From Chiloscyllium plagiosum (lineage: Eukaryota), in NCBI RefSeq assembly GCF_004010195.1, contig NC_057718.1:3322092-3386091 (forward strand): 64,000 bases of DNA, read 5' to 3'. A program made the position numbers and the translations under genes. Positions 1-64,000 of this stretch are shown piece after piece. The first letter of the stretch is position 1, and the number at the start of each line of letters is the position of its first letter. The notes below the pieces were generated by a model. The model did not search any database. It had not been told where the DNA came from and saw nothing but the letters and a program-made list of their open reading frames with translations.

Positions 1-905
1 CTGAATGGCCTACTCCTCCTCCGATTTTAAATGTTTCAGTAAGTTTGCAGCGGACACAAAATTGATGGAGTTGTGGATAGTGAGGAATGTTGTCAAAGGT
101 TACAGTGGGATTTTGATTGGTTGGGATGTTGGGTGGAGAAATGGCAAGTGTGAGGTGATACATTTTGGGAGGTCAAATGCAAGAAGAAAGAATAAATAAA
201 TGGCAAGACTCGTAGGAGTATTGATATCCAAAATAATCTTGGGATGCAAGTTCATAGCTCCCTGAAAGTGGCAACACAAGTGGATAAGATGGTAAAGAAG
301 GCAGATGGCATGCTTGGCTGCATTGGATGGTGCATTGAGGATGAAATTTGGCATGTCAATTTCCAGCTGTATAGCACTTTAGTTCAGCCATATTTGGGGT
401 ATTGTGTGACGTTCTAGTCACCACACTATTGGAAAGATGAGGAGACATTGGAGAGTGTGCAAAAGAGGAGTCTATAAGGAGAGGGTGGTCAAACTTGGAT
501 TGTTTTCATGAGAGAATCAGTGGCTGAGGGACAACCTTGTTGAAGTTTATAAAACTATGAGAGGCATGGTTACGATGGATAGTGAGAGTGTTTTTCTCAG
601 GGTGTAAATGTCAAATACAAGGGGACGTAGGTTTAAGGTGAAAGGGGTAAAATCTTTCAAGAAGATGTTGGAGTGAAGTTGATGACGCAGAAGGTGGTAG
701 GTGCCTGGACTGCACTGCCAGGGGAGGTGATAGAAATAGATTCAACAGCAGCACTTAAGAGGCATTGAGACAGACACATTTACAGGGAGGGAATAGAGAG
801 ATATGCACCATGGGTGGGCAGATGGGATTCATTTAGAATGGAATCATGATTGGCAGAGACTTGATGGGCTGAAGGGCCTGTTGCTGTGCTGGACTGTCCC
901 ATGTC
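1..905 (+). mobile_element. Decayed CR1 LINE 3' fragment(s)
   Basis: RT C-terminal remnants (SKFAADTK, KCEVIHFGRSN) and CR1-type tail gggctgaagggcctgttgctgtgctg. Confidence 0.8.
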
Positions 906-1499
906 CTATGTTGTTGAGAGCAGGATGCTGCACCAACTCCTCCATCATTTCCCCTCCCCCTACCACCCCCCCCCCCACCCAATGCCCACCAGCACTCCGA
1001 TGCCCCACCCTCCCCTACCCCTACCACCACTAATGAGACTGAAACACTGGACACTAATACCCTGTTTGTCAGCTGATCCTAGTGAACCATCCCCCATTAT
1101 CAGGGATGGACACTTTATTTATCTCAGTCAGTAATATTTCATATCGAGAAAACTATTTCTCAACAAACTCAGCAAAATATCAGAAATTTGATCCAAATCA
1201 CTGACTGCCTGTAAAAGGGAAAATGTGAGCATGGAGCCCCTCACATCATCAATGCTCCTTTCCAGGCCAACCAGCAGCACCACACAGAGTCCCTCTGTCC
1301 CCACAATCCAGACCAACCATCCAACTGCCTCTTGCCTCTTGCAAAGGGGAGCCAACTCCTGTCCACTCCCTGTTCCAGATCCTGGAATCCAGATTCACTC
1401 TCTGCCCCAACACTGAGACTCCACTGATCAGCATCACAACTGGGTGACTGTGCATATCACTGTCTCTACATGCACCTACTATCTCAGCTCAGTAAAAAC

Positions 1500-1705
1500 A
1501 ATGACTGCAGGTATTGGAAACCAGATACTGGATTAGTGGTGCTGGAAAAGCACAGCAGCCCAGGCAGCATCCGAGGAGCAGTAAAATCGACGTTTCGGGC
1601 AAACGCCCTTCATTAGGAAAGGCTTTTGTCCAAAACATCGATTTTACTGTTCCTTGGATGCTGCCTGAACTGCTGTGCTATTCCAGCACCACTAATCCAG
1701 AATAC
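1500..1705. repeat. Palindromic Penelope-terminus-derived element (about 85-bp arms)
   Basis: ctggattagtggtgctggaa...ttccagcaccactaatccag inverted arms, matching the 3' end of the Penelope element at 16300-16400. Confidence 0.75.
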
Positions 1706-2301
1706 TATCTTGGCTCTCCAATCCTTTGAGAAACATTGAGTCCACTTTCTGTTGGAAGGTCTCAGACACACATTGCAGCTCCTGGCGCTGCTCTCTCTGT
1801 GTCCCCCTCTGACTGTTCTGTTCATCAGCTTCCTCCCAGCACCAGTGGTTTCTCCTCCAGACTCTGATTATCTCTGTACTGTCCCCAGGGCCCCATTCCT
1901 GAGCACCTCATTATCATCATTTCACCCTCAGAAACCTGCTCAACATTTCCATCTCCCCCATCACTGCACAGTCCCTCCACCTCCTCCAAATTTCCCAAGA
2001 CTGTTTCCACTCTCTCCAAATGTCTGTCTAACATGAGGACACCATGAAGTTGAAACATCATCTTCAGCTCAGCAAACAGCCACACTCTACTAACCCACAC
2101 AGATATCTCCTGAGGCTAAAACCAGAGAGGGGCAATTTTGGGAAATTACTGAATCTGAGCTCAGCTTCCTCTCCATAGTGAATCCATTCCTGGGTTCACT
2201 CTAAAACAGTTCCTTAAACATCTTGATTAGAAACTTATCTTCAATTCATCCATTGGGCAAGAGGTTATTGCTGGAGAAATTGTCATGTAAATGTTACTTA
2301 C

Positions 2302-2646
2302 TGTTTAGAAAGAGCAGGCTTCCACTCCCATAGATCCCTCCCTGCACTGAGCAGTAATAGACCCCAGTGTCATTGGGCTGTACGTTTGTGATGGTCAGAA
2401 GGGCGCTGTTCCTTGAGGGGTCTCTGGAAAACCAGATTCGATTAGTGAGCTCTGGGCACCATTGTGTAGGATTCTTTTTTTCACATATGGATAACAGCTT
2501 CACGTGACTCCCTGGTTCTTGTCTGTACCAGTGAATATCAGTATGTGTCACTGTGGCGTTCCTCATGATGCACTCTAACTGGGCAGTGTGACCCTCAGTG
2601 ACACGTTCCACTATCAGAGACTGGAGAGGGACTGGACCAGATGCAC
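2302..2646 (-). CDS. Paralogous germline-joined VJ exon of a second receptor gene (downstream exons probably beyond the window start)
   Basis: On - strand tttttcccctaaag|GT GCA TCT GGT CCA...AAC A|gtaagt, 345 nt, phase 1/1. ...LECIMRNATVTHTDIHWYRQ...DTGVYYCSVQGGIYGSGSLLFLN. Confidence 0.92.
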
Positions 2647-4237
2647 CTTTAGGGGAAAAACATCAAGAATGTAAGAATCATTTCTCCAGGTTACAATGTC
2701 CTGCCAGTTGTTCAAAGGGAACAAGCTCTGTATTAAATACGGATCTGGTTAAAGATTAAATCAGTGAAGCTGGAGCAGATCAAACCAACCATGTTTATTT
2801 AATTAAATAACTTTCATAATTTTGGTGTAAATATTTAAAGAAGAGCGACAGGGTCAGTGTGTACAGCGATGTTGCCTGAAAAAAGGGCAGCTCCTGATAA
2901 CAGCTCCCAGCCTCAGGCTCTCCCCATCCCCTGTCCTGATCCCCTGTACCACCCCCTCCCACACCACCTGCCCCCACCAGAGGCTCCAAGTTCCTCACAT
3001 TTCCCAGTCTCTTCTCCCTGACCCCAGTCCTATCTGGTGACCCACTTATTGGTCAGAAACTGCAGCATCTTCTGGAAATATCCCTCATTCCCTCCCCATC
3101 CTTCTCACTGCTTTCCTTGGAATGATCACCTTTCCCTGAGTCTGACTCCTTACAATCCTCCCACTGCCATGTACACTGTTCCCTGAGTATTCACTGGGAC
3201 TGGGTATGCCTGTTACTGAGGATTCCTAATTACTAACCGATCCTGTGTCGCCATGTGCCCAAGAACTGCTCCCAGAACTAGAACCCAGTTTCTCAGATAC
3301 ATGTATCTTGCAACAGCTTCCAAAATGCCTGCCCCACACAATTCCACCATCCCTCTCTGGCCCAGGATGAATTTGTTATCATTTAAGAATAGAATGGCCC
3401 CCTGGTTGGATGAGCCATTTCAATCAAATCTCTTTTCAGCTTTTCCTTCTCCAAGGGGAACAGTCCCAATCACTTTGATTGGTGTTATTATGGTTCCAGT
3501 TGATGTTAGTATTGGACAAGTTTGATTCCAGACTGAAATCTGGTTTGGATTCTTTTTTGTATAAAACTAGTGGGTGTTTCACTGAAAAAGAAACACACAA
3601 TGCAGCAGACTTGGTTTCAACAGGAGGAAACGTTTTTTTGTGATTTTCATGAAGTGTTTTTTTTGTGTAAGTAGAACTGAAAAAGTATATAATGAACCAC
3701 GCTATATACATAAAACACTATTTTAAAGACTGAGAAACACACAATAAAATACAATACTTTACAGATCCCAATAGGACCTCTTTGCATAACACAGACATTA
3801 GAGAGAGTACCCTTCTCTATCAAACCTATACGGGTTGACAAAACTCCAAGAACTGTCTCTGTCAGATATTTTTGTTAAAAGAAATCATAACTTCAGAAAT
3901 ATTGATAGTTTGATCTTTAAATCCCACCATTGATGTAAATCTACTTTACACCATTTCAAAATCCAAATTCAAAACTAAATAATATCAAAATCACAGAGAA
4001 ACCACACATCTCACATGACAGCATTTGGAATCTAATGTGGGGAATGCACTCGTAATTGAGTCCCAATTAACCAAGAGCCGTACTAAATGCGTTACTGAAT
4101 CAACAATACAGCCAATTTGTCTCTCTTCTGTATTCTGATCCAAAGTTTAAAAGCAAAGCAGTTTAATTAATGATCTCAAAAATTATTTATTTGTTATGAT
4201 CAAGACTGATGATTTAACAAGCAGAAAGTATGAAGAG

Positions 4238-5323
4238 TTTTACGACACAGTGATGAACCCCTCTGTTAATTAAACTAAATTCCCAGAAAAGTTCATCTTA
4301 ATCTGTTAAAATATGAGTGACAGAAAACTCCCAAATTCCAGTATTCAAAGAAAATAAAATCAATATATTCTTTAATCTAAAAGTGAACATTAAATCGTAA
4401 CTATTCACAACTCTCTGCTCCCCTTTCTCTTAACTGCTTATTTTCTGCCTCCAACTCTGTATCAATATTCTGTTCCAATAAGACACTTATTAAAATTACA
4501 TCAACTTAATTTCAAAATCATACAGCCACTGTCATTGTTGGTATCTGTCTTCTTTTTTTTTAGATTAGATTACTTACAGTGTGGAAACAGGCCCTTCGGC
4601 CCAACAAGTCCACACCGACCCGCCGAAGCGCAACCCACCCATACCCCTACATTTACCCCTTACCTAACACTACGGGCAATTTAGCATGGCAAATTCACCT
4701 GACCTGCACATCTTTGGACTGTGGGAGGAAACCGGAGCACCCGGAGGAAACCCACGCAGACACGGGGAGAACGTGCAAACTCCACACAGTCAGTCGCCTG
4801 AGGCGGGAATTGAACCCGGGTCTCTGACGCTGCGAGGCAGCAGTGCTAACCACTGTACCACGGTGCCGCCCACACGGCTAAAGATCTACCTGAGTCACCT
4901 TCTTTCTTTTTACTACAAATATGTTTCATATGAAAAGGTAACTTTGATAGAGAGTGTTTCCAAACTTCTTTGCTCTCTCTCAATGGCAGTTGCTCTGTCT
5001 CTAATTTTCAAAATGTCTGCATTTTTATATCCCTAATATCAGATCATTTCATTGGTTCGATGTTGGCAAAACAATAAATTCAAACTCGATTTGGTTTTAG
5101 AATTCTGCGGCATAGTTTAAACTGATAGATTAAATTTGAATTGTTGTCAAAACAGCAACCAACTCAGGTATCCATTTCACAGCTAAATGTTACATATTTA
5201 CAATGCTCCAGTAGACTGTGAGATTGCCATCTAGTCACATCACACAGGTGCTCGTGAGGTGTCAGTTCAGAACATCATTCACTCTCTCTTAAGGTTACAG
5301 TGTATGCCTTCAACTTCATAACA
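4238..5323. mobile_element. Solo LTR (interrupted by a SINE), related to 63178-63842
   Basis: Shares start ttacgaca...aacccctctgtt and end ctctcttaa...tcataaca with 63178-63842. Confidence 0.55.
4551..4873 (-). mobile_element. tRNA-derived shark SINE (HE1/V-SINE type) with CR1-like tail
   Basis: On - strand: ggcaccgtggtacagtggttagcactgctgcctc (A box)...gacccgggttcaattccc (B box), core tgtggagtttgcacgttctccccgtgtctgcgtgggtttcctccggg, tail gggccgaagggcctgtttcc...aatctaatcta(A)n. Confidence 0.88.
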
Positions 5324-6059
5324 TTAGCAACTACATTTCTAGCTGGGATAAAACCATATCCCATTAATCTCAAACATACACTCATTTACAGACAATCAAC
5401 ACAGCTCTGCAGAATTGGTTCATTCTGTTTTTAAATAAAGCTAAAAGAGCAACCATGCTGGAGGTCTAGGAACTCACATCAGGTGGTAGAATGTGCTGGC
5501 TTCTCAGAGTTCCTTCAATTTATTGTCAATGAGGATGATTCCTGGAAGTTATATATTGATGGGAGATCTTCTGACCATATTTCAAATTCTGATGGGAAAT
5601 AGTTTGAAATCCTGACATTGAAAACATTGTATTTTTCCTTGTCTTTTACTGACTGAGAGGAAGAAATCGTGTAGCTGATCCTGCTTAAAGATTTCTTTTC
5701 TTTTTATCAGAACTAATGGATTTTTATTTTCACTGTTTTCAGTCAGTTTGACAATTTTGCTTCGCTGCTCTCCTTTTGATCTGTGAAGACACATAGTTAC
5801 CTGAACCCAGAAACTGTTACTGAGCTGTATTTAAATACAGTCAGTCCAGCAACTTAATGATAAAACCCACTTCTTACCAGTTCTTAATATCATTGATTCA
5901 TTCAAAATTAATTTGAATTTTGCAAACCACAGCAGATTTTGATTTTTCTTATCCAAGTGATCATGTGGTAAATTATCTTTATGTGTCCGGCAGTCGTTCA
6001 GTTGCCTTTGTATCCACTGGCTGTCCATTCCCTGCAGGTAGCTCTCTGACCTGTGAACC

Positions 6060-6592
6060 AGCTGTGTCATTAGATAAAAGAGGTGGAGGGGTGGCATTGC
6101 TAATCAGGGAGAGTATCACCGCTGCACTCTCCCTGGGTAGCTGGGTAACAGTTAGAGGTGGGAAGGGGAGGAAGCAAGCAGTGCAGGGATTCCCTGTGGT
6201 CGTTCCCCTAAACAATAAGTATACCGCTTTGGATACTGTTGGGGGGGACGGCCTAGCAGGGGTAAGCTGCAGTGACCGGGTCTGTGGCACAGGGTCTGGC
6301 TCTGAGACTCAGAATGTAAAGGGGGAGAGGTGGAGAGCGCTAGTTATAGGAGACTCTCTAGTTAGAGGGATGGACAGGCGGTTCTGTGGACATGGGCGAG
6401 ACTCTCGGATGGTTTGTTGCCTCCCGGGTGCCAGGGTCCGAGACGTCTCGGACCGTGTCTTCAGAATCCTTAAGGGGAGGGTGTGCAGCCAGAAGTCGTG
6501 GTGCACGTTGGCACCAAAGACATAGGTAGGAAGAGGGTTGGGGAGGTCATTCAGGAGCTCAGGGAGTTAGGCTGGAAGCTAAAAGCTAGGAC
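6060..6592 (+). mobile_element. CR1 LINE ORF1 fragment (SGNH/GDSL esterase domain)
   Basis: ALVIGDSLVRGMDRRFCG...CCLPGARVRDV...VVVHVGTKDIG; runs into the N gap. Confidence 0.8.
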
Positions 6593-7541
6593 NNNNNNNN
6601 NNNNNNNNNNNNNNNNNNNNNNNNNNNNNNNNNNNNNNNNNNNNNNNNNNNNNNNNNNNNNNNNNNNNNNNNNNNNNNNNNNNNNNNNNNNNNNNNNNNN
6701 NNNNNNNNNNNNNNNNNNNNNNNNNNNNNNNNNNNNNNNNNNNNNNNNNNNNNNNNNNNNNNNNNNNNNNNNNNNNNNNNNNNNNNNNNNNNNNNNNNNN
6801 NNNNNNNNNNNNNNNNNNNNNNNNNNNNNNNNNNNNNNNNNNNNNNNNNNNNNNNNNNNNNNNNNNNNNNNNNNNNNNNNNNNNNNNNNNNNNNNNNNNN
6901 NNNNNNNNNNNNNNNNNNNNNNNNNNNNNNNNNNNNNNNNNNNNNNNNNNNNNNNNNNNNNNNNNNNNNNNNNNNNNNNNNNNNNNNNNNNNNNNNNNNN
7001 NNNNNNNNNNNNNNNNNNNNNNNNNNNNNNNNNNNNNNNNNNNNNNNNNNNNNNNNNNNNNNNNNNNNNNNNNNNNNNNNNNNNNNNNNNNNNNNNNNNN
7101 NNNNNNNNNNNNNNNNNNNNNNNNNNNNNNNNNNNNNNNNNNNNNNNNNNNNNNNNNNNNNNNNNNNNNNNNNNNNNNNNNNNNNNNNNNNNNNNNNNNN
7201 NNNNNNNNNNNNNNNNNNNNNNNNNNNNNNNNNNNNNNNNNNNNNNNNNNNNNNNNNNNNNNNNNNNNNNNNNNNNNNNNNNNNNNNNNNNNNNNNNNNN
7301 NNNNNNNNNNNNNNNNNNNNNNNNNNNNNNNNNNNNNNNNNNNNNNNNNNNNNNNNNNNNNNNNNNNNNNNNNNNNNNNNNNNNNNNNNNNNNNNNNNNN
7401 NNNNNNNNNNNNNNNNNNNNNNNNNNNNNNNNNNNNNNNNNNNNNNNNNNNNNNNNNNNNNNNNNNNNNNNNNNNNNNNNNNNNNNNNNNNNNNNNNNNN
7501 NNNNNNNNNNNNNNNNNNNNNNNNNNNNNNNNNNNNNNNNN
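6593..7541. other. Assembly gap (others at 21454-21953, 31780-32100, 32519-32521)
   Basis: Runs of N. Confidence 1.
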
Positions 7542-9920
7542 GGGGGATGTCAGGGGTAGGTTTTTTACCCAGAGAGTGGTGGGGGCATGGAATGCGCTGC
7601 CTGTGGTAGTGGTAGAGTCAGAATCTTTGGTGACCTTTAAGCGGCAATTGGATAGGTACATGGATGGGTGCTTAAGCTAGGACAAATGTTCGGCACAACA
7701 TCGTGGCCGAAGGGCCTGTTCTGTGCTGGATTGTTCTATATTCTATGCACAAAGGTGAGTTGTCGAGGAGGGTTTGTCTAATGCGTTACTATGGTTGGGA
7801 GTCAGAAACAAGAAAGGAGCAGTCACTTTATTAGGAATTTTCTACAGCAACTGAGACATGGAGGAGCAGGTTGAGAAGTAGGTACAGAAGTAACAGGGAT
7901 ATTGTCATTGGTAACTTTAAATTCTCTAATATTGATTGGAACCTTGTTAGTTCAAATAGATTGGATGGAACAGTTTTTGCCAGGTGTGTCCAGGAAGGGT
8001 TCCCTGACACAATATGCAGATAGGCTGACGAGAAGAGGGGCCATATTCGATTTGGTGCGTGGTAACGAACCATGCCAAGTTTCAGATCTCTCAGTGGGAG
8101 AGCGTTTCAGTGATAGTGAACACAACTCCATGACCTTTACTATGGTCATGGAGAGAGATAAATGCACATGGTATGGGAAAGCACTGAACTAGGGGAAGGA
8201 GGAAATTACAATGCTATCAGACAGGATCTGGTGCACCTAAATTGGGAACAGATATTCTCATGGAAATGCATGGCAGCAGTGTGGATGTTGTCCAAAAGTA
8301 ATTGCTGTGAGTTCTGGTCAGGTTTGTCCCACTGAGGCAAGGAAGGGATATGAGGGTGAAACAACCTTGGGTGACGTTGGATGTAAAACATCTAGTCAAG
8401 ACGAAGAAGGAAACTTACTTAAAGTTGAGGAGGCAAGGATCAGGTAGGTCTTTACAGGGTTACAAGGTAACCAAAAAGGAACTGAAGAATGGCCTTAGGA
8501 GAGCTAGAAGTGGACATGCAAATCTCCAATGGATCGGATTAAGGAAAACCCTAAGGTGTTCCAGACTTTTGTGAGGCACAAAAGGATGGCCAGTGTGAGG
8601 GTAGGGCCAATTAGGGATAGTGGAGGGAACTCGCACCTGGAGTCAGAGGAGGTAGCATAGGTCCTCAATGAAAACTTTACTTCAGTATTCACTACTGCGA
8701 GACCAAAACATTTCTGAGGATAGCATGAAACAGACTGATAAGCTGGGAAAGGTTGATGTTAGGAAGGGGGATATGCTGAAAATTTTCAGCTACATTAAGG
8801 TTAGATACATTCCCTGGGCAAGACAGGATAAACCCTAGGTTACTATTGGAAGCGAGGGAAGAGATTGCTGTGCCTTTGGCAATAATCTTTTGCATCCTCA
8901 CTATTCACTGGAGTAGATGATTAGAGGATGGCAAATGTTATTCCCTTGTTCAAGAAAGGGAATCGGGATGATGCTGGGAATTACAAGTCAGTTAGTCTTA
9001 CGGCTTTAGTGGTGAGAGTGTCAGAGAGGATTCTGAGAGACAGGAGTTATGATTATTTTAAGTAGCATAGTTTGATCAGAGATCGTCAGTATGGCTTTGT
9101 GAAGGGCAGGTCTTGTCTCACAAACCTTACTGAATTCAATAAGCAAGTGACAAAACACGTTGATGAAGTTGGAGCCGTAGATGTGGTGTACGTGGATTTT
9201 TAGCAGGCCATTTGATAAGTTTCCACATGGGAGGTTCATTCAGAATATAAGGAGGCATGGGATACAGGGAAATCTGGCTACCTGGATCCAGAACTGGTTT
9301 GCCCACAGAAGACAGATGGTGCTGGTAGATGGAAAGTGTTCACTCGAGAACTTGGTGAGCAGTGGTGTTCAACAAAGATCAGTTCTGGGATCTCTGCTCT
9401 TTGTAAGTTTTATAAAGGACTTGGATGAGGAAATGGAAGGATGGGTTAATAGGTTTACTCATGACACGAAGGTTAGTGAAGTGATGAATAGTGTGGAGTG
9501 CTGTTGTCGGTTGTAATGGGACATGATGCAGAACTGGACTGATAAGTGGCAGATGGAGTTCAACCTGGAAAAGTATGAAGTGGTTTGTTTTGGAAGGTTG
9601 AATTTGAATGCAGATTATAGAGTAAAAGGCAGGATTCTTGGCAGCATGGAAGAACAGAGGGATCTTGGGGTCTATATTCATAGATCCGTCAAAATTGCCA
9701 CCCAAGTTGATTGGGTGTTTAAGAAGATGTATGATGTGTTGGCTTTTATGAGCAGGGGGATTAAGTTTAAGAGCTGCAAGGTTATGGTGCAGCTCAATGG
9801 ATTCCTGGTTAGACCATACTTGGAATATTGTGTTCAGTTCTGATCATCTCATTATAGGAAAGATATGGAAGCTTAAGACAGGGTGCACAGGAGATTTACC
9901 AGGATGCTGCTTGAACTGGA
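7542..9920 (+). mobile_element. CR1 LINE fragments (a 3' tail followed by a decayed EN-RT ORF2)
   Basis: Endonuclease remnants (GAIFDLV, SDSEHN) and RT remnants (FDKFPHGR, SGVQQRSVLG, VRPYLEYCVQF) with many stops. Confidence 0.85.
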
Positions 9921-9929
9921 GAATGCTGT

Positions 9930-10229
9930 AGGTAGGTACTAAGGAAGGATATGTAGTTGTGGTAGCGGGTAGGCAGGAGCTAAGGAAGGACACATGTTTG
10001 TGGTAGCGAGTAGGCAGGAGCTAAGGAAGGACATGTGGTTGTGGTAGTGAGTAGGCAGGTGCTAAGGAAGGACATGTGGTTGTGGTAGTGAGTAGGCAGG
10101 AGCTAAGGAAGGACATGTGGTTGTGGTAGTGAGTAGGCAGGTGCTAAGGAAGGACATGTGGTTGTGGTAGCGAGTAGGCAGGAGCTAAGGAAGGACATGT
10201 GGTTGTGGTAGCGAGTAGGCAGGAGCTAA
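9930..10229 (+). repeat. 41-bp minisatellite, about 7 copies
   Basis: Unit ctaaggaaggacatgtggttgtggtag(c/t)gagtaggcagg(a/t)g starting at 9939, 9980, 10021, 10062, 10103, 10144 and 10185. Confidence 0.95.
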
Positions 10230-11213
10230 CGTGGCCGAAGGGCCTGTTCTGTGCTGGATTGTTCTATATTCTATGCACAAAGGTGAGTTGTCGAGGAGGG
10301 TTTGTCTAATGCGTTACTATGGTTGGGAGTCAGAAACAAGAAAGGAGCAGTCACTTTATTAGGAATTTTCTACAGCAACTGAGACATGGAGGAGCAGGTT
10401 GAGAAGTAGGTACAGAAGTAACAGGGATATTGTCATTGGTAACTTTAAATTCTCTAATATTGATTGGAACCTTGTTAGTTCAAATAGATTGGATGGAACA
10501 GTTTTTGCCAGGTGTGTCCAGGAAGGGTTCCCTGACACAATATGCAGATAGGCTGACGAGAAGAGGGGCCATATTCGATTTGGTGCGTGGTAACGAACCA
10601 TGCCAAGTTTCAGATCTCTCAGTGGGAGAGCGTTTCAGTGATAGTGAACACAACTCCATGACCTTTACTATGGTCATGGAGAGAGATAAATGCACATGGT
10701 ATGGGAAAGCACTGAACTAGGGGAAGGAGGAAATTACAATGCTATCAGACAGGATCTGGTGCACCTAAATTGGGAACAGATATTCTCATGGAAATGCATG
10801 GCAGCAGTGTGGATGTTGTCCAAAAGTAATTGCTGTGAGTTCTGGTCAGGTTTGTCCCACTGAGGCAAGGAAGGGATATGAGGGTGAAACAACCTTGGGT
10901 GACGTTGGATGTAAAACATCTAGTCAAGACGAAGAAGGAAACTTACTTAAAGTTGAGGAGGCAAGGATCAGGTTGGTCTTTACAGGGTTACAAGGTAACC
11001 AAAAAGGAACTGAAGAATGGCCTTAGGAGAGCTAGAAGTGGACATGCAAATCTCCAATGGATCGGATTAAGGAAAACCCTAAGGTGTTCCAGACTTTTGT
11101 GAGGCACAAAAGGATGGCCAGAGTGAGGGTAGGGCCAATTAGGGATAGTGGAGGGAACTCGCACCTGGAGTCAGAGGAGGTAGCATAGGTCCTCAATGAA
11201 AACTTTACTTCAG
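10230..11213 (+). repeat. Near-identical direct copy of 7702-8685 (CR1 segment)
   Basis: Constant offset of 2528 nt; identical ORF translations apart from about 2 substitutions seen. Confidence 0.93.
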
Positions 11214-13539
11214 CACCCTTACCCCCAACCGTATCCCCCCTCACATTTATCTCTCAGCCCACTTAGTCCACTGCCTGACCAGATGTGCTTTTCCAGCACC
11301 ACACTCTTCCACTCCGATCTTCAGCATCTGCAGTCCTCACTTTCTCCCTGTATCTGTTGTTGCCCTGTTGTAACCATTCAATGAATGTGAAGAAACAAAG
11401 GACAGAATAAAAGACAGCTTCAGGATTCAAACAGTGAGAGTGAGAACAGGAACCGATTCAAAAGCAGCAGACGAACTGTTTCTTGTCATGGAAGATGAAA
11501 TTGTGAAATTAGAAGCTGAACTGAAATGTAAAGGAGCAGACAGACCCAAACTAACAGGAAATAGATGATGCAGCATTTCCAATAGATTCAGAAATCTGGA
11601 GCTCAGAAACAGTTAAAACAACAGCAAGGGCAGCACTTCACAGAAAGGTGAATGTACAATGGGAACATCTATTGTCTCATCCATGTCCCTAAATTCCAAG
11701 AGAAGAATTCATCATTTGGACTCTAACCCACCTCAGTGATTCTTTGATAAAACAACTAACTGCAGATACTGGAGATCTGAAATGCAAACAGAAATTGCTG
11801 GAGAAACTCTGTAGGTCTGGCAACATCTGTGGGAAGAAAGCAGAGTTGACATTTTGAGTCTGACGACTCTTCATCAGAACCCCAGTGTTTTCTGATTTTG
11901 CTCCAGTGATTCTTGGACTGTCCTTCAAACACTGTCACTCAAATCAATGACTTGGTCATTTATTTGCTTTTAAGGAGTTCGAGAGATGCAAAGTTCGAAA
12001 GACTGAGTTCCAGAGAGATGTGTTCAGAACAATGAAGATACAAAAATATATTTTTCTAATCTGCGAACTCAGAAGCACAAGAGACAATCTTTATTCCACT
12101 TTACATTTATTTGCAGGTTGAGACATTAGAAGCATACACCTCCTACCTCCACTACACTACTGTTTTGTCCCAGAAGTGGTGGGAAACTTGCTGATGGGAA
12201 ACATTAGTTCATGTCCATGAGCCACAACCAATCCATCATAAAGAATAATGATGGAGTGACAGTAAATCAGGAATGATCAAGAAAGATCCATTCAATCAGC
12301 AGAGAGATCAATCAGGGTAGTGCTGCAGGATGAATGATGATGGGGGTGGGGATGGTGGGTGAGCAATGATGTGGTGGAGTGGGGATGATAGGTGAGTGAT
12401 GGTGGGAGTGGGGTTGATGGGTAGTTGATGATGGTGTGGGAGTAGGGTTGATGGGTGAACAGGATTGACACACAGTACAACTTGGCCGTTCCATAACACC
12501 ACAGTAAGCCTGAGCTGCTGCAATTATCCTGCAATTATCAGGTTCCTGCAAGCTGTGTGGGCAAGAGTGCAGTCTGCAGGGAGAATGAGCAAACTGACCA
12601 TGATACCTTGGGACAGGGAGTGATTCAAGTGTGAATAGGAAATAGCAATGTCATTGTGGGAGGGGGGGACAGTATAATGTGGGAGCATAAATTCTGCTCA
12701 CTACAGACATGGGCATTGTTCCCAAACACTGTGCTGTTTTCCCAGTGCCAGGGGAAAGGATATCTCCTCAGGGCTGGAGAAGAACCTGAAGAGGGAGGAG
12801 AAAGAATCAATCATGATTGTCCATGTTAGGACCAATGACACTTGGAGCACAAGAAAGAAAGCTTCACTGAAAGACTTTCAACATTTCAGAGCTTAGTGAT
12901 AAAAGTGAATCTCCAAGGGAAGAATTTCAAAGTCATGGGCAAACTGGCACAGGGTAAATACAGTCAAGCATCTCAATACGTGGTTTAGAGTCTGGTCTGG
13001 ATGGAATGGGTTTTGGGTTGTGGGGCACTAGCACCAGTCCTGGGGTAAAAAGGAACTGTTCTTCAGGGACAGGCTTCACTTGAAGTATGCTGAGACCAGT
13101 ATTCTGGTGAATCAAATAACTCGGACTCTCGAAAAGGCTTTAAACTAATTAGAAGGTGGCTGGGTTCAGGAGAAAGGGGCTGGAGTCTGACAAAGCAAAA
13201 AGAGCCAGCAGCTATTTGGCTCACAATCCCCAAAGTGGAACAGGAACAAACAGAGGATACAAACACAGAAAAACAGCAGTGAATAGGGTTACCAGGGGAA
13301 ATATTGTTAATAACTCTTTACTTGAATGCACAAATTATTCAGAATAAAATAACTGAAATAATGGCCCAATTATAGATTAGTGTTGAGTTTTTAAGAAGAC
13401 TCACATTAGGTATAAAAAGTTCACTCTGTTTCTCCCTCTACAGATATTGCCAAACCTGCTGAGTTCTTCCAGTATTCTCCATGTTTGCTTCAGGTTTCCA
13501 TCATTTGCAGTATTTGGCCTTTAGTCAAACAGCAAGCAG

Positions 13540-14248
13540 TGAATGTAACATCAAGGGATTTTTCAATCAGTACTTGATAAAGTCTCACACATTAGGCTAT
13601 TAAGAAGAGTGCATGGTATTGACAGGAGTCTATGAGTATGGATAGAAGATTGGCTAACTAATAGAAGACAGCAGTGAGGATAAGGGGGCATTTTGAGGAT
13701 GACAACCTGCAGCTGTTGGAGTGTCACAGCGATCAGTGCTGGGGCCAGAATTATTTACCATATTTATTGATGTCTTGGACAAGGAATGTGAATGTACTGT
13801 CACCAAATTTGTGGATAACACAACAATAGGTGGGATGGTAAGTAATGACAAAGAGGCTGCACTGGGATATTGAAACAGAGTATAATGTGAAGAAATGTGA
13901 GTCCATACACTTGTCTGGAAGAACAGAGGTGTTGAATATTATTGAAATATGAAAAACTGCAGAGAACTATAGATTAGAGGGATTTAGGAGGCCTCATCCA
14001 TGAATCACAAAAAACTAACATCCCAGTTCTGTTGGTCAGAGGGAAGACAAATGGAGAGTGTCATTTATTTCAAAGGAAATGGAGAATAAACTTCGGAATG
14101 TTTTACCAACACTGTACAAACCCCTCGTCAGACCACAACTGAAATACTGTGAAACAGTTCTTGTTCCTTATCTGAGGAAAGGTGTCTTGGTATTGGAGGA
14201 TGTCTGGAGAAGGATCACTAGGCTGGTAGTCGGCATGGAGGGACTATC
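13540..14248 (+). mobile_element. Decayed CR1 RT fragment
   Basis: LYKPLVRPQLKYC and KFVDNT remnants. Confidence 0.75.
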
Positions 14249-16425
14249 GCTCCAATCCCTCTGCTCCAATCCCGACCTCACCATCAGGCCAGCAGATAAA
14301 GGGGCGCAGTGGTGGTCTGGCGCACTAACCTCTACATGGCTGAGGTCAGATGCCAACTCGAGGACATCTCTTCCTACCGCCCCCCTCGACCATGACCCCA
14401 CCCCCCATCACCAAACCAACATCTCCCAGACTATACAGAACCTCACCACCTCAGATCTCACACCCACAGCTTCTAACCTCATAGTCTGGGAACCCCGCAC
14501 TGCCCGAATCTAACTCCTTCCCAAGATCCACAAGCCTGACCACTCTGGCCAACCCATTGTCTCAGCATGCTCCTGCCCCACTGAACTCATTTCTACCTAC
14601 CTCAACACTGTCCTATCCCCCCTAGTCCAGGAACTCCCCACATACGTTCGAGACACCACCCACGCCCTCCAACTCCTCCAAGACCTCTGTTTCCCCGGAC
14701 CCCAACGCCTCATCTTCACCATGGATATCCAATCCCTCTACACCTTCATCCGCCATGACCAGGGTCTCCAAGCCCTCCATTTCTTCCTCTCCCGATGTCC
14801 CCAACAGTGCCCTTTCACCGACACTCTCATTCATTTGGCTGAACTGATCCTCACCCTTAACAATTTCTCCTTCGAATTCTCCCACTTCCTCCAGACCAAA
14901 GGGGTAGCCATGGGCACCCATATGGGCCCCAGCTATGCCTGTCTCTTTGTTGGCTACGTAGAACAGTCCATCTTCCGTACTTACACCGGCACCAATCCCC
15001 ACCTCTTCCTTCGCTATATTGATGACTGCATTGGCGCCACCTCTTGCTCCCGCGAGAAGGTTGAGCAATTCATCAACTTCACCAACACATTCCACCCTGA
15101 CCTTAAATTTACCTGGACCATCTCTGACACCTCCCTCCCCTTCCTGGATCTCTCCATCTCCATTAATGATGACCGACTTGACACCGACATTTTTTACAAA
15201 CCCACTGACTCCCATAGCTACCTGGATTACACCTCTTCCCACAGTACCTCTTGCAAAAATGCCGTCACGTATTCCCAATTCCTCCGCCTCTGCCGTATCT
15301 GTTCTCAGGAGGACCAGTTCCACCACAGAACACACGAGATGACCTCTTTCTTTAGAAACCGCAATTTCCCCTCCCATGTGGTTAAAGATGGCCTCAAATG
15401 CATCTCGTCCATGTCCAGCACCTCCACCCTGAGACCCCACCCCTCCAACCGTAACAAGGAGAGAACGCCCCTGGTGCTCACCTTCCACCATACCAACCTT
15501 CGCATGAGCCAAATCATCCACCAACCTTTCTGCCACCAAATGGACCCCACCACCAGGAATATATTTCCCACCCACCCCTTTCCACCTTCCGCAAAAACCG
15601 TTCCCTCCGTGACTACCTGGTCAGGTCCACGACCCCGTAAAACCCACCCTCCTGTCCTGGCACCTTCCCCTGCCACCGCAGGAATTGCAAAACCTGCGCC
15701 CACAACTCCTTCCTCACCTCCATCCAAGGCCCTAAAGGAGCCTTCCACATCCATCAAAGTTTTACCTGCACATCCACCAATATCATTTATTGTATCAGTT
15801 GCTCCCGATGTGGTTTCCTCTACATTGGGGAGGCTGGACACCTCCTAGCAGAGCGCTTTAGGGAACATCTCTGGGATGCCCACACCAATCAGCCACATCG
15901 CCCTATGGCCCAACATTTCAACTCCCCCTCCCACTCTGCTGAGGGCATGGAGGTCCTGGGCCTCCCTCACCGCCGCTCCCTCACCACCCGATGCCTAGAG
16001 GAAGAACGCCTCATCTTCCGCCTTGGAACACTTCAACCCCAGGGCATCAATGTGGACATCAACAGTTTCCTCATTTCACCTTCCCCCTCCTCACCCCAAT
16101 TCCAAACTTCCAGCTCAGCACTGTCCCCATGACTTGTCCTACCTTCCTAACTTCTTTTCCACCTATCCACTCCACCCTCCTCCCTGACCTATTACCTTCA
16201 TCCCCTCCCCCACTCACCTATTGTACTCTATGCTACTTTCTCCCCACCACCACCCTGCTCCATTTATCTCTCCACCCTTCAGGCTCTCTGCCTGTATTCC
16301 TGATGAAGGGCTTTTGCCCGAAACGTCGATTTTACCGCTCCTCGGATGCTGCCTGAACTGCTGTGCTTTTCCAACACCACTAATCTAGAATCTGGTTTCC
16401 AGCATTTCCAGTCATTGTTTTTCCC
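14249..16425 (+). mobile_element. Penelope-like retroelement (RT plus GIY-YIG endonuclease), degenerate
   Basis: IRPADKG, MDIQSLYT, QTKGVAMGT, FLRYIDD, KPTDSHSYLDYTSSH; C-terminal LYIG..HFN..EEERLIFRLGTLQPQGIN. Confidence 0.92.
16292..16335 (+). ncRNA. Minimal hammerhead ribozyme motif in the Penelope terminal repeat
   Basis: CTGATGA(16300-16306)-A-GGGC TTTT GCCC-GAAAC-GTC: catalytic core, stem II, palindromic ACGT stem III and a GUC cleavage triplet. Stem I is short. Confidence 0.6.
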
Positions 16426-17635
16426 CTTTTCTGTTTCCTGGGCTCAGTTTGCAGCTGGTGTTCAGAAAAGGCAACCCTGATCTCAGCCAAACTGTCAAAA
16501 CCACATTTTGTGTTGGTGTTCCATCTCTTTGCTCTGTAGATGGTGTAATCCCCAGCTTGTTCCAAATTATTGTCTGTCAGCTGAACAGCTGGGAGATGGT
16601 GTGACCACAGAGGGATACTCTACACTCTCAGTGAGCGTGAGAGTGTAGCTTGGTTCAGCTGGTCTCTCTCTCACAAGTAGGGCAGGAAGCTGTGACTGTC
16701 AAAACTATTTCTGGAGCTTGGCTCAAAGCTGACATTCTGGTGGACGTGGCGGATGTCACAGAGCAGCTTCTGATGAGCTACAGTGGGTGGCTGAGGCTGG
16801 TATAAAACAGATGAGTGTGGCACCATGGCAGCAGATCACCTGGCAGGAGGGGCTACACACAGCAGCAACGGAGAGAAGATTGCACTCTGTCCTTGTTTCC
16901 ATCAGATGTTGTGCAGAGTGTTCAGGTGTCCAACTCATAGATTTAAAGATCTCAGAGTGACAATGTGCTCACAATGAGCACAAAGAACAGGGGATACTCT
17001 CCGTCTCCTGATCATCAACATCCTTCATTCAACTAACATCATCACACAGAACATGAGCTGGCATTCAGCACATTCATCTTTGGAAATGCTCCCAGTTTGG
17101 AACAGACCCAGGATTCATGCGGTCACAAACACTGAACTTCAAACTGGTTCATAGTTTGTCATGTCCTGGAGGTGTTTTAATGGTACAAATCCAATGTTAT
17201 TGATTTCAGAGAATTATTGTGAGTGTCAGCATGGGCCCAATGGTGAAACTCATCCTGAGTCACAAATCTGTACATTCAACAACTTTATAAAAACAAGAGT
17301 TTGTCTTTCAAATCCACCCCAACAAGACCCAGTGAACACACAGACTAATCCGATCCACTCGAAGCACGCATAATGTGCAGCCTGTTCCTCAATCCCATTC
17401 CCACAGTTACTGAATGACAGAAAAGGATGGGAGGAACACTTTGTTTCCTAGTCTGTGTTCCCAACCTGTGGAGCTCTGTTCAGCTGCACCAAACAATCCC
17501 CAGACAGTGATAAATTTTCCTTGTGACACTTCCCTCCAGTTCTCAATGTTCAAACTTACACAATTCACACAAACTCCATAGCAGCACCACAGAAAGGTTT
17601 TTACAACACTAAACTTCTCCAAAGTAAGCACTTAC

Positions 17636-17687
17636 CCAAAATAATGCAGACAGACAGGATCACAGCAAATAGAGTTCCACTGATCAT
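17636..17687 (-). CDS. Signal peptide (leader) exon MISGTLFAVILSVCIIL-G
   Basis: gagATG, 52 nt, hydrophobic core, ends G|gtaagt in phase 1, the standard IgSF leader layout. Splices in frame to the - strand V exon at 2646 (G|GT = Gly). Confidence 0.75.
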
Positions 17688-17900
17688 CTCAACTCTGTTT
17701 CTCCACACTGTTTATTGGATGTCCAGGTGATACATCGAAACACAAAGTGTCTGAGCCAAGTACAGCTTCTTTAATCTCTCGTTTCTCAGGAGGTAAAGAA
17801 TTTAAAGTGTCAGTAAAGGAGAAGCATTGACAATAAACCAATGGCTGCTCTCTTCTGCGGGAGGATAAGACTGGCTGGATTTTCTTGTGACTCAGTGAGT
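17688..17900 (-). promoter_or_regulatory. Putative proximal promoter of the leader exon
   Basis: Unique non-repeat sequence 5' of the ATG, with E-box CAGGTG (17724-17729), CCAAT motifs and AP-1-type TGACTCA (17888-17894). Motif-level evidence only. Confidence 0.25.
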
Positions 17901-18264
17901 TTTATTTCAGCAGTGATACTAATTACTTATTCAGTGCAAGTTCCTCATACTTAGTCACTGAAACATTGAGAATTTACACATTTGCTGCAACTTGTGAGTG
18001 GTCAAAACCTTTATGGGAAAAACATTGGATTGGTCTTTATTGTGGAAGATGCTTCAAACATTCCAATAAAAGTAAAGGATATTGGGCAGGGAGTAAGTTC
18101 CATCACCGTCACTGAAGCAGTTGTGTCAGACAAACTAATGGGGCTAAAGGCAGGTCAGTCCCTGGCCCTGATGGGCTTCCATCCTCGGATTCTAAAAGAG
18201 GGAGCTACAGAGATTGTGGATGCATTGGTTCTAATTTCCCAAAAAGCATTGGATTCTGGATTTG

Positions 18265-19925
18265 GAGAGGCCGGTGTTGGACTGGGGTGTACAAAGTTCA
18301 AAATCACACAACACCAGGTTATAGTCCAACAGGTTTAATTGGAAGCACACTAGCTTTCATCAGGTGATTGTGGAGGACACAATTTGAAGGCACAGAATTT
18401 ATAGCAAAAATTTACAGTGTGATGTAACTGAAATTATACATTGAAAAATACCTTGATTATCTGTTGAGTCTTTCATCTATTAGAATACCGTGATAGTTTC
18501 ACTTCTTTCATGTGTAAATCACAAACCTATTTGTAAAAGTTGCATTCTCGGGTTAGCTGTAACAATTGGTGTTAGCTAGACAATATGTTTAAGGTATTAG
18601 CTCCCTGTGTTCTCTGTCTATGCCATGATGTTTAGATTGATTCTAATCGAAAAAGTGAGATAACAGAGTTTTACATGAATTCATGCAGTTTTTGAGCTCA
18701 GAGTTTTACATGAATTCATGCTGTTTTTGAGCAAAGTACATTGTAACTCTGCAAGTACAAATTCACCCCACAAAATATATGTGTGCATGTGGGTCTTTGT
18801 GTCTGTCTGTGTGTGTATGTCTGCCTGGGTTGGGGGTTGTGATTGTGAGAGAGAGTGTATATGTGTGTGCAGTGAGTGTGGAGCGTCTTAAGTCTGTGAG
18901 GGGGTGCATGTGTGAGTGTGGCAGTGTGTGTGCATGTCTGGGGTGTGGTGTTGTGAGTGTCTGTGAGAGAGAGTGTATATGTATGTACATGAGTGTAGAG
19001 TGGTCTAAGTCTCTGAGAGGATGCCTGTGTGAGTGTGGGAGTGTGTGTGTCTCTAAGGGTGTGTGTGAATGTCTGTGTGCGTGTCTGTGTATATGTGTGT
19101 CCGTGTATATGTGCGTGCATAGGAATGCCTGTGTGCATGTGTGTGTGTGTAGGAGTATCTGTGTGTGTGTATAGTGCAATGGTGGTCACCTGTAATGTGA
19201 CATGAACCCAAGGTCCCGGTAGAGGCCCTCCCTATGGGTACCGAATTTAGCTATCAGCCTCTGCTCGACCACTTTTCACTGCTGCCTGTCCCGAAGTCTT
19301 CCTTGGAGGATGGTTACCCGAAGGTCCGAGGTCGAATTTCCTAGATAGCTGAAGTATTCCCCAACTGGGAGGGAACACTCCTGTCTGTTGATTGTTGGGC
19401 AGTGCCCATTCATCCGTTGTTGTAGCCTTTGCTCGGTTTCGACAATGTACCATGCCACAGGGCATCCTTGCCTGCAACGTATAAGATAGACAACGTTGGC
19501 TGAGTCACATGAGTACCTGCCATGTACATGGTGGGAGGTGTCCTCACATGTAATGGTGGTGTCCATGTCCACACTCTGACATGTCTTGCAGGGCCTACCA
19601 TGACACGGGTTGTACGGAGTTGTCCTGAAAGCTGGGCAGCTTGCTACGAACAATGATTTGTTTGAGGTTTGGCAGTTGTTTAAAGGCAAGTAGTGCAGGT
19701 GTTGGAAGGTCTTGGCGAGGTGCTCAGCCTCATTGATAATGTGTTGCAGGTCATGGAAAAGTACTCAGGGATGCCCTCACAAGAATGGGGTACATGCTCA
19801 ACTCATCGACTGCCAGTTCCGACGTGCCACAACAAGGAACCATAGTGACCTCCTCAGGAGACAGACACGTGCTGCAACCAACAGGGTACCCTTCGTTGTT
19901 CGGAATTCCCAGGAGCTGAAAAACT
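18265..19925 (-). mobile_element. Second-family Penelope-like element (GIY-YIG end), with internal (TG)-rich tract 18770-19180 and a short inverted 5' piece
   Basis: ORF 19276-19689: CKTCQ...YSCDSANVVYLIRC...WYIVETEQRLQQRMNGH. Confidence 0.75.
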
Positions 19926-20169
19926 ACGCTAGGTGCATACTTATCAAGGACATGCAGTAGCTATTCCTTGAACAAGTTCCACATTTCAATTGTGCCCATC
20001 CCCTGCAGTGTCCTTCCCCATCCTATGCATCCTAAATCTTGCCTAATTACATCATAATTGCAATTCATCCAGCTATGACTCTTGCAGTAAATACCTGTCC
20101 CTTTCCATCGCTAATGTAAGCCTAACTGAATTGTGGTCACTATCACCAAAGAAACAAAGATAAAGGATC

Positions 20170-21120
20170 ATTCCGAAAGGAGTAGAACATTCAGTCCATC
20201 AATTCAGTCATGACTGATCATTTTCCTCCGTGCCACTTTCCTTTATTGTCTCCATATATCCTAATAACTTGGTCTCTAGAAATCTTTCAGTTCCTGTCTT
20301 AAACATAATGTCTGAGGTCACACATTAGGGAATAGGGAATTCTTCGAGATAGGGAATTCTTCAGATTCCCCACTTTCTAGGTGAAGAAATTCCTCCTCAT
20401 ATCAGTCTCAATTGGATGACTCCTTTTGCTGTGATAATGTCCCATGGATCTTGACTCACCAGTCAAGGGAATCATTGCCACCAACATCCACATTGTCATG
20501 CCCTTGAAGCACATTGAAAGTTTCAATCTAATCACTTCTGATTTTTCAAACTGAGAGGATACAGGCCAGTTTCCTCACTCTCTCCCATCCAACAAACCCA
20601 CCATCCCAGCGATTACTCTGCTGACCCTCCATACAACTCCCTCGATTGTAAGTTTGTGCTTCCTTACATTCAGGGACAAATGGACCATAATCCAGGCGTG
20701 ATCTCCGCAATACTTTGTCCAGCTGCAGCAAGACTTCCTCAACTCCCTTGAGCTGAAGACTAACATTTGCCTTTCTTCGTGACTGCTGCTGGCTCATGCC
20801 GACTTTCCATCCGACATGAACAGAGAAACCCAAGTTTGTTTGGACACCAATAATTCCCAAACTTTTACTTTTCTAAAAAAAAATTCTGCCTTTCTATTTC
20901 CTTTGGTAAAGTAGCTATCTTCACATGTTTTCACATTATATTTCATCTGCCTTGACCTTTCCCATTCACTGAGTCTGGCCACTTGATGCCCCCTTCCATC
21001 TTCCTCACAGCTTCCAATCTTACCTACTTTTTATACCATCAGAAGGTTTGCAGCCAATCCAATTGTGCCCCACTTCCAAACCATTTCTCGAGCTGTTGAA
21101 CACTATTGGGCCTTCCACTG
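20170..21120 (-). mobile_element. Old CR1 fragment
   Basis: QMKYNVKTCE and LDKVLRRSRLDY remnants. Confidence 0.6.
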
Positions 21121-22689
21121 AGGCAGGGCGCCACACGGAACAGTCTGTCTTCATGTAAGACATGCTTTTACTCCTACTCTTTGCTTTCGGTCACTTTTCT
21201 TTTTTTTAATTCATTTGTAGGACTTGGGCATTGCTGGCTGGGCCACCATTGATAGCCCATCCCTATTTACCCTTGAGAAAGTGGTAGTGAGCTACCTTCT
21301 TGAATATCTGCAGTCCACTTGCTGTGAGTTGACCCACAATCCCGGTAGGGACGGAATTCCTGGATTTTGCCCCAACGACTGTGAAGGAATGGTGATATAT
21401 TTCCACGTCAGGGTGGTGAGTGGCATGGAGTGGAAGTTGCAGGTGGTGGCATTNNNNNNNNNNNNNNNNNNNNNNNNNNNNNNNNNNNNNNNNNNNNNNN
21501 NNNNNNNNNNNNNNNNNNNNNNNNNNNNNNNNNNNNNNNNNNNNNNNNNNNNNNNNNNNNNNNNNNNNNNNNNNNNNNNNNNNNNNNNNNNNNNNNNNNN
21601 NNNNNNNNNNNNNNNNNNNNNNNNNNNNNNNNNNNNNNNNNNNNNNNNNNNNNNNNNNNNNNNNNNNNNNNNNNNNNNNNNNNNNNNNNNNNNNNNNNNN
21701 NNNNNNNNNNNNNNNNNNNNNNNNNNNNNNNNNNNNNNNNNNNNNNNNNNNNNNNNNNNNNNNNNNNNNNNNNNNNNNNNNNNNNNNNNNNNNNNNNNNN
21801 NNNNNNNNNNNNNNNNNNNNNNNNNNNNNNNNNNNNNNNNNNNNNNNNNNNNNNNNNNNNNNNNNNNNNNNNNNNNNNNNNNNNNNNNNNNNNNNNNNNN
21901 NNNNNNNNNNNNNNNNNNNNNNNNNNNNNNNNNNNNNNNNNNNNNNNNNNNNNAGGAAGTACCAGATCTTCTTGAACCATATAACTGCGAAGGTAAACTT
22001 TACCAGCATAGGCCAGGAATAGCAGGTAAAGAAGTTACAATAGATAGAGGATCCTCTCAATCTGTGATGCTGAAAGATGAGGGGATAGAGTCATAGAGTC
22101 ATAGAGATGTACAGCATGGAAACAGACCCTTCGGTCCAACCTATCCATGCCTTCTGAAAGACTATTGCCAGAAAAGGTGCTAGTACCAGGAATTCAAGGT
22201 GAGACAAGAAGTGCTCAATTATGTAAAGTGAGCTCAGAATGTCCAGTGAAGAATAGAAAAGTCATGGTCGGAAGACTGGACAAACTCTTAGCTCTAGGAA
22301 TACAATTTGTCCTTGCTCACAATATAGCTGGCTCACAGATCAGAGTGCTACCTCCAGTGATTGGACAGACACTGGAAAAACAGGCAGTAGAATTATTGCA
22401 GGTCACATATCCTGGGATTTTTCCTAATGTAGGAAATGAGGCCACAAAGTCACCAGTTGAGAGCAAAGATTTCAGAGAAGAAAGTCCAAGTGGAATTAGT
22501 AGAGACCCTGTTTGTTCAGCTGGTTTACACAAATTGAGAGGCAGACAGATGATAATGCAGACATCTTTAGATCAGGAAAATTAACTGAGTTACAGCAGAA
22601 AAATGAAAATTTACAGCATCAAAAGGCATAAACAGAAAAAGAATTTGAATGTATCCTTGAATGTTATGACCTTAAAAATGAAGTCTTAA

Positions 22690-23500
22690 TAGAGTCATAG
22701 AGATGTACAGCATGGAAACAGACCCTTCAGTCCAACCCGTCCATGCCGACCAGATAGCCCAACCCAATCTAGTCCCACCTGCCAGCACAAGGCCCATATC
22801 CCTCCAAACCCTTCCTATTCCTATGCCCATCCAAATGCCTCTTAAATGTTGCAATTGTACCAGCCTCCACCACTTCCTCTGGCAGCTCATTCCATACCCA
22901 TATCACCCTCAGTGTGAAAAAGTTGCCCCTTAGGTCTCTTTTTTATCTATCCCCTCTCACCCTAAACCTATGCCCACGTGTTCTGGACTCCGCGACCCCA
23001 GGGAAAAGACTTTGCCTATTTACCCTATCCATGCCCCTCATAATTTTGTAAAACTCTATAAGGTCACCTCTCAGTCTCCGATGCTCCAGGGAAAGCAGCC
23101 CCAGCCTGTTCATCCTCTACCTATAGCTCAGATCCTCCAAACCTGACAGCATCTTTGTAAATCTTTTCTGAACCTTTTCAAGTTTCACAACATATTTCCG
23201 ATAGGAAGGAGGTCAGAATTGCACGCAATATTCCAACAGTGGCCTAACCAATGTCCTGTACAGCCGCAACTTGACCTCCCAAATCCTATACTCAATACTC
23301 TGACCAACAAAGGAAAGCATACCAAAAATCTTCTTCACTATCCTATCTACCTGCGACTCCACTTTCAAGAAGCTGTGAACCTGCACTCCAAGTTCTCTTT
23401 GTTCATCAACACTCCCTAGGACCTTACCATTAAGTGTATAAGTCCTGCTAAGATTTGCTTTCCCAAAATGCAACACCTCACATTTATCTGAATTAAATTC
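22690..23500 (-). mobile_element. CR1 3' fragment nested in the Gypsy element
   Basis: LYRTLVRPLLEYCVQF; (ctatgact)n tail. Confidence 0.85.
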
Positions 23501-25544
23501 CAGTAGAAACCATATTCGGACAGAGGAGAAATGGGCAGAAGTTCATCAAGTCGTTTTGCCAGTGAGTTATAGAATGGAGGTGTTGTAAAAGGCACATGAG
23601 TTACCACTAGGGGTCATTTAGTTGTGAGAAAAATTCAAGTTAAAATAGAAAACATTTTTTCCTGGCCTGGACTGCATAAGTTTGCAGTTGAATTTTGCCA
23701 AACATGTCATATATGTCTGGTATTTGGAAAACCACATACAATAATAAAACCCTCACCTTTATTACCGATTCCTGCATTTGAGGAAACTTTTTAAAGAGTC
23801 TTAATTGATTGCATAGGACCACTACTTACAACAAAAAGTGGGAATCAGTATTTGTTAACAATAATGGGTGCATCCTCTCAATTTCCAGAGGCCGTTCTAT
23901 TTCACAGTATCACAGCTAAAAGCATTGCAGAGGAATTATTCACATTTTTCAATAGTTACGGACTTCCCACAGAGGTGCAATCAGATCAAGGATCAAACTT
24001 CGTATTTAACTTATTCAAGGAAGTTATGGACAGCTTAAGACTAAAACAATTCAAATCTACTGTGTACCATCCAGAGTCATAGGGAGTGCTGGAAAGGTGA
24101 CATCAGACAATAAAGACCATGTTGAGGACTTATAGTCAAGACTATCCAGATGATTGGGATAAGGGAATTCCATTTGTACATTTTGCAATAAGAGATGCTT
24201 TTAACAAATCAACCAAATTCAGATCATTTGAATTAGTTTTTGGGCATGAAGTGAATAGTCCACTAAAATTGATTAAGGAGAAATTGTTAATTTATAATTC
24301 AGAGACCACATATTTGGACAATGTGACGATTTTTTGACAATGATGAAAGAGAGTGGGAAGGTTGGTGAGATAGTATTTAAAAGTATCACAACATACAATG
24401 AAACAAAAAGCTGACAAGAAAAGTTCAAAAACGTGCAATTTTGCTGATGGAAATAAGGTTTTAGTGTGACCTTTCATCTTAGCTGAACCTTTAAAAGCAA
24501 GGTTTAGTCGATCTTATCAAGTGAAAAGGAAATTGAATGACTGAACTATTTGATGAGGACTCCAAACTGAAAGAAATCTCACAGAGTGTGTCATGCAAAT
24601 ATGCTCAAAAGGTACTTTGACAGGGATAAAAAGCAAGGGGAGAATGTGCTATTGGATACAACACAGTGCGAATAACCAAGTTCAGTGGCTTCTTAAGTGG
24701 ACATTCCTCAAAATAAATTAGACAATGAGAAAGTTGTCAAAAATTGGGATAAAATTGAATTACTTTACAAAGAAAAATCGAAATGACCTGAAAGAGAAAG
24801 ACTATCAAATGGGGAGATATGTGAAAATAAGCTGGGAAGTACGAACCTAATTATGATGATCTCCCTATCACATTCTCAGCTAACTTGCCCCCAGAGCCCC
24901 ACCCCTCTCCCATTTCTCTCTCAGCATTCCCAGCCCACAAGCCTCATTCCTGATGAAAGGCTTATGCCTGAAACATCGATTCTCCTGCTCCTCAGATGCT
25001 GCCTGACCTGCTGTGTTTTTCCAGCACCACACTCTTGACTCTGATCTCCAGCATCTGCGGTCCTCAGTTTCTCCAATTATGCATGATGTAGACATAGGAG
25101 ATGCTTTTCCAACTAAGCAACATCCTTGTTGACCTAACCCTCTAAAGTTGGCACAGGTTGAAAAGGAGATTGAATGCTTGCTCCAAGATAACATAATCAT
25201 AGTGAGTTACAGTGACTTGAGCTCACCCACAGTAATGGTGGCAAACCCAGATGGTACCCAATAGATATGAGCAGACTATTGCAAGGTCAATGCAGTTACA
25301 AAGACTGATGTCTATCTGATTCCACCTTTGGAAGACTGTTGAGAAGGTGTAACAAGCAACTTATATTTCTCAGTTGGTCTTACTCAGAGGTTACTGGCAA
25401 GTAAGGGCAAAGGCAATTTTGGCTTTCATAGCACCAAATGGACTGTATCTGTTTGTAGTCATGCCACTTGGTATGAAAATGTGTCAGCCACATTTCAGAG
25501 ATTAACCATTGCCAGATTACCTAATTGTGTCATATATATGCAGA

Positions 25545-28500
25545 TAGAACATAGAACATTGAACATTACAGCACAATACAGGGCCTTCAACCCTTGATGT
25601 TGCATCGACCTGTGGAACCAATCTGAAGTCTATCTAAACTACACAATTCCATTCTCATCCATTTGCCTACCCAACGACCATTTAAATGCCCTTAAACTTG
25701 ATGAGGCTACTACTGTTGCTGGCAGTGTGTTCCATGCCCCTCTCACTCTCTGAGTTATGAACCTATCTCTGACATCTGTCCTATGTCTGTCACCCCTCAA
25801 TTTGTGATAGCCATTACCATCTGAGGAAAAAGGCTCTCACTGTCCAACCTAACTAACCCTCTGATTATTTTACATGTCTCAATTAAGTCACCTGTCAACC
25901 TTTTTCTCTCTAACAAAAGCAGCTTCAAGTCTGTCAGCCTTTCCTTGTAAGAGATTCCCTCCATACCAGGCAACATCCTAGTCAATCTCCTCTTAACCCT
26001 TTCCAAAGCTTCCACGTCCTTTCTATAATGCAGTGACCAGAACTGTAGACAACATTCCAAATGTGGCTGCACCAGTGTTTTGTTCAGCTGCAAGATGATT
26101 TCATTGTTCTGAAACTCAATTCTTCTACCAATAAAAGCTAATATGCCTTCTTAAAAACTCTATCAATCTGGTTGGCAACTTTCAACAATATATGTACCTT
26201 TAGACTGAGGACTTTCTGCTCACCTACATGACTGAGCATCTTACCATTCACCCTGTACTGTGTATTCTTGTTACTCCTTCCAAAGTGAATCACCTCACAC
26301 ATTGCCACATTAAACTCCATTTACTACTTCACAGTCCAGCTTTACAGATCATCTTTGTAAGCTTATCTGTGTCTCTCTGTAACCCATAACATCCTTCATC
26401 ACTATTCACAACTCTACTCGCCTTTGTGTCATCTGCAGATTTTACTAACCCATCCTTTTATGCCCTCATTAAGATTATTTATATAAATGACAAACCACAG
26501 ATCTAAAACAGGTCCTTGTTGTACCCCACTAGTTACTGAATTCCAGGATGAACATTTCCCATCACCCACCATCCTCTGTCTTCTTTCAGCTAGCCAATTT
26601 CTGATCTAAATCGCTAAATCACCCTCAGTCCCATACCTTCGCAATAGCAAACCGTGGGAACCTTACCAAATACCTTACTAAAATCCATATACACCACATC
26701 AACTACTTTACCCACATCAATCTGTTTGGTCAGCTTCTCAAAGAACTCAATAAGGTTTGTGAGGCGTGACCTACCCTTCACAAAACCATATTGACTATCC
26801 CTAATCACCTTATTCATCTCTAGTTGATTATAAATCTTATCACTTATAACTCTTTCCAACATTTTCCCCCAACTGAAGTAAGGCTCACTGGTCGATCATT
26901 TACAGGGTTGTCTCTACACCTCTTCTTGATCAAGGGAACAACATTTTCCATCCTCCAATCTTCTACCACGATTCCTGTAGACAATGATGCTATAAAGATC
27001 AAAGCCAAAAGTTCGGCAATCTCCTCCCTGGCTTCCCAGAGAATCTAGGGTAAATCCCCTCTGGCTCAGGGAATTTATGTATTTTTACAATTTCCAGAAT
27101 TGCTAACATATCCTCCTTATGCATCTCACTCCCATCTCATCTTGTAGCCTGTATCTCAGTACTTTCCTCGACCATATTGTCTTTTCCTAATGTGAATACA
27201 GATGAAATGTGCTAAGTTAGTGCTTCCCTCATCTCATCTGACTCTATGCACAACTTCCCACTACTACAATTGATTGGCCTGAATCTTACTCTTATCATTC
27301 TTTTATTCCTGATATACACATAGAAGAACTTCAGGTTTTCCTTGATTCTATCCGCCAATGACTTTTCATGTCCCCTCCTGGCTCTTCTTAGCTCTTTCTT
27401 AAGTCTTTTCTGGCTAATGTATAATTCTCAAGTGCCCGAACCAAGCCATCATATCTCATTCTAACATAAGTCTTCTTCTTTGGCTTGACAAGAGATTCAA
27501 CTTCCTCAGTAAATCATGGCTCCCGCACTCGACAACTTTCTCCCTGCCTGACAGGTACATACTTCTCAAGGACCTGCAGTCACTGGTCCTTGAATAAGCT
27601 CCACATTTCAATTGTGCCCAACCCCTGTATTTTTCCTCCCCATGCTTTGCATCCGAAATCTTGTCTAATTGCATCGTAATTGCCTTTCTCCCAGCTATAA
27701 CTCTTGCCCTGTGGTATATACCCCCCTTTCCATCACTCAGGTAAACACAACCGAATTGTGGTCACTATCACCAAATTGATCACCTACCTCCAAATCCAAC
27801 ACCTGGCCAGTTTCATTAACCAGTTCCTAATCTAATACAACCACGTCCCTTGTTGGCCTGTTGATCTATTGTGTCAGGAAACCCTCCTGCATACATTGGA
27901 CATAAACTGACCCATCTAAAGTACTTGAACTATAGTAATCTCAGTCAGTATTTGGAAAGTTAGGGTCCCCGATAACAACTATCCTGTCACTCTTGCTCCT
28001 ATTGAGGATCATCTTTGCTTTCCCCTCCTCTACGTCTCTGGAACTATTTGGAGACCTATAGAAAACTCCCAACAGGTTAGCCTCTCCGTTTCTGTCTCTC
28101 AGCCCATACTACTTCAGTAGAGAAGTCCTCAAGCATCCTTTCTGCAACTGTAATACTGTCCTTGATGAACAGTGCCACACCATCTTTTACCATTTTCTCT
28201 GTTCTTAATGAAACATCTAAATCCTGGAACCTGCAATAACCATTCCTGTCCCTGTTCTATCCGTGTCTGTGAAATGGCCATAACATCAAAATCCCAGGTA
28301 CCAACCCATGCTGCATGCTCACCACCTTATTCCAGATGCTCCTGGCGTTGAAGTAGACACACTTCAAACCAACTTTTTGCCTGCCAGTGCCTTATTGCGA
28401 TCTTGAAATCTTAGTTCTCACTTCATCCCTCATCCTCCACTATGCTTGAACTACAATTTAGGTTCTCATCATCCTGCTAAAATGTGTTTAAACCCACCCT

Positions 28501-29460
28501 GAGTGCGTTAGCAAATTTTCCCCACAGGATATTGGTACCCCTCTGGTTCAGGTGAAGACCGTCCTGTTTGCGGAGGTCCCAACTCACCCAGAAAGAGCCC
28601 CAGTTATCCAAAAAACCAAAACTCTCCCACCTGCACCTTCCCTATAGCCACGTGTTCAACTCCTCTCTCTTCCTATTCCTCACCTCGCTAGCATGTGGCA
28701 TAGGCACAAAAAAAAAAGAGACAACAACTCTGTTTGTTCTAGCACTAAGCTTCCACCTTAGCTCCCTGAATTTCTGCTTTAAATCCCTATCTTTCTTCCT
28801 ACCTGTGTCATTGGTGCCTATGTGGACCATGACTTGGGGTTGCTCCCCCTCCCCCATAAGGATCAGGGACATCATAAACCCCGGCACCAAGGAGGCAACA
28901 CGCCAAACATTAGTCTCTCTCATTCCCACAGAACCCCTTACCTATCCCCCTCACTGTGGAGTCCCCAATGATTAATGCTCTGCACCTCTTTCTCCTTCCC
29001 TTCTGAGCAGCAGGGACAGACTCTGTGCCAGAGACCTGTGCCCCAATGCTTACCCCTCTTAAGTCATCAGTCCTCAACAGTATCTAAAAAGGTGTACTTG
29101 TTGTTTCGGGGAATGGCTACAAAGGATCTCTGAACTGCCTGCTGTGGCCCATTCTGTCCCCTGATGGTAACCCATCTACCTTCTTCTTTTATGTGAGGTG
29201 TGACGACCTCCCTCTAACTCTTCTCAATAATCCCCTCCCCATCCCAAATGATTCAAAGTTCATCCAGCTCCAGCTCTATTTCCTTAATGTATTTTCTGCC
29301 GAGCTGGAGTTGGGTGTACTTCTCACAGATGCAGTCAGCATGGACACTCTTGGTGACCTTTACTTCCCATATTCTGCAGGAGGAGCATTTAACTGCCCTA
29401 ACCTCAATTCCCACTGTTCTAAATTCCCAACAAGACTACTGAAAAAACTTTTAAAAAGTC
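25545..29460 (-). mobile_element. Near full-length decayed CR1 LINE (ORF1 esterase plus EN-RT) inserted in the Gypsy RT
   Basis: VMVHIGTNDTG (ORF1), SQYGFVKGRSRLTNLIEFFE, VYMDFSKVF, VQPHLECCLQFW; (ttctatg)n tail at 25545. Confidence 0.88.
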
Positions 29461-31364
29461 ACCTAATCAATTGGCGCACACAAACTTTTTTTTTTGATTA
29501 GAGGAGGAAGTTGGGTGGGAGACACTACCCGAGTAGTGTTTTGGGTAAATCAACCACCCAACTATAAAGCCTCACTTATCCAGCAGTCCCATGTCTGCTC
29601 CTGCTCAGTGTGTGATCCGCCTAAACACGAGGTAAACCTTTATACCTTTTAAAACGTACCTACCCATCGGGCCTCTGGTCCTCACTGTCCCTTCTCCCAT
29701 TCCAACTGCCGCCGATAAAAAGATGACCTGGTGATTTTTAGTCACACCTGGAAGGAACATTGGGAAATTTTTTTAGAATTGTTCGATCGACTTGAGATGG
29801 CAGGCTTGGTGAGATGCATGGCGAAAAGTGAATTTGTCAAAGTCCAAGTCACCTTCTGGTCCATGTTATTGGACAAAGACAAATAGCCCCACGGGATGCA
29901 AAAACAAATGTAATTGGAGAGTTTCCCACACTATCGACAAAAAGAGCAGTACTATGATTCCTAGGATTGAGTGAATTTTATTGAAAATTTGTACCAAATT
30001 TCGCAGTGTGGCTGCTTAACCCACTGAATTGCTAAAGAAAGACAAGACGTTTCAGTGGACAGCCGACTGTCAGAAGGCATTTGACAGCCTGAAAGCTGTG
30101 TTAACCATTGTCCCAGTATTAGCTACACTTAATTACACAAAGCCATTCAAGGTGGCTATTGACACAAGTGATGTGGGTCTCAGTGTTGTGCTTTTGCAGG
30201 AAGATGACGAGAAGATAGAAAGACCTATTGGGTATTTCTCCAGGAAATTAAACATTCATCAGCAGAAATATTTGACAGTTGAGAAGGAGACTTTGAGCTT
30301 AGTGTTGGCTTTACAACATTTCATTGTTCATGTTACCAGGAGCATATCAGAAACAATCATTTACACTGAACATCACCCATTGAGATTTGTGGAGAAATTT
30401 AAGGACAAAAATTCCAGCTTGTTTAGATGGAGCTTTGAAAATCGTACATGTGGCAGATAGCGAAAACATGACTGTCGATGCATTGTCGAGACCCGAATGA
30501 AAAACGAACACGTTCAATGGCAGGAGTAAACAGACAAACAGAATGTAGTAGATCACGTTTGCATGATTATTGTTAATGTAACGTATATGTGTGTTATAAA
30601 GTACTAAATTTAGGACTAATGGTTTTTAAATGAAGTCCTCTTTGGATATTGATTCTTCTCCTTTTTCAGGGGGGAGGTGTGATACGCAGCTTCTCTCTGG
30701 TTTGGTTTGGTTTTGGCAGTTTGTCTATTCACTGAAAGCAGTCAGACAGTTGTAAACTGCTGGACCCAATGAAGCAGCTCCATGCTGATCCTCTCTCTGA
30801 CTTCTCTCCAGTATGACCCTGTGTTTAATTTTACCTTTTGTTCCAAGAGAAGTCTATGAGGATTGTTGCAAATATTTGGAATAGCATCATGAAGTTGGGA
30901 TGAGCTGCTGGGTTTTTCAGATATGTTAAGTTAATAGTCCCAATCAGGGAACTCGAGTTCTATGAGGTCCACCTGGCTGACCTCATTACTGTCACTACAA
31001 AGAAATAATGATATATTCCCGAAACAAGATGATGAATGGTTTGGAGGGGAACTTGCCCGTTTTGTGTTCTCATCTATCTGCTGCCCTTATCTTTCTGGAT
31101 GGAAATGAATCTGAGTTTTGATCCTGCTGCAGCAAGATTGGCATGTCCAAAATGTTGATCAAATTCTGACGAGAGTTCAGAAAAATTCATTTAACACACT
31201 GTTTATTTATTTATTTCTCTTTATATTGATTGATTATTTTATCTGAATCAATCACAGATGCATCTCAAACATTCAGTGCAACAACGGGTTCTCTCTGTTT
31301 AACTGAAAACTCCTACCACCTTGTCAGATCCTTTTAATATGGCAGTACAGAGAGTCTGCTCTTA

Positions 31365-32700
31365 GAGTCATAGAGTCATGGAGATGTACAGCATGGAAAC
31401 AGACCCTTCGGTCCAACCTGTCCACGCCGACCAGATATCCCAACCCAATCTAGTCCCACCTACTAGCATCATATGCTTCCAAACCCTTCCTATTCATACA
31501 CCCATCCCTCCACCACTTCCTCTGGCGGCTCATTCCATACACGTACCACCCTCTGCATGAAAATGTTGCCCCTCAGGTCTCTTTTATATCTTTCCCCTCT
31601 CACCCTAAACCTATGCCCACTAGTTCTGGATTCCCCGATCCCAGGGAAAAGACTTTGTCTATTTATCCTATCCATGCCCCTCATAATTTTGTAAACCTCT
31701 ATAAGGTCACCTCTCAGCCTCCGACGCTCCAGGGAAAATAGCTCCAGCCTGTTCAGCCTCTCCCTATAGCTCAAATCCTNNNNNNNNNNNNNNNNNNNNN
31801 NNNNNNNNNNNNNNNNNNNNNNNNNNNNNNNNNNNNNNNNNNNNNNNNNNNNNNNNNNNNNNNNNNNNNNNNNNNNNNNNNNNNNNNNNNNNNNNNNNNN
31901 NNNNNNNNNNNNNNNNNNNNNNNNNNNNNNNNNNNNNNNNNNNNNNNNNNNNNNNNNNNNNNNNNNNNNNNNNNNNNNNNNNNNNNNNNNNNNNNNNNNN
32001 NNNNNNNNNNNNNNNNNNNNNNNNNNNNNNNNNNNNNNNNNNNNNNNNNNNNNNNNNNNNNNNNNNNNNNNNNNNNNNNNNNNNNNNNNNNNNNNNNNNN
32101 TCCTTGTAAATCTTTTCTGAACCCTTTCAAGTTTCACAACATCTTTCCGATAGGAAGGAGATCAGAATTGCAAGCAATATTCCAACAGTAGCCTAAGCCA
32201 ATGTCCTGTACAGCTGCAACCTGACTTCCCAACTCCTGTACTCAATACTCTGACCAATAAAGGAAAGCATACCAAACGCCTTCTTCACTATCCTATCTAC
32301 CTGCAATCCACTTTCAAGGAGCTATGAACCTGCACTTCAAAGTCTATTTGTTCAGCAACACTCCCTAGGACCTTACCATTAAGTATATAAGTCCTGCTAA
32401 GATTTACTTTCCCAAAATGCAGCACCTCTTTATCTGAAGAATTAAACTCCATCTGCCACTTCTCAGCCCATTGACCCATCTGGTCCAGATCCTGTTGTAA
32501 TCTGAGGTAACCCTCTTCNNNTCGCATCCAAATCATTTATGTAAATGTCAAAAAGTAGAGGGCCCCGCACCGATCCTTGTGGCACTCCACTGGTCACAGC
32601 GTCCAGTCTGAAAAACAACCCTCCACCACTACCCTCTGTCTTCTACCTTTGAGCCCATCTGTATCCAAATGGCTAGTTCTCCCTGTATTCCATTAGATAT
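31365..32700 (-). mobile_element. CR1 3' fragment spanning a gap, ending about 50 nt upstream of exon V1
   Basis: LFSLERRRLRGDLIEVYKIM, WAEKWQMEFN. Confidence 0.85.
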
Positions 32701-32749
32701 AGCCGGGAATCTTGTGGGAATAAACATACTGTTACTTTTTTCTTCAAAG

Positions 32750-33094
32750 GTAACAATGGTCCAGTCCTTCTCCAGTCTCCGAGCCTGGAAAGTATCATCA
32801 AGGATCACACTGCCCGGTTACAGTGCACCATGTGGAATGCCACAGTGACACACACCAATGTTCACTGGTACAGACTGTCCCAAAAGCAAATTCTGGAGCC
32901 GGTTTTAACACATCCAAGAAGTGGCTCCACACAACAGTACCCAGGATTCACAGAGCGATTCCAATCTTCCAGAGACTCCTCTAGTAACAGCTTCATTCTG
33001 ACCATCAAAAGCGTGCAGCCTAGTGACGCTGGGGTCTATTACTGCTCAGTCTGGGGAAGGATCTATGGGACAGGAAGCCAGCTCAATATCACCA
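32750..33094 (+). CDS. Exon V1: V-set Ig domain with built-in J segment
   Basis: ttttttcttcaaag|GT...ACC A|gtaagt, 345 nt, phase 1/1. (G)NNGPVLLQSPSLESIIKDHTARLQC...VHWYR...DAGVYYCSVWGRIYGTGSQLNIT. Confidence 0.93.
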
Positions 33095-36000
33095 GTAAGT
33101 AGAGTTTACATGACAATCTCCTCCAGTAATAACCTCTTACCCAATGAATGAATGGGACATCAGTTTGTGATCAAGAAGATTGAGGAGCTCTTGAAGAGTG
33201 ATCACAGAGGTGGATTCTCTGTGGGGAGGAAGCTGAGCTCAGGTTTAGCAATTTATTTAATTGTTTTGTGAGATGTAGGTGTCACTGGCTGGGCCAGCAT
33301 TTATTGCCTCTCCTTAATTGCCCTTAGGAAGGTGGTGCTGAACTGCCTTCTTGAACCACTGCAGTGACTCATTGGTTGCCATTCCTGGGTTTAGGTCGGG
33401 CTCCGACACAATCTATTAAGACTCTGCTAAACGGTTCTTCAAAAGCTGCAATCAGTATTAAAGGTGAAGCTTTAATTAAGGGTTGGAGATTCCCCAAGTC
33501 CTGACATTGACCAGCCCATCTGGTAAAATGTAACATCTTTTTATAATCCTGACTACTAAAAATGTTTTAAGATTTTTGAATGTGTGTTCTTCATCCTTAA
33601 ATGAACTGCCATTGGAATTTCATGAGTTAGTTTATAAAATTTCATTCTGGTCTCAGATGGAATGACCACCCAATGGATCACTGTCTATTCCTCATCACCT
33701 GGCATTTGGAATCATCTTTATTTCCTCATTACTACATTGTCTTTCAAACAGTAACACTCAGAGACTTGCTGATTTCATTTCTGAGGATAAAAACAGAAAT
33801 TTCTGGAAAATCTCAGCATCTGTGGAGAGAAATCAGAATTAATATGCTGGGTCCAGTGACCCTTGTACAGAACTAATGGCAATGAGGAAAAATGATGGTT
33901 TTTATCCAGAAAATGGGGTGGGGAGGAGGGTGAAGGTAAATGATAGATGGAGATAGAGCCCAGTGTGAGAGTAAAGCTGTTGGACAGACAAAGAAGGGGG
34001 TTATGGCCAGTCTGGGGGAATGAGCAGCTGCTGATTGGGAGTTAATGGCTGACAATGGGTAGTGTATGGTAATCATAAAGCCTGGTTTATGGGGAGGGGG
34101 AAAGCATGGGAAAAGATGCTCACACTCTAAAATTGTTGAACTCAATTATTAATTCCAGAAGGGTGCAGGGTAACCAAGTGGAAAATGAGGTACTGTTGTT
34201 CCAGCTTGCTCTGAGATTCACGAGAGCACTGCAGTGAGACTGAGACAGAGATGTTGGCCAGGAACACGATGGTTTGTTGGACTCGCAAGCAACTGGGAGG
34301 TTAGGGCCTTTTTTGCAGACAGAATGGAGGTCTTCTGAGAAGTGGTCACCCAGTCTGCGTTTCATTTCCTAAATGAAGAGGAGCCCACATTGTGAGCAGT
34401 GAATACAGTTTGTCTCATCACAGAATACTCAGAGGCCTGGATAGAGTGGACAGGGAGAAGATGTTTATCGGAGAGAGTAGGATCTGGGACACAGCCTTAC
34501 ACTGAAGGGACAATCAGTTACAGCTGAGATGAAGAGGAATTTCTTCAGACAAAAAGTGGTAAATCTGTGGAACTCATTGCTGCAGAGAGCTGTAGTAGAG
34601 GCCAAGTCATTGAGTATATGTAAGACAGAGATAGACAGGCTCTTAAGAGCAAATGGCTCAATAGTTATGGGGAGACAGCAAGACAATGGGATTGAAACAT
34701 ATTAGCCATGATCGAAAAGCAGAGCAGACCTGATGGGCTGAATGGCCTAATTCTGTTCCTATATCCTATGTCCTTATGGTCTATAATCTCATGGTTAGTT
34801 TGAATAATTAACCCCACTGGTTCACTCTGATACTCTTACCATCTGTCCTTTCTCTTTAACTCTTAAGATGCAAGTGTCCCAGTCCTTCACCAGTCTTCCG
34901 TCCTGGAACGTGTCACCAAGGGTCATACTGTCCGGTTACAGTGCACCATGAAGAAGGCCACAGTGACACACACCAATGTTCACTGGGACCGGCAGCAATC
35001 AGGGAATAAGAAGGAGTGGGTTTTAACATATGACATGAGGAACATTACACAATGGAGCCCAGGATTTACTGAGCGTTTCCAGTCTTCCAGAGAATCCTCC
35101 AATAACAGCTTCATTCTGACGATCACAAACGTGCAGCCCAGTGACACTGGGGTCTATTTCTGTAAAGTGTGGGGAGACATCAGTGGGAATGGAACCCAGC
35201 TGACTGTAACAGGTAAGTCTTGTATACCTGAGAATAATCTGATACAGTAACCATTTCCACATGGATATATTGGAGAGGGAAATGTGTTAAATTCCTCTGG
35301 TAAAAAGTAAGCAGAGGTCTCAATATGAACATAGAACAATTCTCAGCTTTTACTCACAGATAGAATAAACTGTTTCTTCTCTTGGACCAGTTCCTCAATC
35401 TCAAACTCTTTCTCTTCTGTCTGTCTTTCTGCTTCACCATCTCATTTGTTCTCAGTGTTGGATTTAACATTCTCCTGTCTCTGTCTGGTTTTGTTTCATT
35501 CATTCTTGGGATGGGGCCTTCACTGACCGGGCTGGTACTCATTGTTCATCGTGAACAACCCTTGAGAAGAAATGTCTTCTCTGCCACAGGAAGCAGCTGA
35601 GGCCAAAACATTGAATGTCTTCAAGGAAGAGTTAGATATAGTTCTGAGGACTAAAGGGTCCAAAGGGTAAGGGGAGAATGTGGGAACAAGGGACTGAGTT
35701 GGATGATCACCCATGATTATGTTGAAAGGTGGTGCATGAGTTGAATGGCCTACTCCAGGTCATATTTTGGATGTTTTGAGAAGGTCATGGTGAGCTGCCT
35801 TCCTGCGCTGTTGTGGTCCTTTTGGTGTTGGTACACTGGACCTGGTGCATTGAAGGAACGATGATGATGATACACTGTATATATCTGAGCATAAGTCGAT
35901 CTCATGAAAAGGTCACCCTTACTTTTTGTCGACATATCCAGAATTTCAACTGTTACTTGAGTATACAGGGGGAACCTCAATTATCCGAAAGGAACGATGA

Positions 36001-39000
36001 TGATGATACACTGTATATATCTGAGCATAAGTCGATCTCATGAAAAGGTCACCCTTACTTTTTGTCGACATATCCGGAATTTTCCATGTAAAAGTCAACC
36101 CTAGTTCTTCACAATTAACAGTTCAACATTGATGAGTCAGTGTGCCTGTCCATTGCACTCCACTCCAGCTTTCCATTCTGGGTCTTCCAGTCCACCAGCC
36201 ATTACACTCCGATCCAGATATTCAGAATTACTGTAATTCTTATTTTGTTTTATTTGTTTTGACTTTAATTTTGCTTCTGCCAATGATATATTATGAATTT
36301 TGACCGGCATGAATTTCAGCCCCTCAAATGTGATATCCCTGTTATAGTCAAACCCATAAATTTAACCGTAAAAAATAGTCAAAAAAATTCAACTGTTACT
36401 TGAGTATACAGGGGGAACCTCAATTATCCGAATGAGATGGGCGGGCACTATTTCGTTCAGATCCCCAACTGGTACCCATTGTCTATCAGTGTAAAAGGGA
36501 GTGAATATTGAAGGTGTTAGTTATGGCGCCAGTCAGGTGAGCTACATTCTTCTGCATGCCATGAAGCTTCTTGAGTGTTGTTGGAGCTGCACCCATCCAG
36601 GCAAGTTGTACCATCATCCTCCTGATTTCTGTTTTGATGATAGATAGTTAAAAATCACATACCACCAGGTGAAAGTCCAACAGGTTCACTCGGAAGCACT
36701 GGCTTTCAGACTGCTGCTCCTTCATCTGGTTGTTGTGGAGTATAAGACTGTAAAACATAGAATTTGTTCCTCATTCCCGGATTGCCCTTAAACTGAGTCA
36801 CTTGCCTGTTCATTTCAGAGGGCAGTTAGATAAAACCAAATTGCTGTGGGTCTGGAGTCACATGTAGGCCAGACCAGGTAAGGATGGCAGATTTCCTTCC
36901 CTGAAGGAGATTAGTGAACCAGATAGGTTTTTACAACAATTGATGGGAACATCAGGAATTAAGGTGATATGTTTCCAGCTCTCAATTAGCCTGGAATTGT
37001 TATGTATGATTGTGTTATGACTCATTTGTAAGTAAATTCAATAAAGAAGCAAATGGTTAGTGCCTTGTTTGGAGAAGCTGTTGTCCATGAGAGGTCTGGG
37101 TGGTATAAGGAATGACTCTGTAATTATCTAATGCTGTGTTCACGTAGTGAAACTTTCGGTGCCAAGGCTGCACACAGGAGCTCAACATTACTCCATCAGC
37201 CGGTATTTATCGTTAATTTGAGAGTTTAACAGAATACAAACAGATTGGTTTTATATGAGCTGGCATTCCTTAGACATTCACTTCCATGAGTCAGTTCCAC
37301 ATTAAAACTGGATCTGTTTCTCAATGTCATTTAAGCTGAAGGTTAAACTGGGTTCCAGTGTAACTCATTAAGATGTGAGTAATTTATCCGGGAAATTTCA
37401 AACTCTCAGCTCTCAAGACTTTAGGCCATCATTTCCCACAACCCTCTGCAGCTCCTGTTCTGTTCAATGACACTCCCATCTCCTCCTCCGATGTCCTTGT
37501 CCTGAGCTAAACCCTTCCTCCCCCCCACCCTGGTTACTCCCTTTCTTATGGCCCTCATTCATTCCCTTAGACCAAGAGACACAGACAGAGCGACGTTGGA
37601 ACAGGAGGAGGCCATTCAGCCCAACATGCTTCCTCCACCATTTAATTAAATGATGGATGATCTGATATTAATCTCAACTCTACATTCCTACATATCCCTG
37701 TTCACCTTTCACTCCCTGGGTCATCAAGAATCTCCCTTCCTCTGCCTTAGAAAGATTTCAAGATTCTGCATCCACTGCTTTTTGATGAAGGGAATTCCAA
37801 AGACTCACAACCCTCTGTGAAAAAAAACATTTCCTCATCTCTGTCTTCAACGTGCACTCCCTTATTTTTAAACTCTGCCCCCTAGTTCTAGATTCTCCTT
37901 TCCACGTCCACCCGGTTCAAGGCCCCTCAGATCTTACAGGTTTCAATGAAGGCCCCTCTGAGCCCAATGGGATCCAGAGTGAACACATCTGGAAGAAGGG
38001 TTTGCAGCCCGAGGAAGTTTGGATCCAAGTGGAGGAGCTGGAGTCTGAGCTGCAAACATTATGTCACATCAGGGAAGGGGAAAGTTCCCTGGAAACATTT
38101 TTCCTAAGGGTTCTCCTACATCTTGGATTCGTGAATTGGAGATTAGTCGTGGATCAGGGACAGGAAGCTGTGACTGCAGGTGAGGACGGTATGGGTCCCA
38201 GGTCTTTCTAACAGTGAGACCAATGTCACAGGTTTGTGTTTGGGACCTGACCCCAAGGATTCCCCGACCCTGGGATAATAACCCGGGTCAGGAATGGAAG
38301 GGAAAGTCTGAGGTTCCAATCAGAAGGGCCTCAGTTTGCCCATTACTGACTCAATTTCAGGCAAGTGCAGTCAGGGATTATCTGGCTCAGAGACAGAATC
38401 AGAGAATCATAGAAACATTCCAGTGTAGAAGGAAACCATTCAGCCCATCCTGTCTGCACTGACTCTTCAAATGAGCATCATTCTCAACTGCCAATGTCCT
38501 GCTCTCTCCCCACAGCCTTGCACACTGTTAGGATACAGAATTGGATGTGCAACAGTGAATCAGAGAGGGTGTCCTCAGGGAGCATCGATTACAGGCTGTT
38601 TGAAACTTTCAGCATTTTCCTTTTGGTTTTTGGTGAGAATGAAACTTTTTAAATGGCTGCTCAGTCTATTCCAATCAGTCAGCTGTGAGCATTGTGAACT
38701 TCTCCTCTCGATAGTTTATTCACAAAATGAATCACAGCAGCAAATTGTAAAGCATTCAACTGATGGATATGTTTCAAATCATTCTCTCTCAAATTACAAA
38801 TAGCAATATCCAGACTGGAAGCTTCAGTTCCTTCTCTGCAAATCATCATTTAACCAGGAGGAGACTTTAGAAAATGTTACAAATCCAGTTACCTTATTTT
38901 TTTCTCTTCAATATGAACAGATCCATTCGCTGATCCAGTCCTTATTGAGGATCATGTAGTTAGCAAGGTAGCAGAGGGTGAAGCTGTCAAGTTTCAGTGT

Positions 39001-42000
39001 GCCGTGTACAATGTCAGTGTGATTGACACTGATGTCCACTGGTACCACCAGCGACCTGGCAGCAACTGGGAGTGGGTGATAAGCCACTTTGTGAATGGCA
39101 CCCACACCAAGACTCAGGGTTTCCCTGATCGTGTTCAGCTTTCCAGGAATGTCAGCAGGAACAGTTACATTCTGAGCCTTGTGAATGTGACTCTCAATGA
39201 TACTGCTGTGTACAGCTGCAGTGTGTGGAGCTACATCTATGGAGCAGGGAGCCAGTTCATTGTAACTGGCAAGTAAATGGGAGGGAACACTGGTGTGAAC
39301 AGGGAAGGGAGCACCCAGCTGCTGTGCTTCATCAGTGGAAGGGCAGAATGGTCATCAAGGCCAGGTATTCCCAAGGCTGGATGGGGTGTGGCTTGGAGAG
39401 GAACTTGCAGGGGGTGGTGTTCCCATGTATCTGATGCCCTTGTCCTTCTAGATGGAGGAGGTTGTGGGTTTGGAAGGTGTGCCTGAGGATGTTTTGTGAA
39501 TTTCTGCACTGTATCTCATAGATAGTGCACAGCAGGGAGTCAGTGGTGGTGAGAATGAGTGCTTGCAGCTGTGGTGGCCAATGGTGTCAGTTGCTTTGAC
39601 CTGGATAATGACAAGATCATGAGTATTGTTGGAACTGCCCCCATCCAGGCAAGTGGGGAGTATTCCATCACACTCTTGACTTGTGCCTTGTCGATAGTGG
39701 GCAGGCTTTGGGGAGTCAGGAGGGGAGTTACTGTCATGAGGAAATCAAAATTAATGTTGACAATCTTAGACATTGGCCAGACTGAAGTGACTGTGTGTGT
39801 GTGTAACATTCTGATATTTTACAGAAGAGTCTTCTCATGGTATTCCCTGGACTTCAGATTCCATTTTAATCATTGGCACCATTCTGGGCTTCACTGTCTT
39901 GATCTGCATTGTCCTGCTCACATTTTTCCTTTGGAAACAAAAGCTGTGTTCATCAGTAAAGGACTCCTCACAAGGGTAAATCACATTTCATCTTGGTTTG
40001 ATTCTGTCACTTCACAGTCATTATTTTTTGACATTGAGGGTGATTGTTTTTAGTGAGTGCTGATATTCCCACTGTAGCACACAGATCCATTGCAAATGGT
40101 GGGTCAGTGACTGTCGAGACCATGCCTTACATCCAGATGCCCAATCACTGCCAGTTTGCTCTATCTCTGGTATCACACATCCTCCAGTGCCAGGCCACAG
40201 GTACCTGCTGGTGACAGTCAGAAAGCTTTGAATGGGTCAAGCATTAGACATCCCCTGCAGGATCCCCATTAGGTACTGGATCATTACCTACCGAGCCCAG
40301 TGTCAGCGTCTGTCTTGGAGGCTCACTTGCAGTACAGTACCTCCAGCTGGGATGAACAAGTGAGTGCCAGACCACTCGGTCCAACAGCCCCTGCTGTCCT
40401 TTTGCTTCCACATCAGCAGAAAGCCCAAATCACATTTCCCTATGCTGTTCCCCCATCCATTCAATCCACTTAATCCTCACACCCCTCTCCAAATGAATCC
40501 TCAACATTGACATCAATCCTCCACCTGCCATTAGTTTGGAGTGACTCCCACACCCTCCCCACCTTCTGGGTGAAGAGATTTCCAGAACCCATGGACTCGA
40601 TCTGTTTGTATCCATGATCCCTCATTCTTCACCCCCTCAATCGTCTGTTTCCACCTCATTCATTGTTCCTTCAAAGGATTTCAAAAATATGATCATAGTC
40701 ATAAAGTGTGGTTCATCCAATGATATAAAGACGTTCTGAAGTCTTTCTTTGTAATTCCATTTGATGTACTGGGCAGCATCCCAGTGAGTTGTTGCCCATA
40801 AGAAATAGGAACAGGAGTAGGCCATTCAACCCCTAAAACCTGCTATCCATCCAATAGGATCATGGCTGATCCAACATTCCTCTCATCCATTCTCCTGCCT
40901 TTCTTTATTACCCCTTTTCCCCAGCTGATCAAGATCTCCATCTCAAAACTTCAAAAACTCTGCCTCCACAGCTCTCCATGGCAAGGAGTTCCAAAGACTC
41001 ACTACCCTCTGAAAAAAGAATTATTCTGAGACTATGCCCTCTGGCACTAGACTCTCCCATGGGGGGAAACACTCTCTCAACATTAACTCTGTCAAGCCCC
41101 TTAAGAATCCTGCATGTGTTAATGCGATCACCTCTCATTCTTCACACCTCCAGTGAGTAGAATCCCAATCTGTTCAGGCTTTGCTCATAAGCCTGAGGGT
41201 TAATCCTTGCTCACTCTCACTTTTCGCTGGTTCTTGTTCCATTACAACAAAGTCGCTGGTAAATGATTGGGGTTATTGTTATTTTTCAATCTGTTCTGAC
41301 TCCTCTCTTGGCCAGTTGAGACTTAAACCCAGATGATCTGTCTCAGAGACAGAGATACTGCCCCTTCACAGAGACCCCTTAACAATCAAAGCTGGACTTG
41401 AACCAGAAATTTTTGATCAGATCACAAGTCAGAGGAAAGTCACAAATCTACTTGCTGATGATTTGCTCCAGCTCCATTCGAACATTAGTTTCTTTCTTGG
41501 TCTGTGCCAGCTGACAGTGCTGCAATGTCTTGAAGAAATCTCTCCCTTCCACAGTCGGGAACAACAACAACTTGGCCAAGTTTCCCAGCATGCCCTCTAG
41601 TTCAGTCAAATTCTTTCCTTTGTTGTTCACATAAATTCTTTTTAGAAAAATATCCAAGTTTTCAGTTCATCCTTTTCATCTTTAAACTGGTCTCGAAAGT
41701 CCATGGTGAAAAGTATAAAATCCATCATCCCCGAGACTGTGAAGTAGATAGTGTTGTTCTGTGGTAAATGTGCAATAAATCAAATGTGTTGCATTTATTT
41801 AGGAGTCCTGTTGAAGACCAGAACGTTGTGTATACAACAGTAAATGGTAAGCAAACTAATTCTACCATTATCACAACATTGGGCAGGAATTACTCTGTTC
41901 CAAACATCCATTTTACACAGTTGGATTCTTGATGTCATTGATAAGCTCACGGTTAGAGCGGCTCATTTGTCTGATTGACACAACGTACTATAATGGGGAG

Positions 42001-45000
42001 AAAGTGAGGACTGCAGATGCTGGAGATCAGAGCTGAAAATGTGTTGCTGGAAGGGATTTGACTGAGACAAGGTGGGGGGAGGGGAAATGAGGAAACTGGA
42101 GAAATCTGAGTTCATCCCTTGTGGTTGGAGGGTTCCTAGGCGGAAGATGAGGCACTCTTCCTCCAGCCGTCGTGTTACTATGGTCTGGCAATGGAGGAGT
42201 CCAAGGACCTGCATGTCTTTGGTGGAGTGGGAGGGTGAGTTGAGGTGTTGAGCCACGGGGTGGTTGGGTTGGTTGGTTGGTTGCAATCTTCTTCCTGACC
42301 TCTCCGCCCCCACCCCCACTCCGGCCTATCACCCTCATCTTGACCTCCTTTCACCTAAAATATTTCCAACGCCCCTCCCCCAAGTCCCTCATCCCTACCT
42401 TTTATCTTAGCCTGCTGGACACACTTTCCTCATTCCTGAAGAAGGGCTCATGCCCGAAACATCGATAGTCCTGTTCCTTGGATGCTGCCTGACCTGCTGT
42501 GCCTTTCCAGCAACACATTTTCAGCTCACAACTTACTATAATGTTAACACAATGGGACGTATTCACATGAGGCTGCAGATGTTCTTTAACAATGGAACTT
42601 AAGTTTAGTACACCAAAGAGAGAAAGAAATCATACCATATTGTGTGTATATATTTATTACAATGAGAAGAACATTAACACACTCATTAAAACAATGTTTC
42701 ACCCAAATTCCCATCACTATCCATTACAGAGGCACATGTCTGAAGAAATTATATTTCAATCTCAACGCTTTACTTTCCCAATGTACTGATTCCTGTTCAT
42801 TTCTCTGTCTTGAACTGCCATAACAATTCTATGGTTTTTCTCTGAATCCAAATGAATGAATCAGTAGATGTTCTAATGTCTTAACATTTTCAGTTTGAAC
42901 AAGCTGAAGGTTTCTGTCCCAAATTCTCCCTGTTTGGAGAAGTTCACAAAAGGGAAAAACATTGCTACTGTGGTGACTGGTTTCTTCTCCATTGAAAACT
43001 CGAGCTAGGAGAGAAACTCAAACTTCATCCTGAATTCAACTCTTGGTCATTTTCAGCTTAATCTTTGTGTTTATCGAACTGAAGTCAAAACAAAACATTT
43101 ACACTGTCTGTTATAAGCCCAGAAGTATAGCTATTATTTATTTAACACTCCAGAGGCTCTCCCAACTCCCAGATGGCATTCATGTGTCTTCTTGGAATGG
43201 CTGCATTGAATTCCTGTTCCAGAATGACTTTCTGACCTTTTAAAAGAATCTCAACAGCAAAAATCTGTATCTCTTTTTTAATCATTCCAAATTACAAAGA
43301 TGAAATATTTTACATAATGTTCATCACCACAACAGAGCAGAGATAAGGAGAAAAGATTTTACTGGACAGAGTTGATAGGGTCTGGAACTCACTCCCTGAA
43401 AAGGTGTTAGAAATTAGTTCCATAACAAATGTGAAGAAGGGTTTGGATAGGTACTTGAGGATGCAGGATGTAGAGGGTCACTGACAAAGAGCAGGGCTGT
43501 GGGGTTGAACACAATAACTCATTAAAGATCTAATGTGAGTGTGATTGGCTGATGGTGCTCTCTCTGTGATGAGTTTGTCTGATGGACATGATGAATGTTA
43601 TAACGGAGAGCAGTGTCCAGGATTCCCACCAGCTACCTTCCTCTAAAACTGCCCAAAGTCACACTGGCATTTCCCCTCACCATTTTCCCCAGTTTAAAGA
43701 GCTCCATTGTGACTTGGCTCCATTCTGAAGAGGTTTCATTCTGTTTTCTTTCAGTTCAAACACGGAGCAGTGAGCAAGCAGCAGTTCCTCCTGTTGTGGT
43801 AAGGAAATGGGACACCGCTGTTGGTTTTTGCTGCATTTTGATAAGCAAGGGCCACATCTGGGAGGAACTTCGGTATCACCAGAACGATAACAAACCATAA
43901 CTTGTAACACACAGAAAGTCTCTGTTCCACAACAGGCTTGACTGAAAATAATCAAAGAGCAATCAATCATTTCCTTCTTTTTAATCTTGGGGCAAGTTGC
44001 CTGGACAGAAATATCCACAATGTTCCAGTGCCTGGGAAATGCTCTCACATTTTGTGAGATTACCATCACAGACAGAATGCCCTGGGGTCTATGTTCATCC
44101 TAATGGATTGTTCAGGTGCTGGGGGACCCTCTGAGGGCTGAGATTAAGAAGGGGGAATTGGCCAGTACCTTGTGGCTTTAATTCAATCTCAGTTCCACCT
44201 TCCTTCACCATCCCCAATGTTCTTCCTTCCCTCAGTATCCAACCGATTGCTGTCTGGTGTCTGGGAGGAGCTGAAACCCACAACAAGCCCTGAATAAGGG
44301 AGATTCAATCCCTGCTCTGCTCCAACTGAGCTGACTGCAGTCGGGGGGAGAGAGGAGCTTGGTTTCATTGACCTCAGCACCCGAGATTAAGAAGTGGGGA
44401 TGAGCCAGCATTCCAGCTTTTCCCTCCCGGATCATGATCCTGACATCCTTGGATACCAGCCAGGGGTTATTGGGGACTCTCTTGCTGGCCATTAAGATGG
44501 ATGTCGATTCAAGCCTCAGTCACAGATTTGAGCACAGATTTTGGGCTGACCCTCCAGGGCAGTACTGAGGGAGTGCTGCTCAGTAAAAGCTGCCCCTTTT
44601 TTGAGCATGGAGTGAAATCTGGATCCTCTCTGCACCTTGGATGGATGTAAAACATCCCTGGGCATTAGTTTGTCAGAGCGCAAAGAGGTCCTGCTAAACT
44701 CCCTGGGTGATCTGTCTCCTTTCCCCAACATTCCCCAAAACAGACCATCTGCTCAGCGTTGCTGCTGGGATCTTGCTTTGTACAAATGAGCACCTCCCGG
44801 TGCCTGTGAGGAAATTACTGAGTGATGTTTGTGTTCGATTCCAGCTGGCTGAAGGGGAATGTCATTATGCTGAGGTTCACTTTCACCGACAAGGAAGCAG
44901 CCAGCCGACAGTGACAGCTGCTGAAAGGAGCTCGGAGTACGCAGTTATAAAACGGGCAAGAAACTGTAGTTCAACAGGACCCTTTCACTCTGCAGCAAGG

Positions 45001-45009
45001 AACAGTTAA
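32750..45009 (+). CDS. Spliced gene model: type I membrane IgSF receptor with 3 germline-joined VJ domains, TM and ITIM-bearing tail. Exons 32750-33094, 34868-35212, 38921-39268, 39825-39975, 41803-41846, 43755-43798, 44845-45009; leader exon not found on this strand
   Basis: Every exon has a polypyrimidine/AG acceptor and every internal exon a GT (one GC) donor. Phases chain 1-1-1-1-2-1-0 with no stop until TAA at 45007-45009. Total 1442 nt, about 480 aa without leader. Confidence 0.85.
33790..34780. mobile_element. Penelope fragment (-) and CR1 tail (+) in the V1-V2 intron
   Basis: MKRRLGDHFSEDL GIY-YIG remnant; CR1 tail gatgggctgaatggcctaattctgttcctat. Confidence 0.6.
34868..35212 (+). 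CDS. Exon V2: V-set Ig domain with built-in J segment
   Basis: ctctttaactcttaag|AT...ACA G|gtaagt, 345 nt, phase 1/1. ...RLQC...VHWDRQ...DTGVYFCKVWGDISGNGTQLTVT. 71/115 aa identical to V1 by manual alignment. Confidence 0.93.
36011..36411. mobile_element. Tc1/pogo(Tigger)-type MITE
   Basis: Imperfect TIRs ctgtatatatctgagcataagtcga ... tcaactgttacttgagtatacag. Confidence 0.5.
38921..39268 (+). CDS. Exon V3: membrane-proximal V-set Ig domain with built-in J segment
   Basis: tttctcttcaatatgaacag|AT...ACT G|gcaagt (GC donor), 348 nt. DPFADPVLIEDHVVSKVAEGEAVKFQC...VHWYHQRPG...DTAVYSCSVWSYIYGAGSQFIVT. Confidence 0.9.
39825..39975 (+). CDS. Stalk/transmembrane exon
   Basis: atattttacag|AA...CAA GG|gtaaat. 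Translates (E)ESSHGIPWTSDS-ILIIGTILGFTVLICIVLLTFFLW-KQKLCSSVKDSSQ: a 24-aa hydrophobic uncharged span followed by basic stop-transfer residues, in phase with V3. Confidence 0.88.
41803..41846 (+). CDS. Cytoplasmic exon 1 (ITIM VVYTTV)
   Basis: gcatttatttag|G AGT...AAT G|gtaagc, 44 nt, phase 2/1. SPVEDQNVVYTTVN matches the ITIM consensus (I/V/L/S)xYxx(L/V/I). Confidence 0.78.
41995..42527. mobile_element. Penelope fragment with inverted arrangement
   Basis: RLEEECLIFRLGTLQPQGMN on - strand; gagctgaaaatgtgttgctggaa / ttccagcaacacattttcagctc inverted pair. Confidence 0.75.
43755..43798 (+). CDS. Cytoplasmic exon 2 (spacer)
   Basis: ctgttttctttcag|TT...GTG|gtaagg, 44 nt, phase 1/0. VQTRSSEQAAVPPVV. 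Supplies exactly the phase change needed between the flanking exons. Confidence 0.75.
44500..44810 (+). mobile_element. DeuSINE-like (SacSINE1/AmnSINE1-type central domain) remnant
   Basis: gcagtactgagggagtgctgc...ggatgtaaaacatccc...aaaacagaccatctg...gggatcttgctttgtacaaat resembles the Deu domain, recalled from memory. Confidence 0.55.
44845..45009 (+). CDS. Terminal cytoplasmic exon with two tyrosine motifs (CHYAEV, SEYAVI)
   Basis: tgttcgattccag|CTG, phase 0. LAEGECHYAEVHFHRQGSSQPTVTAAERSSEYAVIKRARNCSSTGPFHSAARNS*. Same HYAxxxF...S/TEYxxI layout as CD33/Siglec-type inhibitory tails. Confidence 0.85.
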   Translation: MAEGECHYAEVHFHRQGSSQPTVTAAERSSEYAVIKRARNCSSTGPFHSAARNS

Positions 45010-45054
45010 GAACAACTCACTCAAACAGAATCATTTTGGCTTCTTTTTCACATT

Positions 45055-47220
45055 CATCCAGATTCATCCAACAACTGTCCCATGTCCACCCGCGTCCCCC
45101 ACCTCAGCTTCTGAGCGTACTTTTCTCATCAAGACTCCTGTCCAGCCTCCAAGGACCTCCCCTCGCCCACCTCCAACACACCTCATCAACTTGAACACCC
45201 AGTGCCAGTCTATTATCCGCACTTGACCTCTTTATTTCCAACTGCCGCCAAGACATTGACCGTCTCAACCTGTCTACCTCACTCCAACCTCTCACCCTCA
45301 CAACACGCAGTCCTTCACTCCCTCTGCTCCAACCCCAAACTCACCATCAAACCCGCAGACAAAGAAGGTGCAGTGGTCGTTTGGCGCACTGACCTCTGCA
45401 CCACTGAATCCAGGCATCAACTTGAAGACACCTCCTCCTAACGCCCCCTCAACCATGACCTCACCACCCATCACCAAACCATCATCTCACGGACCATACA
45501 CTACCTCATCACCTCAAAGGATCTCCCACTCACAGCTTTCCAACCTCATAGTTCGGGAATCATGCACTGCCTGATTCTACATCCTTCCCAAGATTCACAA
45601 GCCTGACTACCCCAGCTGACCCATTGTCTCAGCCTGCTCCTGCTTCACCGAATTCATCTCCACCTACCTCGATACTGTACTATTCTCCCCGGTCCAGGAA
45701 CTCACCATATACATTCGGGACACCACCCACACCATCCACCTCCTCCAAGACTTCTGTTTCGCCGGCCCCAATACCTCATCTTCACCATGGACATCCAATC
45801 CCTCTACACCTCATCGGCCATAACCAGGGCAACCAAGCTCTCCGTTTCTTTCTCTCCCGACATCCCCACCAGTACCATTCCGCTGACACAGTTTGGCTGA
45901 ACTAGTCCTAACCCTTAACAATTTCTCCTTCGAATCCTCCCACTTCCTCCATATGAAAGGGGTAGCCATGGGCACCCACATGGGCCACAGCTATGCCTGC
46001 CACTTTGTTGACTAAGTGGAACATTCTATCTTCTACAGTTAAACTGAGACCACTACCCACCTCTTCCTATGCTACATTGATGATCGCATCAGCGCCACTT
46101 CATGCTCCCACGAGGAGGTTGAACAGGTCATCAACTTCACCAACACATTCCATCCTGACCTTAAATTTACATGGACCATCTCTGACACCTCCCTCTCATT
46201 CCTGGACCTCTACATCTCCATCAACGATGACCCATTCAACACTACCTCCTGCAAAAATGCTATCCTGTATTTCCAATTTCTCCGCTTCCGCCTTATCTGC
46301 TCCCAGGAGGACCAGTTCCACCACAGAACACACCTGCTGACCTCCCTTTTGAAAAACCACAACATTTCCACCACCTCCAAACAGATCCCACCACTCGGGG
46401 TATATTTCCCTCCCTATCCTTATCCACTTTCTGCAAACACCATTCCCTCCGCTACTACCTGGTCAGGTCCAGGCCCCCCAAGAACACACCGTCCCCTCCT
46501 GGCACCTTCTCCTGCCACTGCAGGAATTGCAAACTCTGCACACGCACCTCCCCAAAGGAGCCTTCCACATCCATCAAGATTTCAACTGCACTTCCACATA
46601 TGTCGTTTATTGTATCCGTTGCTCCCGATGCGGTCTCCTCTACATTGGGGAGACTGGACGCCTCGCAGAGGGCTTTAGGGAACATCTCCGGGACACCCGC
46701 ACCAATAAATCCCACTGCCCCATGGCCGAACATTTCAATGCCCCCTCCCACTCTGCTGAGGACATGCAGATCCTAGGCCTCCTTCACTGCCACTCCCTTA
46801 CCTGGAGGAAGAACGCCTCAGCTTCCACCTTCAACCTCAGGGCATCAATGTAGACTTCACCAGTTTCCTCATTTCCCCTCCCCCCACCTTACCCCAGTTC
46901 CAATCTTCCAGCTCAGCGTCGCCCTCATGATCTGTCCCACTTGTCAATCTTCCTTCCCACCTATCCGCTCCACCCTCCTCTCCGATCTATCACCTTTACC
47001 CCACCTCTATCCACCTATTGCACCCTCAGCTACCTTCTCCCCAGCCCCACCCCCTCCCATTGATCTCTCCACCCGGAGGCTCCAAACCTCATTCCTGATT
47101 AAGGGCTTTTGCCCAAAATGTTGATTTTCTTGCTCCGCGGATGCTGCCCGACTTGCTGTGTTTTACCAGCACCACTTGAATCTCGACTCTAATCTCCAGC
47201 TTCTGCAGTACCCACTTCTG
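45055..47220 (+). mobile_element. Penelope-like retroelement, degenerate
   Basis: IKPADKEG, KGVAMGT, FNCTSTYVVYCIRCSRCGLLYIGETGR (GIY-YIG). Confidence 0.9.
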
Positions 47221-47248
47221 CTATGTCCATATATTCCCAGAGCCTGAC

Positions 47249-47315
47249 TTTACTGGGCACTCAGACCCCCTCAGATCCTGAGATTACTGGGCACTCAGAC
47301 CCCCTCAGATCCTGA
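47249..47315 (+). repeat. 34-bp minisatellite, left portion (2 copies)
   Basis: ttactgggcactcagaccccctcagatcctgaga repeated. Confidence 0.85.
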
Positions 47316-47997
47316 TAGAACCTGGAACAGTCCAGCACATGAATGGACCCTTTGGTTCATGACATTGTGCTGAACATGATGCCAAATTAAACTAATCCCT
47401 TCTGCCTGCCTTTGGTCCATACTTCTCTATTCTTTGAATATCCATGTGGCTTATTTAAAAGCCCCTTCAACACCCCTGGCAGTGCATTCCAGATTCCTCC
47501 CACTCTCTGTGTGAAAGAACTGCCCCTCACATCTCCTGTGAACTTCCCCTCTCTCACTTAAATGCATGCCCCATAGTATTTGATATTTCAACTCTGGGAA
47601 AAGGATTCTGGCCATCAATCCTATCTATACATCTCATTATCTTATGGACTTCTATCAAACCTCTCCTCTGTCTCTGCTGCTCCAGAGAAAACAACCTTGC
47701 ATGACCACTTTCAGGGAGTTGTGGACCTGAACCCCAAGATCCGTTTGTACATCAATGCTGCTCATGGTCCTGCCACTAACTGTGTACTTTTCCTTAACAT
47801 TTGATCTCCCGAAGTGCAGCAACCCACACTTACTCGGATTAAAATCCATCTGCCATTTTTCCACCTGTGTTTGCAATTGATCGATATCCCACTGTATCCT
47901 TTGACAACCCCAACACCATCAGCAACTCCACTGATCTTTGTATCACCCGGAAACTTACTAATCCACCTGTTTACATTTTCATCTCAGTCATTTATAT
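47316..47997 (-). mobile_element. CR1 3' part (continues at 58468-58915)
   Basis: EKWQMDFNPSKCGLLHFGRSN; the sequence resumes collinearly after the LTR element. Confidence 0.75.
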
Positions 47998-48220
47998 TGT
48001 TATAAAGTGGACATCGATGCCCCTCTGAGAACTGAAACTGAAACACTCAAAGAGGAGCACCCCACTTTATAGTCTATAAAAGGAGTTTGAAACATGGGGT
48101 AACCTGCTTTTCAGCAACTTCTAGTAATGAAACAAATCCCTGACACTCACTTTACAATTAATAAGTAATAATTTATATATGTAACTCTAACAGTGAACAA
48201 ATTAACTCAACTATTCACAA

Positions 48221-48572
48221 TAGGGAGGTGAAGGCCAACTGGTATTATCACTGGACTCTTAATCCAGAAACACAGGTCGTGTTCTGGGGACCTGGGTTCA
48301 AATCCCACCATGGCACATGGTAGAAGTTGAATGCAACAAAAAAATTCTGGAATTAAGAGTGTAACAATGTCAATTGTTGAAAAAACCCACCTGGTTCACT
48401 AATGTCCTTCAGTGAAGGAAACTACCATCCTTACCTGATCTGGCCTACATGTGACTCCAGGACCCACAGCAATGTGGTTGACTCTGAACTGCCCTCTGGG
48501 CAATTAAGAATGAGGCAATAAATGCTGGCCTAGTCAGAGAAACCCACGTCCCATGAAAGAATTTTTAAAAAG
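48221..48572 (+). mobile_element. tRNA-derived SINE inserted in the LTR
   Basis: B box gacctgggttcaaatccc and tail ggcaataaatgctggcc; absent from the partner LTR. Confidence 0.7.
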
Positions 48573-51500
48573 CCAAATAAATCCCTTCTAAGTAGTGACT
48601 ATTCCAAATAAAACAAGATTCTAGTGGCATGCTATCCCAATAAATACAAAGCTCACTCATAAAACAAAAAAATAGCATTTAGTTTCTCAAGATTACAGCC
48701 TGGTTACACGTCTTCTGGAACCTTCTGTGCCGACACCATCAATCCTTCTGTCAGGAATATTAACGAGATGTGCCGCTAGTACCGTTGTTATTTATATGGT
48801 GCTTTCTGTCAGAAATAGATAAAGTTGTGAATGCCAGCGATTCTCTCTCAAGGGCTGAGGGCTGTTAGCTCTGGTGGATGGCAGCTAGCTCCCGGGTCAT
48901 TGTTCAACTGCCCCCTTCTTTTACACCCATGATGACATCTCAATATTTCTCACAATAGGATTGGTCCTATGTTGTCAAAACTATCAGATTTAAATTTAAT
49001 AGGTTTTTGCTATCTAAGTGAAACTGAGGATGACAGAGTTAAAAAGTGTGGCACTGGAAAAACACTCAGGTCAGGCAGCATCCGAGGAGCAGGAGAGTCA
49101 ACACTTCAGGCATTCCTGATAAAGGGCTTATGCCAGAAACTTCGACACTTCTGCTCCTTGGATGCTGCCTGACCTGCTGTGCTTTTGCAGCACTGATCTT
49201 TTTGACTTTTGATATCTAAGTACCTGGTTCAAATTGATTGGCTAAACTCAAAGTAATGTTGTCTTAATAAAAACTGCTGCTTGGTCTGCTAACTGTATAG
49301 CCTTTCAATAGAAATGTTCCAATCTTGGTTCTCTGGGTACTTGCAAATTTTTAAGCTGCTGCTCACAGACATCCATTGTAAACCTCTCAGCACAGAAAAA
49401 CACCATCTTTTTAAGGGGTCGGATACTGTTTTCCCACCAAACACTTTAGAAACTCCAAATTCTAACTCCCTGCCTCCTAATCCACAAGTATTCTGCCCAA
49501 CTTTGCAACATCTCGCCCCTTCAGAAAACAATGGACATCATTATAGAAGGATGGCTTCATTTTTGTCTTCTGTTAAAGCTGTAACTCCATTACATTACTG
49601 GATCCAGAGCTTATAAATCCAGAGTTGCACATTTTATACAAATTATATTCATCTCTGGCATTGAACATGACCATTTCTATCTTACATGAGCCTTTTTTTT
49701 AAACTCACGATAGTGTCTTTGCTAATATTTTCACAACATGTACAATCTGTAAATTAAATGCTTGTAACGTGATACTTCAACAAAATATTTTGGTGTTCTT
49801 ATCCTTAAATCTGTCTAGAAATGTCAAAAGATTGTGATCAGTATACACAATTATCTTTGATATGTTATTTACAAAGTAAACATTAAAATGCTTAAGGCCA
49901 TTCTCAAATTCAATAACTCTTTTCAATGTGGATATTTTTTTCTGGTGCAAATTGAGCTTTGTTTGAAAAATAACCAATTGATCTTTCTATTTCACAATCA
50001 TCCTCCTGTAACAACACAACTCCCACACTTACATCGTTTGGGTCAATAGTGATTTTGAAGGGTTTCAGAAAAATTTGCTGTGGCTAAAACTGGTGCTATG
50101 GTTAACAATGCTTTTAAATTCTCAAACACCTCCAGGCATTATTCTGATCACTGAAATTTCAGGTTATTTTTTAACAAATCTGCCAATGGTGCCACTACTC
50201 TTTAAAGTTTGGTACAAATTTCAATCCCCAAAATTGGAGCACTTCCTTGTTCAAGGACAGCATTGGAAATTCTTCGATGGTCCTCAACTTCACGTTCCTC
50301 GGTGTTATCCGTCCTTGTCCAATGTTATGCCCTATGAATGTCACTTCTGCCTTTGCAAAGTCTGTTTTTACCAAGTTTCTGACCAATTTTGTGTTGTGTA
50401 GCCTCTGAAAGAGCTCTGCCAAATACTCCATGTGATCTTTCCATGAATGGCTAAAGATCCCACCGCAATCTATGTAGACGCCACAATTAGTCAATCCTGC
50501 AATAACTCTGTTCATAAACCTTTGAAAAGTGGCTGGTGCATGTTTCATTCCAAATGGTGTCACTTTAAATTGAAATAATCCATTTATGGTTATAAAAGCA
50601 GAGACTTCTTTTGCTCACTCCAACAAAGGTACTTGCCACCAACCACAAAGTAAGTCCAACTTTGTAATGCAAGTGGCTTGTCCTAATTTATCCATACAAT
50701 CCCCCAACCTTGAAATTGGGTATGAGTCAAATTTGGTTGCAGTGTTGACTCTCCACTAATGTACACAGAATTGTTGACTACCATCAGGTTTGGGAACTAA
50801 CACAATTGGTGAACTCGACTCATTTTGATGCATAGCTATGATATGTTCTTGGAGCATCATTTCCACTTCCTTCTGAACCTGCACTATTTTAAGAGGATTA
50901 CGCCTGTCGGGGTGTTATTTGAATGGAACAGCATTCCCTACATCAATCTCATATAATCTCATATTAATTCTCCCCATTCTATTTCTACATTGATTCTCAG
51001 AGCACTGTAACAAGTCTTTCAATGCAGTCCTCTGTTCCTGGGGCAGATAGATGACTACCCTATCCCAATCCTTGAGGAGTTCCTTATTATTCAACTTGTG
51101 CTGAAGGATATCATGATCCAAATTATCTGGATTTGATTCCTCACTCTGAGTGCTTCAACAGCTCCCTTTCCCTCTCATAGTAATGCTTCAGCAAGATCAC
51201 ATGACAGACCAATTAAATATCTTACCAGGTAATTCACTAAACTTACCTTCTCAATCTGATGAGACCACTAAACCTTGTTTTGAATGGGTCTCCTACTACT
51301 GGTTACAGCATAAATACTTTTTCCCCAAAGGAAAATGTACAACTTTTGGATACATTATCTGCTTCTTGGTTCATTCATTGATGTGGCACCTTCAAATGTT
51401 GTCCAGTTAAATTTACCTGCTCGGTTTAATCTTTCTCTCACCTCAGATATATAATCCAAGAGTGAGGTCTCTGACTCCAGACCGATCAACTTTTCCATAA

Positions 51501-52819
51501 TTAATTTTAAAAGCCCTCTTACTTAGTGTCTGAATATCCATTCAAATGGGGCAAACTTATTCAATTCATTTGGAGCATCTCTAACAGCAAATAATATAAA
51601 TGGGATACCTTTATCCTGATCGTTTGGGTAATCCTGGAAATAAACCCTCAACATTGGCTTTAGGTCTGATGCCACCTTTCCAATGCTCCCTGGGATTCAG
51701 GATGCTACACGCTTGATATAAAGTGGTTATTACCTAAACTATCCATAACCTCATAAATAATTCGGCAGTAAAATTGGACACTTGGTCTAACTGAATTTCC
51801 CTGGATAGTCCATAATGGGTAAGGAAAGCAAGCAACTCCTCCACAACCTTTTTTGCCTTGACATTCTGGTTAGCAAATACTGGTTCCAATTTTAGCTTTA
51901 GGGAGAGGACTTACACAATCAATCATAACCCATGCAAAAGGTTCTTCAAATGTAGGACTTGGCATCAAAGGCATGGGTTTTATCACTGCCTGTGGCTTTC
52001 CTAGCATCTGACATGTATGACAGTTACAATAAAATTCGACCAGATATTTATGCAATCTGGGCCAATAAAATGTTTCTGTATCTTAGCCTGAGTCTTCCTC
52101 ACTCCTGCGTGACCTCCTACAGGTAATTTATGTGCTATCCATAGATAATAAGACATAGGAGCAGAAATTAGGCCATTTAATCCATCGAGTCTGTACCATC
52201 ATTCAGTCATGCTGGCAATCATACGCGCAATACTTCCTGTCTGTATTCTACCGGCAGCACAATCTGGTGAATCCCTGCCCATTTCTCACCTGCATGAATC
52301 TGCCAAGGTCTCCATTTGCACCTTAAGATTTTATCCTGAATGTAATAGCATTCTGGAATACCCTCTGATTCCTTTTCCGAGTGGTGTTGATATAAATCCT
52401 TTATCATCTCATTTTTTTTTTTGTCATGATCCCATTAATCTTTCAGAATGAAACACCTCTGCCTGATCCTCTAGCTGCTTCAGCTTTTCCTTCACTATCT
52501 CATCAAACAGAGCGCCAGCTAACTGGACCTCAATCTCTTCATCTTTCTCTTTTGTTCTCCTTCAATGTTTTAACTTATGGCTTGGGATCTTGACACTACA
52601 CAGTCCAGAAAATCCCAGGGTATTTTTTCTTTCTTACTCCTCAGTCTTGTTTTTCCTTTGGCTTTTCCATTACAATGGGCCTGACTCCCATCTGTGATCC
52701 AGCTCTAACGTTGCCAAGAATAAACAGGACTCCTGATATAGCCAATTTTTCCATCTCTCCCACAACCACTTCCCCAATCTGAATTGGACTTCCCAGCCTT
52801 ATCTTACATGGAGGACCAT

Positions 52820-54600
52820 CGAACATAGACATAGAACAGTACAGGCCCTTCAGCTCTTGATGTTTTGCCAACCTTTTATCCTACTCTCAGATCAAACTAA
52901 TCCACATATACTTCAATTTACTATCATCTATGTGCCTATCCAAAAGTCACCTAAATGTCCCTAATATATCTGACTCAACCACCACCTCTGGCAGTGCATT
53001 CCACGCAGCCACCACTCTGTGTAAAGAACCTACCTCTGACATCTTCCCTAAACCTTCCTCCAATCACCTTAAAATTCTGCCCCCTCATGATGTCTGCCCT
53101 GGGAAAAAGTCTCTGACTGTTCACTGCATCTATGCCTCTTATCATCTTGTGTACAGCTATCAAGTCACCTCTCATCCTTCTTTGCTCCACTAAGAAAAAC
53201 CTTAGTTCCCTCAACCTTTCTTTATAAGACTTGCCCTCCACTCCAGGCAACATCCTGGTAAATCTCTGCTGCACTTTCTCTAAAATTTTCACATTCTTCC
53301 TGTAATATGGCAACTAGAACAGAACAGACCAAGTGTGGTCTGACCAGGGCTCTATAGACCTGCAGCATAACCTCATGGCTCTCAAACTCAATTCCCCAGC
53401 TAATGAAAGCCAACACACTGTACACTACCTTTTAACAACCCTATCAACTTGGGTGGCAATTTTGTGGGATCTATGGACACGGACACCGAGATCCCTCTGT
53501 TCCTCTACACTGCCAATAATCTTGCTTTTAGCCTTGTATTCTGCAATCAAATTTGACCTTCCCGAATGAACCACTTCACATTTTTTCTAGTTTGAACTCC
53601 ATCTGCCACTTATCAGCCCAGTTCTGCATCCTGTTAATCTCCCGTTGCAAGCTACAACAGCCTTCCACACTATCCATCACTCCACCCACCTTCGTGTCAT
53701 CAGCAAACTTACTAGGCCATCCTTCCTCTTTCTCATCCAATTCATTTATAAAAATCACAAAGAGCAGAGGTCCCTGAACAGTTCCCTGCAGAACACCACT
53801 GGTCACTGAGCTCCAGGCTAAATACTGTCCATTTACTACCACCCTCTGTCTTCTATGGGCCAGGTAATACTGCATCCAGACAGCCTGATTTTCCTATATC
53901 TCATGCCTCCTTAGGTTCTGAATGAGACTTCTGTGGGGAACCTTAACAAACATCTTGCTAAAATCTATGTACACCACATCCACTGTTCTACCTTCATCAA
54001 TATGTTTCATCACATTCTCAAAGAATTCAATAAGGCTTGTGAGGCATGACCTGCTCCTCACAAAGCCATGCTGACATACTCTCATCAAACTATGGTTTTC
54101 CAAGTAATCATAAATCCTGTATCTCAGATATGTCTCCAATAATTTGTCCTCTCCAGATGTAAGAATGACTGGTCTGTAATTCCCAGAATTATCCATATTC
54201 CCTTTCTTGAACAGGTGAATAACATTTACCACACCCCAGTCATCTGATACTACTCCAGTGGAGAGTGAGGATGCAAAGATCATCACCAAAGGTGCAGCAA
54301 TCTCTTCCCTCGCTTCCTGTAGTAACCTTGGGAATATCTCATCAGGCCCAGGGGACTTATCAGTCCTTGCGTTTTTCAACATTTTCAGAATATCCTCCTT
54401 CTTAACATCAACCTGTTTGAGCACATCAGTCTGTTTCATGCTGTCCTCACAAATGACAAGGTCCCTCTCAGATGCAAAATGTTTACTAAGGAACTCCCCT
54501 ACCTCCTCTGACTCCAGGCACAGTTCCCTCCATTATCCCAGATCGGCCCCACCCTCACTCTGCCAATCCACTTATTCCTTTCTCCTTTTATTCCACAGAT
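52820..54600 (-). mobile_element. CR1 RT fragment nested in the Gypsy element
   Basis: KSPGPDEIFPRLL, NYRPVILTS, QHGFVRSRSCLTSLIEFF, SKFADDTK. Confidence 0.9.
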
Positions 54601-55339
54601 TACCATGCTGTCCAGCAATATTTCAGAAGGAGTGCAAATATGTTTATCTCTTGCTATTTGAAACAGACTGGCTCCTGTATCTCTCAATATTTTAAATTTT
54701 TTACCTTCTCCCCCTACTCTAATGTGTAAATCATACCCACACAGGTGAAGTCTTTGAAAAGATCAGATGCTATCTCACTATTCAGCCAGTGACTAAGCTG
54801 TGCACTTTCCTGCACTTCCTCGACTACTCATGGGATTTCTTTCACTGCCTTAACCAACGGCACTGGATTAGCCCCTTTTACCACAGCCTTTTTTCCCAGT
54901 GCCTTTCTAAAACCGTCAGCACTGTGACTTTGTGTGTCCCATATTATTGCAGTGAAAATGCCTGAGGTCTGTCTTTCACCTCTATTTCAGCCTCTTGATT
55001 TTCTTTGTTTACACATGGTGAATTGTTTCCCGTGTGATCTCCTTTTTGGTTTTTATTGAAGGATCACCCTCTTTCCCAATTTTTATCCCTCATGGAATGA
55101 AACTGCTGTAGGTAGCTAGATTTCGATTTATACACTAATGCATATTCATCGGCCATCCCTGCAGCTCTTCTCCCTGTTTGAACTTTCTGTTCCTCAACAT
55201 GAGTTCTTATCACTTCTGAGGTGAGTTTTTATGCTCCTCCCACAAAATAACCTCTCTAAGAGTCTCATATGTCTTTCCTATCTTTAATGCTCTCATTCAT
55301 CAATCAAAGTTATTCTGTTTAATGCTTTCAAACTCAATA

Positions 55340-55845
55340 TCGAGTCATAGAGATGTACAGTATGAAAATATACCCTTTGGGCCAACTCATCCATGCCAAC
55401 GAGGTATCCTAACCTCATCTCATCCCATTTGATAGCACTTGTCCCATATTCCTCTAAACCCTTCCTATTCATGTACCCATCTAGATGCCTTTTAAATACT
55501 GTAATTGTCCCAGCCTCCATGACTTTCTCTGGCAGCTCATTCCATACAAGCACCATCTTTGTGTGAAAAAGTTGCCCTTTAAGTCCCTTTTATACCTTTC
55601 TCCTCTCATACTAAACCAATGCCCCCTCTGTCTGGACTCCTCCATGCCAGGGAAAAAACTTGTCTGTTTTCCTATCCATGCCCCTCATGATTTTAAAAAC
55701 CTCTTTAAGGTCACCCCTCAGCCTCTGATGTTCCAGGGATAACAGCCCCAGATTATTCAGCCTCTCTCAGGAGCTCAAATCTTCCAAACTTAGCAACAAC
55801 CTTGGAATTTTTTTCTGAACCCTTTCAAGTTTCACAACATCCCTG
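55340..55845 (-). mobile_element. CR1 3' fragment nested in gag
   Basis: VWNELPEKVMEAGTITVFKRHLDGYM. Confidence 0.8.
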
Positions 55846-57374
55846 TGAAATATCTTTTCTTACATCTCTGAACCATTGTCTATGTGCTTCTGTAACCAGT
55901 TCATAGTCCTCAACATCACTTTTTTTACTTCTTCATGTTCTTCTGACAGTGCTGCAAGCATCTCACCAGCCCTGCCTACCAACTTGGACTAAATTAACAT
56001 TACCCACACACTCTCTCGCTAGTTCATCTGTATAGCCAATTTCTCAAAGGAAATACAAAACTCTTTGACATCTTTTTCATCAAACTTTGGTTATGTTTGG
56101 ACATAATTGTATCAATCCCGACCAGGATGTTGGCTACGATGAGTTTGCACATCATCACTTCTATCCTATACTTTTATTTCTATCATTTGACGTCATTTTG
56201 CTTCAAGGTCCAGCTTCATCTTTTACAACTCAAACATTCTTTCCATTTCTTTATCTTTTAGTTCACTTTCTAACTCCTATTGTCTCATTTGCAATGTTAT
56301 TTTTTTCTAACTCAACTGCACTTGACTGTTTCTCTGATACACCTAAATGCTTGGCTAACTCTGTTACAATTTCAGCTTTTGTATTATCTCTAGTTAAATC
56401 AAATTTTAGCCTGTTCCACAAGTGTCACATTTTTCTGTTTTTCTAAGCTGCTTTGGCAAATTTGGGAAGCATGTTCAACCTCCAGAACCTCTTTTTCGAT
56501 GCTAATAGCCATTTCCCCATTTTTGATTTAACCAATAACAGATAACTGAATTTAAACAGATTTTCCACTTCTCACTTCAGTTTTACTTAACAATCTAGGA
56601 GACAAGGCCCCAAGTCTGATGAAATCTGCTGGGATCTTTCGTACCCTAAATCTGTTCAGATCTTGGACAAATGAGCCCCCAAACTGTCATAAAGCAGAGG
56701 TTGACCCCGCTCTGAGAACTAACACTGAAACACCCCAAGAGGAGCACCTCACCCTATAATCTGTAAAAAGGAGGGTGGATCGTGATGTAATCTGCCTTTC
56801 AGCAACTTCTCGTGGTTAAATAAAATAAATCCCTGACACTCACTTTAAAATAAACAAATAACAATATATCTATCAAACACTTACAGTGAAGAAATTAACT
56901 AAACTATTAACAAGCCAAATAAATCGTTTCTAACTTCAAACTATTCATGAATAAAACAAAATTCTAATGAATTTTGTTCCAATAAATACAAATCTCAATC
57001 ATACAACAAAAAATCAAATTTAGTCTCTTGATATTACAGCCAGGTTATATGTCTTCCGGAATGTTCTGTGTGTTTCTTCTGTCAGGAATACTAGTGAGTT
57101 AGTCCCATTGTTATTTAGATGGTGCTTTCTCTCAGACATAGAGGACGCTGTGAGAGCCAGCGATTCTGTCTCGAGAGCTGAGAGCTGTTAGCTCTGGCAG
57201 ATGGCAGGTAGCTCTGGGGTCTTTGTCCAACTGCCCCCTACTTTTACAACCATGATGGCATATCAATATTTCGCACAATAGGACTGGTCCTACGCTGTCA
57301 AACCCATCAGATTTAAATTTAGTAAGTTTTTTTTTGTATCTATGTGACTGGTTCAAATTGATTGGCTAAATTAA

Positions 57375-58195
57375 TACATTAAGAACAAAAGTGGATCAAT
57401 CCCCAGGACCTGATCAGATGTACCCTAGAACTCGGTGGGAAGCTAGGAAAGTGATTGCTGGGTCCCGTGATGAGATATTTGTATCATTGATAGTCGCAGG
57501 TGAGATGCCAGAAGACTGGGGGTTGTCTAACATGGTGCCATTATTTAAGAAAGGTGATAAGGACAAGTCAAGAAATAAGGAAACATCATAGGATTGAGTT
57601 GGGAGGTCCAGTTGCAGCTGTACAGGATGTTGGTGAGGTCGCTTTTGGAATGTTGTATGCAATTCTCGTCACCTTTCAATCGGAAGGTTGTTATGAAATA
57701 TGAAAAAGTTCAGAGAAGATTTACAAGAGTTTACAAGGTGGGAGGGTTTGAGCTATAGGGAGAGGGTGAATAGGCTGGGGCTGTTTTCACTGGAATGTCG
57801 GAGGCTGAGGGGTGACCTTATAGAGGTTTATAAAATCATGAAGAGCATGGATAGGATAAGCAGACAAGATCTTTTCCCTGGGGTGAGGGAGTCCAGAACT
57901 AGAGGGCATAGGTTTAAGGTCAGAGGAGAGAGATGTAAATGGGACCTAATGGGCAACTTTTAAACAAAAAGGGTGGTGCAGGTTTGGAATGAGCTGTGAG
58001 AGGAATTGGTGTATGCTGGAACAATGACAACATTTTCAAGGCATCTGGATGGGTATATGAATAGGAAGGGTTTAGAGGGATATGTGCCAAGTGATGGCAA
58101 TTGGGACAGGATTAGGTTAGGCTATCTGGTCGGCATGAATGAGTTGGACCAAAGGTCTGTTTCTGTGCTGTACAAGTCTATGACTCTATGACTCT
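57375..58195 (+). mobile_element. CR1 fragment nested in the 5' LTR
   Basis: SPGPDQMYPR, LFSLECRRLRGDLIEVYKIM, (ctatgact)n tail. Confidence 0.85.
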
Positions 58196-58917
58196 CAAAG
58201 CCTGTTGTTTTGGCAAAAACCGCTGCTTGGACTGCTAACTGTATGGCCTTCTGATACAAATGTTTCAATTCGGGTGCTTTCTGGGCACTTAAAAACTTTC
58301 AAGCTGCTGCTCATAGACATCCATTCTAAATCTTTAAGCAGAGAAAAAACATAAGATCTTTCAAAAGAACCATGCAATGCTTCCCACCCCTCTCCCAGCA
58401 CTTTACAAACACCGAATTCAAACTTCCTGCCTCATAATTGTTAAGTAATCTACCCAAATTTGCAAAAATATATTTCAAAAATAGCAGAGTATTCCACGGA
58501 TCCTTGTGGAACAACACTAGTCATGAATATCCTTCATAGAAAAACACTCGTCCACCACTACCTTCTGCCTTTGATGGACAAACCAATTCTGAATTCATAT
58601 AGCACTGTCACTGAGGATCCCACGCACCTAATCTTCTGGATGAGCCGACCATGAGGGACATTGTCATCCATGGAAACAACATTTATTGTCTATCCTCAGC
58701 GATACTCGAAAAATTCAATTAAGTTAGTAAGGCATGACCTTCCCTGCACAAAGCCATGCTGACTGTCCCTAATTAGGCCATGTTATTGTGAATATACTTA
58801 AGTCCTATCCCGAAGAATTCTCTCCAATAGTTTACCAACTACCAATGTGAGACTCACTGGTCTATAGTTTCCTACATTATCCCTATTTCCCTTCTTGAAC
58901 AGAGGATCATCATTTTG

Positions 58918-59207
58918 ATATGACTGGACACCCAGACCCTCTCAGACCCTGAGATTACTGGGCACTCAGACCCTCTTAGACCCTGAGACTACTAGGCACG
59001 CTGATCCTTCCAGACCCTGAGGTTACTGGGCACTCAGACCCTCCCTGACCCTGAGAATACCGGGCACTCATATCCTCCCAGACCCTGAGATTACCAGGCA
59101 CTCAGACCCTCCCAGATCCTGAGATTACTGGGCACTCAGACCCTCCCTGGCTCTGAGATTACTGGGCACTCAGACTCATCCAATCTCTGAGATTACTGGG
59201 CGCTCAG
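58918..59207 (+). repeat. 34-bp minisatellite, right portion (about 8 copies)
   Basis: Unit gagattactgggcactcagaccctcccagaccct, the same unit as 47249-47315. Confidence 0.92.
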
Positions 59208-62087
59208 ATAGTGCAGTAGTTCAGCATTGGGGTGGAAGGTGCAGGAGGCAGTGTAGTCTCTGAGATTATTTTCCCTCTGCTGCTTCCTCTAACATTGTGC
59301 AGAACAACAGCAGGGACATTATGGGAACAGCTTGAATTGCGTGTTCCCTCCAGGCCCCAGCCCATCCTGATTTGTAATCTCAGCCTTTCCTTCCTCAGCA
59401 CTGGCTCTGGTTATTGGAATTCCCCAGTTAACAGCCAGCACTGGGTCAATGGAGGCAGGCCTGAGCTTGACCAGGATGAGGCAAGCCATGCCTTAAATTG
59501 GAGACATTCGTCACGTTGTTGGGAAAAATAACGATTGCCAGTTTGATCATTAAAGTTGGAACATCCCGAGAATGTTGCTTGGGTCTCTGGTTTAATCTTC
59601 TCATGATAATCCCACTCAGACATTGACTGCCCTCAGTGTGATTTATACTTTAATCTCGCCAAGTTTGCAGTTTGGGTTGGTTTCATTTTGCCAGTCATTT
59701 CTGAATTGTTGCCTCATTCCTCCGAAACAGGAATATGGGAGCAAGAGTGTACCATTCAGCCTCTCTAGCCTGCTATCCCATGCAATAAGATGGCAGCTGA
59801 TTGGATTGTGTTCTCCATCCACTTTCCTGTCTGACCCTTGAACCCTTGACTCCCTTGTTTCATGAAACCTCCAACAGCCAATGGACAATCGAGTGTGACG
59901 GTGAGGGTCAATGTGTCAGCAGGATATTGGAGTTAGACAGCCATCTGACTGGAATCTCTCTCCAGATGTTCCTGAGGAAATGCTGGCTCTGTCCTGGATC
60001 AGCCGGTTCGCTTCATATCACTGACAGAATCATAGCTCCCTCTCGGACAGATTCTGCTGGATTCGGGAGATATGTTTCCCTTCCTTTACTTCCAGCATTT
60101 TTATGGTGATGGGGGAATGGGGTAGCCAGTGACAATTCTTTCCTCCCACACTCTTATCTGCTATCCTATATTTAGTCATTCAATTCCTTATCCCCAATGT
60201 CCCACATCCTCCCTTTGAGTTCCTCCCTCTCCCACCTTTTCCACAAACTTCATTTTCTCTCTGTGCCCCTCACTTCCATTATTTCCTGCCTTCTCTATGG
60301 TGGCCATTCCCTACCTCCCACCATCGCCCTCAAATTTTTCCTCAGAAGCTCTGTCTTGCTGGGGCTTTAATGGCTGACCATTCCATTGGTCTAAGTGGAT
60401 GGAGGACAATCTCATTTCAGACTCTCACAATATATTCCCCTCGACCTGGCCCCCCTCCCCCTTCCTTCTCCAACCAGTTCCCTCTTCGACATTGCTTCTC
60501 TAGAGCTTTCAACATGCCCAAAAACCCAGACACACACAATGAGCCTGATTAATGAGGCATCCTGATCATCTGGGATCAGTCCTTGGGATCTGATTGGGAT
60601 CCAGTCAATGCGGGAGAAAGACAAACACTGGATTGGGTCAGTACACATGTTGGTGAAGCAGCTCACTGTGAGCCTCAAGAATGTTTCTGCTGGCTGGGGG
60701 ATTGGGGAGTTCAAGGGACAGTGCCTTTGACCCTGTTTTACCAACCTTCCCACTTCTGATCCTGTTGCCAACAGCCCAGAACTTTCCAGGCCTCTGGGAG
60801 TATAAATGGATGGGATGTGCTCTTGTGTACCAGAGGCCTGGAGTGGGTCTCGACGCTGCTGACTCAGGGACTGGGGCTGGAACATGGAGCTCTCTGCTCC
60901 TGCACATTCACATTGAACCTGATCCCAGCAGCCATTCCACTCCAGAACGACGTAAACATGGAATAACTCTCTGACACTGAGCTGATGGTGAACACTCGAT
61001 GCAGGTCAGTAAACCATCAGCTGCATGCCTGCTCCTGAGGATACAGCTGCCTCTAACCAGAGAACTGCATGACAATCCTTTATATCCTTTACACGCTGCA
61101 AACGTGTCTTTGACCAAGAACGTCAGTCAATTCTGAGTTGCTAATGGTTCTGTTTTAGCATCAGGATCTCTCAGGTCAATCCTCCCAAGGATTGGTGCCG
61201 GTTAAACAAGCTTCTTGGAATCTGCTCCAAATCCCTCATGACTGTCTCTTGGATTGGTCCATGCAACAACATTCATTCGGTAAACGCTGAGTCAGGCTGT
61301 GACCCCACACAGTCAGATCTGGAAAACAGTTCAAACTGAGTCCCATCACCAGTGAGTCTGCTTCTGTCCTCCCCAAACATGCACCTCCCAGGATGTGACA
61401 ATGGATTAAACAAGGGAGTTAAAGAGAGTTCAGGATGATGAAAGATCGCTCAGGGGAATGAAGACAGAAACTATCAATATTGCGGTTGGGGTCACTTTGA
61501 ACAACATTGCATAGAGAATGAAACTGAGTGTCTTTGTTGGTTTCACTCAAAACCCACATCAACACCCAGTGCACCTTTAAAAATAAACACATTCTGAAAT
61601 GTCTGTGTGAGCGTCATGGTGGGTTTCAATTCATCGAACCAGGTTTGTGCTGGTGTTTCCCTCTCCAAGATAAAAAGAGATGGGAATGGGGGAGAGCTGC
61701 CTGTTGGATGAAGCTGCAGCTCATTTTGCAGCTGGATAGAATGTTAGTTTGGTCACATTTGGAATATTGTGTACAGTTCTGGTCACCACACTCCCAGAAC
61801 GATTTGGAGGCTTTGGAGAGGGATGCAGGGCCCCAATTTCAGGTTCAGAAACACAGAGAGTATTGAAATTGATTGGATTGGGCACAGAAGTATGTGTGTT
61901 TATTATGTCAGTCTGTAAATAAATGTAACATTGAGTAAAAGTTCACTGCATGTAAAGGTTTACTAACGGGGGTGGGGGGTTTCTGAAATGGACAAGTGTG
62001 GCTAATTGGATATCTCAATCAATGAACTAGCATCATCACAATGGGCTAAATGGCGTCCTTCTGCTGCTGTATTATTTGATGATTAAA

Positions 62088-62755
62088 CTTAGAACATAGA
62101 ACTTAGAACATAGAAGAATACAGCGCAGTACAGGCCCTTTGGCCCTCGATGTTGCGCCGATCCAAGCCCACCTAACCTATACTAACCCACTATCCTCCAT
62201 ATACCTATCCAATGCCCGCTTAAATGCCCATAAAGAGGGAGAGTCCACCACTGCTACTGGCAGGGCATTCCATGAACTTACGACTCGCTGAGTGAAGAAC
62301 CTACCCCTAACTTCAGTCCTATATCTACCCCCCCTTAATTTAAAGCTATGCCCCCTTGTAATACCCGACTCCATACGCGGAAAAAGGTTCACATTGTCAA
62401 CCCTATCTAACCCCCTAATCATCTTGTACACCTCAATCAAGTCACCCCTAAACCTTCTTTTCTCTAATGAAAACTGAACCAAGTGTCTCAGTCTTTCCTC
62501 ATACGATCTTCCTTCCATACCAGGCAACATCCTGGTAAACCTCCTCTGCACCCGTTCCAGTGCCTCCACATCCTTCCTATAGTATGGCGACCAAAACTGC
62601 ACACAATATTCCAGATGCGGCCGCACCAGAGTCTTATACAACTGCATCATGACCTCAGGACTCCGGAACTCAATTCCTCTACCAATAAAAGCCAGTACGC
62701 CATATGCCTTCCTCACCGCACTATTTACCTGGGTGGCAACTTTCAGAGATCTGTG
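62088..62755 (-). mobile_element. Young 5'-truncated CR1 insertion
   Basis: Uninterrupted 179-aa ORF2 C-terminus (62177-62716) and (ttctaag/ttctatg)n tail. Confidence 0.9.
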
Positions 62756-63177
62756 TACCTATTCCTACCCTTGTTGTTTATTTCTGTCTAAGACAAGTTC
62801 CTGCCTCATTCTCACTTCTCTTAATTTAATCATTTGACTTCTCAGTCCCAGGGAGGGAGACAACAGGTCACGGCTTGACTCTGAACCCGAGCATTTTAGA
62901 CAAACAAGGATTGGAGCCCCAGCTGGCCTGAGGTGGGGCATGTGGTGGGGGCAGGGAGATCCTGGAGGAGGAGGGACAAGAGGGAAAGGTCAATGGGCAC
63001 AGAGTCTCCAAAAACAAATACTCGACAACTCATCCTCCATTCCAGTCTAGGAGAGAGGGCAATGGACAGAGCATCCAATGTAGATACTGAGACCCACCCA
63101 ACTTTAAATACAACAGAATGGCAGTGTGTTGTCCAACCCACTCCTCAGAAAAGAGGCACATTTGAAATAATTAGATG

Positions 63178-63842
63178 TGTTACGACATGTGGTAAACCCC
63201 TCTGTTGATTTAAACCAGCAAAGATTCACCCCATGTTGCAATCTGCTAAAACTCAAAAGTCACTAATTAAAGTTAAAAGTTAACAACTTTATTCTTTAAG
63301 ACCAACAGAGAATATTAAAACCAACATCTATTGACAACTCCTGTCTCTTAAACCTATCTTTTACATTCCACTCTCCAATACGAGTTCGATAAAAAATCCC
63401 AATTACGATTTACAAAAAAGTAATCACATTTCAAAGCCAGTCAGCTTTGCTGAATCTCCTTTGTAGATTCTCTCCAGGTCAGTTGTGATGTTCTGCTGTG
63501 CAGACTTCTGCCACAGACAGATGTCTCTCAGAGAGCTCTTAAACTAGCAGCCTACATCTGTTGGTCTTTTGGCAGTTCTCTCTCAGCTGTTCAAAAATGT
63601 CGGGTTTTATACCCCAAAACATCAGACCATTTCATTGATTGAATGTTGGTATCTTGACACATGATTTAAACTGAGTGGCCGAATTTGAATTTGCTTTTGT
63701 CTCATGGCAACCCATCTGCTGCTATTTGTGTCGAACAAATCTTACATTGCCACATATTTCAGAACATTTTGTGATGTGTCAGTCAGGTCTTGCTAGCTTT
63801 TCAACTCTCTTAAAGGTACAGTACCTCTACACCCTCATAACA
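63178..63842. mobile_element. Solo LTR
   Basis: TGTTA...TAACA termini; similar to 4238-5323. Confidence 0.65.
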
Positions 63843-64000
63843 AATGGTTTAAAGGGATAACATAAGCACAGAAAGTTCCAGATGCACTCAGATAACAAGT
63901 GGTGAAGATGCTAATTTGAGGGGTTACTAACATTGTTCCCCCAAAGCTTGACAAGAACTCCTCTAGCTCTGTGTTCAGGCAGAGGAGGGACTGGTTCAGG

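Follow-up and report, generated by a model that had tools for sequence, protein, structure and literature searches.

The window analysed here is a 64,000-nt stretch of the Chiloscyllium plagiosum genome (G000:C9:3322092-3386091; window position equals C9 coordinate minus 3322091), and it carries parts of two receptor genes built from germline-joined VJ exons. On its minus strand lie the leader and the first VJ exon, termed V0, of a gene that was mapped with family proteins on the window and the 109 kb to its left and whose tail carries an ITAM. On its plus strand lie V, TM and tail exons of an ITIM-type gene. The coordinates of the features are collected in Table 1.

Table 1. Features of the two genes, in window positions unless a C9 coordinate is given
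Feature	Position	Strand	Evidence or remark
V0, first germline-joined VJ (V-set) exon	2302..2646	-	X4 contigs with 0 differences
Start of the intron after V0, ~160 nt	2142..2301	-	homologous to introns after V0-, Vb- and V1-class exons
Intron from V0 leaving the window toward the rest of the ITAM gene	1..2301	-	exon mapping
Leader exon, 52 nt, phase 1	17636..17687	-	P0010 residues 1-18 at 100%; X4 junction to V0
Partial (truncated) Vb copy	C9 3310751-3310899	-	exon mapping
Vb	C9 3310055-3310399	-	
Alternative stop exon	near C9 3305916	-	
V1'	C9 3296793-3297137	-	
V2'	C9 3294680-3295024	-	
V3' (broken)	C9 3288937-3289287	-	
TM exon of ITAM gene	C9 3288246-3288396	-	
First three tail exons of ITAM gene	C9 3286420-3286463, 3281896-3281969, 3279380-3279421	-	
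Fourth tail exon of ITAM gene	from C9 3278177 down	-	ITAM split between last two tail exons
500-N assembly gap	21454..21953	.	between minus-gene leader and plus-gene start
Mirror block	24114..40242	+	main alignments 87-93% to minus gene C9 3305657-3287979
V1	32750..33094	+	96.8% to V1'
V2	34868..35212	+	95.9% to V2'
V3 of plus gene	38921..39268	+	frame open; GC donor non-canonical
Conversion-like tract (intron and TM exon)	39318..39982	+	2 mismatches/665 nt against C9:2.690 Mb ITIM gene
TM exon of plus gene	39825..39975	+	hydrophobic stretch without charged residue
Tail exon 1 of plus gene, ITIM VVYTTV	41803..41846	+	homologous ITAM-gene exon has AVYENV
Tail exon 2 of plus gene	43755..43798	+	
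Last tail exon of plus gene, ITIM-like HYAEV and SEYAVI	44845..45009	+	

The minus-strand ITAM gene and its transcripts

A 345-nt VJ exon had been noted on the minus strand, and V0 proved to be such an exon: it is bounded by AG and GT, is in phase 1/1, keeps an open VJ frame with a J-like end, matches the Pfam V-set profile (E 4e-16) and corresponds at 100% to part of P0010, a database model labelled Chiloscyllium plagiosum. Its V and J parts lie within a single exon and not in the RSS-flanked segments of rearranging receptors; no RSS nonamer was found in 1801-3200, and the lone heptamer falls within coding sequence. Sequence and fold searches of the PDB returned generic antibody V domains only, and an Atlas search returned generic V-set clusters; the predicted structure model has a pLDDT of 77, with the J strand modelled poorly. 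V0 also carries two extra cysteines private to it and sits on a long tree branch (0.53).

The original prediction had pointed to the sequence left of the window as the place to look for further V, TM and tail exons, and a full chain of them was found there on the minus strand, giving the order leader, V0, Vb, V1', V2', V3', TM and four tail exons, with the ITAM tail exons 44 kb left of the window. All V exons of the gene are phase 1/1, and V1', V2', the TM exon and the four tail exons are all open with canonical splice sites. V3' carries two frameshifts and one in-frame stop, and the gene product would therefore work only if V3' were skipped; with V3' left out, an open frame of 608 aa runs through the ITAM. 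The database model P0010 has 251 aa without TM or tail, stopping after Vb at the alternative stop exon. V-set but no C1-set matches were obtained for the family proteins P0002 and P0007, and the gene maps as V, TM and tail exons only. Within the leader-V0 intron, a 984-nt direct repeat (window 7702-8685 and 10230-11213, 99.8%) adjoins a 949-N gap and an 82-nt tandem array and is possibly an assembly duplication.

Two motifs stand in the tail, which has ~85 residues from four exons: YENV, and YxxL-x7-YxxL with its D at -3. A phase-0 intron after Y-M interrupts the latter within its first tyrosine module. According to the available text of PMC4536121, classical ITAMs are always split within the first tyrosine module, and the minus-gene tail conforms to both the consensus and the exon rule given there. 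The same motif is present in P0002 and in homologues of horn shark, stingray, whale shark and catshark. The gene lacks the usual stop after the ITAM, which is kept in a paralogue, and thereby adds 14 residues; a 505-N gap lies just beyond the ITAM exon. The TM stretch contains no K, R, D or E. Membership of the adaptor-coupled class (KIR-S, Siglec-14, NKp30 type) was rejected on the uncharged TM and the long tail. The tail has a built-in ITAM and V1' and V2' are 96-97% identical to V1 and V2 of the ITIM-type gene, and the earlier guess of an activating counterpart therefore holds, but not in the form expected of it, with a charged TM residue or a short tail.

Transcripts were assessed in run X4, a single run whose library type is not on record. 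One contig leaves V0 at its exon border and goes on in the leader, which is the leader-V0 splice, and in the V0 region the contigs cover exon bins alone. Another contig carries 255 nt of V0 with 0 differences, the next paralogues having 32-36. A V2' contig begins at the exon border, with 2 differences against 12 for V2, and an exact piece of the minus-gene TM exon was also recovered. The joints listed (15 of 390) include none between V2' and TM, and no read covers the ITAM exons, which lie outside the stretch examined. V3' is thinly covered, with mapping swamped by repeats, and none of the listed joints (15 of 390) runs across it, so that its thin cover does not count toward skipping. Samples of 2% and 6% from the single-cell runs X8 and X9 held 0 reads, a depth too low to bear on expression. 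Run X5 contains a V0 variant, 98% identical, that is an allele or an unassembled copy. An orphan exon or a misassembled piece of the same gene, named beforehand as what would undo the prediction, is contradicted by the existence of downstream exons, by the leader-V0 splice and by the arguments given below against a flipped piece of the plus gene.

V0 compared with V1 and V2

The DNA after V0 had been said to match that after V1 over about 150 nt, and this match is real: the intron after V0 is 80% identical to 33096-33254 over 159-160 nt, with a score of 156 against a shuffle maximum of 32 (n=500). The three protein motifs quoted for V0 likewise agree better with V2 than with V1. Both likenesses, together with a borderline runs test (p 0.05; longest run p 0.64), would fit a V0 that is a mosaic of V1 and V2, made by gene conversion with the plus-strand gene, but each proved to be a property of the family. 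With the end of the V0 exon and its intron as query, all 40 of the sequences scored (53 candidates) matched, and V1 stood at rank 13 among the 39 non-self matches. Across the ~0.67 Mb of cluster DNA examined for intron and motif classes, the intron segment follows 6/6 V0-class, 12/14 Vb-class and 9/9 V1-class exons (27/29 in all), and 0/21 V2-class and 0/12 V3-class exons (0/33). Of 40 non-V3 exons free of stops, 16, 21 and 22 carry the respective 'V2-like' motifs, whereas V1's versions are confined to two of these 40, V1 itself and its mirror copy, and V1 is the derived one.

Whole-exon comparison gave V0 DNA identities of 71.9% to V1 and 72.2% to V2 and protein identities of 49% and 52%, the informative sites divided 37 vs 38 between the two, and no tract of V0 stood well above the 72-80% background. 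Its closest kin are the other V0-class (first-position) exons, at 86-89% and with 600 nt of flank on either side. The intron match is family-wide and the motifs are consensus, and they are therefore no evidence of conversion, which leaves the mosaic reading highly improbable. The shared intron and the 'V2-like' motifs are the outcome of old exon duplication and family consensus. The nearness of the motifs to V2 thus stands as an observation, with no special tie to V2 behind it, and the proposal that V0 is the inverted counterpart of V1 falls, the true counterpart of V1 being V1', 25 kb left of the window and 96.8% identical.

Probable pairing with the plus-strand ITIM-type gene

The plus and minus genes mirror each other over about 16 kb, and their homology spans the TM exon and the first tail exon and then ends. 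The V1 and V2 exons of the pair differ by 3.6% and the introns by 7.8% (Fisher p 8e-5), with 10 synonymous and 15 non-synonymous codon changes, which suggests that V1 and V2 were constrained once duplicated; duplication and purifying selection suffice, without conversion, to explain the lower divergence of the exons. The subfamily has 12 TM exons, with ITAM exons found beyond 4 of them, ITIM-type exons beyond 6 and no tail beyond the remaining 2, and opposite signalling motifs thus occur among members, as in paired families. The V1 and V2 exons of opposite members are more alike than those of same-type members, the distal V of the partner being absent from the assembly. Trees unite this ITAM/ITIM pair with 100/100 for both V1 and V2, and a second such pair in the V1 tree with 100/99. 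Monophyly of the ITAM genes was rejected for V1 (p-AU 1.5e-10) and V2 (8e-74) and weakly for TM (0.02), and was not rejected for V3 (p-AU 0.32). Collectively, the minus and plus genes likely form an on/off immune-receptor pair. V3 is damaged in 2/3 other ITAM genes of the subfamily, whose other exons are partly broken too, and many activating copies may therefore be decaying.

The plus gene shows features of its own. The donor of its V3 is GC at 39269-39270, where the paralogues have GT; its last exon runs 14 codons beyond the paralogues' stop (44965-45009); and a 94-nt direct duplication (99%) lies at window 35853-36082 in the V2-V3 intron. A conversion-like tract at 39318-39982 is 99.7% identical to another ITIM gene 0.67 Mb away, with flanks at about 85-97%, and points to a recent gene conversion between two inhibitory genes. 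The suggestion that conversion helped to shape the cluster is thus borne out in the plus gene, at its TM exon and the intron between V3 and TM, with a third gene as partner, but not at V0, where it had been placed.

The head-to-head orientation of the pair rests on the join across the 500-N gap. The plus gene has neither leader nor first (distal) V exons in the assembly, and these may sit in that gap. Elsewhere in the cluster, genes lie on opposite strands without any gap, and a second head-to-head pair, ITIM(-)/ITAM(+) with V1 in common, lies at C9:2684110-2759580 (L081-L085, L063-L064, L123-L124), also with a 500-N gap between its genes and with V2 and V3 of its ITAM member broken. A multigene cluster with duplication and both strands in use is therefore as originally proposed, but the inversion of this particular pair hangs on the gap join.

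The leader, V0 and Vb could in principle be the flipped 5' half of the plus ITIM gene, or two near-identical 5' halves could have been collapsed into one. The plus gene is leaderless and begins right past the 500-N gap, the second pair has a gap of the same size in the same place, the X5 variant offers a 98%-identical V0, and in P0018, the closest epaulette-shark model, V1-V2 and an ITIM tail are linked to a domain resembling Vb (84%). However, the edges of a further gap, of 260 N between Vb and V1', are adjacent, about 300-530 nt apart, in 5/7 paralogous introns, with the same order in the others. It follows that Vb continues into V1' and that V0 belongs to the ITAM gene, which makes a flipped block unlikely; a collapse would leave the pairing model intact, and we regard either event as improbable. 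P0018, with the order Vb-V1-V2-TM-ITIM, no V3 and V2 joined directly to TM, is a precedent for a V3-less form, and suggests that the gap hides a Vb belonging to the plus gene.

Exon anatomy, motifs, the leader-V0 splice, the mirror block and the pairing in trees are observed directly. The model built upon them, which we consider probable, is that V0 is the membrane-distal domain of an ITAM receptor, an activating partner made by skipping V3', the fifth V exon, and matching the ITIM gene at 96-97% in its inner domains. The mRNA would be L-V0-Vb-V1'-V2'-TM-tail without V3', and its product a type I membrane protein of four V domains and an uncharged TM, in no need of a DAP12 or FcR-gamma adaptor. 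A soluble two-domain isoform is present as well in the database model of the gene. ITAM signalling is established to proceed by Src-family phosphorylation and Syk/ZAP70 recruitment, and clustering by ligand would set off the same steps here, opposed by SHP-type phosphatases on the ITIM/ITSM-like motifs of the partner. The least supported step concerns the ligand, probably a molecule of microbial origin that takes advantage of the inhibitory receptor, by analogy with the decoy logic of CEACAM3; V0 would recognise it through its C'-C'' and CDR3 face, which changes fast. Across six V0-class exons, pN/pS was 0.311/0.232 in C'-C''-D, 0.381/0.135 in CDR3 and 0.096/0.176 elsewhere, values that are descriptive only since they pool non-independent pairs; the X5 variant has four amino-acid changes inside residues 59-65 and two silent changes elsewhere. 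These patterns point to diversifying pressure on a putative binding face of V0, whose ligand is inferred.

The damage in the gene has led us to weigh another reading, in which it was once activating and is now decaying, with the soluble leader-V0-Vb-stop form as its sole product, or none, and the ITAM tail as a relic. The three lesions in V3', the lost stop codon, the truncated Vb duplicate, the end of P0010 at the alternative stop exon, the long branch and extra cysteines of V0 and the numerous pseudo-exons in the cluster are consistent with such a course. Yet V1', V2', TM and all four tail exons have kept open frames and canonical splice sites, contigs of X4 agree with V2' at its borders and with the TM exon, and the exons of the pair are better conserved than the introns. 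Decay is accordingly the less probable course, though a more serious contender than a flipped half, and a working activating partner remains our preferred reading.

The poly-VJ cluster, its relatives and its meaning

Among the best 150 scored matches to the V0 exon (481 candidates), at least 122 lie on C9 at 2.02-4.26 Mb, on both strands and many with stops. ITAM- or ITIM-tailed homologues were found in sevengill, horn, cat, smooth-hound, white, basking and carpet sharks and in rays, and a chimaera VJ falls inside the family clade on a long branch. The pair belongs to a cluster of ~2.2 Mb that evolves by birth and death and whose poly-VJ receptors, which do not rearrange, are common to sharks and rays. 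In a profile search of 1.84 billion proteins, 10 of the top 150 matches were named: seven from elasmobranchs, including the minus gene's own model, one from a chimaera and, from a snake and a hake, two long records with multiple V domains, and restriction to cartilaginous fish is therefore not proven. Database labels of the family (IGSF3-like, perlecan-like, pIgR-like, kappa-like) are misleading.

Several further loci were recorded. A second subfamily (L071-L076; C9 3.524-3.528, 4.214-4.218 and 4.265-4.269 Mb) differs in its TM exon and carries an ITAM-type tail of its own, like P0051, P0056 and P0063. At L116 (C9:2074859 onward), a VJ exon is followed by ~1,400 more open codons rich in N-x-S/T, possibly a mucin-like stalk, as in P0024. 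L105 (C34:26.078 Mb) is an intact divergent VJ gene like P0103 and P0101, L106 (C19:35.346 Mb) a truncated pseudo-exon nearly identical to the C9:3236854 copy, and L107 (C45:12.483 Mb) a single-exon VJ gene that trees place outside both the poly-VJ family and the light chains.

Within this genome, the antigen-receptor V closest to the family, at 41%, belongs to an Ig light-chain type on C39, which we take to be sigma-cart/type I/NS5 and which has both joined and RSS-bearing copies. Two clusters of one light-chain type were noted there (L103 and L104; C39:27.81 and 27.68 Mb). The germline-joined cluster, conserved in whale and zebra shark, has a short CDR3-J end like that of the poly-VJ family, and the unjoined cluster carries an RSS heptamer. 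In two trees (99/94, 98/93), the family is the sister group of the C39-type light-chain V and is not nested in it; these trees used LG+G4, include several long branches and hold one representative per other receptor type. In the tree used for p-AU tests, from which 11/52 rows had been dropped to thin near-copies, origin from the germline-joined light-chain subclade was rejected (p-AU 0.03), and monophyly of all light chains was not rejected (p-AU 0.127). The sister relation to light-chain V is thus supported, but not exclusive. A split leader and a joined copy with a short CDR3-J end are also found in the C39 light chain (labelled 'lambda-1 light chain-like'), unlike which the poly-VJ genes have no C1 and no RSS and possess tandem V exons, a TM and a signalling tail.

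Other receptors whose V or VJ does not rearrange are PRARP (V or V-C1, the latter in non-avian species), NKp30/NCR3 (one VJ and a charged TM), NITR (V and I domains) and MDIR (CD300/pIgR-like), and some of these come in both inhibitory and activating forms; the poly-VJ family is set apart from them by their descriptions and not by sequence comparison. UrIg and UrIg2, as the available text of PMC12227049 presents them, are likewise non-rearranging single-exon VJ genes of elasmobranchs with a split leader, but are one or two genes of one VJ and several C1, linked to the MHC or to the antigen-receptor complex. Unlike them, the poly-VJ family has no C1 after a single VJ and forms a large cluster with ITAM/ITIM tails. 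Teleost NILTs resemble it in being clustered, in their 1-6 V-type domains, in ITIM or intrinsic ITAM tails and in secreted forms, and TVYAT-type tail motifs occur in both NILTs and poly-VJ homologues (bioRxiv 10.1101/2022.04.21.489081, the main text of which does not contain the word shark). NILT domains resemble CD300/TREM/NKp44 with a CxnC, as that text describes; in the poly-VJ family, with its J-like ends, the two canonical cysteines alone are invariant and the extra CxnC pair of NILT, CD300 and MDIR is absent.

The closest functional parallel is with the CEACAMs as covered by the available text of PMC2832619. CEACAM1 and CEACAM3 are ITIM and ITAM members with near-identical V-type ectodomains, CEACAM3 uses its own ITAM and not a charged TM, the homology of paired opossum CEACAMs runs through the TM and first tail exon before the tails diverge, and conversion, inversions and birth and death mark those genes as they do the poly-VJ cluster. 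However, CEACAMs combine one N domain with C-type domains, whereas all V exons of the poly-VJ family are VJ exons with J-like ends; trees place the family beside Ig light-chain V, and no CEACAM turned up in any sequence search. By this analogy, the poly-VJ pair would work like CEACAM paired receptors without being a member of them, and likewise like the NILTs, whose domain features it also lacks. Searches of the literature turned up no account of such a poly-VJ family with ITAM and ITIM tails from sharks or rays, which a supplement or subscription paper could list, and the family is large and apparently undescribed.

It was proposed in PMC2193156, as far as its available text goes, that germline-joined Ig genes could turn into novel receptors. 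We hold as an evenly balanced proposition that cartilaginous fish have a large KIR/CEACAM-like paired system of their own, of which the window holds one pair. Its tandem ready-joined VJ exons would have a common ancestor with the V of one Ig light chain, and its self-contained ITAM/ITIM tails would have been swapped onto shared ectodomains. It would be either an innate family whose origin lies in an early V exon of antibodies or a sister, still surviving, of the exon split by RAG. V0 itself is one damaged-but-transcribed member, and the intron clue that drew attention to it is ordinary. As the V exon of the family is sister to Ig light-chain V, it bears on whether non-rearranging VJ genes are pre-RAG relics or derive from antibody genes. 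Mammals and bony fish are well known to have paired innate receptors; if real, the poly-VJ family would provide candidates for the NK or myeloid receptors of the oldest lineage that has adaptive immunity.
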